64,000 bases of DNA from Bacteroidales bacterium UBA5219 (GTDB lineage Bacteria > Bacteroidota > Bacteroidia > Bacteroidales > ML635J-15): assembly GCA_002412425.1 (NCBI GenBank), contig DHVB01000062.1, positions 1,815-65,814 on the forward strand. Direction: 5' to 3'. The position numbers and the translations under genes are program-made. The notes under the pieces were generated by a model. That model saw only the letters and a program-made list of their open reading frames with translations. It was not told the origin of the DNA and searched no databases. Below are positions 1-64,000 of this stretch, one piece after another; positions within the stretch are counted from its first letter, which is position 1, and each line of letters begins with the position of its first letter.

Positions 1-1
1 T

Positions 2-970
2 ATTGACGAGCCTATCCCTGTTGTTGTAACCACATCCAAATTATTGAGTACAGGCGTTGATGTTCCAACTTGTAAAATCATTGTGCTTTTCCGAATGGTC
101 AACTCTATGACCGAGTTTAAACAAATTGTTGGTAGAGGTACAAGAGTAAGAGAAGACAAGGAAAAACTATTTTTCACCATTCTTGACTATACAGGAAGTG
201 CAACAAGAAACTTTGCCGACCCTGATTTTGATGGTGAACCACCATTAATCACCGAAGATGAAATTGATGATGATGGAAACATAATTGACGGTGATGAATT
301 GGTGCCAGATGATGCCGACACAGGTGATGAAGATTGGGAAGATGAAGACAATGAAGATGATGAGCCACCAACAGGCGGTGAAACAGGTGGTGAACCAAGA
401 AGAAAATACTACATCAGCGAAGGCGAAGTAAGTATTGCAGCGGAGAGTGTTCAAATATTAGACGCGAATGGAAAACTTCGCACTATTCAATTTACACAAT
501 ACGCAAAGGAGCAGATCACTACTCTCTTCCCATCAATAAATGAGTTTAAATCAAAATGGAACAATCTTGAAGAACGTAAACACATTCTTGAAGAGCTTGA
601 AAATAATGGTGTATCAGTAGACCAACTAATGGAGATAACCAGAAACAAAGACGCTGACCCATTTGACTTACTCTGCTTTGTTGCTTTCGATTTGAAACCG
701 CTTACTCGTAAACAACGAGCAGATTTACTGAAAAAGAACAAACCTGACTTGTTTCAAGACCTAAGCGAGAAAGCAAAAGATGTTTTGAACCTTATTTTGG
801 AAAAATATGTGGAATATGGGCCAAATCAATTGAGACCTGATATTATTTCAGTTGACCCAATATCAGAAAAAGGGAACGCTTACGAAATCGTGAATGAATT
901 TGGCGGAATTGACCAATTCAAAAAAATAATAGAAGAAATACAAACCCTGCTTTATGCAGATGCAGCTTAA
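2..970 (+). CDS. hsdR: Type I restriction endonuclease R subunit (HsdR), C-terminal part; 5' end outside window
   Basis: The frame of the 44..970 ORF stays open to the window edge. It has helicase C-terminal motifs (TSKLLSTGVDVP, QIVGRGTRV), then an acidic linker and an EcoEI-type R C-terminal region. Its stop lies 9 nt before the hsdM start. Confidence 0.9.
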   Translation: MDEPIPVVVTTSKLLSTGVDVPTCKIIVLFRMVNSMTEFKQIVGRGTRVREDKEKLFFTILDYTGSATRNFADPDFDGEPPLITEDEIDDDGNIIDGDELVPDDADTGDEDWEDEDNEDDEPPTGGETGGEPRRKYYISEGEVSIAAESVQILDANGKLRTIQFTQYAKEQITTLFPSINEFKSKWNNLEERKHILEELENNGVSVDQLMEITRNKDADPFDLLCFVAFDLKPLTRKQRADLLKKNKPDLFQDLSEKAKDVLNLILEKYVEYGPNQLRPDIISVDPISEKGNAYEIVNEFGGIDQFKKIIEEIQTLLYADAA

Positions 971-979
971 AAGTAAATT

Positions 980-3121
980 ATGGCAAAGACCAAAAAGACA
1001 AAATCAGTAAAACAAGAAACACCAGCTCAAAGGCTATCAGGTATTATCAAAAGTTGTCGCCAAATCATGCGAAAAGACAAAGGCATGAACGGAGATGCGG
1101 ACAGACTACCAATGTTGACTTGGATAATGTTCTTAAAGTTCTTGGATGACAATGAGCAAATGCAAGAAGTAAATGCACAGCTTGAAGGTAAGAAATATAA
1201 ACCTGCAATAGAATCCCCTTATAGATGGCGCGATTGGGCAAAAGATACCAATCTAACAGGTGACGACCTGCTTAATTTCATCAGTAATGAGAAAGTTACT
1301 CTCTCTGACGGTAAAGAAAGAACAGGTTTATTTTACTATTTAAGGAGCTTACAAAGCGAAAGTGGAACGGAACGCAAAGACGTCATTGCAACGGCATTTA
1401 AAGGAATTAGCAACCGCATGATAAATGGGTACTTGCTAAGAGATGTAGTAAATAAAATTGACGGCATTCATTTCACAAATAACGAAGAAATAAATACGCT
1501 TTCGCACTTGTACGAAAGCATCTTGAAGGAAATGAGAGATGCAAGCGGTGATGCAGGTGAATTTTATACACCAAGACCAGTGGTGCGTTTCATGGTTGAA
1601 ATGCTAGCCCCTAAAATTGGTGAAACTGTTTTAGACCCCGCTTCAGGTACAGGTGGGTTCTTAGTTGAAGCCTTTGACTATTTGAAAAAACAGGCTAAAA
1701 CCGTAGAACAGAGACAAACATTACAAAGGAATTCCATTGTTGGAGGTGAACCAAAGTCATTACCCTTTCTGCTTTGTCAAATGAACTTGCTTTTGCATGG
1801 TCTTGAGTATCCAAATATTGATAGCGGTAACAGCCTTCGGTTTCCATTAAAAGACATTGGCGATTCTGAACGTGTAGATGTTATTCTTACCAATCCACCA
1901 TTCGGGGGTGAAGAAGAGAGAGGGATTCTAAACAATTTCCCGAATGATAAGCGAACAGCAGAAACTGCCTTGCTCTTTTTGCAATTGATAATGCGAAAGT
2001 TGAAAAGGAAAAAACCAAATTCAGATGGTGGTCGAGCCGCAGTAGTTGTTCCAAACTCAACTTTGGCAGGAAACGGCATCACAGGCAGAATTTTAAAACA
2101 GCTTATTTCTGATTTCAACCTACATACCGTTGTTCGTCTTGGAGAAGGCGTTTTCGCACCATACACTGACATTCCTTCAAATTTAATTTTCTTCGATACA
2201 ACTAAAAAAACTGATACTGTTTGGTTTTATGAAGTACCAATTCCAAAGGGGAAAAAGAAATACAGTAAATCAAAACCACTTAAATCAGATGAACTAGAAA
2301 AAGTTAAAAAATGGTGGAACAAAAGAGAAGAAAGTGAGAACTCATGGAGTGTCAAGGTTGCCGAATTAGTTCAATCCGAAGATGAAAAAATTGACTTAGA
2401 CCTTAGGAATCCGAATAAAGTAGACCCTTATGAAAATTTGGATGCTAATCTTCTAATCACAAAAGTTAGAGAAGCCATCACGCAAAATCTTGCCTTAATT
2501 ACTCAAATACAAAATGAAATTAGTAATTCTTTGACTGTTAAAACTGTTAGCTTATCTACAGCAATAGAAGAAAGCACTGATTCTGTAGAAGTGAATCCCA
2601 CCGTAATGTATAATTTTGCAGGTGTTTACGGATTTGGGAAAGGACTTTTTAAGCGAGAACCACTTTCAGGTAGCAATACTTCATACAAATCATTTCACAG
2701 GCTACACAAAGATGAAATTGTCATTAGTAAAGTAAAGGGATGGGAAGGCGCTATTGCATTGATTACAGAGGAATTTGATGGATTGTATCTATCTTCTCAA
2801 TATCCGACTTTTAAGGCTAAAGAAGGAGTCAACATTAAATACATAGCTGAGTATTGCAAACACCCTAGAGTTTGGCAGGAACTGCTAGATAAATCAAAAG
2901 GCATAGGTGCAAGAAGAAATTCAATTTCAGTTGACACTTTTTTATCGTTGAAAATCCCGTTACCAGAGTTGGAAGAGCAAGACAAAATTGTAGATGCACT
3001 TGAGAAACTTTCAGAATTGAAGAGAAAGCAATCAGAGCTGAACAAATCACTTGAATTGCTCACGCCAGCAATTTTGGAAACAGCTTTCAATTCTAAACCA
3101 GTTGAAGAAGTAGAAGTATGA
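980..3121 (+). CDS. hsdM: Type I N6-adenine DNA methyltransferase (HsdM) fused to one HsdS-type target recognition domain
   Basis: HsdM N-terminal region (LPMLTWIMFLKFLDD), AdoMet motif DPASGTGGFL and catalytic motif NPPFGG. Residues ~540-713 look like one HsdS TRD plus the conserved helix (LPLPELEEQDKIVDALEKL). There is no stand-alone hsdS in the window. Confidence 0.85.
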   Translation: MAKTKKTKSVKQETPAQRLSGIIKSCRQIMRKDKGMNGDADRLPMLTWIMFLKFLDDNEQMQEVNAQLEGKKYKPAIESPYRWRDWAKDTNLTGDDLLNFISNEKVTLSDGKERTGLFYYLRSLQSESGTERKDVIATAFKGISNRMINGYLLRDVVNKIDGIHFTNNEEINTLSHLYESILKEMRDASGDAGEFYTPRPVVRFMVEMLAPKIGETVLDPASGTGGFLVEAFDYLKKQAKTVEQRQTLQRNSIVGGEPKSLPFLLCQMNLLLHGLEYPNIDSGNSLRFPLKDIGDSERVDVILTNPPFGGEEERGILNNFPNDKRTAETALLFLQLIMRKLKRKKPNSDGGRAAVVVPNSTLAGNGITGRILKQLISDFNLHTVVRLGEGVFAPYTDIPSNLIFFDTTKKTDTVWFYEVPIPKGKKKYSKSKPLKSDELEKVKKWWNKREESENSWSVKVAELVQSEDEKIDLDLRNPNKVDPYENLDANLLITKVREAITQNLALITQIQNEISNSLTVKTVSLSTAIEESTDSVEVNPTVMYNFAGVYGFGKGLFKREPLSGSNTSYKSFHRLHKDEIVISKVKGWEGAIALITEEFDGLYLSSQYPTFKAKEGVNIKYIAEYCKHPRVWQELLDKSKGIGARRNSISVDTFLSLKIPLPELEEQDKIVDALEKLSELKRKQSELNKSLELLTPAILETAFNSKPVEEVEV

Positions 3122-3678
3122 AACCCAAACCATTAACAGCAATTCTATTATTCATAAGTGCTTACTCGCCTTTGTTTTTGATATTGGCAGTAAAGGATTT
3201 TGATTTCTATTGCAGTTACAGTTTTGGGCATCCAGTAGCCATTTCAATCCTTCTTGGCTTATCAGCATTGAGTGTAATACTGCTATTCGTAACTATAGGC
3301 TCAATTAAAAGAGGAAATATGCCTGTTACTGTGAAAGCAGTTAAAAACCGTTCGGTTGATTTAATTAACTACACAATCCCTTACATCGTTTCATTTTTTG
3401 GTTTTGACCTTGCGAAGGTTGAAGACATTATTTCGCTTTCAATATTCCTTTTGTTGCTTTTGCTTCTCACAATAAAAAGCAAGTCTGTATTCATGAACCC
3501 AATCCTACTTTTAGCAGGCTATAATCTTTACGATTTGGAATATGAATATGATGGCAAGCCAACTTCAACAATCGTAATTAGCAAGCATGAAATGAAAGCA
3601 GGAGAAAGATTTTACATAAGGAGCTTAACCCGCTTCTTGTACTTTGTAACAGAAAAAGAGACCACAAATGCCCAATAG
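3118..3678 (+). CDS. Small ~4-TM membrane protein, KwaA-like (candidate Kiwa component)
   Basis: ATGA start/stop overlap with hsdM. Four hydrophobic helices by eye (res ~6-25, 38-60, 82-96, 103-119) plus a soluble tail. The CDS call is strong; the Kiwa assignment rests only on architecture and gene pairing. Confidence 0.6.
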   Translation: MKPKPLTAILLFISAYSPLFLILAVKDFDFYCSYSFGHPVAISILLGLSALSVILLFVTIGSIKRGNMPVTVKAVKNRSVDLINYTIPYIVSFFGFDLAKVEDIISLSIFLLLLLLLTIKSKSVFMNPILLLAGYNLYDLEYEYDGKPTSTIVISKHEMKAGERFYIRSLTRFLYFVTEKETTNAQ

Positions 3679-4624
3679 ACAAAGACAAACGCTAAGACAA
3701 TTAAAAGACCTTGATTTAAGAGGGGCTAATGTGACATTGGCTGTTGTAAAAGAATACAAAAGAGACAGAGTTTCTCAGTACACGGTCAAATACGTTCCAA
3801 TTGACCAAAGACTTGAAACCAGACTAAGAAATATCGTTGTAAACCACATCAACAATTCAAACACAGTTGAAGAATACACCTATGATTGTCCTGAACCCGA
3901 AGAAGACCAGGTAAGGGCTATCAGTTATGAAGAAACTGACTTTTACAGAATATTTGAGCAGCTCGAAGATTTAAACCCAGAGGAAGATATTATTGAGGAT
4001 GTAGAAGAACTTGTAAAGTCCAAAGCCTACATGATAATTCTTCGGAATGCAGAAGGCATTCAAGTTGTCGGTTTCAAAACCCTGCCTGAGAATTGGAGAA
4101 TGAAACGAAACAAAGGTTTGATTCCCCTTTTGTACAACGAAAACCGATTTGAAGATTTAGAACAGGACAACGTTTTCAGTATTTCAAGCATTGTCGACCT
4201 TTTCTATTTTAATGAGTTTCTGTTCATTCTTTCCAAGAAAGATTTTGAAAGAGGCTTGAACTTCCGTGAAGGCATGATTAACAATGCGAACGAACTATAT
4301 CAGGAAGTTACTCAGTTGAACATTTTCGTGAATATGGAAATTCTGACTGACCGAGTTGGAAACAATCAGCGCTACTTAAGGAAAATTGCGACAATCAGAA
4401 ATTTAGGCCATTATAGAAATCCTGTTTACTTGCAGAGATTACAGCAACTAATTGTAACTAAAGGATGGAACATCCAATTTGAAGAAGAACAAATTGTAAT
4501 AACGGACGAGACACTTGACGATATTTTGACTTTGCTTCAAAACAAACGGCTTCATTCAGAATTAACCGAAGAAGATTTTGATGTGGAAAGTACAAAACCA
4601 GTAAACCCCAACGCAAACTTGTAA
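3668..4624 (+). CDS. 318-aa soluble protein, KwaB/DUF4868-like (candidate Kiwa component)
   Basis: 11-nt overlap with the upstream membrane-protein gene. Its size (~315 aa) and its pairing with a small multi-TM protein fit Kiwa. The central region VFSISSIVDLFYFNEFLFILSKKDFERGLNF resembles my recollection of DUF4868; this is not verified by a search. Confidence 0.55.
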   Translation: MPNRQRQTLRQLKDLDLRGANVTLAVVKEYKRDRVSQYTVKYVPIDQRLETRLRNIVVNHINNSNTVEEYTYDCPEPEEDQVRAISYEETDFYRIFEQLEDLNPEEDIIEDVEELVKSKAYMIILRNAEGIQVVGFKTLPENWRMKRNKGLIPLLYNENRFEDLEQDNVFSISSIVDLFYFNEFLFILSKKDFERGLNFREGMINNANELYQEVTQLNIFVNMEILTDRVGNNQRYLRKIATIRNLGHYRNPVYLQRLQQLIVTKGWNIQFEEEQIVITDETLDDILTLLQNKRLHSELTEEDFDVESTKPVNPNANL

Positions 4625-4779
4625 GCACATTTGCAGGTCACACAAAGCCACCGCTCGACCAAAACCTGTAAAAGAGCTTCCAAGTCCCTGCCCGATAAAA
4701 GAGAAATTTTAAGAATGCCCCAATACAAGGAAGATATGAGAATTACCATTGAAATATCGAGAGATGAAGAAGCACGATT

Positions 4780-4913
4780 GCCTAACAGCGTGTATGTGGC
4801 AATAGCGGGTGAAGAGGTAAATCGAAGGTCTATGCTTCTAAGAAACTTTGTGCAAAACGGACAGGAAAGTGCTTCTAATCCGCTACTGCACATACACGCA
4901 AAACGTTACCAGC
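4780..4913 (+). repeat. attC-like imperfect palindrome 0
   Basis: Left box GCCTAAC (4780-4786, fits RYYYAAC). The stem 4788-4808 pairs with 4880-4899 (20 bp, one bulged G4799, one A4802/C4886 mismatch). The loop is ~71 nt. Right box G4905|TTACCAGC. Confidence 0.65.
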
Positions 4914-4933
4914 AATTAGAGTGAAAACAAATT

Positions 4934-5851
4934 ATGAAAGAATATTTCAACTTACAAATAAAATTAATCGGTCGCAAATTTCGAGAAATAGGATTGCATC
5001 CGATTTTAGCTATAATTTTGTTAATGGTAGCTTTAATCGCGTTATCAATTTATGCTTATAAAAAAACGGAATTTGCTCCTTATATTCTTTCATTTCTTGC
5101 ATTATCTTTTATAATGAAATTGTCAGAAGTAAAACGAAATGAATTCCTTAAAACTATTTTTAAATCTAATGAACATATCAAAATCAGGATAATTGAAAAT
5201 TTAATTTTAACTATTCCATTTTTAATCATTCTATTGTTTTTTTATTCTTATTTTGAAGCATCTCTATTACTCTTGATTTCTATAATTTTCGCTATTAAAA
5301 GTATGAAGTCAGATTATAAATTTACGATACCTACACCCTATTTTAAAAAACCTTTTGAATTCACTATTGGATTTAGAAAAACTTTCTATTTAATTCCATT
5401 GGCATATATTCTTACAGTAATTTCAATTTCCGTAAACAATTTTAATTTAGGAATCTTTTCATTTTTACTCGTTTTCGTTGTTTATTTCTCCTATTATTTC
5501 AAACCAGAAGAGGAATATTTTGTTTGGTCATTCGATGCTAATCCAAAATCATTTTTGTTGTATAAAATTAAAACAGCATTAATGCAATCAACCTACTTCG
5601 TTTTGCCAATTGCTTTAACACTTTCCTATTTTTATCTTTCGGAAATCCTACTCGTTTTACTATTTCTAATTATTGGATACACTTTTCTTATATTTTTTAT
5701 CGTGGCTAAATATTCCACATATCCAGATGAAATAGGAATCGTTCAAGGAATCATTTTAGCACTTAGCATTTTCTTTCCTCCAATATTGTTAATGATTATT
5801 CCGTTATTATTTAACCAGTCTCAAAAACGTTTAAATTACTTGTTACAATGA
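4934..5851 (+). CDS. Polytopic membrane protein, probable permease partner of the downstream ABC ATPase
   Basis: 305 aa, very hydrophobic (about 8 helices by eye). ATGA overlap with the ATPase gene at 5848-5851. Confidence 0.7.
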   Translation: MKEYFNLQIKLIGRKFREIGLHPILAIILLMVALIALSIYAYKKTEFAPYILSFLALSFIMKLSEVKRNEFLKTIFKSNEHIKIRIIENLILTIPFLIILLFFYSYFEASLLLLISIIFAIKSMKSDYKFTIPTPYFKKPFEFTIGFRKTFYLIPLAYILTVISISVNNFNLGIFSFLLVFVVYFSYYFKPEEEYFVWSFDANPKSFLLYKIKTALMQSTYFVLPIALTLSYFYLSEILLVLLFLIIGYTFLIFFIVAKYSTYPDEIGIVQGIILALSIFFPPILLMIIPLLFNQSQKRLNYLLQ

Positions 5852-6528
5852 TTGAAATAAAAGATTTAACAAAAAAGTATGGCGATAAAATAGTTTTAAA
5901 AAATATTAACTTGCAATTTAACAAAGGCAAAGTGTATGGAATCGTTGGCGAAAATGGAGCAGGTAAAACGACATTATTTAGATGTATTTCGGGGTTAGAA
6001 AAATACGATGGAGAAATAAAATCGGAACTTAATCCGTTAAAAAATTATATTGGTTTATTGCTTACGAATCCGTATTTCTTTACAAGAATTACTGGACGAG
6101 AGTATTTGCAATTACTATGCAATGCAAGAAAGATTAAAATTGAAGATTTTGAAAAACAAAATATTTTTAATTTGCCATTAAATCAATATGCTTCTACCTA
6201 TTCGACAGGTATGAAAAAGAAATTGGCTATTACTGCCATTTTATTACAAAAAAATAAAGTTTTTATTCTTGATGAACCCTATAATGGCGTCGATATTCAA
6301 AGTAATTTAATAATTACTGAGCTCATTTTAGAATTGAAAAAGTTGAATAAAACTTTAATAATATCATCACATATTTTCTCTACATTGAATGATACTTGTG
6401 ATGAAATTCACTTATTAGAGAAAGGTGAATTAATTAAAACGGTGCAAAAGGAAGATTTTAAAAAATTAGAAGAAGAAATGAAAACAACAGCAATAGGAAA
6501 TAAGGTAAAAAAAATGAACTTAAAATAA
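5848..6528 (+). CDS. ABC transporter ATP-binding protein
   Basis: Walker A GENGAGKTT, signature-like YSTGMKKKL, Walker B VFILDEP. Confidence 0.9.
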   Translation: MIEIKDLTKKYGDKIVLKNINLQFNKGKVYGIVGENGAGKTTLFRCISGLEKYDGEIKSELNPLKNYIGLLLTNPYFFTRITGREYLQLLCNARKIKIEDFEKQNIFNLPLNQYASTYSTGMKKKLAITAILLQKNKVFILDEPYNGVDIQSNLIITELILELKKLNKTLIISSHIFSTLNDTCDEIHLLEKGELIKTVQKEDFKKLEEEMKTTAIGNKVKKMNLK

Positions 6529-6532
6529 AAAA

Positions 6533-6670
6533 GCTGGTAACAAGTCGTTTTACGTCAGGCGGGTTAATCACTTCGTTTCAAAGTTTTTCGTATATTTGAA
6601 CTTTGGTGCTTCGGTTCAAAATTTATGGTAAAGAACCCGCCCGAACGCAAAGCGCCGAAGCGTTCTCGGC
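6533..6670 (+). repeat. attC-like imperfect palindrome 1
   Basis: Left box GCTGGTAAC (6533-6541) begins 5 nt after the ABC stop. The inner clamp 6558-6565 pairs with 6634-6641, with an A6557/C6642 mismatch. The stem extends with a bulge to about 6544/6656. The loop is ~68 nt. Right box G6662|TTCTCGGC. Confidence 0.6.
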
Positions 6671-6695
6671 AATTTATAAACAAAAAACAAATACT

Positions 6696-8654
6696 ATGAA
6701 AAAAACACTGTTATTTGGATTAAGCATGTTAATATGCTTATTAAGTATTTCACAAGAATTACCTCAGTATGCACCTGGACAAATAATAGTTAAGGTCAAG
6801 GGCGATTTGTCTAAAACTTGTGAAAATATTGTCAACCAAGTCCCCACAAAATCAGGGAATGAATTGATTGTAAAAGATTCAATTCTTCAAAAATTCGGTA
6901 TATATAAAATAGAATCCTTGCATTATTTTGATGAGTCTAAAAAAACTTTGTTGAAAAGTGGATCGGAAAAAACATTTGTTTTCTATACCAATGAGACAGA
7001 TTTACCTCAACTAATTGAAAATATTAAAAAAACACCTGATGTAGAAGATGCTTATTTTAACTTTTTATTTATTTCTCATGTTGAACCTGATGATGACAAA
7101 TATGATGATCAATGGTCATTGCCCAAAATAAGTATGCCAGAAGCATGGGATATTCAGAAAGGATGTACAGATTTAAAAATTGCCATACTTGACGTGGGTT
7201 TTAGAGATTTGGAACATAATGATGTAGATGATAAATTTCTGTCAACAAGAAGAGATGAAACAGATATTGATGTCAGTTCATATACAAATAATGGATATTC
7301 AACTGTATCAGGAGAGGATTATACAACACCTGATGATAATCCAGAGGGAGAAAGTTTTCATGGCTTACAGGTTTCAGGTGTTGCTGCTGCAGAAACTAAC
7401 AATAATAAAGGTATAGCCGGAGTTGGATGGGATATTTATATTGTACCTGTCAGATGTGGTTTTACGATTAAGTATTTCGGACAGGAATATGGTCTATTTG
7501 AAATGGATGATATAATACGTGCAATTGATTGGGTAGTTGCAGGTAACAGAGCAAGAGTTATTAATATGAGTTTGGGAGGAATTGCTCCAACAGGAAATGC
7601 CCTTATTGAATATGAAAATTCATTGGAAGCTGCTTATAATAGCGGAATTGTTATTGTTGCATCAAGTGGTAACGACAACAATAATCAAGCTTCTTACCCT
7701 GCTTCATCTCAATTTACAATAGCCGTTGGCGCATCAAATGAGAATGATAATCGTGCAAGTTTTTCAAATTATGGACAAGATTTAGATATTATTGCTCCCG
7801 GAATAAATATTCTTACAGTAAATAGAAAACTAGTTAATCAATATAAAGAAGTTGATGGTACTTCATTCTCTGCTCCTATTGTATCAGGAATTACTGCACT
7901 TATTTTATCTCAAAATCCTGAATTAAATCCCGAACAAGTTAGAGATATATTAAATGAGAGTGCAGACGAGGTAAGTGGCATGAGTGGTCAAAACTTTCAT
8001 GTTGAATATGGTTTTGGTAGAGTAAATGCTAAAAAAGCATTAGAATTTGTGCCAGAAATAAAATATGATATTACTCTAAATAATGAAGTGATTACAGATT
8101 TACAAATTGTTCATGCACAAAACTCCATTACTGCTTCAAATTATTCAGTTGAACCAGGAGCAACGGTAATATTTAAAGCAGGAAATTCCATACATTTAAC
8201 AAATGGATTCCATGCTAAAGCAGGTTCAAATTTTCACGCCTATATTGATGACGTAGGCGTTTCCTGTTCTTCTAAATCATTAAAATCGGGGGAAACGGCA
8301 GGTAATGATACTATTACAAATGACGGAATAATTAAGGAAGAAGAAAATTTGAACAGTAACACTATACCGACCAACGTCATTACATCAGAATCCATGAATA
8401 TAATAGTATTTCCTAATCCTTTTTCAGACAAGGCAACAATACAATTTGAAATAGGAACGAATCCTCAAATAGTTAACATTTATATTAATGACTTGATTGG
8501 CAGAACAATAAAAACAATAGTCAAATCAAACAACAATCCCAATGGAAAATATTCAGTTGATTTTAATTTATCAGGATTTAAACAAGGGATATACTTTGTT
8601 ATTTTAGAAATTGATAAACAGAAATATACTCGTAAAATAATATACAAACACTAA
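6696..8654 (+). CDS. Secreted subtilisin-family (S8) serine peptidase with T9SS C-terminal sorting domain
   Basis: The start is placed at M32 of the 6603 ORF, where a signal peptide begins (MKKTLLFGLSMLICLLSISQ). Catalytic motifs are AILDVGF (D), HGLQVSGVAAA (H) and GTSFSAPIVSG (S). The C-terminus (VFPNPFSDKATIQFE...GIYFVILEI) is typical of a Por/T9SS sorting domain. Confidence 0.9.
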   Translation: MKKTLLFGLSMLICLLSISQELPQYAPGQIIVKVKGDLSKTCENIVNQVPTKSGNELIVKDSILQKFGIYKIESLHYFDESKKTLLKSGSEKTFVFYTNETDLPQLIENIKKTPDVEDAYFNFLFISHVEPDDDKYDDQWSLPKISMPEAWDIQKGCTDLKIAILDVGFRDLEHNDVDDKFLSTRRDETDIDVSSYTNNGYSTVSGEDYTTPDDNPEGESFHGLQVSGVAAAETNNNKGIAGVGWDIYIVPVRCGFTIKYFGQEYGLFEMDDIIRAIDWVVAGNRARVINMSLGGIAPTGNALIEYENSLEAAYNSGIVIVASSGNDNNNQASYPASSQFTIAVGASNENDNRASFSNYGQDLDIIAPGINILTVNRKLVNQYKEVDGTSFSAPIVSGITALILSQNPELNPEQVRDILNESADEVSGMSGQNFHVEYGFGRVNAKKALEFVPEIKYDITLNNEVITDLQIVHAQNSITASNYSVEPGATVIFKAGNSIHLTNGFHAKAGSNFHAYIDDVGVSCSSKSLKSGETAGNDTITNDGIIKEEENLNSNTIPTNVITSESMNIIVFPNPFSDKATIQFEIGTNPQIVNIYINDLIGRTIKTIVKSNNNPNGKYSVDFNLSGFKQGIYFVILEIDKQKYTRKIIYKH

Positions 8655-8666
8655 ATTGACCATTAT

Positions 8667-9257
8667 ATGAAAAAAACCGCATTTACATATTTTATTTTGT
8701 TTCTTATTTCTCTAAATGTCCTTGCTCAAAAAGTAGATAAAAATAATTTCAGTTTAGGTCTTTTTATTGGCGAGGGAACAGGAGTCTTAACAGATTTTAG
8801 TATTAATGATAAATTTGGAATTGAGTGGAATATATCCTATAATGAAATGTTTTATAAATACAGATATACAAACAAATATTCAGATTTTATAAATCAAAAA
8901 TATAACAATATATATAGCTCATCTCTTTTATTAAATTACAGAAACAAATTTATGAATAATAACAAATTAGATTATCATTTTGCTATCGGCAGCCAAATGA
9001 GGATTATTACTGATTTTTATCAGGGAATACCTGTTTTGACACCTCCAAATACTATAATTATTGTTGACCCAACAACAAAAAATAAAATAGATATAGGTAT
9101 TAGTTTATTGATGGGTACTGAATATTGTTTGACTGAAAACATTTCCGTATTCTTTGACTTAGGGACATATATTGAAATAACAGATATTTTTTTATGGTCA
9201 AATTTTCAATTTAGAACAGGATTAATGTATCGTATAAATTATAAAAAGAAAGAATAA
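8667..9257 (+). CDS. Putative outer-membrane beta-barrel protein
   Basis: Signal peptide MKKTAFTYFILFLISLNVLAQ. Alternating aromatic/polar pattern, 196 aa. No recognisable enzyme motifs. Confidence 0.6.
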   Translation: MKKTAFTYFILFLISLNVLAQKVDKNNFSLGLFIGEGTGVLTDFSINDKFGIEWNISYNEMFYKYRYTNKYSDFINQKYNNIYSSSLLLNYRNKFMNNNKLDYHFAIGSQMRIITDFYQGIPVLTPPNTIIIVDPTTKNKIDIGISLLMGTEYCLTENISVFFDLGTYIEITDIFLWSNFQFRTGLMYRINYKKKE

Positions 9258-9260
9258 ACA

Positions 9261-9397
9261 GCCGAGAACAGCAGCTACACGCAAGTGGGGGTTCAGTGCT
9301 TCTATGAAAGTGAAGTGCCAAATCAAAGTTCTGTACTTTTAATGGAGTTCAGTGCTAAAAATCCCCACCTGCGTGTAGCTGCCAACCGTTAGCCAAC
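9261..9397 (+). repeat. attC-like imperfect palindrome 2
   Basis: Left box GCCGAGAAC (9261-9269) begins 4 nt after the stop at 9257. The stem 9271-9290 pairs with 9363-9382 (19/20, with an A9284/C9369 mismatch). The loop is ~72 nt. Right box G9388|TTAGCCAAC. Confidence 0.65.
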
Positions 9398-9642
9398 ATA
9401 TTACAATACGCACCCTTAGTAAAAAAATCGATTTATCCAAATTTTTCATCAAAAATATTTTGTGGTTTGATTTATTATTATTATCATTGCATTATCATTT
9501 CATATCTTATGAAAATTAGGTGTAGTAATATTGTTGTTTTTACTGCTTTTCAACCCAATCCTCTAAAAATAAGCAAATCCACACTAATTTTTTTTGATGA
9601 TTTTAATTCAGCTTTTATTTATTCTCTTAAAAATTAAATATT

Positions 9643-9747
9643 ATGAAAAGAAAACTTTACATGCTAGTATTATTTATGTTTGCTTTCTATTTAGGAGATG
9701 CACAAAGTAATATTATTACTACTACAACAATAGTAAAGTGTTTTTAA
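9643..9747 (+). CDS. Orphan signal-peptide ORF (N-terminus of the downstream S8 peptidase, out of frame)
   Basis: An ATG at 9643 encodes MKRKLYMLVLFMFAFYLGDAQSNIITTTTIVKCF*. The stop lies immediately after a T5 run (9741-9745). One extra T would fuse it to the 9738..12632 frame. Confidence 0.6.
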   Translation: MKRKLYMLVLFMFAFYLGDAQSNIITTTTIVKCF

Positions 9748-12632
9748 ATCTTGACAATTCTAGTGTAACATTAATAACAGAAAATGATTTTCAGAAAAGT
9801 TCTGTTAGTACATTAAATTTTAAAGAATTCAATTTAGAACAAGAAAGTCCAAGTGCTAATTATAAATATTCTAATATTGAATTTCAACAAATACCATCTT
9901 CTGTAGAATATTTTCAAAAAATAAATTTATTAAATTCTAACGCTAAAATAATAAAAGCAAATCCAAATTTCACTAACTCCTTTGGTAAAAAATTTGGATT
10001 ATCAAATTATTTTTATGTAAAATTAAAAAACGCTTCTGATTATCAATTATTGGTTTCAAAAGTATTAGAGAGAAATGTAATTATTGTAGAACAAAATCAA
10101 TTTATGCCGTTATGGTATACATTGAAAATTACTAAAAATACTATTGGAAATACTTTAGAAGTTGCAAATCAATTTTTTGAAACTGGACTATTTGCTTCTA
10201 GTCAGCCTGATTTCCTTTCAGATGATAGATTTTGTAGTAATGACCCAATGTTTGGAAGTTTGTGGGGATTAAATAACACCTCAAACACAAATCATGATAT
10301 AAATATTTGTCAAGCTTGGAATATAACACAGGGAGCCAATGTCAATGTAGCAGTATTAGATCAAGGCATTTTTAAAACACATATTGATTTATATTCAAAT
10401 ATTCATCCATTAAGTTATAACACTGAAACAAACACAAGTCCAAGTCAATTATTTGGTGACCATGGAACGCATTGTGCAGGAACAATAGCAGCAATAAAAG
10501 ATAATAATATTCAGGTTGTTGGAGTATCGCCGTTATCAAAACTTATGGATATTAGTAATTCATTAGCAGGAACTCCAAATAGTAGAATGAAAAGAGCTGA
10601 TGGTATTAATTGGGCTTGGCAAAATGGGGCTGATATTATTAGCAATTCATGGGGGTCTGGCGTGCAATATCAAGTTATTGATGATGCAATAAATAATGCT
10701 CTACAAAATGGAAGAAATGGTAAAGGTACTATAATTGTTTTTGCAACTGGAAACAACAATAATTCAGTCAGCTACCCAGCTAATTCAAATCCAAGTATTC
10801 TTTCTGTTGGTGCAATGACATCTAGTGGTACCAGGTCTAGTTTTTCTAATTATGGAACACAGCTTGATGTTGTTGCTCCTGGAAGTAACATTCTATCAAC
10901 AGTACCAAATAATCAAACTGCAAGTTGGGATGGTACATCAATGGCAACTCCACACGTAGCAGGAGTGGCTGCTTTAATACTTTCCGTAAATCCTTACTTA
11001 TCAGCACAGCAAGTAAGTGATATAATAGAGCAAACTGCTCAAAAAGTTGGAGGTTATGATTACCAAAACCAGCCTAATAGACCAAATGGTACGTGGCACG
11101 AACAAATGGGCTATGGTTTAGTTGATGCCTATGCTGCAGTGAAATTGGCGCAAAATATGTATTCTACAACTTTAGATTTATACATAAAGGACAAACCTGA
11201 TGATATGGGAATTGAACCTAATCCGAACACACAGCTTATGTGGACAAGTAAAGACATATGGATAAGGAATAACGATGACGGTGGATTAACACATCAAAAT
11301 CCTGAATATAGAAGCAATGGAAGTCCAAACTATATTTATGTAAGGATAATTAATAAGAGTAGTGTGCCATCAACAGGTAATGAAATATTAAATCTTAATT
11401 GGGCTAAAGCAAGTACTGCTCTTATTTGGCCTCAAAATTGGGATGGTAGTTTACAAAATTCCGCTGGTTATAACTTAGGTGGCGCCTTTCCTATTTCAAC
11501 AATACCCGTTTTGCAACCTGGCAACGAAACAATAGTTAAAATACCTTGGGTAGTTCCAAATCCCAGTAACTATTCAGACAATAACGAGCCATGGCACTTT
11601 TGTTTATTGGCAAGAATAGATGGTATAGGAGACCCTTTACAGCCAGTATTATCGTCAATAAATGAAATGGCAATAAACGATAATAATGTTGCTTGGACAA
11701 ATATCACAATTGTAGATTTAGAAACAGAAATAACAGGAGCAAGTGTTTTGGTTGCCAACCCATCACAGATACAAAGAACTTTCTTTTTGGAATTACACAA
11801 AGAGGTAAATGAAAGCGGAAAGGCTATTTTTAATGAAGCCGAAGTAAGCCTAAAAATGGATGATGTTTTATATAGTGCATGGGAAAGAGGTGGAAAAATT
11901 GCACAAAAATTAGCTCCAACACAAGAAGAAAAACGAAAATTGGTTAAAGGTGATAATGTTATATTAGACAATATTGCCTTTAATTCAAATGAAATGGGCT
12001 TACTAACTTTAGACTTTAATTTTTTGATAAAAGAGTTAACAGATAAAGACGAATATACCTACCACGTAGTGCAAAAAGATGCTAACACAGGCGAAGTATT
12101 AGGTGGTGAAACTTTTATTATCAGAAAAAGTTCAAGACAGACTTTTGTAGCCGATGCAGGCGATGATAAAGAAGTTGCAAAAAATGAAACCATTACTATA
12201 AGTGCAAAAGATATAAATGAACCTGCGGTTTACAATTGGTATGACAGTAAAGGTGATTTAATTTATCAAGGAAAAGATTTAACCGTTACGGCAGATGTGG
12301 TAGAGAAATATAAACTTGAAGTCATTGCAACTACCGATGGTTTTAAAGATTATGCAAGCATAGGAGTTAAATTTAAACCCAATATCATTGAAAGTATATC
12401 GCCAAATCCTGCTTTAGATAATATTGTAGTAAATTACAAGATAAACGAAGCAAGCTCTGCGTATTTAATGGTCTTAGGATATTACGGAAGTGGCACATCG
12501 TACAATTATATCTTAGATGTCAATTTACAAGAAATACAAATTAACACAAGCAGCTATCAAAATGGATTTTATACTGTTGCTTTAGTTTGTGATGGAGAAA
12601 TTGCAGATGCCAAAACATTATTAAAACAATAA
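9738..12632 (+). CDS. Subtilisin-family (S8) serine peptidase with T9SS C-terminal sorting domain; apparent frameshift removes its signal peptide
   Basis: Catalytic motifs VAVLDQGI (D), HGTHCAGTIAA (H) and GTSMATPHVAGVAAL (S). The C-terminal ISPNPALDNIVVNYK...GFYTVALVCDG is T9SS CTD-like. As listed, the ORF starts at a GTG with no signal peptide. Confidence 0.85.
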   Translation: MFLNLDNSSVTLITENDFQKSSVSTLNFKEFNLEQESPSANYKYSNIEFQQIPSSVEYFQKINLLNSNAKIIKANPNFTNSFGKKFGLSNYFYVKLKNASDYQLLVSKVLERNVIIVEQNQFMPLWYTLKITKNTIGNTLEVANQFFETGLFASSQPDFLSDDRFCSNDPMFGSLWGLNNTSNTNHDINICQAWNITQGANVNVAVLDQGIFKTHIDLYSNIHPLSYNTETNTSPSQLFGDHGTHCAGTIAAIKDNNIQVVGVSPLSKLMDISNSLAGTPNSRMKRADGINWAWQNGADIISNSWGSGVQYQVIDDAINNALQNGRNGKGTIIVFATGNNNNSVSYPANSNPSILSVGAMTSSGTRSSFSNYGTQLDVVAPGSNILSTVPNNQTASWDGTSMATPHVAGVAALILSVNPYLSAQQVSDIIEQTAQKVGGYDYQNQPNRPNGTWHEQMGYGLVDAYAAVKLAQNMYSTTLDLYIKDKPDDMGIEPNPNTQLMWTSKDIWIRNNDDGGLTHQNPEYRSNGSPNYIYVRIINKSSVPSTGNEILNLNWAKASTALIWPQNWDGSLQNSAGYNLGGAFPISTIPVLQPGNETIVKIPWVVPNPSNYSDNNEPWHFCLLARIDGIGDPLQPVLSSINEMAINDNNVAWTNITIVDLETEITGASVLVANPSQIQRTFFLELHKEVNESGKAIFNEAEVSLKMDDVLYSAWERGGKIAQKLAPTQEEKRKLVKGDNVILDNIAFNSNEMGLLTLDFNFLIKELTDKDEYTYHVVQKDANTGEVLGGETFIIRKSSRQTFVADAGDDKEVAKNETITISAKDINEPAVYNWYDSKGDLIYQGKDLTVTADVVEKYKLEVIATTDGFKDYASIGVKFKPNIIESISPNPALDNIVVNYKINEASSAYLMVLGYYGSGTSYNYILDVNLQEIQINTSSYQNGFYTVALVCDGEIADAKTLLKQ

Positions 12633-12661
12633 CATTTCATAACATTTTAAATACAAATATC

Positions 12662-13138
12662 ATGAAGTCAAAAATAATTATAATTTTAATCCTTGGTTCG
12701 TTTCTTTTAATAAACTTTGGTTGCGAAAAAAACGCAGGTGACGATTCTACTCATAGTACATATCCGATAGATATTAGTTTTACTGAAATTGGAAAAGGAG
12801 CATTGTATGGTAATGGAGCAGAGAATATTCCACAACAGAATATTGTTATTACAAATCAAACACAATTCAATGATTTAATTAATTCTATGAATACTGTAAA
12901 TAATGTTTCAAACTCATTCACTGAAACAAGTATTGATTTTAATACATATCAAATTATTGCCGTTTTTAAGGAAGTAAAACCAACAAGTTGGAAAGTTGAA
13001 ATAACCAGTGTTATTGAAAATGCAGAAAACATTACTATTTTAATAATTGAAACTGAAAATGAAAGTACAGTGATAACCCAACCCTTTCACATAGTTAAAA
13101 TTCCAAAGACAACAAAACCAATAGTATTTGAACAATAG
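12662..13138 (+). CDS. Small lipoprotein, PrcB-like (protease-complex partner family)
   Basis: Lipobox LLINFGC. The C-terminal part (YQIIAVFKEVKPTSWKVEITSV...VITQPFHIVKIPK) matches my recollection of the PrcB_C domain found next to subtilisin-type proteases. It sits directly downstream of an S8 peptidase. Confidence 0.55.
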   Translation: MKSKIIIILILGSFLLINFGCEKNAGDDSTHSTYPIDISFTEIGKGALYGNGAENIPQQNIVITNQTQFNDLINSMNTVNNVSNSFTETSIDFNTYQIIAVFKEVKPTSWKVEITSVIENAENITILIIETENESTVITQPFHIVKIPKTTKPIVFEQ

Positions 13139-13144
13139 ATATAC

Positions 13145-13280
13145 GTTGGATAACAATGTATAAACACAATAGCGGGCAAATTGCAAATTTTAATATCCGA
13201 ACTTTGCTTTAATATCTTGCAAGATTTGAATGTTGGTGTTTCAAAGTCCGCTACTGTGTTTATACTAAATCGTTATGGAG
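13145..13280 (+). repeat. attC-like imperfect palindrome 3 (last in array)
   Basis: Left box GTTGGATAAC (13145-13154) begins 7 nt after the stop at 13138. The stem 13158-13175 pairs with 13248-13265 (17/18, with an A13169/C13254 mismatch). The loop is ~70 nt. Right box G13272|TTATGGAG. Confidence 0.65.
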
Positions 13281-13433
13281 ATTATTTGTAAAAATGAGCA
13301 AGACAACTTAGTTGATTTAAAAAGTGAAAACGACATTGTTGTAACACTTAAAAAAATAGAAAAATAACTATTTATACTGTTAAAAGGGAAATGGTAAAAG
13401 TCGAACCGAGCTTGCGAACTCACCGAAGGTAAA

Positions 13434-13531
13434 GTTAAAAGTGGTCTGCGGGTTTGGCTTTTCTTTATGAACTTTTTACTTTATAAACTTTCAACTGAAT
13501 TTATTGTATTGCAAATAATGCGAAAAACAGG
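13434..13531 (+). repeat. Dispersed intergenic repeat, copy 1
   Basis: About 80 nt (13434-13512) align at roughly 80-85% with 26645-26722. The tail GCGAAAAACAGG (13520-13531) matches 26862-26873. Confidence 0.7.
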
Positions 13532-13703
13532 ATTTTGCTACATAAAAATTTCAAAATACGCTTTTAAATGCACAAATAAAAAGAGTGTTTGTTGATTTGT
13601 TTTTAAAACATTTAAGCACATAAACATAAATTTTATAATATTTGATTTTCTAAAATATTAAAAATTACTTCACAAAATTCTATAAAAAATTAGAAAACTA
13701 CAT

Positions 13704-13711
13704 TATCTTTG
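13704..13711 (+). promoter_or_regulatory. Bacteroidota -7 promoter box TATCTTTG (TAnnTTTG)
   Basis: Exact consensus match with an 8-nt gap to the ATG at 13720. Confidence 0.45.
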
Positions 13712-13719
13712 ACTAAAAT

Positions 13720-14391
13720 ATGAAAAAAACTTACTTCTTTATATTGCTTTTATGTGTAACTAAACTAAGTCTTTCGCAATCAGACAGTTTGGTTAAGTGC
13801 GATTTTAGTTTTGAATTTAAACCTGGTTTGTATTTGCAGTTTTCAGATTTTAGAAGCAATTCGCCAATTCCTTTTGAATCAGTTGTTTACCCAGATTATT
13901 CTCATAAAGATTTTTATTATAATTTAGATACTGCAAAAACCATAATCTTTAACGATAAACACGGTTTGCTTATCAAAAAACAAATATCTGAAGTTTGGGG
14001 ATTTTCTAAAAATGGAAAACCATATATTTATTGGTCTAACAAAGCAAATTTAATTCCTTTTGTAGGTTCTATTTCTCATTTTATTACAACAATTAATACA
14101 ATTCGCCATATAAGTCCAGAACCTTATTATGGTTCTTATTACTACAATCCTTACTATTATTCGCCACCAATGTCGAGAACCTATCAAACCGAAGAATTAA
14201 AACAATTTATAATTGATATGGAAACTGGAAATATTCTTGAATATAGTGTGAAAAATGTAGAATCAATATTAAAACGAGAGCCACAAATTTATGATGAATT
14301 TTCAAAATTAAGGAAAAGAAAAAAGACTAAACAACTGTTTTATTACGTTAGACTTTATAACGAAAAACGAGTTTTAATGATGAATGAGTAA
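13720..14391 (+). CDS. Hypothetical secreted protein
   Basis: Signal peptide MKKTYFFILLLCVTKLSLSQ. 223 aa, no recognisable motifs. Confidence 0.7.
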   Translation: MKKTYFFILLLCVTKLSLSQSDSLVKCDFSFEFKPGLYLQFSDFRSNSPIPFESVVYPDYSHKDFYYNLDTAKTIIFNDKHGLLIKKQISEVWGFSKNGKPYIYWSNKANLIPFVGSISHFITTINTIRHISPEPYYGSYYYNPYYYSPPMSRTYQTEELKQFIIDMETGNILEYSVKNVESILKREPQIYDEFSKLRKRKKTKQLFYYVRLYNEKRVLMMNE

Positions 14392-14411
14392 ATTTTTAAA
14401 AACCATGTATA

Positions 14412-15269
14412 ATGTTAAGATTAGTAATTTTTATTTTTTTAATTAACTCCTATTTAATAGGTTTTGCACAAATTAATATTTCTCGCGGAAGTCAAGCAGA
14501 AATCAATACTTTTTTAAACTCAAAAACTTATATTGTACTAAACAACACATTAATGTCTGACTACAATATGGAAATGAAAGAAGCCATCTTAAAACATTGG
14601 ACAATAACAGATTACGAGTTTATTACTGAATCAGAGTTTAAAAAACACAAATCAAATCCTAAAAATTCTTTTTTGATGATAAACCAAGTTTATTTTGAAA
14701 AAGACAAAACACAAACATTGTTTGATTTTTTAATTTTATGTTTAGGTGGAAATTACAAAACCGTAAACGACATGCCAACTCTTTGTGCCATACCGCTTTG
14801 CTATCATGGTGCTTTGCAAGAAGCATATGCTTATAAATTAGGATTAATGGTAAAATTCACTCAATTACATATAAAAACTTGCAAAAATAATCCAACTATA
14901 AGCGAGGATAAATTAGCAGAATATTATATGAATAAAACAGGTAGTCCTAAAACCAAAACTTTTTATTTATTAAAAGAAGAAGTTGAACCTGAAATTAGAA
15001 CAAAAAATTCTTTTGCTACAGCATATCCATTTAATTTTGAATATGCAGACAAAGAAAAAATTAAAAACTTAATTGACAACAATGATGAAGATGCAATAAT
15101 CCTACATATTTTAGGACCACAAACAAGCAACACACTTTCTTACTGTATAAAAATAATTATTGACACTCAGGAAGGCAATATTTATTATTACGACATGCAC
15201 AAACTGAGCAATAAAAATGCAGACAGATTATTAAAAAGCGATTTAAAGAAATTAGCAAGTAAAAAATGA
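14412..15269 (+). CDS. Hypothetical secreted protein
   Basis: N-terminal signal-like segment MLRLVIFIFLINSYLIGFAQ. 285 aa. The stop overlaps the folC start. Confidence 0.7.
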   Translation: MLRLVIFIFLINSYLIGFAQINISRGSQAEINTFLNSKTYIVLNNTLMSDYNMEMKEAILKHWTITDYEFITESEFKKHKSNPKNSFLMINQVYFEKDKTQTLFDFLILCLGGNYKTVNDMPTLCAIPLCYHGALQEAYAYKLGLMVKFTQLHIKTCKNNPTISEDKLAEYYMNKTGSPKTKTFYLLKEEVEPEIRTKNSFATAYPFNFEYADKEKIKNLIDNNDEDAIILHILGPQTSNTLSYCIKIIIDTQEGNIYYYDMHKLSNKNADRLLKSDLKKLASKK

Positions 15270-16564
15270 ATTACCAAGAAGTAATTGAATTTATGTTCAA
15301 CTCTTTACCTATGTATCAAAGAGTTGGGGCAGCCGCTTATAAAGCAAATTTAGACAATACTCTAGCATTTGATAAAATTACTGGCTCGCCACATAAAAAA
15401 TACAAAACCATTCATATTGCAGGTACTAATGGCAAAGGTTCTGTTTCGCATAGTTTAGCATCAATTTTACAAGAAGCGGGCTACAAAACTGGTCTTTACA
15501 CCTCGCCTCATCTTACCGATTATCGCGAAAGAATTAGAGTAAATGGAAAAAAAATAGAGGAAAGTTTTATTACAGAGTTTATAAATAGCCATAAAAATTT
15601 TATCAAAAATGTAAAACCTTCTTTCTTTGAAATGTCGGTAGCCTTAGCTTTTAAATATTTTGAGTTACAACAAGTTGAGGTCGCTGTTATTGAAGTTGGA
15701 ATGGGCGGAAGATTGGATTCCACAAATATTATTTTGCCAGAATTATCAGTAATTACAAATATTGGATTAGACCACACACAATTTTTAGGTAATAGTTTGG
15801 CTGAAATTGCCGGCGAAAAAGCTGGAATAATAAAGCAAAATATTCCTGTAGTAATTGGAGAAAGACAGAAAGAAACAGAAGAAGTTTTCTTAAAAAAAGC
15901 CAAAGAAAAGAACAGTAAAATAAGTTTTGCATCAGATAATTATGCTTGTAAAATTTTAAACTCAAATCTTAAATATTCAAATTTTGAGGTGGAGAAAAAA
16001 ACAAGTGATAAATCTTACACTTTAAATTTTAACTTATCGGGAAAATATCAAGAAAAAAACTTAGCTACAATACTTGAAACTGTTGATAATTTGAGAAATC
16101 AAGGATTTTGTATTTCTGATGAAAATTTGAAACAAGGTTTAGAAAATCTTATAAAAAACACTGGTTTTCATGGCAGATGGGAAACTTTAAATGCCGAACC
16201 ACTAACAATCTGTGACACAGGACATAACAAAGATGGATTAAGCTATACTATCGAACAATTATTAAGTCTTGAGTTTAAAAAACTAAGATTTGTGCTTGGT
16301 TTTGTTAATGATAAAAATGTTGATGAAGTATTAAAGCTATTTCCAAAAAATGCTGAGTATTATTTTTGTAAAGCACAAATTCCACGAGCTTTAGATGAAA
16401 AAATACTGTTAGAAAAAGCAAATTTAGTTAGTATAAACGGCAAATCTTTTGAAAATGTAAGTTCGGCTTATCATGCTGCTAAAAAAGATGCTGATAAAAA
16501 CGATGTGATTTTTATTGGAGGAAGCACTTTTGTTGTGGCTGATTTGTTGCAAGAATTTGCATAA
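15266..16564 (+). CDS. folC: Bifunctional folylpolyglutamate synthase / dihydrofolate synthase
   Basis: Mur-ligase P-loop HIAGTNGKGSV, and TSPHL and VIEVGMGGRLDSTN motifs typical of FolC. Confidence 0.9.
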   Translation: MNYQEVIEFMFNSLPMYQRVGAAAYKANLDNTLAFDKITGSPHKKYKTIHIAGTNGKGSVSHSLASILQEAGYKTGLYTSPHLTDYRERIRVNGKKIEESFITEFINSHKNFIKNVKPSFFEMSVALAFKYFELQQVEVAVIEVGMGGRLDSTNIILPELSVITNIGLDHTQFLGNSLAEIAGEKAGIIKQNIPVVIGERQKETEEVFLKKAKEKNSKISFASDNYACKILNSNLKYSNFEVEKKTSDKSYTLNFNLSGKYQEKNLATILETVDNLRNQGFCISDENLKQGLENLIKNTGFHGRWETLNAEPLTICDTGHNKDGLSYTIEQLLSLEFKKLRFVLGFVNDKNVDEVLKLFPKNAEYYFCKAQIPRALDEKILLEKANLVSINGKSFENVSSAYHAAKKDADKNDVIFIGGSTFVVADLLQEFA

Positions 16565-16591
16565 AGTTTTACGAATTGATATATATTTATA

Positions 16592-16599
16592 TATTTTTG
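16592..16599 (+). promoter_or_regulatory. -7 promoter box TATTTTTG
   Basis: TAnnTTTG match 19 nt upstream of the GTG start at 16619. Confidence 0.4.
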
Positions 16600-16618
16600 C
16601 AAAAATAAAAAAAACGAA

Positions 16619-19555
16619 GTGAAAGTTAAGTGTTTGCTGAAAGGGAAAAAACTATGGATTTTAATATCAATACTTTTAGCAGTAGTGATAAGTGTTTGTG
16701 TAGTTTTATTAACAAAAGAAAAAACTAAAAGTCCTGAAACTGGTAAAGCATTTTTTTATAATTTTCCTGCAAAAATTTGTGATTCAATTACTGATTTGCG
16801 CACTACTGATGAGCAAATTGCTAGTTTGTTTATTTTAGCAAACCCACAAGATAGTTTAATAGCAACAAATGACTTTTTTTCTGGCTTTTTTTTCATTGAA
16901 TATAATGGGCAAACTCTTCTTAATCGACAAAATGACAGCTGCACTAATAAATTAATTAGAGGAATTCACGAAAAAGAACTTAGAAATTTATTTGCAGATT
17001 CTATAAAAACTTTTTCATCTGAACTTTTAAATACAATTAGCGATACTGTTGTTCTGCTTAATTATTATAATTACCAAACAGACTTGCTTGTTAAACACAA
17101 TATAAACGCATTGCTTATTGATGCAAATATTCCTGAAAAATTGGATTCTATAGCTGTGAAATTAATTTCAGATAGGCTGAAAATTAAATTAGACATTTTA
17201 CATAAAAACAATATTCTGAGCATCTTGCATTTAGATAAAATTGACACAAAAGATGAAAAATCAGAACAATATTTACAAGAACTTTATTCAAACATAATTA
17301 ATTCGGGTTTATGTGGTATAATAATTTCAGAAAGTGAGCAGCTTAATTATTTTTCAGATTTTGATGGACTTGTTTTTAAGTTAACTAAACTGGGTGAGAC
17401 AATAAATGAAAATCTTATTTGCTCAACAAATGCATTTATTCTTTACGATGAAAAAGATATTAATAGTTTGAAAAACGACATTAAAAAACATACAAAAAAG
17501 AAGGATATATTTCTAAAAAGTTCTAAGTTTTTACGTGCTAGCATGTGGGCAAATCAAAAAACAGCACAAGACAGCACAAAACAATTGCTTGACCTAAATT
17601 TATTAGAAGCAAGAATTACAGAAGCATCTATTACATTGCTAAAAAACTCTAATAATTTAATTCCTATTTCAGATATAAATCAAAAAATTCATATTTTAAT
17701 TGCCAGTAAATCAAAATACACTGATTTTATTAATATTATTTCAAATTACATTAATAATTATACCGTATCGTATTTTAATACTGATTCTAAAAAACCGCCT
17801 GTTATTCCAAGAGCTACAAACACTTTAATAGTTTTGTACGACACTAACTTTTCGGATTCTATTCCTAATCTTTTAAAAACAAGTCTATTAGAGTTTAAGC
17901 AACAAAAAATATTTTTAAATTTTGGCAAGCTTAGTTCTGAAATTTGCGAAATAGATGCAGATGCAATCTTACAAACTTATGACGACAGCTTTTTCTCACA
18001 ATCATTTGTTGCACAAGCTATTTTTGGAGGAGTTGCTATTAAAGGAAGTCTTGCAAACAAATTAAACGACAGCATAAACTATGGACATGGAATAAAAACT
18101 ACAAAAACTAGACTTAAATATTCTGTACCTGAAGAAGTGGGTTTAAATTCCGAAATATTATTAAAAATTGATAGCATTTTAAATTATGCTATATCTAGTG
18201 GTGTGTTTCCTGGATGTCAAATTTTTGTTGCTAAAAACGGAGTTGTTGTTCATAATAAATCTTATGGTTATCTTGATTATTCAAAAACAAATTCTGTAAA
18301 AAGTTCGGTTTTATACGATGTGGCTTCTTTAACAAAAATTTGTGCTACAACTCTTGCTACAATGAAAATGTATGAAACTGACAAAATTAATCTAAATGAC
18401 AAATTATCTAAATATTTTAAAAACACTTCTATTGATTATGGAAATATAAAACCCGACACTTTAATTTTTATCGACACTATTTCTATTAAAGGAAAATCCT
18501 TATCTGAAATCGAAGACTTGGTGCAAGATAAAGACACTATTCATTTAAACGACACATTAGTAGAGCTAACAGAAATTATCCTTACAAAAACAACACCTAA
18601 ATCTAATATTTTTCAAGTTCCTGTTCGAGCTTTACTTGTTCATCAAAGTGGAATAAGTCCTTCATTGCCTATTTTAAAATACATGTTTTATTTAAAGTCT
18701 TATAAAGAATTTTTACAAAACGAACATTTAAAAACCGATAGTTTAGATTTTCTTGATTTAGACGATATTACACAAGAAGAAGCTTTTGATTTTTATTATA
18801 GTAAAAAATGGATTAAAGATTCTGCTGAACTAAAAATTGCAGAAAACATGTATTTAAAAAAGCGTTGGCAAGATAGTTTATATGAAGATGTAAAAAGATT
18901 GGGAACCTTTAAGCGAGAAGTTTATCAATACACTGATATGAATATGATTTTAATGCAAGCAATTATTGATACAACAAATGAAAAAAGTTTAGATGTTTAT
19001 GTAAAAACTGAATTTTACAAGAATTTAGGAATGAATAATACAACATTTTTACCTTTAGAGCAAAAAATTCCAAAAACAAGAATTGCACCAACCGAAAACG
19101 AAAAATTTTGGCGAAAACAAGTAATACATGGCAATGTACATGATCCTTCGGCGGCAATGCTAGGTGGAATATCAGGAAATGCTGGCTTATTTTCTACCGC
19201 CTCTGACTTGGGAATACTTGGACAAATGTGGCTAAATGGAGGAACTTATGGAGGAAAAAGATATTTAAAACAAAATACTATAAAAATGTTTTCTTCTACT
19301 CAACCCGAAAATCATAGAGGATTGGGCTTTGATAAAGTGTCGATAAAAAATCTAAATGCAGCTTCAGCACCAGCAACAACATTTGGTCATACAGGTTTTA
19401 CTGGCTGTGCTATGTGGATTGACCCAGAAAATGAAATTGTATATGTGTTTTTATCAAACCGCATACATCCCGATGTAAATAATAAAGGTATTTATGGACA
19501 AAATATTGTTAGGAAAACTCATCAATGTATATACGATGCGATGATAAAAAACTGA
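16619..19555 (+). CDS. Large membrane-anchored protein with a C-terminal serine hydrolase (class C beta-lactamase/PBP-like) domain
   Basis: N-terminal TM segment. The C-terminal half has an SxxK motif (VASLTKI), YTD and HTGFTG motifs. The N-terminal ~500 aa occupies the position of a GH3-like domain in similar fusions, but no GH3 motifs are recognisable by eye. Confidence 0.75.
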   Translation: MKVKCLLKGKKLWILISILLAVVISVCVVLLTKEKTKSPETGKAFFYNFPAKICDSITDLRTTDEQIASLFILANPQDSLIATNDFFSGFFFIEYNGQTLLNRQNDSCTNKLIRGIHEKELRNLFADSIKTFSSELLNTISDTVVLLNYYNYQTDLLVKHNINALLIDANIPEKLDSIAVKLISDRLKIKLDILHKNNILSILHLDKIDTKDEKSEQYLQELYSNIINSGLCGIIISESEQLNYFSDFDGLVFKLTKLGETINENLICSTNAFILYDEKDINSLKNDIKKHTKKKDIFLKSSKFLRASMWANQKTAQDSTKQLLDLNLLEARITEASITLLKNSNNLIPISDINQKIHILIASKSKYTDFINIISNYINNYTVSYFNTDSKKPPVIPRATNTLIVLYDTNFSDSIPNLLKTSLLEFKQQKIFLNFGKLSSEICEIDADAILQTYDDSFFSQSFVAQAIFGGVAIKGSLANKLNDSINYGHGIKTTKTRLKYSVPEEVGLNSEILLKIDSILNYAISSGVFPGCQIFVAKNGVVVHNKSYGYLDYSKTNSVKSSVLYDVASLTKICATTLATMKMYETDKINLNDKLSKYFKNTSIDYGNIKPDTLIFIDTISIKGKSLSEIEDLVQDKDTIHLNDTLVELTEIILTKTTPKSNIFQVPVRALLVHQSGISPSLPILKYMFYLKSYKEFLQNEHLKTDSLDFLDLDDITQEEAFDFYYSKKWIKDSAELKIAENMYLKKRWQDSLYEDVKRLGTFKREVYQYTDMNMILMQAIIDTTNEKSLDVYVKTEFYKNLGMNNTTFLPLEQKIPKTRIAPTENEKFWRKQVIHGNVHDPSAAMLGGISGNAGLFSTASDLGILGQMWLNGGTYGGKRYLKQNTIKMFSSTQPENHRGLGFDKVSIKNLNAASAPATTFGHTGFTGCAMWIDPENEIVYVFLSNRIHPDVNNKGIYGQNIVRKTHQCIYDAMIKN

Positions 19556-19623
19556 AAATTATAATAAAAAAAACAAAATAAACGTTTTATTTTACAGCAT
19601 AATTAATCATAAACTTCAACAAT

Positions 19624-20271
19624 ATGAGAAAAACAATATTTTGCATACTATTATTATTTTTGACGATAAAAACCTACAGTCAAAATAAAAACATTTGTTC
19701 AATAGAAACTGATGCAAACTACTATTATTACTTCATTGGAGACCATAAAGCCAATAATTTTAATTATGGCTTCTCATTGTTAATTTCCCATTATATAAGA
19801 AACTTAAAACTTAGTACAGGAATAAATTATTCTACGAAATATTATGATTCTGCAGGAAGCGCATTTTATTCTACTGAAAAGCATAAACATTATTTACAAT
19901 ATTTAAATTTTCCAATTACTGCAAATATTAAAATTTTTTCACGTAACAAATTTAGTTCAAGCATTCTTGCTGGATTTGTATTTAACCATATTATAGATTA
20001 CAAAGTTAAGTTCTATTACATGAACGGTAATATTGCAACTAAAAATAATTTATTAGCTAATAGACAATTAGGCGTAAGTTTTATGCTTGGCTCAACCTTC
20101 TCACAAACAATTGAAAACAAATGGATATTAAATTTATCTCCTTTTGTTAGTTGTAGTTTAGTTCGTGACCATAAAGACCAAAGACCTGATTATACAAACA
20201 TACCTAACAACAATTTATTTATAGGTTTAAAAATAGGAGTAGAATATATATTTTTATCAGTTAAAAGTTAA
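19624..20271 (+). CDS. Putative outer-membrane beta-barrel (porin-family) protein
   Basis: Signal peptide MRKTIFCILLLFLTIKTYSQ. Beta-strand-like alternation, 215 aa. Confidence 0.6.
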   Translation: MRKTIFCILLLFLTIKTYSQNKNICSIETDANYYYYFIGDHKANNFNYGFSLLISHYIRNLKLSTGINYSTKYYDSAGSAFYSTEKHKHYLQYLNFPITANIKIFSRNKFSSSILAGFVFNHIIDYKVKFYYMNGNIATKNNLLANRQLGVSFMLGSTFSQTIENKWILNLSPFVSCSLVRDHKDQRPDYTNIPNNNLFIGLKIGVEYIFLSVKS

Positions 20272-20334
20272 TAAAGTTTTTAAAGTTCGTAAAGTTGGAT
20301 TGGATTAAATCATAATTCTAATCTACATTTTAAC

Positions 20335-20403
20335 ATCGGGTGTTGAGCGATTCCAATATCGGGTGTTGAGCGATTCCAATATCGGGTGTTGAGCGAAGTC
20401 GAA
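20335..20403. repeat. 23-bp tandem repeat x3 (ATCGGGTGTTGAGCGATTCCAAT)
   Basis: Units are 20335-20357 and 20358-20380 (identical) and 20381-20403 (diverged at its 3' end). The last unit forms a hairpin, GGTGTT..AACACC (20385-20407). Confidence 0.85.
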
Positions 20404-20443
20404 ACACCGAAATTCTTTCAACTTTTAACTTTTAACTGCGTTG

Positions 20444-21319
20444 TTATCCTTTAAGTGCTTCTGCACCACTAGTAATTTCGATAAGTTCGTTTGTAATAGC
20501 TGCTTGACGAGCTTTATTATACATTAAAGTTAATTCTTTAATCATTTCTGTTGCATTATCAGTTGCTTGATGCATTGCTGTCATTCTAGCTCCTTGTTCT
20601 GCAGCGTTAGTATCTAAAATAGTTTTAAAAAATTGAATTTTTAAAGCTTTGGGAAGCATTTCGTCTAAGATCTTATTAATTTCTGGCTCGAAAATATACT
20701 CAGATGGATTAGTTTTTTCTTCAACTTCTAGTGTCATTGGTAAAAATCGCTCTACTATTTGTTCGTGAACAGCGGCGTTTTTAAAGCTATTGTAAACCAA
20801 ATCTATTCTTTCAAACTCTTCATTAGCAAATATTTCCATCAAAGATTCGCTAATTTTATTTGCATTAGAGTAAGTTAAATCGTCATAAATACCAATTTCT
20901 GTCTTATAGATTTCATAATTTGATTTTCTAATATAATCTATAGCTTTTTTACCTATACAATAAAATTTAACTTTTCCTTCTTTTGCTTGTTCTGCATAGT
21001 TTTCTTCTACATGGCTAATAGCTTTTTTACAAATATTTGTATTAAACGCACCACAAAGCCCTCTGTTTGAAGCCATTAGAACAATAAGTACAGTTTTAGA
21101 TTCATTATCGTTAATAAAAATGTTTTTATGATTTTTATCTAAACCAGAACTTACTTCTTGTAACACTTCTGTTAGCTTTTCTGAATAAGGTCTAATTTGC
21201 GTAACCATATTTTGAGCTCTTTTCAACTTAGCAGCCGCAACCATTTTCATAGCTGAAGTAATTTGCCTTGTTGACCTTACAGAAGCAATTCTATTACGTA
21301 TATCTTTTAATCCTGCCAT
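20444..21319 (-). CDS. atpG: F-type ATP synthase gamma subunit
   Basis: MAGLKDIRNRIASVRSTRQITSAMKMVAAAKLKRAQ is the canonical gamma N-terminus. Operon context agrees. Confidence 0.95.
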   Translation of the reverse strand: MAGLKDIRNRIASVRSTRQITSAMKMVAAAKLKRAQNMVTQIRPYSEKLTEVLQEVSSGLDKNHKNIFINDNESKTVLIVLMASNRGLCGAFNTNICKKAISHVEENYAEQAKEGKVKFYCIGKKAIDYIRKSNYEIYKTEIGIYDDLTYSNANKISESLMEIFANEEFERIDLVYNSFKNAAVHEQIVERFLPMTLEVEEKTNPSEYIFEPEINKILDEMLPKALKIQFFKTILDTNAAEQGARMTAMHQATDNATEMIKELTLMYNKARQAAITNELIEITSGAEALKG

Positions 21320-21327
21320 GAATTAAT

Positions 21328-22908
21328 TTATTTTTTATATTTAGCTGTAAATTCCTGTGCTACTTTTGTTAAAACCCCTGTAATTTCATCGTTATATTCA
21401 CCTCTTGCAAGGCTTGCCATTGTATCTTTATGATTTAAGTTCAAGTAATCAATATATTCAGCTTCAAATTCGCTAATTTTATTTATTGGTACATCTCTTA
21501 ACAAGGCATTTGTTCCACAGAAAATAATTGCTGCTTGATTTTCTACTTTAATAGGAGAATGTAGTCCTTGTTTTAATATTTCTACATTTTTTCTTCCTTT
21601 GTCGATTACTGCAAGAGTAACAGCATCAAGGTCGGAACCAAATTTTGAGAAAGCTTCTAACTCTTCGAATTGAGCTTGGTCAATTTTTAATGTTCCTGCA
21701 ATTTTTTTCATACATTTAATTTGAGCATTTCCACCAACTCTAGATACAGAAATACCAACATTAATAGCTGGACGAATACCTGCATTAAACAAGTCAGACT
21801 CTAAGAAGATTTGTCCGTCTGTAATTGAAATAACGTTTGTTGGAATATATGCAGAAATATCACCTGCTTGGGTTTCGATTATTGGAAGAGCAGTAAGCGA
21901 ACCACCACCTTTTACTTTACCTTTAAGGCTTTCGGGTAGGTCGTTCATTTTTGCAGCAATTTCATCAGATTGAATAATTTTAGCGGCTCTTTCAAGCAAT
22001 CTTGAGTGCAAGTAGAAAACGTCACCAGGATATGCTTCACGTCCTGGGGGTCTTCTTAGCAACAACGACACTTCACGATATGAAACTGCTTGTTTTGACA
22101 AGTCGTCGTAAACAATTAAAGCAGGACGTCCTGTGTCGCGGAAATATTCACCAATAGCACAACCAGCGAATGGAGCATAGAACTGCATCGCTGCTGGCTC
22201 AGAAGCCGAAGCGGTAACAATAACTGTATAATCTAAAGCACCTGCTTCTTCTAAAGTTCTTGCGATACTAGCAACTGTAGAACCTTTTTGACCTATTGCT
22301 ACATAAATACAATATACAGGTTCGCCTTTATCATAAAAAGATTTTTGATTTATGATAGTATCTATCGCAATTGTACTTTTTCCTGTTTGACGGTCGCCGA
22401 TAATAAGCTCACGTTGACCACGTCCGATAGGAATCATAGAGTCTATTGCTTTAATACCTGTTTGCAAAGGTTCGTTTACAGGTTGACGAAAAATAACACC
22501 TGGAGCAACTCTTTCAAGAGGCATTTCGTATAATTCGCCACCTATAGGACCTTTACCGTCCAATGGTTCTCCGATAGTATTAACAACTCTACCTAGCATT
22601 TCTTCACCCACCATAATTGAAGCAATACGTCTTAATCTTTTAACAGTAGTACCTTCTTTTATATCTGTACTATGACCCAAAAGCACAGCTCCAACATTAT
22701 CTTCTTCAAGATTTAATACTATACCTTTAACTCCATTTTCAAATTCTATTAATTCATTTGCTTGAACATTATCCAAGCCATGAATACGAGCAATACCGTC
22801 TCCAATTTGTAAAACAGTTCCAACTTCTTCAAGGTTTGTTTTTAAACTTAAACCTTCTAATTGTTGTTTTAAAATTTGTGATACTTCTGATGGTTTAATG
22901 TCTGCCAT
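21328..22908 (-). CDS. atpA: F-type ATP synthase alpha subunit
   Basis: Walker A GDRQTGKS. 526 aa with typical alpha-subunit sequence. Confidence 0.97.
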
Positions 22909-22937
22909 AACTGCTATATTATTTTTTTAATTTTTAA

Positions 22938-23480
22938 TTATTTTTCTATTCTTAACTCTGATTTAATATTTCTTAATTGAGTTTCAACACTCATATCTAA
23001 TAATAAATTGTCAATTCTTACAACTACGCCCCCGATTATTTCAGGTTTAACATTAGTTACAATTTCTACATCGCAATTTAATTTTTCTTCAACATTATTA
23101 GCAAATTGCTGAGAAATAGATTTGTCAATGTCTATAGCTGTTGTTAACACAACTTCTTTTATGTTTTTATGTTCTCTGTAAAAAGATGAAAAATCACGAA
23201 TAATATCAGATATGTAAGCTTCTCTTTTGTTTTCTATTAACATGAGTAAAAACCTCATGCTTAATTCGTTAATAGAATTTGAAAACACATTTTTCAACAC
23301 ATCTTTTTTATCCTTAGATTTTACTACAGGACTTGTAAAAACGCTATAAAAGTTTTCATTTGCTTTAATGCTTGTTTTAATTAATTGAAAATCTTCATAA
23401 ATTTTATCAAGAAGATTTTTCTCTTTTGCTGATTCAAAAATTGCTTTCGAATACCTTACCGATATTTTACTTTGATTCAT
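22938..23480 (-). CDS. atpH: F-type ATP synthase delta (OSCP) subunit
   Basis: 180 aa. Sits between atpF and atpA. N-terminus RYSKAIFESAKEK is typical. Confidence 0.9.
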   Translation of the reverse strand: MNQSKISVRYSKAIFESAKEKNLLDKIYEDFQLIKTSIKANENFYSVFTSPVVKSKDKKDVLKNVFSNSINELSMRFLLMLIENKREAYISDIIRDFSSFYREHKNIKEVVLTTAIDIDKSISQQFANNVEEKLNCDVEIVTNVKPEIIGGVVVRIDNLLLDMSVETQLRNIKSELRIEK

Positions 23481-23482
23481 AA

Positions 23483-23977
23483 TTAATTAAACTTTACATC
23501 TTTTAAAATGTCATCTACCAAAACTTGATTGTCTTTTTTGTCTTTTACTTCTCGTCTGATAACTTTTTCGGCGACTAAAATTGACAAATCTAAGACTTGG
23601 TTTCTGATTTCTTCAACAGCAGCAGCTTTTTGTGCAGCGATTTCCATTGAAGCATTTTTCTTTAGTTTTTCAACTTCTTTTCCTGCTTCTTGCTTAGCTT
23701 CTGCAACGATTTGTTCTTTTAATTCTCTAGCTTCTTTAAGAATATTGTCTCTTTCTATTCTTGCCTCAATCATAATTTGTTCGTTGCCAGCTTTTAGCTG
23801 TTTCATTTCTTCGCGAGCTTTTTCTGCCATATTCAAAGCGTCTTCAATACTTTGATTTCTGTTGTTAATCATCTTGTTGATAGGTTTCCATGCTACTTTT
23901 CCAAGGATAAGTAATAATATTATGAAAATTATACTTGTCCAAAAAATTAAACCTACACCGGGCATTATAAGATCCAT
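23483..23977 (-). CDS. atpF: F-type ATP synthase b subunit
   Basis: Single N-terminal TM followed by a long charged coiled coil. Operon position agrees. Confidence 0.9.
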   Translation of the reverse strand: MDLIMPGVGLIFWTSIIFIILLLILGKVAWKPINKMINNRNQSIEDALNMAEKAREEMKQLKAGNEQIMIEARIERDNILKEARELKEQIVAEAKQEAGKEVEKLKKNASMEIAAQKAAAVEEIRNQVLDLSILVAEKVIRREVKDKKDNQVLVDDILKDVKFN

Positions 23978-24066
23978 ACTGCAATTATTTTATATTATTT
24001 TTTTATAAATTACTTTTAAAAAACATTTCCCGTAGCCAATCGCTAGTCGGGAAATGTAAAATTGTT

Positions 24067-24267
24067 TTACTGTAACAAAGCAACTACAACGCCAAATAAT
24101 GCCACACCCTCGATAAGAGCGCATGAAATAATCATTGAAGTTTGGATGTTACCTGCAGCTTCAGGTTGTCTTGCTATTGCGTCCATTGCTGCGTGTCCAA
24201 TTTTTCCAATACCATAGCCTGCACCAATTACTGCTAGTGCAGCGCCGATTGCTGGAAGTCCTACCAT
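24067..24267 (-). CDS. atpE: F-type ATP synthase c subunit
   Basis: 66-aa hairpin proteolipid with an ARQPE loop and a conserved carboxylate (LIEG). Confidence 0.9.
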   Translation of the reverse strand: MVGLPAIGAALAVIGAGYGIGKIGHAAMDAIARQPEAAGNIQTSMIISCALIEGVALFGVVVALLQ

Positions 24268-24303
24268 AATTTTAAATTATTTAAGTTAAACATAAAAAAA
24301 ATT

Positions 24304-25395
24304 CTAATGTTCTGGTTCTGCTACTGCTATGCCTATAAACAAAGCAGAAAGCATTGTAAATACGTATGCCTGTAAAAATGCAACCAGCAACTCTAAAACG
24401 TCCATAAAAAGTACGAATAAGAAAGTTACTGGAGCTATTGCTAATGATTTAAAAACAAATATTAAACCCACTAAGCTCAAAATGATAATATGTCCTGCAG
24501 TTATATTTGCAAAAAGACGAATGGTTAAAGCCACTGGCTTAACAAACATTCCCATAATTTCAACTACTGTTAAAATTGGACGAACAAAAACTGGCACACC
24601 AGGCATCCACAAATTATGTTGCCAATAATGTTTGTTTCCATTCAAGTTTATCATTAAAAAGGTAAACGTTGCTAAAGTCATTGTAACAGCGATATTACCT
24701 GTTACATTTGCCCCACCTGGGAAAAATGGAATTATACCAAATAAATTATTAAATAAAATAAAGAAAAAGACTGTTAGCAAAAACGGTAAAAACTTATCTG
24801 TTTTCTTGCCTAAGTTTGGATAAACGATATCATTTTTCACAAACAGTATCAATGGCTCCATAAGGGCTTGCAAACCTTTTGGTCTTCCAGGACGTTTTTC
24901 GTATGCTTTTGCTACAGATATAAATATCCATAATATAACAATGGAAACTATAATCATTGCACAAACATTTTTAGTAATAGAAATATCTAAAGGTGTTGCA
25001 TTCATTATTTTTTCTTCGCCATCTTGAATTTCGGTTGTCAATCCTCCATTTTCATCAGCTAAATAAATTTTATCGTGGTGAAGTATATATTTATTTGTTC
25101 CTCTATCCACAACTTTATTGCCATGTTCAAATTTAGAAGACATAAAAACATCTAATTTCCCATTTGCATACACAATTATTGGTAAAGGAATAGAAACAAT
25201 TTTTTCGCTTCCATCAGATTTTTTATAATCTAGAATATGCCATTCGTGAGAGTCTTTCAAATGGTGCATTATCATTCCTTTAATATCAAAAGCCTCATCT
25301 GCATCTGCTTGTTTTGCGTCTGATGCAAAAGCTTGTATTGACAACAAACTTGCAAAAATTACACTTATAAATAATACTCGTCTCATTACAATCAA
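24304..25395 (-). CDS. atpB: F-type ATP synthase a subunit (with N-terminal extension)
   Basis: The C-terminal half has the conserved LTIRLFANITAGH motif. Operon position agrees. Confidence 0.92.
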   Translation of the reverse strand: MIVMRRVLFISVIFASLLSIQAFASDAKQADADEAFDIKGMIMHHLKDSHEWHILDYKKSDGSEKIVSIPLPIIVYANGKLDVFMSSKFEHGNKVVDRGTNKYILHHDKIYLADENGGLTTEIQDGEEKIMNATPLDISITKNVCAMIIVSIVILWIFISVAKAYEKRPGRPKGLQALMEPLILFVKNDIVYPNLGKKTDKFLPFLLTVFFFILFNNLFGIIPFFPGGANVTGNIAVTMTLATFTFLMINLNGNKHYWQHNLWMPGVPVFVRPILTVVEIMGMFVKPVALTIRLFANITAGHIIILSLVGLIFVFKSLAIAPVTFLFVLFMDVLELLVAFLQAYVFTMLSALFIGIAVAEPEH

Positions 25396-25471
25396 AAAAG
25401 TTTTTTAATGTAGCATACAAATTTACAACTTCAATTTTAATATCCTAATATTATTTGTCATTTTTTTTCAA

Positions 25472-25861
25472 TTAACTATTTTTGGTTATTTTTATCAAAC
25501 AAAACAGCTCAATTATTAGATAAACGAAATAAAATATAAAAAACTGTATTACAAATTCTTTTTTAAAAACACTATTATTTATAAAAAGTGGTAGCAAAAA
25601 CAAGAGAGAAAAAATAATTTTTCCCAATATGGTAAACATATATACATTTGTTATATTTTTTCTTCTATTTTTTCTCAATATTAAACTTATAATAAGAATA
25701 GAAAAAAAACTTAACACAAATAAAAAAGGGTTTATCCAAAGTACATTAGGAGCATAAAAATATCTTCTAAAATAAAACAATAAAAAATAATGTACTGCAA
25801 AAATTAATATTGCTACAAAGCTAAAGTTTATAAAAAGTTTAAATTGTTCTTTACTTGTCAT
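25472..25861 (-). CDS. Hypothetical small membrane protein in atp operon
   Basis: 129 aa, about four hydrophobic segments. Located between the AtpZ-like gene and atpB. Confidence 0.6.
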   Translation of the reverse strand: MTSKEQFKLFINFSFVAILIFAVHYFLLFYFRRYFYAPNVLWINPFLFVLSFFSILIISLILRKNRRKNITNVYMFTILGKIIFSLLFLLPLFINNSVFKKEFVIQFFIFYFVYLIIELFCLIKITKNS

Positions 25862-26204
25862 TCAACACTCTTTTTATAACAAGATACAAGGATCCAAAAA
25901 TTGAAAAAAGAGACAAACCGATAGTGAATCCAGGAGTAGAATTGTCGAAATGTTTATCTAAAGCAACTCCTGCCCATGTTCCTAAACCAATCATAATAGC
26001 CATTTCAAAAGCTAAGGTAGAGTATTTTATAAACTTATCTAAGCTTTCTTTTCCTGTTTTTTTTTTATTTTTATCTTCGTTATTGTTGTCTTTATTATTT
26101 TCCAATTTATATATTTTCTTTATCTTGGATATTTGTACACATATTACAAGTTCCTGTAAAAACAGCTCCTGGCTCAATAGAAATTTTTGTAGTTTGAATA
26201 TCAC
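25851..26204 (-). CDS. AtpZ/AtpI-family small membrane protein; true start probably internal (TTG at 26105)
   Basis: C-terminal FIKYSTLAFEMAIMIGLGTWAGVALDKHF...LSLFSIFGSLYLVIKRV is AtpZ-like. The 5' 99 nt of the ORF overlap the bactofilin gene. An in-frame TTG (26105) follows directly after the bactofilin stop. Confidence 0.65.
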   Translation of the reverse strand: MIFKLQKFLLSQELFLQELVICVQISKIKKIYKLENNKDNNNEDKNKKKTGKESLDKFIKYSTLAFEMAIMIGLGTWAGVALDKHFDNSTPGFTIGLSLFSIFGSLYLVIKRVLNDK

Positions 26205-26472
26205 CTATTATTTGTGCTGTAGATTTCAAAGCCAAAATATCTTCAACGCTAATCTTTCCTTCTATAAGTCCGGAAATTTCGCTTGTTGCACAAATAATTT
26301 CTCCTTTTATTTTACCAGTTTCTCCTAGAACAAGTTTAGCTTTAGTTTCTACATTTCCTTCTAAACTACCATCAATTCTAATATCTCCATTTGAAACAAT
26401 ATTTCCAATTATGGAAGTTCCATTACTAATAATATTAAGATTTTTTAAATCTTCGTCGTGATTTTTTGCCAT
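26107..26472 (-). CDS. Bactofilin-family polymer-forming cytoskeletal protein
   Basis: Repetitive beta-helix pattern IIGNIVSNGDIRIDGSLEGNVETKAKLVLGETGKIKGEI... typical of bactofilin (CcmA-like). Confidence 0.85.
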   Translation of the reverse strand: MAKNHDEDLKNLNIISNGTSIIGNIVSNGDIRIDGSLEGNVETKAKLVLGETGKIKGEIICATSEISGLIEGKISVEDILALKSTAQIIGDIQTTKISIEPGAVFTGTCNMCTNIQDKENI

Positions 26473-26495
26473 AATATTGTTTTGTTTTTCTTAGG

Positions 26496-26503
26496 CAAAT
26501 ATA
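26496..26503 (-). promoter_or_regulatory. -7 promoter box TATATTTG (minus strand), candidate atp operon promoter
   Basis: TAnnTTTG match on the minus strand, 23 nt upstream of the bactofilin ATG (26472). Confidence 0.4.
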
Positions 26504-26644
26504 AAAACATTGTTTACAAAATGAAAAAAATATTAAGTATTTTTTAATGCTATTGTATAAAAATACCTAACGAATACTTATTTTCAGCGTTTCAGCCCCA
26601 TACCGAACAATTACGCCCTGCCCATAAGTGCACCCCAGTTAAAA

Positions 26645-26722
26645 GTTAAAAGCGGTTTTCTGTTTGGCATTTCTTTACAAACTTTTTACTTTATAAATTT
26701 TTAACTGAGTTTATTGTGTTGC
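26645..26722 (+). repeat. Dispersed intergenic repeat, copy 2
   Basis: Aligns with 13434-13512 (GTTAAAAG...CTTTTTACTTTATAAA...TTTATTGTrTTGC). The similarity resumes at 26862-26873 after a ~139-nt insertion. Confidence 0.7.
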
Positions 26723-26860
26723 CCTACGGGCAAGGCTTTCGAGGGTTTAAATACCGCAGGCTACGCCTACGGTTAATCACATGTTGTCCTACGGACAAAC
26801 CCTTGATAGTCTTATATTGTCCTTCGGACAATTAAATGAGTTAGCGTGTGGTTCAAAAAA
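26719..26860 (+). other. Hairpin-rich GC-elevated block (candidate structured RNA or REP/MITE-like insertion)
   Basis: Hairpins: TTGCCC-TAC-GGGCAA (26719-26733), CCGCAGGC-TAC-GCCTACGG (26754-26772, one mismatch), TTGTCC-TAC-GGACAA (26784-26798) and TTGTCC-TTC-GGACAA (26817-26831). A long-range pair AGGGTTT (26743-26749) / AAACCCT (26798-26804) encloses the two middle hairpins. Confidence 0.5.
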
Positions 26861-27243
26861 AACGAAAAACAGGCGATACTATTATGTAAAATATCTAATG
26901 AATTATCAAGCTCAAACAAATTTTTATTCATCTTTCTAAAACTTATACAATTAATTAATGGTTTTTTTCTTTAACAATTATATTTGTCTTAAACCTTATT
27001 TTGACACATAACTCAACTTATTAAATAAGATAGACAAAAATTGTTAATAAAAATATTTCACAAAATTTGCTCAAAACAATTAATTTTTGCTTGCTTATCG
27101 ACAAATAAAAAAGTTTAAACTTTAGAAAAAAAGTTTTTTTACAAAACCAATTTTTCTACACATATTGCTATTAGAGGCAAACGGAGTTGTTGTAGATTTA
27201 TTTTTTATTTATTAAAAAATTCTTGTTTAAATAAAAAAAATAC

Positions 27244-27257
27244 TATTTTTGCAGTCC
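27244..27257 (+). promoter_or_regulatory. -7 promoter box plus shared extension TATTTTTGCAGTCC upstream of rplM
   Basis: TAnnTTTG match 64 nt upstream of the rplM GTG. The same 14-mer lies upstream of rpsU, and a 12/14 variant lies upstream of the tRNA-tuf cluster. Confidence 0.5.
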
Positions 27258-27315
27258 GTTTGGTCATCCAGCCTAATGTAAAAAATAATTTATTATTATT
27301 TAAAATTTTAAAATT

Positions 27316-27771
27316 GTGAAAACATTGAAGTACAGAACATTATCAGCTAACAAAGAAACTGTAAATAAACAGTGGTTTGTTGTTGATGCAGATGGTGAAA
27401 TTTTAGGGCGTTTAGCGTCTAAAGTGGCTTTCGTTCTTCGTGGCAAACATAAAACAGATTTTACTCCTCATGTTGATTGTGGAGATAATGTTATTGTTAT
27501 TAATGCTGAGAAAATTGCAGTTACTGGCAACAAGTTAGTTGACAAAACTTATATTAGACATTCTGGTTATCCAGGTGGTCAAAAGCAAACCACATTAGAA
27601 GAAATGATGGAAAAACAGCCAGGCAGAGCAGTTGAAAAAGCAATAAAAGGAATGTTGCCTAAAAACGCTTTAGGTCGCCAATTATTTAGAAATTTATATG
27701 TTTATGTTGGTCCTGAGCACAAACACGAAGCTCAAAAGCCAACTAAATTGGATTTAAATACAATTAAATAG
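27316..27771 (+). CDS. rplM: 50S ribosomal protein L13
   Basis: GTG start. [18 protein letters not shown]...GYPGG is typical L13. Confidence 0.95.
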
Positions 27772-27775
27772 TATT

Positions 27776-28162
27776 ATGGAAGTTTTAAATGCAATAGGAC
27801 GTAGAAAAGCCGCTATAGCAAGAGTATATCTAAGAAGCGGAAAAGGAAATATTACAATTAACAACAGAAAACTTGAGGATTATTTCACGCTAACTCAACA
27901 TCAATATATCGTAAAACAACCTTTTGCAACATTAGGTAAATTAGAAGAATTTGATGTTAAAGCGAATTTAGAAGGTGGTGGAATTAAAGGACAAGCCGAA
28001 GCTTTGCGTTTAGGCATAGCAAGAGCACTGCTTAAAGTAGATCCTGAATTCCGTGCTAGCTTAAAAGCTCAAGGTTTTCTTACTAGAGATCCAAGAATTG
28101 TTGAAAGGAAAAAACCTGGACAACCTGGTGCTCGTAAGAAATTTCAATTTAGTAAACGTTAA
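27776..28162 (+). CDS. rpsI: 30S ribosomal protein S9
   Basis: GRRKAAIARVYL...C-terminal KKFQFSKR is typical S9. Confidence 0.95.
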   Translation: MEVLNAIGRRKAAIARVYLRSGKGNITINNRKLEDYFTLTQHQYIVKQPFATLGKLEEFDVKANLEGGGIKGQAEALRLGIARALLKVDPEFRASLKAQGFLTRDPRIVERKKPGQPGARKKFQFSKR

Positions 28163-28276
28163 TATTTTTAGTGAGTGTAAACAAAGTTTAGTATCTAAAT
28201 TATGGGGACAGTTTTTGTTGTTCAAGATTCTACCTCATAATTGTTACTACAGAATGTAAACTTAAATTTAAAAAAA

Positions 28277-29170
28277 ATGCCAAAAGTAACATTTGAAGAA
28301 TTACTTGACGCTGGTGTACATTTCGGACACCTAAAGCGTAAATGGAATCCTGCTATGGCTCCTTATATTTTTATGGAGCGTAACGGTATTCACATTATCG
28401 ACCTACACAAAACTGCAGTGAAAATTGAAGAAGCTGCTAATGCAATGAAAAACATTGCTAAATCTGGTCGTAAAATTTTATTTGTAGCAACAAAAAAACA
28501 AGCAAAAGACATTGTTGCTGAAGAAGTTAAAAAAATAGACATGCCTTACGTTACCGAACGTTGGCCCGGTGGTATGCTAACAAACTTCCCAACTATTCGT
28601 AAAGCTGTGAAAAAAATGTCTTCTATTGACAAAATGCACACTGACGGAACATTTAACACCTTGTCAAAACGTGAAAAACTCCAAATTACTCGTCAAAGAG
28701 CAAAATTGGAAAAAAACTTAGGTTCAATCGCTGATTTGTCAAGACTTCCTGCTGCACTTTTTGTTGTTGACATGATGAAAGAAAAAATAGCTATTAACGA
28801 GGCTGCAAAATTAAACATCCCTGTTTTTGCTATGGTTGACACTAATAGCGATCCTAGAGTGGTTGATTTTCCTATTCCAGCAAACGACGATGCATCAAAA
28901 TCAATACAGCTTATCGTAAGAATCATGACTGAAGCAATTCAAGAAGGTTTAAACGAAAGAATGGTTGAAAAAGAAAATACTGCAAAACCTATTAAGGATA
29001 GCGATGATGAAGAAGAAGTTGTTGCTAAAAAAAGACCTGCTCGCAAAACTAGAGCAAGAAAAGAAAGCATAAAGCCTAAAGCAGAAGAAAAAGAAGAAAC
29101 CGAAAGTAAAGAAGAGACAACTAAAAAAAGTGAAAGCATAGACGCTGAAGCTAAAGAAGAAAATAACTAA
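28277..29170 (+). CDS. rpsB: 30S ribosomal protein S2 (with lysine/glutamate-rich C-terminal tail)
   Basis: The start is placed at the ATG 28277 (MPKVTFEELLDAGVHFGH), not the TTG at 28241. Confidence 0.93.
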   Translation: MPKVTFEELLDAGVHFGHLKRKWNPAMAPYIFMERNGIHIIDLHKTAVKIEEAANAMKNIAKSGRKILFVATKKQAKDIVAEEVKKIDMPYVTERWPGGMLTNFPTIRKAVKKMSSIDKMHTDGTFNTLSKREKLQITRQRAKLEKNLGSIADLSRLPAALFVVDMMKEKIAINEAAKLNIPVFAMVDTNSDPRVVDFPIPANDDASKSIQLIVRIMTEAIQEGLNERMVEKENTAKPIKDSDDEEEVVAKKRPARKTRARKESIKPKAEEKEETESKEETTKKSESIDAEAKEENN

Positions 29171-29187
29171 TTTTAAAATTTGATAAA

Positions 29188-30015
29188 ATGGCAAATATAA
29201 CAGCTGCTGATGTAAGCAAATTAAGACAAATGACTGGTGCAGGCATGATGGACTGCAAAAAAGCCTTAGTTGAAGCTAATGGTGATTTTGAAAGAGCAAA
29301 AGAACTAATTCGCGAAAGAGGATTAGCTATTGCTAACAAAAGAGCCGACAGAGAAGCTTCTGAAGGTGTTGTACTAACAAAACTTACTAAAAACAATACT
29401 GTAGGAGTAATGGTTGCACTTAGTTGTGAAACCGATTTTGTTGCAAAAAACGTAGATTTTATTGCTATGGCTAAAACAATTTTAGATTTTGCAGCAGACA
29501 ATTTATTCGAAAATATAGACCAACTTAAAGAAGCAAAAATCAACAACCAAAGTGTTGCTGATATGATTACTGAAAGAAGTGGTGTTACTGGCGAAAAAAT
29601 GGAGTTGGCTTATTACGAAAAAATTGAAGCTCCTCTTGTTTGTGCATACGAACATATGGGAAATAAATTAGCAACTTTAGTAGGATTAAACAAAGCTGTT
29701 GACAAACAAATAGGCGTTAACATTGCTATGCAAATTGCAGCAATGAACCCAGTTGCTATTGATAAAGATTCTGTATGCCAAAAAGTTATTGATAAAGAAT
29801 TAGAAGTTGGACGCGAACAAGCTCGCAACGAAGGTAAAGCAGAAGAACTTCTTGACAAAATTGCTCAAGGTAAACTTCAAAAATTCTTTAAAGAAAATAC
29901 TTTGCTAAATCAAGAATATGTTCAAGAATCAAAAACATCAGTAAGAGAATATCTACAAAAACAAGATAAAGACCTTACAGTAACTGTTTTTAAAAGATTT
30001 GGATTGGCAAATTAA
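29188..30015 (+). CDS. tsf: Translation elongation factor Ts
   Basis: ITAADVSKLRQMTGAGMMDCKKAL is the canonical EF-Ts N-terminus. Follows rpsB. Confidence 0.95.
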   Translation: MANITAADVSKLRQMTGAGMMDCKKALVEANGDFERAKELIRERGLAIANKRADREASEGVVLTKLTKNNTVGVMVALSCETDFVAKNVDFIAMAKTILDFAADNLFENIDQLKEAKINNQSVADMITERSGVTGEKMELAYYEKIEAPLVCAYEHMGNKLATLVGLNKAVDKQIGVNIAMQIAAMNPVAIDKDSVCQKVIDKELEVGREQARNEGKAEELLDKIAQGKLQKFFKENTLLNQEYVQESKTSVREYLQKQDKDLTVTVFKRFGLAN

Positions 30016-30044
30016 AAATTAATATTTTGTTTAATGTTAAAAAA

Positions 30045-30076
30045 AGTCTCGGCATTTTGTTCGAGACTTTTTTTAT
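30045..30076 (+). terminator. Rho-independent terminator after tsf
   Basis: Stem AGTCTCG (30045-30051) / CGAGACT (30062-30068), followed by a T-run 30069-30076. Confidence 0.8.
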
Positions 30077-30106
30077 TTAATAATTTATTAGCTTCAATAT
30101 GTTTAT

Positions 30107-30114
30107 TATTTTTG
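30107..30114 (+). promoter_or_regulatory. -7 promoter box TATTTTTG upstream of miaB
   Basis: TAnnTTTG match 18 nt upstream of the ATG at 30133. Confidence 0.45.
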
Positions 30115-30132
30115 CAAGCATTATTAAACCTT

Positions 30133-31461
30133 ATGAATAAGAAAATTTATATAGAAACCTATGGCTGTCAAATGAATGCTGCAGACTCAGAGACTGTTGC
30201 AGGAATTATGATAGCAAAAAATTATTTTGGAGTCAACAAAATTAATGATGCCGACCTCATCATAATAAACACTTGCTCGGTAAGAGATAATGCAGAACAA
30301 AAAATTTGGAACAGATTAGACCACATAAAAGCCTTAAAAAAGAAAAACAAAAATCTTAAAGTTGGCATTATTGGCTGCATGGCACAGAGAATTGGCGAAA
30401 AACTTCTCGAACATGACGCTGTTGATTTTGTTGCTGGACCTGATGCTTACAGATCCTTACCAGAATTAATTGATGACAATAATGATTGTTTAAAACAAAA
30501 AAATCTAATTCTCGATATTAACGAAACTTATTCTGGAGTTGAACAAATAAAACAAAACCAAGACGAAATTTCTGGATTTGTTCCTATTACTAGAGGTTGT
30601 AATAATTTTTGCTCATATTGCATTGTGCCTTATACGCGTGGCAGAGAAAGAAGCAGTTCTTATATTGATATAATTAACGAAGTTAAAAATCTTGAAAGCA
30701 AAAATTTTAAAGAAGTAACATTATTGGGACAAAATGTAAATTCTTATTATTTTGAAGATGAAAACCATAAAGTAAATTTCCCAAAATTAATGGAAATGGT
30801 TGCCAAAGCTGCTCCAAATATGAGAATTAGATTTACAACTTCTCACCCAAAAGATTTATCAGACGACCTGATTGAAGTAATGGCAAAATATAAAAATATT
30901 TGCAAGCACATTCATTTGCCTGTGCAATCTGGAAGTAGTAAAATTTTGGAAAGAATGAATAGAAAATACACAAGAGAATGGTATTTAAATCGTATTGAAG
31001 CAATAAAATCAAAAATGCCAGATTGTGGTTTGTCTTCTGATATTTTCTGTGGTTTTTCGAGTGAAAGTGAAGAAGATTTTCAAGAAACTTTAAGTTTAAT
31101 GCAAATTGTGGGTTATGATTTAGCTTTTATGTTTAAATATTCTGAAAGACCTGGGACATTTGCTGCTAATCATTTAGATGATAACATTCCAGAAGAAGTG
31201 AAAAAAGAAAGATTAGCAAGAATGATAAAACTGCAAAATGAAATTTCTTTAAAGAAAAACAAAGCAGATATAGGCAAAACCTTTGAAGTTTTAGTTGAAG
31301 GAAAATCTAAAAGATCAGAAAAAATGTTGTTTGGTAGAACCGAACAAAATAAAGTTGTTGTCTTTAATGCTGGCAGTGCAAAACGTGGCGATTATGTAAA
31401 TGTAAAAATTTTAAGTGCCAGTTCTGCAACTTTAAAAGGAGAGATTGTTAATAAAATTTAA
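30133..31461 (+). CDS. miaB: tRNA (N6-isopentenyl-A37) methylthiotransferase
   Basis: The start is placed at MNKKIYIETYGCQMN (the listed 30034 start would run through the tsf terminator). Radical-SAM motif CNNFCSYC and a TRAM-like C-terminus. Confidence 0.92.
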   Translation: MNKKIYIETYGCQMNAADSETVAGIMIAKNYFGVNKINDADLIIINTCSVRDNAEQKIWNRLDHIKALKKKNKNLKVGIIGCMAQRIGEKLLEHDAVDFVAGPDAYRSLPELIDDNNDCLKQKNLILDINETYSGVEQIKQNQDEISGFVPITRGCNNFCSYCIVPYTRGRERSSSYIDIINEVKNLESKNFKEVTLLGQNVNSYYFEDENHKVNFPKLMEMVAKAAPNMRIRFTTSHPKDLSDDLIEVMAKYKNICKHIHLPVQSGSSKILERMNRKYTREWYLNRIEAIKSKMPDCGLSSDIFCGFSSESEEDFQETLSLMQIVGYDLAFMFKYSERPGTFAANHLDDNIPEEVKKERLARMIKLQNEISLKKNKADIGKTFEVLVEGKSKRSEKMLFGRTEQNKVVVFNAGSAKRGDYVNVKILSASSATLKGEIVNKI

Positions 31462-31765
31462 TAAATTAATCTGCGTTTTTACCTTAAAAACCTCCTTTAT
31501 CTTAAAAAAAAGCATATCTTTACAATAATTAAATTTTAAATATTTTTTACAATATAGTTTGGTATTAATGTGTGATTATAAAACTTAACTAATTTGTAAT
31601 ATAGATTAAAGGCTTATGTGAAAATTTTAGCATATTTTTGCCTTGAAATGTAAATTATATTAATGAATGAAATTTTTAAATGAGATTTACCAAATTTGTG
31701 TGAAAATTGAATTTTAAAATTGTTTGAAGTAAGAAAAATAAATTAGTAATAAAAAAATTACTCTT

Positions 31766-34450
31766 ATGAAAAAGATATTTACAATAATATTAAGCGTTGT
31801 TATAGGATTAAACTTGAGCGTAAAAGTATGGGGACAAGTAAATATTTCGGAAGGAAATACGATTACACAAGATTTTAACATAATGGGAACAAGTGATACA
31901 GCAACTTTACCTGCTGGATGGAAAGTTGATAAAAACGATAATAATGTTAGAAAAGTTGGAAGTTACTCTAATGCAATTGGTAATACAGAAATAATAGCCG
32001 GCAATAACATGCAAAATAATGCTCAAAATGGCATTTACAATTTTGCAGCTGGCAATCCGACTTCAGCGACAGATCGTGCTGTTGGTGGGATATCCTCTGG
32101 TAGCGGTTCTAAATCCGTAAACGTTTATGTACAACTTAAAAACATGGGATCAACCGACATCAACTCTTTTACAATATCTTACGATGTAGAAAAATATAGA
32201 AAAGGATCAAATAGTGCAGGTTTTACAATTCAAATGTATTATTCCACAAATGACACTACTTGGACTCCTGCAGGAACTGATTTTTCAACTAGCTTTAGTA
32301 AAGATAGTGACAATAATGGATATAATCCTGCACCTGGTGAAACAAAAAGTGTCAGCTCTAAAACTCTAAACCAAGCCTTAGCAGTTGGGAGTTCAATTTA
32401 TCTTGCATGGAATTATTCTGTTACTTCTGGCTCCACAACTTCAAATGCTCAAGCACTTGGCATAGACAATGTTAGTATATCCGCAAATGGCACTCCCACT
32501 CCCACAATTGTCGTTTCGCCCGCTACACTTACAGATTTCACTTATGACCTCGGACAAGGTCCTAGTGCCACACAAACATTTTCTATTTCCGGCTCTAATT
32601 TAACATCAAATATTAGCTTAGCTGCTCCAACAAATTACGAAATTTCAACAAGTTCAGGCACAGGTTTTACAAATTCACTAACATTAAACCAAAGCGGTGG
32701 AACAGTCTCAAATACAACAATTTACGTAAGATTAAAAGCCGGCTTAAGTATAGGAGTTTATAATAACGAAAATATTACAGCAAGCTCAACCGGAGCAACT
32801 AGTAAAACTGTTTCTTGCAGTGGTGAGGTAAGTTTAGCCCCTGTTTCAAATTTAAGTGTAATATGTTCATCAAATACAACAGCCCAAATTGTTTGGTCAG
32901 AACCCGAAAGCGACTATGACGGAGTAGTTATTGCTTTTAGACAATCAACAAATGTTCCACATAGTTTAAGCGCCGACCCAACTACAATTACAGCAAGTGC
33001 AAATTTTGGAACCACCGATACTCAATTTGGTGGTTCAACTCCATTTTCTTACGTAGTGTATAAAGGCACAGGAAATTCTGTTGAAGTAACAGGTTTAACA
33101 GCCGGGCAAACATATAAAGTAAAAGCTTATGTTTATAAAGGCACAACTTGGATTCCCGATAATAAATGTCCTACATTAACAATTTCTAATCTTGGCTTGT
33201 CTAATGTAAGTGCTTTTCAAAATACTGATGGAGATTCAAATTCGCAACTTTCATGGGTTTTGCCTTCTGTTGCTTGCTTTGACGAAGTATTAATTCTAGC
33301 AAGACAAACTTCAAATATCAGCTTTACACCCTCAGGCGATGGCTCAGAATATACTGCTAATTCAGCTTTTGGCTTCGGAACAGACTTAGGCTCTAACCAA
33401 TATGTGGTTTACAAAGGAACAAGTACTAGTATGACAATAAGTGATTTGACAAATAATCAAAAATATTATGCAAAAATCTTTGTACGTAAAGGAAACGAAT
33501 GGTCTAGCGGTATAGAATTAGAGCTTAATCCTAAAATTTCTTCAGTTCTCGAACATGGCGATTTAGCTATTCTTGCCGTAAACACTACTAGCGATTTCGG
33601 AGACGAGTTTTCTTTTGTTTGCTTTAAAGATATTGCTCCGGGTACGGCAATTGATTTTACCGACAATGGTTACGAAAGAGTTAGTGCTGGCAAATGGGGC
33701 GACACAGAAGGAACTATTAGGCTAACGCGAAAAAACTCAAATTTGTCCGCAGGAAAAGTTATTAGTTTAGAAATAAAACAATCCGGCTCAAGTTTGGGTT
33801 GGGGAACACAAGCAAATATTTATATTGACGGAAATTTAGACAACACAAATTGGAGTTTAGAAAGTCTTAATGGTTCAAGTCAGTTTGATTTAAATAAAGA
33901 AGACCAGCTTTGGATAATGCAAAATGGCAACTGGGTAAATCCTTCCGATTCGCATGATGCAGTTTACACAGGCAATGTTTTGTATGGGTGGACAGCCACA
34001 GGTTGGAAAAGCTCACCAAATTACGCAGATACCAAAGGCTCAACAATTTACCCGGGTTGCGAATGTGCAAACACAAATTTATATGGTATAGAAAGCTCTA
34101 AAAAAGATAAAGTAAAATATACCGGAATAACAACTCAAGCGGATAAATTTGAATGGATAGCCAGAATAAATAATCCGGCAAATTGGACAGGATTCTCCTC
34201 AAACGCGGATTACAATGCTGCAAGTCCTAAATTCAAATCCGATGGGCTTAGTTTAGACATTATTCCTATACAAGGTTATGAGGCAAAATGGAGGGGCTAT
34301 AAATCAGCTGGCTGGTGCGATTGCTCAAATTGGTATAATTTAAAAGTGCCTGACGAAAATACTGATGTTGAAATTTCCGGTCATATTGAAGGATGTTTTT
34401 ATTTAAGACTTAGTGCTAATCCTGATTCTTTGGCAGTTTGTAAAGTGTAA
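31766..34450 (+). CDS. Large secreted surface protein, N-terminal fragment (gene split by a 7-bp duplication)
   Basis: Signal peptide MKKIFTIILSVVIGLNLSVKVWGQ. Ser/Thr/Asn-rich repetitive beta-type sequence. Ends at a stop created inside TGTAAAG-TGTAAAG (34439-34452). Confidence 0.8.
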   Translation: MKKIFTIILSVVIGLNLSVKVWGQVNISEGNTITQDFNIMGTSDTATLPAGWKVDKNDNNVRKVGSYSNAIGNTEIIAGNNMQNNAQNGIYNFAAGNPTSATDRAVGGISSGSGSKSVNVYVQLKNMGSTDINSFTISYDVEKYRKGSNSAGFTIQMYYSTNDTTWTPAGTDFSTSFSKDSDNNGYNPAPGETKSVSSKTLNQALAVGSSIYLAWNYSVTSGSTTSNAQALGIDNVSISANGTPTPTIVVSPATLTDFTYDLGQGPSATQTFSISGSNLTSNISLAAPTNYEISTSSGTGFTNSLTLNQSGGTVSNTTIYVRLKAGLSIGVYNNENITASSTGATSKTVSCSGEVSLAPVSNLSVICSSNTTAQIVWSEPESDYDGVVIAFRQSTNVPHSLSADPTTITASANFGTTDTQFGGSTPFSYVVYKGTGNSVEVTGLTAGQTYKVKAYVYKGTTWIPDNKCPTLTISNLGLSNVSAFQNTDGDSNSQLSWVLPSVACFDEVLILARQTSNISFTPSGDGSEYTANSAFGFGTDLGSNQYVVYKGTSTSMTISDLTNNQKYYAKIFVRKGNEWSSGIELELNPKISSVLEHGDLAILAVNTTSDFGDEFSFVCFKDIAPGTAIDFTDNGYERVSAGKWGDTEGTIRLTRKNSNLSAGKVISLEIKQSGSSLGWGTQANIYIDGNLDNTNWSLESLNGSSQFDLNKEDQLWIMQNGNWVNPSDSHDAVYTGNVLYGWTATGWKSSPNYADTKGSTIYPGCECANTNLYGIESSKKDKVKYTGITTQADKFEWIARINNPANWTGFSSNADYNAASPKFKSDGLSLDIIPIQGYEAKWRGYKSAGWCDCSNWYNLKVPDENTDVEISGHIEGCFYLRLSANPDSLAVCKV

Positions 34451-35831
34451 AGATTTAATAGTAAAAGGCGATGTATATAATGCTGCAAATGCTTCTTTAA
34501 AAGTAAAGGGCAACTTTACTTTAGACGGTGGAAGCGTGAACTTTAATACTAATGCAATCAATTTTGAAATTGGTGGAGATATGAGTATTGATAATGTGAA
34601 TAGCTTTAAAACTTCACAAGCAAATACAAAACTAAATGGAACCTCAATTCAAAATATCAACGGAATTAGCGAAGTTGTTTTCGGAACATTAACTATTGAT
34701 AAACCTTCAGCTCATGTCGTTCTTGCTAAAAATATTAAAGTAAGCAATATAAATTTCATCAAAGGAAAAATTAACACTGGAACTAATCGTGTTTTTATTG
34801 ACAATACTGCAACAAATGCAATTGGAAGCATATCGCCTTTATCGTATATAAACGGAAATTTAAGACGAGCTGTTGCTTCAACTGGTTCTTACACATTACC
34901 TGTAGGAAACGATTCAAATTTTGAATTAGCAACAGTAGAATTAAATTCAAGTTTAGGATTAACTCACCTTGATGCGAGATTTGACAGTCATGTAACAAGT
35001 ACAGATATTTCGTCATTAAATCTTTTTGTTGATGGAACTATTTTACAATCTCTTTTAGATGCTGGTTATTGGACAATTGCCCCAAATTCAGGATTAAGTT
35101 CAATTAATTATGATATAAGTTTAGATATGCGTGGAGCAACAAATGCTGGAGCTCAAGCTGGACAACATACTGTTATTAAACGCGACAACTCGTCAAGCAA
35201 TTGGTATTTGCAAGGAAATCACACAAATGCAACTCAGTCAATTTCTGGTGGTTCAGTACATGCTGTAAGAACTGGATTAACTTCCTTCTCAGAATTTTCA
35301 ATTGCAAAACATAATTTGTTTATTTTACCTGTTGAATTAATTAGTTTTGAAGCTAATTGCAATACAGATTTTGTTGAATTAAATTGGATTACTGTAAGCG
35401 AAACCAATAATGATTATTTTATTGTTCAAAGAAGCCAAGACGCAACAAATTGGAAAAATCTAAGCAAAATTCAAGGAGCTGGATTTTCATCATCAGAAAA
35501 AGAATATGAGTATATTGATAATACTCAAGTTTCTGGAAACATGTATTATCGCTTAGTACAAGTTGATTTTGACGGAACAAAAACTATTTCAAATATTGTA
35601 AATGTAAATTGCATAAATAAATTTGAAATTCCTAATATTTCAATTTATCCAAATCCAGCTAATGATATTCTAAACTTTAGTCAAGCACAAACTTACGAAA
35701 TTCTTGATATTCAAGGAAGAGTGCTAATGCAAAGCAAAACAAAACAAAACTCTGTGAATATAAGCGAGTTAAAAGAAGGAATGTACTTTATAAAATTTGA
35801 AAACGAACTTTTAAAATTTATAAAATATTAA
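34413..35831 (+). CDS. Large secreted surface protein, C-terminal fragment with T9SS sorting domain
   Basis: Meaningful sequence starts at about 34446 (CKDLIVKGD...). The C-terminus ISIYPNPANDILNF...EGMYFIKFENE is a T9SS CTD. There is no signal peptide of its own. Confidence 0.8.
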   Translation: MLILILWQFVKCKDLIVKGDVYNAANASLKVKGNFTLDGGSVNFNTNAINFEIGGDMSIDNVNSFKTSQANTKLNGTSIQNINGISEVVFGTLTIDKPSAHVVLAKNIKVSNINFIKGKINTGTNRVFIDNTATNAIGSISPLSYINGNLRRAVASTGSYTLPVGNDSNFELATVELNSSLGLTHLDARFDSHVTSTDISSLNLFVDGTILQSLLDAGYWTIAPNSGLSSINYDISLDMRGATNAGAQAGQHTVIKRDNSSSNWYLQGNHTNATQSISGGSVHAVRTGLTSFSEFSIAKHNLFILPVELISFEANCNTDFVELNWITVSETNNDYFIVQRSQDATNWKNLSKIQGAGFSSSEKEYEYIDNTQVSGNMYYRLVQVDFDGTKTISNIVNVNCINKFEIPNISIYPNPANDILNFSQAQTYEILDIQGRVLMQSKTKQNSVNISELKEGMYFIKFENELLKFIKY

Positions 35832-35860
35832 TGTTTATTTGCTTACTTCATTTAATAAAA

Positions 35861-35886
35861 AACCTGTAACCCTACAGGTTTTTTTA
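35861..35886 (+). terminator. Rho-independent terminator
   Basis: Stem AACCTGTA (35861-35868) / TACAGGTT (35873-35880), followed by TTTTT. Confidence 0.8.
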
Positions 35887-35890
35887 TAAG

Positions 35891-35959
35891 TTTACTTTGT
35901 GTTTTTGGGGTGTTTTACTTTGTGTTTTTGGGGCATTTTACTTTGTGTTTTTGGGATTG
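35891..35959. repeat. 23-bp tandem repeat x3 (TTTACTTTGTGTTTTTGGGGTGT)
   Basis: Units are 35891-35913, 35914-35936 and 35937-35959. They differ only in the last 3-4 nt. Confidence 0.85.
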
Positions 35960-36052
35960 TTTTAAATTAAAAACCTCATTAGTTTAAAATTTTCAAAATA
36001 TAAACTTTAAACTTGGTGGACTAGTTTGCATCTTTTTGAAATTTCTCTAAAC

Positions 36053-36080
36053 AAAAAAAGCGACAAATAAGTCGCTTTTT
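36053..36080 (-). terminator. Bidirectional-type terminator hairpin
   Basis: Stem AGCGAC (36059-36064) / GTCGCT (36071-36076), flanked by an A-run and a T-run. Lies downstream of the minus-strand gene 36111..36722. Confidence 0.65.
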
Positions 36081-36110
36081 AATTTTAGTTTTTTAGTTTT
36101 ACTTAATATA

Positions 36111-36722
36111 TTAATTTTCTACTATTTCTGGATTGTCTGCTGAAGGAACATGAGCAGTTAATTTACCGTAGAAAAATGCTGTAGCTCCCAATAAAATAGG
36201 CATAAACAAAACAAAAGCGATAACACCCAAGATTGGAGTTATAAAGCCTAAAATCAAAAATACAATCCAAATAACTACAAAAAGTACTAAATGAGTAAAA
36301 AACATTTTCCATTTATATCCATAAGTACATTTGTTGCTAAGACTTATTGCTTCGCTAGGATTTATTCCTTTATCAACAACAAATAAAGTTGCGAAAGAGA
36401 AAGCATATTGAAGAACTAAACCTGGAAAATACATAAATAAAAAAGCTGGGAACATTATAATAGACTTTAAACCTGTAACGAGGAAGAACTCTCCCATGTA
36501 CTTGCGATACTTACTAGCAAAAATTTCTGTAGGAGAAATTATAGCTCCTCTACTCATTTTTGCAGGCAAAGTAATCATACCTATTGTAGTTCCAACATTT
36601 AGATAAGGAATCCAAATGGTTAATCCCCAAAGAATTACCGCACCTATTAACGATAAAAAATTTTTCAAACCAAGCTTTATTGATTCAATAATAGCTTCTT
36701 TTACTGTAAAATTTGCTTCCAT
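36111..36722 (-). CDS. Hypothetical integral membrane protein
   Basis: 203 aa with about 5-6 hydrophobic helices and no enzymatic motifs. Confidence 0.7.
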   Translation of the reverse strand: MEANFTVKEAIIESIKLGLKNFLSLIGAVILWGLTIWIPYLNVGTTIGMITLPAKMSRGAIISPTEIFASKYRKYMGEFFLVTGLKSIIMFPAFLFMYFPGLVLQYAFSFATLFVVDKGINPSEAISLSNKCTYGYKWKMFFTHLVLFVVIWIVFLILGFITPILGVIAFVLFMPILLGATAFFYGKLTAHVPSADNPEIVEN

Positions 36723-36999
36723 AATTTTTAGTATTTTAATTAAACTTAATGATAATAATTATCCAAAAATAATAAATAATATTCAAATTCTAGCAATAAT
36801 TTATTAACATTATGTTAATAACATGGTTTTATTAATTAAAATAGACATTCCTTTTTTACTGTACTATGTGCTATATAAGCGAGTTAGCAAAAATTATAAT
36901 CTAATAAATACGACATAAACATTTTTAAAAAGTTTATGTGATTTTGATATTTTTACATTAAATACGCAACTTTGCTATCAAAATAAAACAGGAATTTCT

Positions 37000-37007
37000 T
37001 ATTTTTG
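37000..37007 (+). promoter_or_regulatory. -7 promoter box TATTTTTG
   Basis: TAnnTTTG match 43 nt upstream of the ATG at 37051. Confidence 0.4.
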
Positions 37008-37050
37008 CCCAACACACCTACCAATTGGTAGGATTTTTAAAAATATTTTT

Positions 37051-37560
37051 ATGAAAATTGGCCTTCTTTCAGATACTCATGGATATTTAGACAAAGAAAT
37101 TTTAGATTTTTTTGCAGAATGTGATGAAATTTGGCATGCCGGCGATATTGGTTCTGAACAAATTTTAGATGATTTAGAAAAATTTAAACCAACAAAAGCC
37201 GTTTGGGGAAATATTGATGGCACTAAAATCAGAGCTAGAACTAAAGAATTTTTAAATTTTGTTTGCGAAGGACAAAAAGTGCTAATAACACATATTGGAG
37301 GCTATCCTGGGAAATATGCTCCTAACATTAAAAACTTGCTATTAGATATAAAACCCGATATTTTTATTGCTGGTCATTCCCATATTTTAAAAGTAATTTA
37401 TGATAATAATCTGAAACTTTTACACCTAAATCCTGGTGCGGCAGGAAACACAGGCTGGCATAAATTTATCACAGCAATAAGATTTGAAATTGAAAACAAT
37501 ACCGTTAATCCTAACGAAGTAATTAAAAACATTGATATTTTTGAGAAAAAAAGAAGTTAA
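37051..37560 (+). CDS. Metallophosphoesterase, YfcE/MJ0936 family
   Basis: Motifs LSDTHG, HAGDIG, GNIDG and GHSH in the canonical order. 169 aa. Confidence 0.85.
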   Translation: MKIGLLSDTHGYLDKEILDFFAECDEIWHAGDIGSEQILDDLEKFKPTKAVWGNIDGTKIRARTKEFLNFVCEGQKVLITHIGGYPGKYAPNIKNLLLDIKPDIFIAGHSHILKVIYDNNLKLLHLNPGAAGNTGWHKFITAIRFEIENNTVNPNEVIKNIDIFEKKRS

Positions 37561-37661
37561 AAACACTCTATAATCAACTTCACTAATCTCAATAAAAAAC
37601 CTTTGACTACGCCAAAACTGAAAAATAAATATGAAACAATGATAATATTCTATTTTTTATA

Positions 37662-37669
37662 TATTTTTG
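37662..37669 (+). promoter_or_regulatory. -7 promoter box TATTTTTG
   Basis: TAnnTTTG match only 6 nt upstream of the ATG at 37676. Confidence 0.4.
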
Positions 37670-37675
37670 TTTTGT

Positions 37676-38449
37676 ATGAAACAAGTTTCTAAGTCGAAAA
37701 TATCATTTATTAATTCTTTAAAACTTAAAAAGTATAGAATTAAGGAAAAACTTTTTGTTGTTGAAGGTGAAAAAATTGTGAGCGAAGTTTTAAAATCAAA
37801 TTTAGATATAAAATTAATTTGTGGTTCGCCAGAATACTTAGAAAAAAATGAATATGACTTAGAAAAATTTCAGGATTTAGTTTTTGAAGCCAAACCTGAA
37901 GAAATGAAAAAGATAAGCAGTTTTGTTACTCCTTCTAATGTGTTGGCTATAGTTTCAATGCCGGAATCTCGTAATATTTTATATAAAAATGAAGATTTAT
38001 ATCTAGCTTTAGATGAAATTCAAGACCCGGGAAATTTGGGAACAATTATTCGTATTTGCGATTGGTTTGGAATAAAAAATTTAATTTGTTCTCTCAATTC
38101 TGCAGATTTATACTCTCCAAAAACTTTACAAGCTACAATGGGAGCTTTTTTAAGGGTTAATGTTATTTATGCCAATATTGCTGAAGAAATTGTTAAATTT
38201 AAAAACAATACCAAAAACCATGTGTTTGGAACTTTTTTAAATGGCGAAAATATTTACAAATCATCGTTGCCAAAAGCAGGATTTATTATTATGGGCAACG
38301 AAGGAAAAGGCATAAATAAAAATTTAGAAGCTATGGTTGACAAAAAACTTTTTATTCCAAGTTTTTCTGAATTAGATATACATGCCGAATCTTTAAATGT
38401 ATCTGTTGCAAGTGCAATTATTTGTTCCGAATTTAGAAGAAATTTATGA
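37676..38449 (+). CDS. TrmH/SpoU-family RNA 2'-O-methyltransferase
   Basis: The start is placed at the ATG 37676 (the listed start is the TTG at 37667). SpoU motifs: LDEIQDPGNLGTIIR, IMGNEGKGI, LNVSVASAI. Confidence 0.85.
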   Translation: MKQVSKSKISFINSLKLKKYRIKEKLFVVEGEKIVSEVLKSNLDIKLICGSPEYLEKNEYDLEKFQDLVFEAKPEEMKKISSFVTPSNVLAIVSMPESRNILYKNEDLYLALDEIQDPGNLGTIIRICDWFGIKNLICSLNSADLYSPKTLQATMGAFLRVNVIYANIAEEIVKFKNNTKNHVFGTFLNGENIYKSSLPKAGFIIMGNEGKGINKNLEAMVDKKLFIPSFSELDIHAESLNVSVASAIICSEFRRNL

Positions 38450-39135
38450 TAAAACATTCTAAAATATTTTTTACCTGCATAGCTCTAAGTCTTGTTGTTA
38501 GTACTACAAATGCTCAAGAAGTGGCTGTTACAAATGATATTGGCTCATGGTTGACAGCAGGTTTCGAGAAAAAGTTATATAAAGGTTTCAAACTAGAATT
38601 TGAACAAGAATTAAGATTGTTTAAAAATTTCACAAAAATTGATGATATAATCTCCAATATTGAATTTTCTTATAAAATAAATAAAAAATTTTCGATAGCC
38701 GCAGGGGGAAGATACACTTACGACATGGATTATTTAAACAATTTTCAACACGATTTAAGATATAATCTTGACTTTTCATATCAGATAAAACTTAGTTCTG
38801 TTATTAGACTTGGTTACAGATTGCGTTATCAAAATGAATATTTGAATTGCTTTAGAAGCCGAGAAATTGATAACTTGCAAGAAATTAAGTTTAGGAATAG
38901 GATAAAACTTGAATACTATCACAAACAAGCTAATAAATTTTATTTTTCAGCTGAAATTTTCAGACTGCATAAAATTTTTAGATTACCATATTTTAGTAAA
39001 ATTAGACTTTTTATAGGTGATAAATATAGTTTTGGAAAACATAGTTTAGACATATCGCTTGGCTTTCACCATTTTTTAAAAAAAGAATCCCCAGCTAAAC
39101 TTGGTGTTTTATCATTAAAATATAGTTTTAATTAA
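38446..39135 (+). CDS. Putative outer-membrane protein (DUF2490-like)
   Basis: Signal peptide. Repeated aromatic-rich beta-strand pattern (RYNLDFSYQI, RNRIKLEYY). The family call comes from memory only. Confidence 0.55.
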   Translation: MIKHSKIFFTCIALSLVVSTTNAQEVAVTNDIGSWLTAGFEKKLYKGFKLEFEQELRLFKNFTKIDDIISNIEFSYKINKKFSIAAGGRYTYDMDYLNNFQHDLRYNLDFSYQIKLSSVIRLGYRLRYQNEYLNCFRSREIDNLQEIKFRNRIKLEYYHKQANKFYFSAEIFRLHKIFRLPYFSKIRLFIGDKYSFGKHSLDISLGFHHFLKKESPAKLGVLSLKYSFN

Positions 39136-39210
39136 AAATTTCTACTTTTCAACAGCATGAATTTAATAAACTATCAACTACTTACTATATGTTTTCTAAT
39201 TTTATTTATT

Positions 39211-39218
39211 TACTTTTG
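39211..39218 (+). promoter_or_regulatory. -7 promoter box TACTTTTG upstream of dxs
   Basis: TAnnTTTG match with an 8-nt gap to the ATG at 39227. Confidence 0.45.
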
Positions 39219-39226
39219 CATTAACT

Positions 39227-41131
39227 ATGATTGATGATAAAAAATATCAACTTTTGAAAGACATTAATTCGCCTGATGATTTAAAAAAAATCGACTTAAG
39301 TGAATTACCAACTGTTTGTGAAGAGTTAAGAAATTTTATCATTGAATCAGCATCAAAAAATCCTGGTCATTTTGGAGCAAGTTTAGGAGTAGTTGAATTA
39401 ACAGTTGCATTGCATTACGCATACAACACACCTGTTGATCAATTGGTTTGGGACGTTGGTCATCAAGCTTATGGACATAAAATTTTAACTGGAAGAAGAG
39501 ATTTATTTCACACAAACAGGGCTTATGGTGGCATTAGTGGATTTCCAAGTCCCAAAGAAAGCGAATATGACAATTTCGGCGTAGGACATGCATCTACAAG
39601 CATTTCGGCTGCGTTAGGAATTGCAAAAGCAGCAAATTTACAAGGCGAAAAAATAAACACTGTTGCAATAATTGGCGATGGTTCTTTAACTGGAGGAATT
39701 GCTTTTGAAGGCTTAAATAACCTAGGTGCGTCTGGCGAAAATGTTTTAATTGTCCTAAACGATAATAAAATTGCAATTGACGAAAACCGTGGGGCACTCA
39801 AAGAATATTTAACAGATATTGCTACTTCCAAAACTTATAATAAAGTTAAAGACGATGTTTGGTATTTCTTGGGCAGGCTTAATCGTTTGGGTTCAAATGT
39901 TCAGTCTTTTTCACAAAAAATTGATAATGCGATAAAATCTATTGTTTTAAAAAACAGCAATTTATTTGAATCTTTAAACATTAGATATTTTGGACCTGTT
40001 GATGGACATGATGTTGTTTTATTAGTAAAACTATTTGAAGACATCAAAAATATTCCAGGACCAAAGCTATTGCATATTATCACTAAAAAAGGTAAAGGAT
40101 TTAAGGCTGCTGAAGAAAATCAAACATTATGGCATGCTGCACCCGGTAAATTTGACATTACAACAGGCAAACTTACCGACACTAGTCATTGCGAAAACGA
40201 ACCTCAAAAATTTCAAGATATTTTTGGAGATGCTATTATTGAATTAGCAAAAGCAAACCCAAAAATTTGTGCAATTACTCCAGCTATGATAAGTGGTTCT
40301 TCTTTGTGCAAAATGTTTGAAGAATTTCCTGAACGAAGTTTTGATGTTGGTATTTCAGAACAACATGCTGTTACTTTTGCTGCTGGCTTAGCAATAAAAG
40401 GAATGCTACCTTTTTGCAATATTTATAGTTCGTTTATGCAAAGAGCATACGACCAAGTAATTCACGATGTGGCTTTACAAAATTTAAAAGTAATATTTTG
40501 TTTAGACAGAGCTGGCTTGGTTGGACAAGATGGACCTACCCACCACGGCAGTTTCGACTTATCATATATGCGTTGTGTCCCAAACTTAGTTATTGCAGCT
40601 CCTAGAGATGAATTTCAACTTAGAAATTTAATGTTTACCTTACAATTAGAAAAACATAATTTTCCATCTGTAATTAGGTATCCACGTGGTAAATCTACAC
40701 AAGCAAAATCTAAAATTGAATTTAAAGAAATTGAAATTGGAAAAGGAGAAAAAATTAAAGATGGAAAAGATATTGCAATACTTAGTATTGGCACTCCTGG
40801 AAATACTGCAATAAAGCTAGCTAACGATTTAGAAGAAGAAAATTTAAACATTGCTGTTTTTGATATGATTTTTGTAAAACCTCTTGACAATAAACTATTA
40901 ACAGAAATATTTAACAATTATAAACATATCATAACTATTGAAGACAACAGTATTATTGGTGGATTTGGCTCTGCAATATCTGAATTTATGGTTGACAACA
41001 AATTTAATTCAAAAATATATCGCTTTGGTATTCCTGACAGATTTATTTCTCATGGAAGCCAACAACAATTAATAGAAGAATGTGAGTTCGATTATAATAC
41101 CCTAAAATTATTTATTAAAAATTTAAATTAA
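39227..41131 (+). CDS. dxs: 1-deoxy-D-xylulose-5-phosphate synthase
   Basis: HFGASLGVVELTVALHY, VWDVGHQAYGHKILTGRR and GDGSLTGG (TPP-binding) motifs. 634 aa. Confidence 0.95.
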   Translation: MIDDKKYQLLKDINSPDDLKKIDLSELPTVCEELRNFIIESASKNPGHFGASLGVVELTVALHYAYNTPVDQLVWDVGHQAYGHKILTGRRDLFHTNRAYGGISGFPSPKESEYDNFGVGHASTSISAALGIAKAANLQGEKINTVAIIGDGSLTGGIAFEGLNNLGASGENVLIVLNDNKIAIDENRGALKEYLTDIATSKTYNKVKDDVWYFLGRLNRLGSNVQSFSQKIDNAIKSIVLKNSNLFESLNIRYFGPVDGHDVVLLVKLFEDIKNIPGPKLLHIITKKGKGFKAAEENQTLWHAAPGKFDITTGKLTDTSHCENEPQKFQDIFGDAIIELAKANPKICAITPAMISGSSLCKMFEEFPERSFDVGISEQHAVTFAAGLAIKGMLPFCNIYSSFMQRAYDQVIHDVALQNLKVIFCLDRAGLVGQDGPTHHGSFDLSYMRCVPNLVIAAPRDEFQLRNLMFTLQLEKHNFPSVIRYPRGKSTQAKSKIEFKEIEIGKGEKIKDGKDIAILSIGTPGNTAIKLANDLEEENLNIAVFDMIFVKPLDNKLLTEIFNNYKHIITIEDNSIIGGFGSAISEFMVDNKFNSKIYRFGIPDRFISHGSQQQLIEECEFDYNTLKLFIKNLN

Positions 41132-41138
41132 TTTTTTT

Positions 41139-43775
41139 ATGAATATGCAAAAGACAGTATTTCTTTCTTTACTAATGCTTGTTAACGTTCTAGCACACAC
41201 TCAAGAATTAAAACCTGATAGAACTAGCATTAATTATTTTTATGATGCTGAAGCATTTATGTACGAAGGTAATTACGATGAAGCCTTAGACTTGTTGTTA
41301 AAATTAGATAACATAAGTCCTGACAACCCAAACATTTGGTATAAAATAGGCGTATGTTACTTAAATACAAGACTTTACAAAACACAGGCTCTTGAGTATT
41401 TAAAAAAAGCATCAAACTACACTTCGCCAAATTATAAAGAAAATAACCATAAAGAAAAAAATACACCTTTAGAATCTTATTTATATTTAGGAATTGCTTA
41501 TAGGGTAAATTACATGTTTCAGGAAAGTCTCGATAGCTTTGATAAGCTTAAAGGCATGCTTAGTCCTTCAAAAACAGAAGACAAGGCTCTATTAAAAATA
41601 ATAAAAAGAGAAATTGAAATTACAGAAAACGCAATTTATAATGTTGCAAACCCAATAAAAGCTGAATTAATCAACTTAGGAGAGGTTATCAATTCTGAAT
41701 TTACCGATCACTCCCCTATTGTTGATTTATATGAAAATTACTTAATCTTTACATCTAGGCGACCACGCGAAGGACAAGAAATGAAAAATCAAGATGAAGA
41801 TATTTTTATTTCTAAAAAAGTTAATAATAAGTGGGAAACTCCTATTAGATTAGGAGAACCTGTTAATACAATTGATAACAATGAAGCTGCAATTGGATTG
41901 TCTATAGATTCTAAACAGTTATTCTTTTACAGGTCGGGAGAAAATAACTCTGGCAGTATTTTTATAACAGAAAGTGATGATATGTATAATTGGTCAACTC
42001 CAACTTTGCTAAAAGAAAATGTGAACTCAAGATTTAAGGAAACTCATGCTACAATTAGCCCAGATGGAAATGCTATATTTTTTACTAGTAACAGAAAAGG
42101 AGGATTTGGTGGTTTAGATATATATGTTATGAGGAAGTTACCAAACGGAAAATGGAGCGAAGCTTTGCCTTTACCCAAACAAATTAACACAGAATATGAT
42201 GAAGAATCTCCTTTTATTCACCCTGACGGCATTACTTTGTATTTTAGTTCCAAAGGACACAATTCTATGGGAGTTTATGACGTGTTTTCATCTATTATGA
42301 GCAGGAATGGCAAATTTACAGAACCTGTAAATATTGGATACCCAATAAATACGCCAGACGATGATGTTTCTTATGTTGTAAATCTTGATGGACAAAAAGG
42401 CTATATAGCAACAATAAAAGCTGATGACGGTTATGGAGACTTAGATTTGTACGAAATATTACAAGAAGATGTTCATAAAAACAATATAATTATTTATGAA
42501 GGAATTATTGCTGATAAAAATAATAATCTCACTGAAAATGTAACCATAACTTTAAAAAATAAAGATTCTAATGAAGAACCAAAAGTATCTCGTTTAAATC
42601 AAAATAATTCAAAATATGTATTAACTATGATTCCAGACAACACTTATGAAATTATTTATCAAATACACGGACATACCATTCGTTCTATTGATTACACTCC
42701 AACTATAGATGAATTAACACAACAAACAAAACTATATAACCCAATAGAATTAGACCCTATTATTTTAAGTTCGTTTTATAATCATGCATATGTATATTTT
42801 GATGAAAACGATAATAACTTAAATGATGATGCTATAAGTTTACTTGATAAAGTGATTGAAAAGTATGTAGAATTTGAAGCTAAAAACGAAAAACTTGCAA
42901 TAAATATTGTTACACCAAAACAAGACGCAAATCCATTATATGATGAAAAACGTTCAAAAGAAATTTTTGAATATTTAAGCAAAAACAATATAGCTAAAAA
43001 CGATATATACAGCGATGGTGTATTTGATAATAACTCAACCAATATTTATGGATTAGAAATTGTTGAAAACAAAAAATTGCTAGCTATCGAAGAAAAAGAA
43101 GAAGTTATAGTAGATAAAGCAATACTTAAAGTTGAAAATATTTTATTTGATTTTGATAAATACAATATAAAACCTGAATATTTTGATAATTTAGATTTAC
43201 TAGCAAATTACTTAAATGATAATCCTACTGCCAAAATTGAAATCGGCGGACATACCGACTGGTTAGGTACTAGCGAGTATAATTATTTACTTTCTTATCA
43301 TCGTTCAAAAGCAGTAAAGGATTATTTAGTTGCAAAAGGTAATAATGCTGAAAACATTATAACTGCAAAATATGGTAAACACACTCCTATAGCTGCCAAT
43401 CAAACTCCAGATGGTCGTGATAATCCGACTGGTAGAAAATACAATAGAAGAGCAGAATTTAAAGTGCTAGTTCAAGGTAATAAAACAATATTAGAAATTC
43501 TCCCAATAGTAATTGAAGAAGGCGATTATATTGATATTTCTAAAACTCCTTCAAATAAAAAATATACTGTTCAAATATATGCTTTGAAAAATCAAAAAGC
43601 ACTTGAAACCTTCTCTGAATTGGTTGGTGTAAAAATGCATGTTTCTAGTGACGGTTGGTATAGATATTATGTTGGCGAATACACTTCATACAAAATGGCG
43701 GTTGAAGCTGCTACAAACCTAAAATCTATGGGTTATGATACATTAATAAGAAAACTTAGCTTTTATGAAGAGTAG
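41139..43775 (+). CDS. OmpA-family protein with TPR, TolB-like beta-propeller repeats and a C-terminal SPOR-like domain
   Basis: Signal peptide. WD40-like/TolB repeats (SPDGNAIFFTSNR, HPDGITLYFSS). OmpA_C motif (FDFDKYNI...GHTDWLGTSEYNYLLSYHRSKAV...NRRAEF). The terminal YTVQIYALKN...GWYRYYVGEY is SPOR-like. Confidence 0.85.
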   Translation: MNMQKTVFLSLLMLVNVLAHTQELKPDRTSINYFYDAEAFMYEGNYDEALDLLLKLDNISPDNPNIWYKIGVCYLNTRLYKTQALEYLKKASNYTSPNYKENNHKEKNTPLESYLYLGIAYRVNYMFQESLDSFDKLKGMLSPSKTEDKALLKIIKREIEITENAIYNVANPIKAELINLGEVINSEFTDHSPIVDLYENYLIFTSRRPREGQEMKNQDEDIFISKKVNNKWETPIRLGEPVNTIDNNEAAIGLSIDSKQLFFYRSGENNSGSIFITESDDMYNWSTPTLLKENVNSRFKETHATISPDGNAIFFTSNRKGGFGGLDIYVMRKLPNGKWSEALPLPKQINTEYDEESPFIHPDGITLYFSSKGHNSMGVYDVFSSIMSRNGKFTEPVNIGYPINTPDDDVSYVVNLDGQKGYIATIKADDGYGDLDLYEILQEDVHKNNIIIYEGIIADKNNNLTENVTITLKNKDSNEEPKVSRLNQNNSKYVLTMIPDNTYEIIYQIHGHTIRSIDYTPTIDELTQQTKLYNPIELDPIILSSFYNHAYVYFDENDNNLNDDAISLLDKVIEKYVEFEAKNEKLAINIVTPKQDANPLYDEKRSKEIFEYLSKNNIAKNDIYSDGVFDNNSTNIYGLEIVENKKLLAIEEKEEVIVDKAILKVENILFDFDKYNIKPEYFDNLDLLANYLNDNPTAKIEIGGHTDWLGTSEYNYLLSYHRSKAVKDYLVAKGNNAENIITAKYGKHTPIAANQTPDGRDNPTGRKYNRRAEFKVLVQGNKTILEILPIVIEEGDYIDISKTPSNKKYTVQIYALKNQKALETFSELVGVKMHVSSDGWYRYYVGEYTSYKMAVEAATNLKSMGYDTLIRKLSFYEE

Positions 43776-43820
43776 TGGGATAAAGAATATAATAAAAAAG
43801 TAAAGTTGGAATAGGAATAA

Positions 43821-45761
43821 CTACAAAATCACCCTCCCCTGCATATTAGATAAATCTTTTAAAATGCCTTTTATTTTTTTAAAATCTTCTAATGTGCTTT
43901 GGAGTTCTTCGTCATTTTTGCTTTCCGTAAGTAATTTTATTTTATTTTTCACATTAGTTTCGAACTCTTTAGCAATTTTTAATTTATATTTTATAAAAAC
44001 ATCTTCTAATATTTCTTGCAATCGCTTTTCTTCTTTAAGAATTGGCGAGCCTCTTTTTTCCCATATTGGACTAAGTTCATATTTTGACGAACATAAATTT
44101 ACAGAAACCTGACTAATTTCAGGGTCTAAATTATGAGTAAATAATTCTATTTTTATAGGTTCATCATTGTTTATCAATTCTTCAGCAAAAAGAAATATTT
44201 TTTTATTTATTACATTTTTAAATTCCAATCCTTCGCTTCTAAGCTCGTTTATAATAAATTGAGCAACACTTATTTCTAATTCTGTTTCGGTTGCACCATC
44301 TTTTATGTCTATGATATTATTGCCATATAACAACAATAATCTAATAATTTCTTTTTCTTGTGATTCGAAATAAATACCCTCAAACGAATCGGGTAAACTA
44401 GGTGTAAGCTTTACTGGTTGAGAATATCTATATTCTTGTTTTTTAATGCTTTCGATTTTTGATCTTCTAATCTTTAAAACTTCGGCATACAAAACACTTT
44501 GGTCAACATCTAAAATCTTGCTACACTCTTGAATATAAATAGATTGCTTAATGTTGTCGTTGATAATTGCAATAGACCTAACAATATCTGTAATTAAAGA
44601 AGCTCGTTTTATTGGGTCATTTTTAGCCTCATCAAACAGTAAATTTGCCTTAAATGAAATAAAATCTGTTTCATTTTTTTCGATATATTCAATAGTTTTA
44701 GAGCTTCCATGTTTTTTAGCGTAAGAATCGGGATCTTCTCCTTCTGGGAAAAGTACAATTCTAACATTTAAACCTTGCTCTAAAATCATATCTATGGCTC
44801 TTAGGGAGGCTTTTATTCCTGCTAGGTCTCCGTCATAAAGAATGGTAATATCATCTGCAAACCTATGTATTTGTCGTATTTGGTCTTCGGTTAATGAGGT
44901 TCCTGATGAAGAAACAACATTTTTTATTCCAGTCATAAACAAGGATATAACATCCATATAACCTTCTACCAAATAGCATTTTTTATTTTGCTTAATTATT
45001 TCATTTTTTGCATGAAATAAACCATATACAACTTTACTTTTATTATAAACTAAAGATTCTGGTGAATTTAGATATTTTGCTGTTTTTTTATCATTGCTCA
45101 AAGTTCTTGCACCAAAGCCTACTACTTGTCCTGCGATACTTAAAATTGGGAACATTACCCTTGCTGCAAACCTATCGAAATAGTAATTTTCTTTAAAAAA
45201 GCTTAGTCCTGTTGACTCTAAAAATTCTTTTTTATATCCGTTTTTTAAAGCCCATTCTGTAAAGGCATTTTTTTGCTCAAGACTATAACCCAATCTAAAT
45301 TCTTTTATAACTTGCTCATTAAAACCTCTTTCTTTAAAATAACTTAAACCTATTGATATTCCCTCATCTGAATTAAATAATGTGTTTTCAAAATATTTAC
45401 AAGCAGCTTCGTTTACAATATTCATACTTTCTCTTTCTGTATTGGCACGAATATCTTCTTCGGTCAATTCTTTTTCTTCTATATGAATATTGTATTTTTT
45501 TGCTAAATATCTTAAAGCTTCGGGATAAGAAAGTTGTTCGTGAGCCATAATAAAACTTACGGCATTACCTGCCTTTCCACAGCCAAAACATTTAAAAATT
45601 CCTTTTGATGGACTTACTGTAAACGATGGAGTTTTTTCATTATGAAAAGGACACAAACCTAAATAATTTGCTCCTCTTCTTTTTAAAGATACAAATTCTT
45701 GAATAAGGCTTGTAATCTCAGCTGCATCAATAATTTTCTGAACGGTTACTTGATCAATCAT
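43821..45761 (-). CDS. dnaG: DNA primase
   Basis: Zinc-finger CPFHNEKTPSFTVSPSKGIFKCFGCGKAGN. TOPRIM region EGYMDV...DGDLAG. Confidence 0.95.
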   Translation of the reverse strand: MIDQVTVQKIIDAAEITSLIQEFVSLKRRGANYLGLCPFHNEKTPSFTVSPSKGIFKCFGCGKAGNAVSFIMAHEQLSYPEALRYLAKKYNIHIEEKELTEEDIRANTERESMNIVNEAACKYFENTLFNSDEGISIGLSYFKERGFNEQVIKEFRLGYSLEQKNAFTEWALKNGYKKEFLESTGLSFFKENYYFDRFAARVMFPILSIAGQVVGFGARTLSNDKKTAKYLNSPESLVYNKSKVVYGLFHAKNEIIKQNKKCYLVEGYMDVISLFMTGIKNVVSSSGTSLTEDQIRQIHRFADDITILYDGDLAGIKASLRAIDMILEQGLNVRIVLFPEGEDPDSYAKKHGSSKTIEYIEKNETDFISFKANLLFDEAKNDPIKRASLITDIVRSIAIINDNIKQSIYIQECSKILDVDQSVLYAEVLKIRRSKIESIKKQEYRYSQPVKLTPSLPDSFEGIYFESQEKEIIRLLLLYGNNIIDIKDGATETELEISVAQFIINELRSEGLEFKNVINKKIFLFAEELINNDEPIKIELFTHNLDPEISQVSVNLCSSKYELSPIWEKRGSPILKEEKRLQEILEDVFIKYKLKIAKEFETNVKNKIKLLTESKNDEELQSTLEDFKKIKGILKDLSNMQGRVIL

Positions 45762-45824
45762 GTTTGGTTTTTATTTTTCTCTAAATTAGAAATTATTAAT
45801 AAGATAACAAACCTATAACTTTTG

Positions 45825-46349
45825 TTATTGTAAATAGTTATTCACAATAATGTACCCTGTAGATGCTACATTGCTTTTATTGCCAGCTCTGTCTTTTATG
45901 TAAAATTTATACATTATTGTGTCGTTTTCAAAAGGAAAGGTTTCGTTTAAATCTTTAACAAACATTTCGCCTTGCAAAGCTTCGTCTTGAATGTTTCTTT
46001 TAAACTTAGGCACAAAGTACTCTAATGGTACTTGCATATTAATCAAAACTTCTTGCTTATTTTCAATTTTATATTTTTGTAAAAAGATTGTGTTTTGTCT
46101 GGGGCTAGTTGTATCATAACCTATATCGCCATCTCCATCAACAAAATAAAAATGTAATGTGCCATTTAATACACGATTTTGCAAAATATCAAAAGTATCT
46201 TTAACTATAAAATCAATAAATTCAATATTTGGTTCTTTGGGAAATGTTTGTGGTTTAAAACATGATGAGAATGAGAATAAAAGTAAAAACAAAATAATAG
46301 CAATACCATCATTCTTTCTTTTTCTTCTTATCTCAACTAAATATTTCAT
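45825..46349 (-). CDS. Hypothetical lipoprotein
   Basis: Lipobox-like LLFSFSSC after a charged N-terminus. 174 aa. Confidence 0.65.
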   Translation of the reverse strand: MKYLVEIRRKRKNDGIAIILFLLLFSFSSCFKPQTFPKEPNIEFIDFIVKDTFDILQNRVLNGTLHFYFVDGDGDIGYDTTSPRQNTIFLQKYKIENKQEVLINMQVPLEYFVPKFKRNIQDEALQGEMFVKDLNETFPFENDTIMYKFYIKDRAGNKSNVASTGYIIVNNYLQ

Positions 46350-46417
46350 TACCTATAAAATCTAATAAGCAAAGATAACATAAAATTTATTGTAAAGCAG
46401 ACTTAATAATATAAAAA

Positions 46418-46448
46418 TTGGGGAAAACTAAAATTTAATTTTCCCCAA
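46418..46448 (-). terminator. Rho-independent terminator at the end of the rpoBC-DUF3467 operon
   Basis: Stem TTGGGGAAAA (46418-46427) / TTTTCCCCAA (46439-46448). On the minus strand it is followed by TTTTTAT. Confidence 0.8.
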
Positions 46449-46483
46449 GATCACTCTAAGTTTAATTATTTAATATCACTTAC

Positions 46484-46801
46484 TTATGCTTGAGCTGTTG
46501 GTCCTCCAAAATTCATTGGAATAGGTGTTCCTGGTTTATTGTTACTAATTTTTATTTCGCCATTAATGCTTTCAAATTTAACAACATTTTCTTGCAAAGC
46601 CCCTAATAATCTTTTTGCGTGTTCTGGAGTAAGAATTATTCTAGATTGTACTTTAGCCTTAGGCATTCCTGGCATAATTCTAACAAAATCCAGCACAAAC
46701 TCCGATGAAGAGTGTGTTATTACTGCAAGATTAGAATAAACACCTTGTCCAACCTCTTCGCTTAGTTCAATATTTATTTGATTTTGCTTTTTTTCGTCCA
46801 T
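46484..46801 (-). CDS. DUF3467-family protein
   Basis: 105 aa. GVYSNLAVITHSSSEFVLDFVRIMPGMPKAKVQSRIILTPEHAKRLL fits the family usually found just downstream of rpoC in Bacteroidota (from memory). Confidence 0.75.
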   Translation of the reverse strand: MDEKKQNQINIELSEEVGQGVYSNLAVITHSSSEFVLDFVRIMPGMPKAKVQSRIILTPEHAKRLLGALQENVVKFESINGEIKISNNKPGTPIPMNFGGPTAQA

Positions 46802-46806
46802 AATTT

Positions 46807-49800
46807 TTAAATTTCAGTTTCTTCAAATTTTTCTTCTTCAATACTTATTTCATCTTGATTTAAGTATTGTTCTGCAATCATCTTAGATGTAACTCTAATA
46901 TTTTCAAATTCTTTTTGTCCGGTTCCTCCAGGAATTTTATGTCCAACAATAACGTTTTCTTTCAATCCTTCAAGTTCGTCAACTTTTGCACGTATTGCTG
47001 CTTCGTTTAGAACTTTAGTTGTTTCTTGGAAAGAAGCTGCTGACATAAAGCTATTTGTTTGAAGAGCTGCTCTAGTAATTCCTTGTAACACTTGACTAGA
47101 AGTAGCTGGCAAAGCATCTCTAACTTCAACTAGTTTCATGTCTTTACGTTTTAATATTGAGTTTTCATCTCTCAACCTACGATAAGAAATCATTTGTCCT
47201 TTAGAGAAATTTGTAGAGTCTCCTGGGTCAACAACAATTTTCTTATCGAAAATAGCGTCATTTTCTTCTCTAAACTCCCATTTGTCAACTAGTTGTTTTT
47301 CAAGGAATTGAGTATCACCAGGTTCAACAACTTCAACTTTTCTCATCATTTGGCGTACAATCACTTCAAAGTGTTTGTCATTAATTTTCACACCTTGTAA
47401 ACGATATACGTCTTGGATTTCATTCACTAAATATTCTTGAACTTCGGTAGGACCTTTAATTGCTAAAATATCGCTAGGAGTAATTGCTCCATCGATAAGT
47501 GGTGTACCAGCTTTAACATAGTCGTTTGGTTGAACTAAAATTTGTTTTGAAAGAGGTACTAAATACTTATTAACCTTACCGTCTTTTGCGGTAATTTCAA
47601 TTTCTCTATTTCCTCTTTTAATTTTACCAAAAGATACTTCCCCGTCAATTTCTGAAACTACAGCAGGATTAGATGGATTTCTAGCCTCAAACAACTCTGT
47701 TACTCTAGGCAAACCACCGGTAATATCTCCACCTTTTCCGACAATTCTAGGCATTTTAATCAAGATATCTCCAGATTCAACTTTTTCGTTTTCTTCAATT
47801 TGCAAACGAGCACCTACAGGTAAATTATAAGTTGCTAATACTTCGTTATTTTTATCAACAATTTTGGCAACTGGAATTTTAGTTTTATCCTTAGTTTCGA
47901 TTATAATTTTTTCTGTTAAACCAGTTTGAATTATCAATTCATCTTTATAGTTGACACCTTCGATAACGTCTTCAAACACTAGTTTTCCCGAAACTTCACT
48001 AACAATAACGATATTATATAAGTCCCAATCACAGATTCTATCTCCCTTTTTAAAACTATTACCTTGCTTAAAGTACAATTTAGAACCATAAGGTATAGGT
48101 TTGTTTACTAAAGGTATTTTTGTATTTGGGTCTAAAATTTTCATTTCAGCCATACGAGTTACTACAATATCAACAAGAGAACCATCTTTTTCTTTATGTT
48201 CAACTGTTCTTAACTCATCAATTTCTAGGATACCGTCATATTTTGCGTCTATAAATGATTCTCCCGCAATTTTACCAGCAACCCCTCCCATGTGGAATGT
48301 ACGTAGAGTTAACTGAGTACCAGGCTCTCCGATAGATTGTGCTGCAATAACTCCTACAGCTTCTCCTTTTTGAACCATTCTGCGAGTTGCCAAATTACGT
48401 CCATAACATTTTGCACAAACTCCTTTTCGAGATTCACAAGTTAATACCGAACGAATTTCAACTTTTTCAATTGGAGATTCGTCAATAATTTTTGCAATTC
48501 TTTCAGTAATTTCTTCACCTGCAGCAACTATTAATTCTTCAGTTTGTGGATGGTAAATATCATGAACACTAGTACGACCTAAGATACGTTCATAAAGAGA
48601 TTCAATTACTTCTTCATCATTTTTCTTTAGTTCAACAGCTACCAATCCTCTTAATGTTCCACAATCTTCTTCGGTAATAATAACGTCTTGTGCAACGTCA
48701 ACTAATCTTCTTGTTAAATATCCCGCATCGGCAGTTTTTAAAGCTGTATCTGCAAGACCTTTACGAGCACCGTGAGTAGAAACGAAATATTCAATAATTG
48801 ACAAACCTTCTTTAAAGTTTGCTAAAATTGGGTTTTCAATAATTTCGCTAGTTGCAACACCTGATTTTTGTGGTTTTGCCATAAGTCCCCTCATTCCGCA
48901 CAATTGGCTAATTTGCTCTTTAGAACCTCTAGCTCCAGAGTCAAGCATCATATAAACTGCATTAAAGCCTTGGTCATCAGTAGAAAGCTTTTTCATAACA
49001 TCGATAGATAACCTAGCGTTTATATTAGTCCATACGTCAATTACTTGATTGTAGCGTTCAGTATCGGTAATAAAACCATTTTCATAGTTAAACATGATTT
49101 CATCAACCTCAGCATATCCTTCTTGAATTAATTCTTGTTTTGTTTCAGGAATAATAACGTCATTCAAATTAAACGACAATCCACCTTTAAACGCATGAGA
49201 ATATCCTAAGTCTTTTATATCATCTAGGAATCTTGAAGTTACGTCTGTTCCAAACCTTCCTACAAGGTTTCCAATAATATCGCGTAATGATTTTTTTGTA
49301 AGAATTTCATTAATATATCCGTATTCTTTAGGAACGATTTGGTTAAATAATACTCTACCTGTAGTAGTTTCTATCATTCTTGTAACCGCTTCTCCTTTTT
49401 CGTTTACATCGTCAACTCTTACTTTTATATTAGCATGAAGATCTAATTGTCCTTCGTTATTAGCGATAATAACTTCTTCAGGAGAATAATATGTATATCC
49501 TTCTCCTTTTACTCCTTTTCTACCTTTAGTTAGATAATACAAACCTAAAACCATGTCTTGAGAAGGAACAGTAATAGGAGCTCCATTAGCTGGATTTAGA
49601 ATATTATGAGAAGCCAACATTAAAACTTGTGCTTCAAGAATAGCTGCGTTACCGAGTGGTAAATGCACTGCCATTTGGTCACCGTCGAAGTCAGCATTAA
49701 ATGCTGTACAAACTAATGGGTGCAATTGAATTGCTTTTCCTTCGATAAGTTTTGGTTGAAATGCCTGAATACCTAAGCGGTGCAAAGTAGGAGCACGGTT

Positions 49801-51105
49801 TAACAAAACTGGATGACCTTTTAAAACGTTTTCAAGTATATCCCAAATAACTGGATCTTTTCTTTCAACAATTTTTTTAGCAGATTTAACAGTTTTTACT
49901 ATTCCGCGTTCAGTTAACTTACGAATAATAAAAGGTTTGTATAATTCTGCTGCCATTTCTTTAGGTAATCCACATTCGTGCATTTTTAAATCTGGACCAA
50001 CAACAATTACCGAACGAGCAGAAAAGTCAACGCGTTTACCTAATAAGTTTTGACGGAAACGACCTTGTTTTCCTTTTAAGCTATCACTAAGAGATTTTAA
50101 AGGTCTATTTGCTTTAGTTTTTACAGCATTTGATTTTCTTGAGTTATCAAAAAGAGAATCTACTGCTTCTTGTAACATACGTTTTTCGTTACGTAATATT
50201 ACTTCTGGAGCTTTAATTTCGATTAAACGTTTAAGCCTATTATTTCTGATAATAACTCTACGATACAAATCATTTAGGTCGGAAGTTGCAAAACGTCCAC
50301 CATCTAGTGGTACTAATGGTCTTAACTCTGGTGGAATAACTGGGATAACATTGATTATCATCCACTCAGGTTTATTTCTATCAGCAGAAAGTCTAAATGC
50401 TTCTACAACATTCAAACGTTTTAGCGCCTCGCTTTTTCTTTGTTGTGAAGTTTCATTACTTGCTTTATCTCTCAAAGAATATGACAATTGATCTAAATCA
50501 ATTCTTTTAAGCAAATCTTGGATAGCTTCAGCACCCATTTTTGCGATAAATTTATTTGGGTCTGTATCTTCTAAAAGTTGATTTTCGCGTGGCAGGCTAT
50601 CTAAAATTTCCAAATATTCATCTTCTGTTAAAAAGTCTAATTCTTGAATACCATCAATAGCTTTTACTCCTGGCTGCACAACGATATAACGTTCGTAATA
50701 AATTACAGAATCGAGTTTTTTACTTGGTAGTCCGAGCAAATAACCTATTTTGTTTGGCAAAGTCTTAAAGTACCAAATATGCGCTACTGGAACTTCAAGT
50801 TTAATATGTCCAATTCTTTCGCGTCTTACTTTTTTCTCGGTAACTTCAACACCACATCTATCACAAACTATTCCTTTGTATCTAATTCTTTTGTATTTAC
50901 CGCAATGACATTCATAATCTTTTACTGGACCAAATATTCTTTCGCAAAACAAACCATCTCTTTCTGGTTTATAAGTACGATAGTTTACAGTTTCTGGTTT
51001 AGTTACTTCGCCACTAGACATCTCCTGAATTTCTTCAGAAGAAGCAAGACTAATAGTAATTTTTGAAAATTTTGTTTTTATTTTTTTATCTTTTCTAAAA
51101 GCCAT
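46807..51105 (-). CDS. rpoC: DNA-directed RNA polymerase beta' subunit
   Basis: 1432 aa. Zinc-binding [23 protein letters not shown] and catalytic [12 protein letters not shown]. Confidence 0.98.
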
Positions 51106-51131
51106 ATTTTTATCAGCTATTAAATTATTTT

Positions 51132-54100
51132 TTAATCAAGATCTACTCTCAAACACAAACCTCTTAACTCATGTACCAACACATTTAGAGATTCTGGGAT
51201 TCCTGGTTCTGGCATTTGTTCGCCTTTAACTATTGCTTCATAAGTTTTTGCACGACCAACCACATCATCAGACTTAACAGTTAGAATTTCTTGAAGTATA
51301 TTAGCAGCACCAAATGCTTCGAGTGCCCAAACCTCCATTTCTCCAAAACGTTGACCTCCAAATTGTGCTTTACCACCAAGAGGTTGTTGTGTAATTAATG
51401 AATAAGGACCAATAGAACGCGCGTGCATTTTATCTTCAACCATGTGTCTTAATTTTAACATATAAATTACTCCAACCGTTGCTGGCTGGTCAAATCTATC
51501 GCCTGTTCCACCGTCATACAAATAAGTGCTTCCGTACTCTGGTAAACCAGCTTTTTTAGTATATTCATTAATTTGGTCTATATTAGCACCATCAAAAATT
51601 GGAGTTGAAAATCTACAACCCAAAACACTACCTGCCCAACCTAAAATTGTTTCATAAATTTGTCCTAAGTTCATACGAGAAGGCACGCCCAAAGGATTCA
51701 AAACAATATCAACAGGTGTACCATCTTCTAAGAAAGGCATATCTTCTTGACGTACAATTTTTGCCAAGATACCTTTATTACCATGACGACCAGCAAATTT
51801 ATCACCAACTTTAACAACCCATTTACTTGCAATATAAACTTTTGCCAATTGAATTATTCCAGCAGGAAGTTCGTCTCCAATAGTAATTTCGAGTTTTTTA
51901 CGACGATTATCACCATCTATTTTCTTTTGTTCAACCATATAATTAAACAAAAGTTTTGAAATAGTTTCGTTTCTATTTTTGTCGGTTGTCCAACGTCCAG
52001 GACTTACATTAATAAAATCTAATTCTGCTAATAATTTTTGAGTAAATTTTGTTCCTTTTGGAATTAAATCATTGTTAAAATTATCTTTAACACCTTGTGA
52101 TGTTTTTCCATTCACAAGAGTGAAAAGTTTTTCAATCAATATACTTTTTAGAGCAGCAGATTCTTCTGCATGTTTTTTATCAAGATTTTCAACTAAAATT
52201 TTATCTTGATTTCTAAGTTTACGATCTTTAATTGTTTTTGAGAACAATTTTTTATCAATCACAACTCCACTAGTTGATGGCGAAGCTTTTAATGAAGCAT
52301 CTTTTACATCACCAGCTTTTTCACCAAAAATAGCTCTCAAAAGTTTTTCTTCTGGAGAAGGATCAGATTCTCCTTTTGGAGTAATTTTACCTATAATTAC
52401 ATCTCCAGGTTTCACATATGCACCTACCCTAATAATTCCATTCTCATCTAAATCTTTAGTTGCAGTTTCGCTTACATTAGGAATATCTGAAGTTAATTCT
52501 TCTAGTCCTCGTTTTGTTTCGCGTACTTCTAATTGATAATCTGCAATATGGATAGATGTAAAATAATCTTCTTTAACTATATTTTCATTTAATACAATAG
52601 CGTCTTCAAAGTTGTAACCTTTCCAAGGCATAAAAGCAACTTTAAGATTACGTCCCAAAGCTAATTCTCCTTTTTCTGTTCCATAACCTTCGGTTAATAA
52701 ATCGCCTTTTTTAACTTTATCGCCTTTTTTAACAAGTGGACGTAGGTTTACACAAGTATTTTGGTTAGTTTTTTGAAATTTTGGAATATTATAAGTAACA
52801 AAATTATCTGTAAAACTTATAAATTCTTCTTCTTCGGTTCTATCGTACTTAACTATAATTTTTTCTGCGTCCACATATTCAACCACACCGTTATTTTCAG
52901 CAGTAATTAAAATTCGTGAATCGCGAGCAACCATTTCTTCTATACCTGTTCCTACAATTGGAGCTTCTGCTCTTAACAAAGGCACAGCTTGACGCATCAT
53001 GTTAGATCCCATTAAAGCACGGTTAGCATCGTCATGCTCTAAAAATGGAATTAAAGAAGCTGCTATTGACGCTATTTGATTTGGTGCAACGTCCATTAAC
53101 TCAATTTGTTGAGGATCTGTTACTACAAAATCACCTTCATCTCTTGATTTTACTCTTGATGACAAGAAGTTTCCGTCATCATCAATCAGAGCATTAGCTT
53201 GAGCAATAACTTTTTCTTCTTCTTCTGCACTTAAATAAACTATATCATCGAAATATACTTTTCCATCAACAACTTTTCGATAAGGAGTTTCAATAAATCC
53301 GAGTTTATTTATTTTTGCATAAACACAAAGTGAAGAAATCAAACCAATATTTGGACCTTCTGGAGTTTCGATAGGACACAAACGTCCATAGTGAGTATAG
53401 TGAACGTCTCTAACCTCAAAACCGGCTCTTTCGCGAGAAAGTCCACCTGGACCTAATGCTGAAAGTCGTCTTTTATGAGTAATTTCTGCTAATGGATTTA
53501 TTTGATCCATAAATTGAGACAATTGATTTGTCCCAAAAAATGAATTTATTACAGACGATAATGTTTTTGAGTTGATAAGATCAATTGGATGGAAAATCTC
53601 ATTGTCTCTAACATTCATTCTTTCGCGAATAGTACGAGCCATACGAGCTAAACCAACACCAAATTGATTGGCTAATTGTTCTCCAACTGTTCTTACTCTA
53701 CGGTTACTTAAGTGGTCGATATCATCAACATCTGCCTTTGAGTTTACTAACTCAATTAAATATTTTATTATTTCAATTATATCTTCTTTAGTAAGAATGC
53801 GGATTTCGTCAGGAATATTCAAGTTTAATTTCTTGTTCATTCTAAAACGACCAACATCTCCTAAGTCGTAACGTTTGTCGGAAAAGAATAATTTATCAAT
53901 AACATCACGTGCAGTAGCTTCGTCTGGTGGTTCGCTACTACGTAACTGACGATAAATACTTACAACAGCTTCTTTTTCCGAGTTACATGGGTCTTTTTGT
54001 AAAGTGTTGTAAATTATTGCATAATCAGAAACTTTTTGATTTTCTTTATGTAAAAGAATAGTTTTAGTTCCTGATTCTAAAATCAAATCTATATGCTGTG

Positions 54101-54932
54101 GTTCTAGGACTATTTCTCTATCAATAACAACTTCGTTACGTTCTATTGATACTACTTCAGCTGTATCTTCATCAACGAAATCTTCTATCCACGTTTTTAA
54201 AACTCTTGCTACTAATCTTCGACCGACAACTCTTTTAAGAGCAGTTTTAGACACTTTTATTTCATCGGCTAAGTCAAAAATTTCTAAAATATCTTTATCA
54301 CTTTCAAAACCGATAGCTCGAAGTAAAGTTGTAACAGGTAATTTCTTTTTTCTATCAATATATGCGTACATTACACTATTGATATCTGTTGCAAACTCAA
54401 TCCAAGAACCTTTAAATGGGATAATACGAGCTGAATATAATTTAGTTCCATTAGTATGAATAGATTGACTAAAGAATACGCCTGGCGACCTATGTAGTTG
54501 CGAAACGATTACTCTTTCTGCTCCATTTATCACAAAAGTTCCACTTGGTGTCATGTATGGCACTGCACCTAGCCAAACATCTTGAACCGAAGTTTCAAAA
54601 TCTTCATGTTCTGTATCAGTACAATACAGTTTTAGCTTTGCTTTTAAAGGCACGCTATAAGTTAATCCACGTTCAACACATTCTTGTATGCTGTATCGTG
54701 GTGCATCTAAAGTATAATCTAAAAATTCTAATACAAAATTATTTCTAGTATCGTTTATTGGAAAATTATCCATAAACACTTGATACAAACCTTCAGATTT
54801 TCTTTGTTCTGCGGTGGAGTTTAGTTGAAAAAACTCCTCAAATGACTTTATTTGTATTTCTAAAAAATCAGGATACTCTAACTGATTTTTTGTTGTAGAA
54901 AAATTAATTCTTTGTTTCTTATTACTAATCAT
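51132..54932 (-). CDS. rpoB: DNA-directed RNA polymerase beta subunit
   Basis: 1266 aa with conserved beta motifs ([21 protein letters not shown]). Confidence 0.98.
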
Positions 54933-54974
54933 TGTTTTTTATTATTTAAAAGAACCTAAACATTAACAACGAAA

Positions 54975-55002
54975 GGTTTAAAGCCCTTTTGGGCTTTAAA
55001 CC
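54975..55002 (-). terminator. Strong hairpin between rplL and rpoB (attenuator/partial terminator)
   Basis: 12-bp perfect stem GGTTTAAAGCCC (54975-54986) / GGGCTTTAAACC (54991-55002) with a 4-nt loop. On the minus strand it is followed by TTTC. Confidence 0.7.
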
Positions 55003-55027
55003 TATAATTTAATACAACAAAAGTTGT

Positions 55028-55408
55028 TTATTTAAGTTCGACTTCTGCACCAGCCTCTTCTAATTGAGTTTTAAGTGCATTTGCCTCGTCTTTTGGAACT
55101 CCTTCTTTAATTGGTTTTGGAGCTTCATCAACAAGGGCTTTAGCTTCTTTAAGACCTAGTCCTGTTAATTCTTTTACTAATTTAACAATTTGTAATTTTT
55201 GAGCGCCTGCGCTTTTCAAAATAACGTCAAACTCTGTTTTTTCAGCTTCAGCAACTTCACCAGCGCCACCTGCAACTGGTCCTGCTACTGCAACTGCTGC
55301 AGCTGCTGGCTCAATACCATATTCTTCTTTTAGGATGTTTGCTAATTCATTTACATCCTTAACAGTAAGGTTAACTAATTCTTCTGCTAACTTCTTAAGA
55401 TCTGCCAT
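55028..55408 (-). CDS. rplL: 50S ribosomal protein L7/L12
   Basis: Ala-rich hinge and a C-terminal [20 protein letters not shown] motif. Confidence 0.96.
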
Positions 55409-55444
55409 TTTAATTTGTTTTTAATTTGTTTTAAACTAAATTTT

Positions 55445-55963
55445 CTATTCTCTTTCTGATAAGGTTTTTACTAAACCTCCTAATAAATTTTTACCTGATT
55501 CAAGTTGTCCAAGAACTGTTTTTATTGGTGATTGTAACAATAAAATAATATCTCCAATAAGTTCTTCTTTAGATTTAAGACTTGCTAAAGCGCTTAACTG
55601 GTCTGCACCAATATAAAACGATTCTTCAGCATAAGCTCCTTTGAAAAGCGGTTTATCACTTTTTTTATTAAGTTCTTGAATTAATTTACCAGGAACATTT
55701 GCAACATTAGTAAACATTACTGTAGTGTTTTCTTTTAAAACACCATATAGTTCCTGAAAATCACGACCGCTTCGTTCTAAAGCTTGCTTAAAAAAAGTAT
55801 TCTTAACAACAATCAGTTCTATGCCTTTTTCGAAACATTTTTTTCTTAATTCAAAAGTATCTGCCGCATTTAACCCCGAAATATCTGTTAGATAAAAGTG
55901 GTTATATTCGTTGATAGTATCTTTCAAACTTTCGATAAGTGCATTTTTATCTTCTCGTTTCAT
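55445..55963 (-). CDS. rplJ: 50S ribosomal protein L10
   Basis: The start is placed at MKREDKNALIE (fourth codon of the listed ORF). Sits between rplA and rplL. Confidence 0.9.
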   Translation of the reverse strand: MKREDKNALIESLKDTINEYNHFYLTDISGLNAADTFELRKKCFEKGIELIVVKNTFFKQALERSGRDFQELYGVLKENTTVMFTNVANVPGKLIQELNKKSDKPLFKGAYAEESFYIGADQLSALASLKSKEELIGDIILLLQSPIKTVLGQLESGKNLLGGLVKTLSERE

Positions 55964-55983
55964 AACTGGCAATTTGTTAATTA

Positions 55984-56676
55984 CTAATTAATTGACTTAA
56001 GATTGATTTCAATACCTGGACTCATTGTGCTAGACAAGTAGATACTTCTTACATAAGTTCCTTTTGCTGCTGTTGGTTTAAGTTTTATAATTGTCTGAAT
56101 TATTTCAGTTGCGTTATCAACTATTTTTTCAGGACTAAATGAAACTTTACCAATACCTGCATGGATTATACCGTATTTATCCACTTTAAAATCAATCTTT
56201 CCTTTTTTCACATCTTCAACTGCTTTGCCGATCTCCATAGTTACTGTACCAGCTTTTGGGTTTGGCATTAAACCTCTAGGGCCTAAGATTCTACCTAGTT
56301 TTCCTAGTTTTGCCATTACCTGAGGCATAGTAATTATAATATCGATATCTGTCCAGCCTCCTGAAAGTTGTTCAATATAATTATCTAATCCAACATAATC
56401 AGCACCAGCATCTTTTGCTTCTTGCTCTTTATCTGGAGTACATAATACCAAAACTCGAACTTCTTTACCAGTTCCGTGAGGTAATGTTGTAATTCCTCTA
56501 ACCATTTGATTGGCTTTACGAGGGTCAACACCTAAACGAACATCAATATCAACAGAAGCATCAAACTTTGTAAAAGTAATCTCTTTTACAAGTTTTGCAG
56601 CCTCTTGAAGATCGTACTTCTTTCCTTTTTCAAGTTTAGCTAAAGCGTTTTTTCTATTTTTGCTAATTTTTGCCAT
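55984..56676 (-). CDS. rplA: 50S ribosomal protein L1
   Basis: Typical L1 sequence ([24 protein letters not shown]). 230 aa. Confidence 0.96.
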
Positions 56677-56693
56677 TTCAAAAAGTACTTTAA

Positions 56694-57137
56694 TTATTTT
56701 TTAATTGGTGATTGTCCTTTTACAGAAATCCCCATACTTCTAGCTGTGCCTGCAACCATACTCATTGCTGAATCTAATGTGAAAGCATTTAAGTCAACCA
56801 TTTTAGCTTCTGCAATAGCTTTAACTTGATCCCAAGTTACTGAACCAACTTTATTTCTATTTGGTTCTGCAGAGCCTTTGTTAACTTTTGATTGCTCTAA
56901 CAATTGAATCGCAACCGGTGGAGTCTTTACGATAAAATCAAAAGATTTATCACTATAATAAGTGATAATCACAGGTAAAACTTTACCTACTTGATCTTGG
57001 GTTCTACCATTAAATTGTTTGCAGAACTCCATGATATTTAAACCTTTTGATCCTAAAGCAGGACCCAAGGGTGGAGATGGATTTGCGGCACCACCTTTAA
57101 CTTGTAGTTTAATAAAACCACTAATTTGTTTTGCCAT
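56694..57137 (-). CDS. rplK: 50S ribosomal protein L11
   Basis: [20 protein letters not shown] is the canonical L11 N-terminus. Confidence 0.96.
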
Positions 57138-57160
57138 AAACTTTTTTTCTTAATAAAAGA

Positions 57161-57715
57161 TTACTCTTTTTCAACTTGTATGAATCGAAGTTCTAGTGGA
57201 GTTCTACGACCAAAAATCTTAACCATTACTTTCACTTTTTTCTTCTCATCATACACTTCTTCTATCACACCACTAAAACCGCTAAATGGACCATCGATAA
57301 CCTTTACTGGTTCTCCAACATAAAAGAGCATATTTACCTCTTCATCACTCTCAGCTAGCTCGTCAACTTTTCCAAGTATTCTAGCTACCTCATCATTTCG
57401 CAAAGGTATTGCGTGTCCATCTTGGGTTTTTAAAAAACCAATTACTCCGCTTACATTTTTTATACTGTGCTCTATTTCACCGTCTAAAGCAGCATGTATC
57501 AAAATATAACCTGGAAAAAAATTTCTTTCCTTTGTAATAGGTTTTCCATTTCTGACCTGATAAACTTTTTCTGTCGGTATAAGAACCTGAGAAACTTGAT
57601 CTTGTAGTCCAAGCCTAGCAATCTCTGCTTCAAGGTATTCTTTTACCTTTTTCTCTTTTCCGCTAAGAGCTCTAACAACATACCATTTTTTTTCAATCTC
57701 TGACATATCCGACAA
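57161..57715 (-). CDS. nusG: Transcription termination/antitermination factor NusG
   Basis: KKWYVVRALSGKEKKV NGN domain and a C-terminal KOW domain (GEPVKVIDGPF). Sits between secE and rplK. Confidence 0.95.
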   Translation of the reverse strand: MSDMSEIEKKWYVVRALSGKEKKVKEYLEAEIARLGLQDQVSQVLIPTEKVYQVRNGKPITKERNFFPGYILIHAALDGEIEHSIKNVSGVIGFLKTQDGHAIPLRNDEVARILGKVDELAESDEEVNMLFYVGEPVKVIDGPFSGFSGVIEEVYDEKKKVKVMVKIFGRRTPLELRFIQVEKE

Positions 57716-57723
57716 AATTAGGT

Positions 57724-57918
57724 TTAATAAAATATGCCGTAAATAACTTCGAGAAGATTTTTAAAACTATAATCCATCACGAAGATAATTAGGGCAAATA
57801 TTAAGGAAGCAACCATAACCACAACTGCACTGCCCTGAAGTTCTGACCATTTGGGCCAAGTAACTTTATGAACTAGTTCGTTGTAAGTATCTTTGAAATA
57901 TTCTTTAATTTTTCTCAT
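57724..57918 (-). CDS. secE: Preprotein translocase subunit SecE
   Basis: 64 aa. ELVHKVTWPKWSEL followed by a single TM. Conserved position. Confidence 0.9.
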   Translation of the reverse strand: MRKIKEYFKDTYNELVHKVTWPKWSELQGSAVVVMVASLIFALIIFVMDYSFKNLLEVIYGIFY

Positions 57919-57934
57919 CTTAATATCTCGTTTG

Positions 57935-58007
57935 CACGGGAGGAGCGACTCGAACGCCCGACACCTAGTTTTGGAGACTAGTGCTCTACCAACTGAGCTA
58001 CACCCGT
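57935..58007 (-). tRNA. trnW: tRNA-Trp (anticodon CCA)
   Basis: Hand-folded cloverleaf with anticodon loop CTCCAAA, A1-U72, discriminator G and T-loop TTCGAGT. Acceptor position 6:67 is a U-U mismatch. CCA is not encoded. Confidence 0.9.
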
Positions 58008-58057
58008 AGAAAGAAGAAGCAAGGAAAACCTCGCTTCATCTATCATATTGGTTTTAA

Positions 58058-59245
58058 TTATTCAATAATTTCAGTAATTTGTCCTGCTCCAACTGTTCTA
58101 CCACCTTCACGGATAGCAAAACGAAGACCTACGTTACAAGCTACTGGGTAAATTAATTCAACTTCAATTGAAACATTATCACCAGGCATAACCATTTGAA
58201 CGCCTTCTGGTAAATGAATTTCACCAGTAATATCTAATGTTCTCAAGAAGAATTGTGGACGATATTTATCGTGGAAAGGAGTGTGACGACCACCTTCTTC
58301 TTTTTTCAAGATATAAACTTCAGCTTTAAATCTTGTATGTGGTTTAATTGTTCCTGGTTGTGCAATTACTTGACCTCTTTTAACTTCGTCTTTATCAACA
58401 CCACGAAGTAATAGACCAACGTTATCACCAGCTTCGCCTCTGTCTAATATTTTACGGAACATTTCAACTCCTGTAACAACAGTTTTGCGAGCTTCTTCAC
58501 CTAAACCGATAATATGAACTTCGTTACCTGTATTGATAACGCCAGTTTCGATACGACCAGTAGCAACTGTACCACGACCTGTAATAGAGAATACGTCTTC
58601 AACAGGCATTAAGAATGGTTTTTCGTTATCACGTGGAGGAATTGGAATCCAAGTATCAACAGCTTCCATTAATTCCATAACTTTGTCTTCCCATTGTGGT
58701 TCACCATTTAATGCACCTAATGCAGAACCTCTAATAACTGGACAATCATCACCTTCAAAACCGTAGAAATTCAATAAATCACGAACTTCCATTTCAACTA
58801 ATTCTAAAAGTTCTTCGTCATCAACTAAGTCAACTTTGTTCAAGAATACTACAATTCTTGGAACGTTTACCTGACGAGCTAAAAGGATATGCTCACGAGT
58901 TTGAGGCATAGGTCCATCAGTTGCAGCAACAACTATAATAGCTCCGTCCATTTGAGCAGCACCTGTAACCATGTTTTTAACGTAGTCAGCGTGACCAGGA
59001 CAGTCAACGTGTGCATAGTGACGTGATACAGTTTGGTATTCAACATGTGAAGTATTAATAGTAATACCTCTTTCTTTTTCTTCTGGAGCATTGTCAATAG
59101 AATCAAAGCTCTTTACAGCCGACAAACCTTTTTTTCCTAAAACTGTTGTAATAGCAGCAGTTAAGGTGGTTTTACCATGGTCAACGTGACCAATTGTACC
59201 AATATTTACGTGCGGTTTCGACCTATCAAATTTTTCTTTAGCCAT
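58058..59245 (-). CDS. tuf: Translation elongation factor Tu
   Basis: [18 protein letters not shown] and NKVD GTPase motifs. 395 aa. Confidence 0.98.
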
Positions 59246-59306
59246 GGCTTAAAAATATTAAATATTAATAATTAAACTTTTTTTAATTTATACTTACAAA
59301 AAATTG

Positions 59307-59378
<72 letters not shown>

Positions 59379-59384
59379 ACCTTC

Positions 59385-59458
<74 letters not shown>

Positions 59459-59472
59459 AACCTAAGTGTTAG

Positions 59473-59555
59473 TGGGGGGAGAAGGATTCGAACCTCCGAA
59501 GTCGTTCGACAACAGATTTACAGTCTGCCCCAGTTGGCCACTTTGGTATCCCCCC
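59473..59555 (-). tRNA. trnY: tRNA-Tyr (anticodon GTA), long variable arm
   Basis: Acceptor GGGGGGA/TCCCCCC, anticodon loop CTGTAAA, extended variable arm. 83 nt. Confidence 0.9.
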
Positions 59556-59567
59556 AAGAAATCTTGG

Positions 59568-59640
59568 AGCCGATGAACGGACTCGAACCGCCGACCGGCT
59601 GATTACAAATCAGCTGCTCTACCAACTGAGCTACATCGGC
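59568..59640 (-). tRNA. trnT: tRNA-Thr (anticodon TGT)
   Basis: Acceptor GCCGATG/CATCGGC, anticodon stem-loop GCTGA-TTTGTAA-TCAGC. 3' CCA is encoded at 59565-59567. Confidence 0.9.
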
Positions 59641-59694
59641 CAAAATATAAATTAATTCATACTTTTTAAAGAACATCTTTTTACTTACGAAAAA

Positions 59695-59708
59695 GGTCTG
59701 CAAATTTA
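59695..59708 (-). promoter_or_regulatory. -7 promoter box plus extension TAAATTTGCAGACC upstream of the tRNA-tuf cluster
   Basis: TAnnTTTG match on the minus strand, 60 nt upstream of the first tRNA 5' end (59640). It shares the TTTGCAGwCC extension with the rplM and rpsU boxes. Confidence 0.45.
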
Positions 59709-59762
59709 TGAATTATTTATTTCTTTCCAAAATTTTTTAATTATTTTTTTAATTATTTTTAA

Positions 59763-60059
59763 TTATCTTAATTTTTCTTTATACTTTTTCAACTGGCGAC
59801 GTAACGCAACCGTTGCTAAATCTACAGATTCTTCAAAAGTACTTTTTTGACGTTTTGCAAAAATATCTTTAGCATATGGGACATTTATTTTGATTTCTGC
59901 CACTTTATTGTCCTTTGTTTCCGAATTTTCTAAGCGTAAAACGACTTCTGCATCGATAATATTGTCTGCAACTTGACTTAATTTGCCAACTTTGTTCTCA
60001 ATATAAGCGATTAATTTTTTATCCGCATCAAAACGAACTGATTGAATTTTAATATCCAT
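59763..60059 (-). CDS. hpf: Ribosome hibernation promoting factor (HPF/RaiA family)
   Basis: 98 aa. MDIKIQSVRFDADKKLIAYIENKVGKL is typical of short HPF. Confidence 0.88.
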   Translation of the reverse strand: MDIKIQSVRFDADKKLIAYIENKVGKLSQVADNIIDAEVVLRLENSETKDNKVAEIKINVPYAKDIFAKRQKSTFEESVDLATVALRRQLKKYKEKLR

Positions 60060-60077
60060 ATTGTAGTCCTTTCTTTT

Positions 60078-60965
60078 TTATTGTGCTCTCGGATGAGCTT
60101 GTTTATAAATAGTTTTAATTTTTGAAAATGTATTATGTGTATAAACTTGTGTTGCCGCTAAACTTGTATGTCCTAATAATTCTTTTATTGAATTCAAATC
60201 TGCACCATTGTTCAACATGTGAGTAGCAAAACTATGTCGCAACACGTGAGGAGAACGTTTCTCTAATTGACTTACTAATCCTAAATAATGTTGAATTTTT
60301 CTGTAAACGAAATTTGGATACATTTTTTCGCCTTTATCGGTAACAAATATAAAATCTTTTGCTTCACATGAAAAACCAAAATCACTTTTTTGAGAAACGT
60401 ACAATTTATACATATTATTAATATAGGTATTAAATGGCACTATTCTTTCCTTATTTCCTTTTCCTAAAATTTTTATATTGCCCCTAGAAACATCAATATC
60501 TATATGCTTTAAATTTATCAATTCTGAAAGACGCATTCCAGTATTATAAAAAAGCTCAATCATAAACCTATCTCTAATACCAAAAAAGTCATCTGAAAAC
60601 AAACTAGCATTATCTAAATTGTTCATTTGATTTTCTTGAACAAACTCTGGCAATCTTTTTTTAGCCTTTGGTAACACTATTTTTAGCATAGGGTTTTTAG
60701 AAATATGTCCAAATTTCATTAAATATTTCACGTAAGATTTTAAGCTCGACACTTTCCTATTAATGCTAACTGCTGATAATCCTTGTTCTGACAAAGATGC
60801 TATCCAAGCTCTAATTTTTTGATATTCGGGATTTAATTCATCATCATTTGATTCTACAAATACAAAATTACGAAACTGAATTAAATCTGTTTCGTAAGAA
60901 TTTATTGTATGTTCAGAAAGCCGTTTCTCGTAACGGATATATTTAATGAAATTATTAATATTCAT
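60078..60965 (-). CDS. xerC: Tyrosine site-specific recombinase, XerC/XerD-like
   Basis: C-terminal catalytic region with RHSFATHML and LGHTSLAATQVYTH (R-H-R-Y family). Lies between hpf and rpsU, as is common in Bacteroidota. Confidence 0.85.
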   Translation of the reverse strand: MNINNFIKYIRYEKRLSEHTINSYETDLIQFRNFVFVESNDDELNPEYQKIRAWIASLSEQGLSAVSINRKVSSLKSYVKYLMKFGHISKNPMLKIVLPKAKKRLPEFVQENQMNNLDNASLFSDDFFGIRDRFMIELFYNTGMRLSELINLKHIDIDVSRGNIKILGKGNKERIVPFNTYINNMYKLYVSQKSDFGFSCEAKDFIFVTDKGEKMYPNFVYRKIQHYLGLVSQLEKRSPHVLRHSFATHMLNNGADLNSIKELLGHTSLAATQVYTHNTFSKIKTIYKQAHPRAQ

Positions 60966-61044
60966 ATTAATTTAATTATCACTACCAAGAAATCTATTAA
61001 TTAATACGAATGTTTTAATTAAAAGTTACATTAAATGTGAATTT

Positions 61045-61242
61045 TTAATTATTTTCTTGCATTGTTAACAAACGTTGAACATAGCGTGCGCGAATCATTT
61101 GTTGACGCTTTGTTACTGAAGGTTTTTCAAAAGCTTGACGTCTTCTTAATTCTTTTACAACGCCTGTTTTTTCATATTTTCTTTTAAAACGTTTCAAGGC
61201 TCTGTCAATGTTTTCGCCGTCTTTTACTGGTACAATAATCAT
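61045..61242 (-). CDS. rpsU: 30S ribosomal protein S21
   Basis: 65 aa. ENIDRALKRFKRKYEKTGVVKELRRRQ is canonical S21. Confidence 0.95.
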   Translation of the reverse strand: MIIVPVKDGENIDRALKRFKRKYEKTGVVKELRRRQAFEKPSVTKRQQMIRARYVQRLLTMQENN

Positions 61243-61288
61243 TGTTATTATTTTTTATTTAAACTTATTTTTATTTCTTTTAAATTTT

Positions 61289-61302
61289 GGACTGCAAAAA
61301 TA
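61289..61302 (-). promoter_or_regulatory. -7 promoter box plus extension TATTTTTGCAGTCC upstream of rpsU
   Basis: The minus-strand 14-mer is identical to the one upstream of rplM. It lies 52 nt upstream of the rpsU ATG. Confidence 0.5.
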
Positions 61303-61414
61303 TACAATTTATATTATTTAACAAACTTTTTCAACTAATATTTTTGTAATTTTCATATTAGGACTTTTTGCATTAAAAATCATTTTTTTGCTTCATTCTT
61401 ATCATAACTAATGT

Positions 61415-61422
61415 TATTTTTG
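61415..61422 (+). promoter_or_regulatory. -7 promoter box TATTTTTG upstream of glmM
   Basis: TAnnTTTG match 16 nt upstream of the ATG at 61439. Confidence 0.45.
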
Positions 61423-61438
61423 CATAAAATTAAAAAGA

Positions 61439-62827
61439 ATGACTTTAATAAAATCTATTTCTGGAATTAGAGGTACTATAGGAGGTTTCGCTGGCGAAAA
61501 CTTAACTCCAATTGATATTGTAAAATTTATAACTGCCTATTCGTTGTGGCAAAAAGAAACAAACCCAAAAGCTAAAACAATAGTTGTTGGTCGTGATGCT
61601 CGTCCTTCTGGCAAAATGGTTGAAAATATTGTAGTTTCAGTTTTTAATTCTTTGGGTTTTGATGTTATTAATATTGGCTTAGCCACAACTCCCACAACAG
61701 AATTTGCTGTAATAAACGAAAAAGCTGATGGCGGAATAATTATAACTGCCAGCCACAATCCTAAAAATTGGAACGCACTTAAACTTTTGAATAATAAAGG
61801 CGAGTTTTTAAGTGCTAGCGAAGGACAAAGAATTTTAGAACTTGCAGAAACTGCAAATGCGGAATTTGCTCAAGTTGATGATTTAGGAAAAACTACAAAA
61901 CTTAGAAATTACGAAAATCTACATATTGATTCTATTCTAAAGCTAAAATTAGTAAACAAAGAATTAATAAAAGCTGCTGATTTTACAGTTGCTATAGATT
62001 GTGTAAACTCTGTTGGAGGCTTTGCTATTCCAAAATTATTAAAAAGTTTAGGTGTAAAAAATATTATTGAGCTTTATTGTACCCCAAATGGTCAGTTTCC
62101 ACATAATCCAGAGCCGTTACCAGAACATCTTACAGAAATTAGCAATCTTATAAAAGAAAAAAATGCAGATGTTGGTTTTGTTGTTGACCCTGACGTGGAC
62201 AGACTTGCAATAATTTGTGAAGATGGTTCTATGTTTGGCGAAGAATATACTTTAGTAGCTGTTGCAGACTATGTTTTATCAAAAACTCCTGGCAATACTG
62301 TGTCAAATCTTTCATCAACCAGAGCTTTGAGAGATGTTTCTGAAAAATACGGAGTTGAATACAATTCTGCTGCTGTAGGCGAAGTAAATGTTGTAGCAAA
62401 AATGAAAGAAACAAATGCTGTAATTGGTGGCGAAGGGAATGGTGGTGTAATCTATCCAGAATCTCACTACGGAAGAGATGCCTTGGTAGGAATTGCTTTG
62501 TTTTTAAGTTTCTTAGCTGAAAAACAACTTAAAGTTTCTGAATTAAAAAAAACATACCCAAATTATTTTATTTCAAAAAATAAAATTGAACTTACAAAAG
62601 ACATTAATTTAAATAATATTTTTGAAAAACTTCTAGAAAAATACAAAAACAACCCTCATCACACAATAGATGGCTTAAAAATCGAATTTCCAGAAACCAA
62701 AGAATGGGTGCATTTACGCTCATCAAATACAGAACCTATTATTAGAATTTATTGCGAAAGTTTAAACCAAAAAAATGCTGAAGCTTTAGCAAAAAAATTT
62801 ATCGAAGAAATAAAAAATTTAATGTAA
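61439..62827 (+). CDS. glmM: Phosphoglucosamine mutase (alpha-D-phosphohexomutase family)
   Basis: Active-site TASHNPKNWNALK, metal site DPDVDR. 462 aa. Confidence 0.88.
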   Translation: MTLIKSISGIRGTIGGFAGENLTPIDIVKFITAYSLWQKETNPKAKTIVVGRDARPSGKMVENIVVSVFNSLGFDVINIGLATTPTTEFAVINEKADGGIIITASHNPKNWNALKLLNNKGEFLSASEGQRILELAETANAEFAQVDDLGKTTKLRNYENLHIDSILKLKLVNKELIKAADFTVAIDCVNSVGGFAIPKLLKSLGVKNIIELYCTPNGQFPHNPEPLPEHLTEISNLIKEKNADVGFVVDPDVDRLAIICEDGSMFGEEYTLVAVADYVLSKTPGNTVSNLSSTRALRDVSEKYGVEYNSAAVGEVNVVAKMKETNAVIGGEGNGGVIYPESHYGRDALVGIALFLSFLAEKQLKVSELKKTYPNYFISKNKIELTKDINLNNIFEKLLEKYKNNPHHTIDGLKIEFPETKEWVHLRSSNTEPIIRIYCESLNQKNAEALAKKFIEEIKNLM

Positions 62828-62894
62828 ACTATACAAAACAAATTGATATAAACACAAATACAGATTTGTTATTTTTATTTTGTAATTTTACATC

Positions 62895-64000
62895 ATGATT
62901 TCTAAAGATGATTTAGACATTAAAGTAAAGGCTTTGCCACAAAATCCTGGCGTTTACAAATATCTTGATAAAGCTGGGAATATTATTTATGTAGGAAAAG
63001 CTAAAAACTTAAAAAAACGAGTGTCTTCATATTTTGCAAAAAATCACCAATCATTCAAAACTAATGTTTTAGTAAAAAGAATAAAAGACATTGAATACAT
63101 TGTTACAGAAACTGAAAACGATGCTCTTCTTTTAGAAAATGTTTTGATAAAATCTCTTCAACCACGATATAATGTAATGTTGAAAGATGATAAAACATAT
63201 CCGTGGATTTGCATTAAAAACGAAACCTTTCCACGAGTATTTTACACTCGACAAAAAACAAAAGGTAATGAATATTTTGGACCATTTACTTCGGTTTACA
63301 CAATAAAAACTTTGTTAAATTTAATTACTCAGCTCTACCCTATTCGTAACTGTAATTTGAATCTTAGTAAAGAAAAAGTAAAAGAAGGAAAATATAAAGT
63401 TTGTTTAGAATATCATATTGGAAATTGCAAGGCTCCTTGCATTGGTGAAATTGACGAAAAAACTTACCTACAATTGATTTCGGATATTAGAAAAATTTTA
63501 AAGGGCAATTTGCACCAAGTTCAAACATACTTTACAAAAGAAATGAAAAATCATGCAGATAAACTTGAGTTTGAAAAAGCAGCTGAAATAAAATCAAAAT
63601 TAAGTATTATCGAAAACTACAAAAGCAAATCAACTATTGTAAACACAAATATTTCAGATACCGAAGCTTTTGGTTTTGCAAAAGATATTAATTCTGCTTA
63701 TGTATCATATATACGAATACAATCTGGCACAATAATTTCGGCTCATTCTGTTGAAATCCGCAAAAAAATTGATGAATCTGATGAAGATATGCTTTTGTTT
63801 GCTGTTTTAGAACTTCGCGAAAGTTTAAACTCTGATGCAAAAACCACTTTACTACCATTTGAGGTTGATTTTGAGGTAGAAAACACTAAAATAGAAGTTC
63901 CAAAGCGTGGCGACAAGCTTAGTGTAATAGAACTTGCCAATAGAAATGCAAAATTTTTCATGTTGGAAAAACACAAACAAATCGAAAATAAAAATCCCGA
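62895..64000 (+). CDS. uvrC: Excinuclease ABC subunit C, N-terminal part; 3' end outside window
   Basis: ATG at 62895, and the frame stays open to the window end (so it is absent from the ORF track). GIY-YIG N-terminus: PGVYKYLDKAGNIIYVGKAKNLKKRVSSYF ... YNVMLKDDKTYP. Confidence 0.9.
   Translation, partial: MISKDDLDIKVKALPQNPGVYKYLDKAGNIIYVGKAKNLKKRVSSYFAKNHQSFKTNVLVKRIKDIEYIVTETENDALLLENVLIKSLQPRYNVMLKDDKTYPWICIKNETFPRVFYTRQKTKGNEYFGPFTSVYTIKTLLNLITQLYPIRNCNLNLSKEKVKEGKYKVCLEYHIGNCKAPCIGEIDEKTYLQLISDIRKILKGNLHQVQTYFTKEMKNHADKLEFEKAAEIKSKLSIIENYKSKSTIVNTNISDTEAFGFAKDINSAYVSYIRIQSGTIISAHSVEIRKKIDESDEDMLLFAVLELRESLNSDAKTTLLPFEVDFEVENTKIEVPKRGDKLSVIELANRNAKFFMLEKHKQIENKNP

Follow-up and report, generated by a model that had tools for sequence, protein, structure and literature searches.

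The array and its genes

The window, i.e. the whole 64,000-nucleotide stretch analysed here from an uncultured Bacteroidales bacterium, begins inside a series of four gene cassettes, all on the + strand and each ending in a palindromic site. The leftmost, cassette 0, lies in the window only with its 3' part (positions 1 to 4905) and ends at the G of site 0; in full it measures about 6,644 bp, starting with TTAGGCAAC, 1,739 bp left of the window start. It encodes a type I restriction-modification system and the Kiwa defence system: the C-terminal part of hsdR, the restriction R subunit (44-970; Pfam EcoEI_R_C, 4.3e-28; full-length at 802 aa in contig L001, described below), a 713-aa HsdM-HsdS methylase/specificity fusion (980-3121; Pfam N6_Mtase at 2.3e-61, Methylase_S and HsdM_N), kwaA (3118-3678; 186 aa; Pfam PF28043 KwaA on the identical L001 gene) and kwaB (3668-4624; 318 aa; Pfam KwaB, 1.1e-32). 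Cassette 1 (4906-6662; 1,757 bp) has a leader of 28 nt and carries genes for a 305-aa protein without a family (4934-5851) and a 226-aa ABC-type ATPase (5848-6528; Pfam ABC_tran, 1.6e-23). In cassette 2 (6663-9388; 2,726 bp) an S8 peptidase, with its probable start at ATG 6697 and its end at 8654 (Pfam Peptidase_S8, 8.1e-49), bears a T9SS C-terminal sorting domain (Pfam Por_Secre_tail, 1.3e-11) and is accompanied by a 196-aa protein without a family (8667-9257). Cassette 3 (9389-13272; 3,884 bp) combines a second S8 peptidase (Pfam Peptidase_S8, 1e-57), which ends at 12632 and has 964 aa from GTG 9738 or 996 aa from 9643 (the alternative start being taken from contig L098), with a 158-aa protein without a family (12662-13138).

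The initial annotation had proposed cassettes 1 to 3, a reading that is supported, but site 0 itself closes a fourth, the 6.6-kb cassette of type I restriction-modification and Kiwa genes. Its labels for the S8 peptidases and the ABC ATPase agree with Pfam, whereas "OM barrel", "PrcB-like lipoprotein" and "membrane protein" are without Pfam support. At 1.8-6.6 kb and two to four genes, the window cassettes are far above the median length for the family, which is 762 bp in the arrays of the 80 other genomes considered below.

Complementary boxes at adjacent sites

Each site has an R'' box at its left end and an R' box at its right end. Site 0 (4778-4913, + strand) consists of R'' TTGCCTAAC at 4778-4786 and R' GTTACCAGC at 4905-4913, with the L stem 4788-4808 paired with 4880-4899 and the crossover in GTT 4905-4907; it scores 90.1 bits with covariance model R1, and its right flank is polymorphic from the GTT on. 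Site 1 (6533-6670, + strand; R'' GCTGGTAAC, R' GTTCTCGGC, GTT 6662-6664) scores 79.6 bits. In site 2 (9261-9397, + strand; R'' GCCGAGAAC, R' GTTAGCCAAC, GTT 9388-9390; 105.8 bits) the L stem 9271-9293 pairs with 9360-9382, and in site 3, the last in the array (13145-13280, + strand; R'' GTTGGATAAC, R' GTTATGGAG, GTT 13272-13274; 65.2 bits), 13158-13175 pairs with 13248-13265; the inverted repeats recognised at these two sites are complementary at 91% and 94%, respectively. The four palindromes are 136-138 nt long, with 120-123 nt from AAC to GTT, and a hairpin (duplex-energy) scan of the 64 kb ranked them as its top outliers. The ungapped arm scan that it replaced had missed sites 0 and 1 on account of their bulges and recovered only sites 2 and 3. 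The four palindromes are also the sole matches of the covariance model in the 64 kb (65-106 bits, + strand; next score 21 bits), the four being included in the 80 sequences behind that model. A hairpin at 26608-26747 (- strand) appeared in the duplex scan yet was unrecognised by the covariance model, and was rejected as a further site. Mean column identity among the four sites is 58%, and no Rfam family matched them.

The right end of each palindrome had been described as the reverse complement of the left end of the next. Direct reading of the sequence found all six boxes where the initial annotation had placed them. Counting only the six variable bases outside the invariant GTT/AAC, the right box of site 0 (4905-4913) is complementary to the left box of site 1 (6533-6541) at 6/6, the right box of site 1 (6662-6670) to the left box of site 2 (9261-9269) at 6/6, and the right box of site 2 (9388-9397) to the left box of site 3 (13145-13154) at 5/6; the complementarity also reaches beyond the length first noted, each of the three pairs scoring 8/10. 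Elsewhere in the 4x4 matrix the scores were 0-3/6, save for one 5/6 (R' of site 2 against R'' of site 0). Random AAC/GTT pairs of the window reach 6/6 with a probability of 6.8e-4 and at least 5/6 with a probability of 9.7e-3, and the joint chance of the three specified matches is therefore about 4e-9, in line with the earlier judgement that they are very unlikely to be accidental. It was a slight overstatement that boxes within a site are alike only through the core: their flanks match at 1-3/6 within a site, and over 155 related sites they show a weak bias towards pairing that is seldom perfect.

Within the window there is no partner box for R'' of site 0 or R' of site 3, and no site with a complementary R'' lies 3' of site 3. 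The first partner is missing because it stands in L001, left of the window, and the second because the array ends at site 3.

A recombinase gene and an attI-like site left of the window

Contig L001 matches the window over 13,121 bp with 0 mismatches and extends the array leftwards, in the order recombinase, attI-like site and 6.6-kb first cassette. The recombinase is a 345-aa tyrosine recombinase encoded at 838-1875 of L001, about 1.9 kb left of the window and pointing towards the array. At 2058-2067, GTTAGGCAAC is 9/9 complementary to R'' of site 0, and the attI-like junction, TATAAACAAG followed directly by TTAGGCAAC, lies 184 bp after the recombinase stop codon. We regard it as a putative attI beside the recombinase gene; in contigs L004-L006 cassette 0 follows an attC instead. 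The same arrangement, i.e. GTT plus the complement of the R'' of the first attC, stands at a median of 102 bp past the stop codon in 34 loci, where the crossover is preceded by a conserved TATAtACAA (consensus TATAWACAA followed directly by GTTA). A NusG/UpxY-like antiterminator is encoded upstream of the recombinase in L001; it was rejected as part of the platform because it is absent from all 80 other loci (tblastn E<=1e-5). Inside the window no integrase adjoins the array, and the sole tyrosine recombinase there (60078-60965) is a housekeeping XerC/D-like protein, 47 kb from the array and unlinked to it.

Natural breakpoints at the GTT triplets

The interpretation of the palindromes as a footprint of cassette excision and integration is supported by other metagenomic contigs, in which breaks fall at the predicted GTT. 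The cassette ending at 4905 occurs with six different sequences on its left and three on its right, and cassette 1 is joined to three different neighbours on the left and two on the right. Cassette 2 is precisely missing from L096, L097 and L100, where attC1 (ending in gaagcG) is joined straight to TTAGCCAAC, the start of cassette 3; it lies between other partners in L104, L105, L107 and L108, with four left flanks and four right flanks, all different. Four different right flanks follow site 2, and cassette 3 has two different left neighbours. Of the breakpoints that had been predicted, 4905/4906, 6662/6663 and 9388/9389 are thus natural breaks in metagenomes, whereas 13272/13273 is invariant, the right flank of site 3 being the same in 8 contigs. 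This point marks the end of the array, and its invariance fits what is expected there. The crossover had been placed between the G and the TT. The data locate it within the GTT triplet or at its edges, and no more finely because GTT is invariant in both partners; the exact position would follow from the analogy with integrons.

The same architecture in other genomes

Homologues of the recombinase with 59-71% identity occur in 80 other genomes, where they are followed by co-oriented arrays; the hosts include Flavobacterium, Pedobacter, Chitinophaga, Kaistella, Saprospiraceae and Ignavibacteria. In these genomes model R1 (E<=1e-3) detected 168 sites, all on the recombinase strand and 167 of them downstream of the recombinase. 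Beyond the sequences of its training set, the model found 93 further sites. Complementarity at 6/6 was seen in 90 of 107 adjacent pairs, as against 10 of 155 within sites and 18 of 663 non-adjacent pairs, in sequences mostly picked by AAC...GTT hairpin criteria that presuppose the site model. Two hallmarks of integrons, i.e. independent mobility of the cassettes and a cassette start complementary to the R'' of its own attC, were both found.

AAC and GTT are invariant in 80/80 sites, at a mean column identity of 51%. Compensatory changes occur in 18/18 L-stem pairs, with 91% of cells paired, and the covariation score is 0.562, compared with 0.172 in shuffles (0/500 reach 0.562) and at most 0.107 when slid. 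This is the R''-L''...L'-R' imperfect palindrome that characterises attC sites, conserved in structure and variable in sequence. The bottom strand is the more stable in 105/134 sites (p = 3e-14). Spacing from AAC to GTT is 120-123 nt in 104/135 sites, i.e. length is nearly fixed, the R box has 10-14 nt, and the spacer between R and L is asymmetric, its two sides measuring 1 nt and 5-6 nt. Two mismatches are conserved, A opposite C (alignment columns 38/141) and T.G (columns 28/152).

A simple Xer/IntI-like recombinase

The L001 recombinase has the R-K-H-R-H-Y residues of integron tyrosine recombinases; R202, K227, H292, R295, H318 and Y327 are invariant in 16 aligned family members. Pfam recognises Phage_integrase and SAM_4. 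Its best curated family match is NCBIfam XerA_Arch (NF040815, 223.9 bits), it obtains 203 bits with XerD, and the closest solved structure is XerA 5hxy (1.1e-43, 33% identity). On the integron integrase model TIGR02249 it obtains 195 bits in two stretches, against a curated cut-off of 265, and on PRK15417 112 against a cut-off of 435; the true XerC-like gene of the window reaches only 98 bits on the integron model. The IntI insertion of VchIntIA, of about 40 residues, contacts extrahelical bases of the folded attC. This IntI-specific insertion (about 35-55 residues in the catalytic domain) is missing from the L001 recombinase, residues 255-268 of which stand opposite IntI4 188-243 in the alignment to VchIntIA (2a3v), and is lacking in 16/16 aligned homologues. 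There is in addition an extra conserved N-terminal beta/alpha domain of ~60 residues; a whole-model fold search identified the body as XerA/IntI-like and left the N-terminal domain unassigned. The recombinase is a "simple" Xer/IntI-like enzyme, and not a canonical integron integrase.

A model of cassette exchange and its alternatives

Given the site anatomy, the box rule, the breakpoints at GTT and the conserved recombinase-attI-array architecture, we consider it very probable that positions 1-13280 of the window are the distal part of a chromosomal integron-like cassette array. Each cassette has TT(N6-10) at its start and an attC-like imperfect palindrome of ~137 nt at its end, with G as its last base. 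The left arm of the palindrome, (N6)TAAC, is complementary to the first bases of its own cassette, so that the circularised cassette would carry one complete site. In the model, recombination would be site-specific, take place within the invariant GTT/AAC triplet, and serve to insert, excise and reshuffle cassettes. To judge from conserved adjacency and orientation, the cognate enzyme is most probably the 345-aa recombinase. Its substrate would probably be the folded bottom strand of the site, as in integrons; hints of this are that structure is kept over sequence, and that the conserved top-strand mismatches become G.T pairs in the bottom strand. A double-strand mechanism is also possible because the recombinase is without the insertion that contacts extrahelical bases in VchIntIA.

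We think it unlikely that the locus is an ordinary integron remnant, i.e. an attC cluster served in trans by a canonical IntI elsewhere, with the adjacent Xer-like recombinase unrelated. Such an origin would be in keeping with the canonical R''-L''...L'-R' arrangement of the sites, with the invariance of AAC/GTT and with the integron integrases reported in some Bacteroidota, Chlorobi and Ignavibacteria (PMC9024848, PMC8618304). However, one recombinase family stands directly upstream of the arrays and co-oriented with them in 80 genomes of many genera, with nearly every site downstream and a conserved crossover site shortly past its stop codon, and the unit of recombinase and array travels together on a conjugative element and plasmids. 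Moreover, IntegronFinder surveys have found almost no integrons in Bacteroidetes (PMC9024848).

The cassettes could instead be moved by host XerC/XerD-type dimer resolvases, like the pdif modules of Acinetobacter or IMEX, with the palindromes as Xer-binding arms. The recombinase beside the array is itself Xer-like (224 bits with XerA), and a genuine XerC/D-like protein is also encoded in the window. We nevertheless judge this very improbable: the units are bounded by structured palindromes of ~137 nt and not by dif-like duplexes of about 28 bp with two arms and a 6-8-bp centre, every array has a dedicated, highly conserved recombinase paralogue with the extra N-terminal domain, and the housekeeping Xer gene is distant and unlinked.

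That the palindromes are non-mobile terminators or REP-like repeats, their ends swapped by chance or replication slippage, is hardly credible and is effectively refuted by the recurrence of the box rule elsewhere and by the occurrence of identical cassettes in many different contexts, broken exactly at GTT; the sites do follow the 3' ends of groups of co-oriented genes, as terminators would, but the chance value given above is minute, the sites occur solely in arrays downstream of a single recombinase family, and the window holds four of them in one array and not the many near-identical dispersed copies of REP/BIME elements.

Relationship to known systems

The integron-like array proposed here behaves like an integron and departs from the integron family in one defining feature. 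Both have a platform of tyrosine recombinase and attI (attI-like here), followed by co-oriented, mostly short-leadered cassettes that are each closed by an imperfect R''-L''...L'-R' palindrome, with an AAC/GTT crossover triplet and a cassette start complementary to the R'' of its own site. In both, structure is kept rather than sequence, the bottom strand folds better, and defence systems abound in the cargo, joined in the mobile relatives here by resistance genes; one plasmid array also has IS110-family elements and a group II intron next to its sites, a further likeness. The recombinase, by contrast, is without the IntI insertion, scores below the TIGR02249 cut-off and has the extra N-terminal domain. 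It is always co-oriented with the cassettes, and the attI-like site lies past its 3' end and not upstream of a divergent gene. The sites differ from canonical attC in their nearly fixed length, R box of 10-14 nt and spacer of 1 versus 5-6 nt, and the window holds multi-gene cassettes of up to 6.6 kb, whereas the defence cassettes of classical integrons are reported to be streamlined (bioRxiv 10.1101/2024.07.02.601686).

With the Xer proteins the recombinase shares its best curated family match, XerA, and the "simple" build without a lambda-type arm-binding domain; it differs from Xer/pdif systems in its long structured palindromic sites, its linkage to the array, its N-terminal domain and its coexistence with an XerC/D-like gene. 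In the "inverted-integrase" integrons of the Treponema denticola, Chlorobi, Planctomycetes and Cyanobacteria group, the integrase gene and the array share one direction of transcription, and these integrases carry the IntI insertion. By this description the direction is the same as here, whereas the present recombinase family lacks the insertion.

Resistance genes are found in related arrays. On a Flavobacteriales conjugative element a recombinase homologue heads a resistance cassette array that includes tet(X), and in homologue-headed arrays sites of the family flank each of the Tet(X)-, Erm-, OXA-, Sul- and Cat-like, ANT, APH and DHFR genes. A truncated copy adjoins tet(X5) on an Acinetobacter plasmid; model R1 found no site on this plasmid, where only the 5' cassette boundary is left. 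The reports on contexts with XerD next to tet(X), catB or aadS name no recombinase and offer no mechanism (PMC7473080, PMC11194056). The same holds for Riemerella anatipestifer, where site-specific integration that needs no homology was observed for a PCR fragment made up of a gene flanked by 27 bp on its 5' side and 140 bp on its 3' side (PMC13148043). The 140-bp 3' flank folds like an attC, and the two flanks fit the cassette anatomy seen here.

The reported near-absence of integrons from Bacteroidetes suggests that sites of this type were missed, or were reported only as isolated clusters. A full-text literature search, in which few subscription journals were covered, returned no description of this system, and an earlier account elsewhere is possible. 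On balance we lean slightly towards a wider view, in which the Bacteroidota, with their Ignavibacteria/Chlorobi relatives, own a widespread integron family that comprises sedentary defence-stockpiling arrays and mobile resistance-assembling versions. Such a family would have been overlooked by surveys because its integrase is without the IntI-specific domain. The mobile versions would be borne by conjugative elements and plasmids and would assemble tet(X), erm(F)-like, OXA-like, sul-like, cat-like and aminoglycoside-resistance cassettes.

If correct, this family would account for the association of XerD with tet(X) and for the homology-independent gene capture in Riemerella, i.e. it offers a concrete, testable mechanism for observations that several papers call unexplained. 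The tet(X) variants confer tigecycline resistance, and relatives of the platform carry clinically important resistance genes on conjugative elements. Strand-specific recombination assays and a dedicated detection model are made straightforward by the compact, well-defined nature of the sites and the recombinase. The array stores complete defence systems and so carries the notion of integrons as defence "biobanks" into a further phylum and up to much larger cassettes. Integrons have been held to depend on the IntI insertion, and here full integron-like behaviour is linked to a recombinase without it across many genera; if the wider view holds, cassette recombination through folded hairpins can do without that insertion, or arose twice.

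The four sites of the window and their complementary ends

The window is chromosomal DNA (G+C ∼30%) of an uncultured Bacteroidales bacterium from anaerobic digesters, and carries the atp operon, ribosomal protein genes, rpoB/rpoC-sized genes, tRNAs and dnaG. Its four attC-like sites (site 0, 4778-4913; site 1, 6533-6670; site 2, 9261-9397; site 3, 13145-13280) are imperfect palindromes of 136-138 nt with an AAC..GTT spacing of 120-123 nt, and they rank top among the AAC...GTT hairpins found in a scan of the 64 kb. A covariance model of such sites (R1), whose 80 training sequences include these four, matched only them in the window (65-106 bits, all on the + strand; next match, 21 bits). A strong AAC...GTT hairpin on the - strand at 26608-26747, with a spacing of 139 nt and a duplex energy of -17.1 kcal/mol, lies in the atp operon-rplM intergenic region; it did not match R1. 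ORFs of 60-110 codons cross attC-like sites (window 4631-4924 (+) and 4552-4893 (-); 8534-8722 in the overlapping public contig L001); several public contigs annotate such ORFs as genes, but they are probably artefacts of the palindromes.

The initial annotation had reported six boxes at which the right end of one site (beginning GTT) is complementary to the left end of the next (ending AAC), and all six are present at their coordinates. We took the six bases following each GTT and scored them against the reverse-complemented six bases that precede each AAC. At these variable bases, with GTT/AAC left aside, the claimed complementarity of neighbouring ends held at 6/6, 6/6 and 5/6, and a ten-base comparison gave 8/10 in each of the three pairs; the remaining combinations scored 0-3/6, with one exception at 5/6. 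Random AAC/GTT pairs from the window gave P(6/6) = 6.8e-4 and P(≥5/6) = 9.7e-3, i.e. ∼4e-9 for the three matches jointly, in agreement with the earlier judgement that a chance origin is very unlikely.

Inside the window no integrase adjoins the array, the sole tyrosine recombinase (60078-60965) being an XerC/D-like housekeeping gene. The genes left of site 0 are the 3' end of hsdR, an hsdM-hsdS fusion, kwaA and kwaB. Two adjoining cassettes each contain an S8 subtilase (6697-8654 and 9643-12632) along with a small protein that fits no known family, and a T9SS sorting domain is present in the first subtilase only.

A fourth cassette and a recombinase to the left

Exact-protein look-up retrieved L001, which is identical to window positions 1-13121 (zero mismatch) and adds 3,798 bp on the left. 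This extension encodes a tyrosine recombinase of 345 aa (L001 838-1875) pointing towards the array, and 184 bp past its stop codon the sequence reads ...GGTATAAACAAG|TTAGGCAAC. Here TTAGGCAA is complementary at 9/9 positions to TTGCCTAAC, which forms the left box of site 0 and is unpartnered within the window. Site 0 thus marks the close of a fourth cassette (cassette 0), ∼6.64 kb long, whose cargo is a complete type I R-M system together with Kiwa. Directly upstream of the recombinase lies a NusG/UpxY-like antiterminator gene (L001 291-812), which is particular to this strain and absent from the 80 other genome loci surveyed below.

Breakpoints in related contigs

If the array consists of integron-like cassettes, as had been proposed, related metagenomic contigs should differ at the GTT triplets, and for the cassettes compared identity does break at the predicted GTT. 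Elsewhere cassette 0 has five further left neighbours (a second ...TATAAACAAG context and four attC-like sites that belong to different cassettes) and two further cassettes as right neighbours, with identity lost at GTT at both ends. Cassette 1 (4906-6662) has three different left neighbours. Cassette 2 (6663-9388) is precisely missing from L096, L097 and L100, where site 1 (...GCGCCGAAGCG) abuts TTAGCCAACATATT, the start of cassette 3, and it occurs among other partners in L104, L105, L107 and L108, with four kinds of left flank and four of right; as a circle it would carry the junction ...GCTGCCAACCG|TTCTCGGCAATT. Both partners contain GTT, so the comparison narrows the crossover to the triplet or its edges but does not assign it to a single bond. 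The flank right of site 3 is identical in 8/8 contigs and no downstream site carries a left box complementary to the site 3 right box, which together mark site 3 as the end of the array. The complementarity of the ends is thus confirmed by the box comparison, and the contigs support its reading as integron-like cassettes.

Cassettes are also joined at GTT to sequence that is not attC-like (L088 1230-1290; L104 1590-1633 and L105 630-671). One such junction, in a contig without a recombinase gene, ends ...GCTATAAACAAG, resembling attI; the other ends ...GCGTAAATTAGATG. These are possibly secondary or orphan insertion sites. In related arrays the neighbouring cassettes are mostly defence genes (L004 170-3486; L087-L092; L104-L105): an RnlA-like toxin accompanied by RNase HII-like and TPR genes, an HTH, N6_N4 methylase and ResIII helicase set, a methylase alongside restriction genes of the AlwI-like and HinP1I-like kinds, and a double ABC ATPase of 532 aa.

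Recurrence across Bacteroidota and relatives

The recombinase belongs to a large family conserved at 59-72% identity in Flavobacteriales, Sphingobacteriales, Cytophagales, Chitinophagales and Ignavibacteria/Chlorobi. We surveyed 80 genome loci (L007-L086), taking up to 10 kb either side of the recombinase. Scanning for hairpins yielded 130 sites in 298 kb downstream of the recombinase versus 4 in 707 kb upstream, and the covariance model (E≤1e-3) found 168, all on the recombinase strand and 167 of them downstream, of which 93 lie outside the training set. In the 80-site alignment AAC and GTT are invariant and mean column identity is just 51%; the long stem has compensatory changes at 18/18 pairs, with 91% of cells paired and a covariation score of 0.562, compared with 0.172 in shuffles (0/500 reach 0.562) and ≤0.107 with slid partners. 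The box rule held at 6/6 for 90/107 adjacent pairs, 10/155 comparisons within sites and 18/663 non-adjacent pairs. Cassettes are 371-4631 bp long (median 762 bp). At 34 loci the first begins a median of 102 bp past the recombinase stop codon, preceded by a conserved TTTGT...TATAtACAA|GTTA, which we call the attI-like site.

ORF-less cassettes of ∼180 bp, little beyond a site of another sequence type, immediately follow the attI-like site in L109 (11146-11325) and L113 (11093-11268; here the site's GTT reads ATT). A longer class of site (∼200 nt: L087 10997-11201 and equivalents; L113 15293-15494; L116 6708-6911) often follows opposite-strand genes (Erm-like, Cat-like) and scores lower with R1. 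In L012 three tandem hairpins ∼194 bp apart (3597-4112; AAC..GTT spacing 127-128 nt), 6 kb upstream of the recombinase, had no covariance-model match. Assemblies often end 100-1,500 bp past the recombinase gene (L007-L086), and 2/3 long contigs of the window's species begin at the attI-like site; such breaks fit repetitive or population-heterogeneous arrays, and they leave arrays under-represented in draft genomes.

The recombinase and the proposed mechanism

The catalytic residues of tyrosine recombinases are present and are invariant across 16 homologues. The protein scored 223.9 bits (cut-off 220) with NCBIfam XerA_Arch ('site-specific tyrosine recombinase/integron integrase'), 203 with XerD, 195 with the integron integrase TIGR02249 (cut-off 265, matched in two stretches) and 190 with XerC; the window's true XerC-like gene scored 98 bits with the integron integrase model. 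In an alignment with VchIntIA, an integron integrase of solved structure, its residues 255-268 lie opposite IntI4 188-243, and the IntI-specific insertion is therefore missing. The AlphaFold model (mean pLDDT 79.7) is closest to XerA (5hxy), then IntI4 (2a3v), and predicts an XerA-like body after a conserved beta-beta-alpha-beta-beta-alpha domain (residues 1-55).

The site consensus is (N6)TAAC-A-[~20-nt arm]...[arm]-(A/G)GAAC-GTTA(N6). Once a cassette is circular, its two N6 flanks would pair, giving an R box of 10-14 bp that an asymmetric 1 x 5-6-nt internal loop would divide from the L stem. Two mismatches conserved in the top strand, C.A and A.C, correspond to G.T pairs in the bottom strand, which is the more stable strand at 105/134 sites (p = 3e-14) and at 3/4 window sites. 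The G.T pairing, bottom-strand stability and site geometry favour a single-stranded, folded substrate like that of integrons, and we infer that the array-linked recombinase is the acting enzyme.

Mobile relatives and resistance cassettes

One recombinase homologue, P0018, is identical across several Flavobacteriales species. The element that carries it is conjugative or mobilisable: ParA, MobC and a relaxase are encoded upstream and, in L111, a TraG-like coupling protein downstream. The homologue is followed (L110-L117, e.g. L113 11035-16500; L116 1750-8240; L111 11035-19330) by Tet(X)-like, Erm-like, OXA-like, Sul-like, Cat-like, ANT, APH, DHFR and metallo-beta-lactamase genes, most of which end in a model-detected site; the tet(X) cassette extends from TTATGTGCC to GGCACATAAC-stem-G. 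The P0018 array is the analogue of a resistance 'mobile integron'.

Two Chryseobacterium plasmids carry the recombinase platform. One of the arrays, on a plasmid of Chryseobacterium sp. SNU WT5 (L109), contains genes for an IS110-family transposase and for the reverse transcriptase of a group II intron (14296-15632 and 16762-18701), on the opposite strand and each just ahead of an attC-like site. Classical integrons host IS1111-attC elements and group IIC-attC introns, which this arrangement recalls.

The Acinetobacter baumannii plasmid p29FS20-1 (L118 4516-6537) has a truncated, more distant homologue (53% identity, residues 125-344), present in ∼49 Acinetobacter plasmid records, followed by ...GTTATGTGCC and tet(X5). 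The 5' cassette boundary is the same as in Paenimyroides (L113); on p29FS20-1 tet(X5) is followed by estT and ISVsa3, with no 3' attC-like site.

Relationship to integrons

An IntegronFinder 2.0 survey found Bacteroidetes to be essentially without integrons, save one in Salinibacter (PMC9024848). Records of 'XerD' beside tet(X), catB and aadS offer no mechanism (PMC7473080, PMC11194056). In Riemerella a gene with 27-bp and 140-bp flanks integrates in a site-specific, homology-independent manner (PMC13148043, 2026); that report remarked on the attC-like fold of the flank and termed the mechanism not yet elucidated. We found no description of the present system in the searchable literature, coverage of which is incomplete. 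The system departs from integrons in the orientation of its genes, in the geometry of its sites and in their uniform length, and the array-linked recombinase lacks the IntI insertion. Although this one defining feature of the family fails, the system behaves as an integron in each respect testable here.
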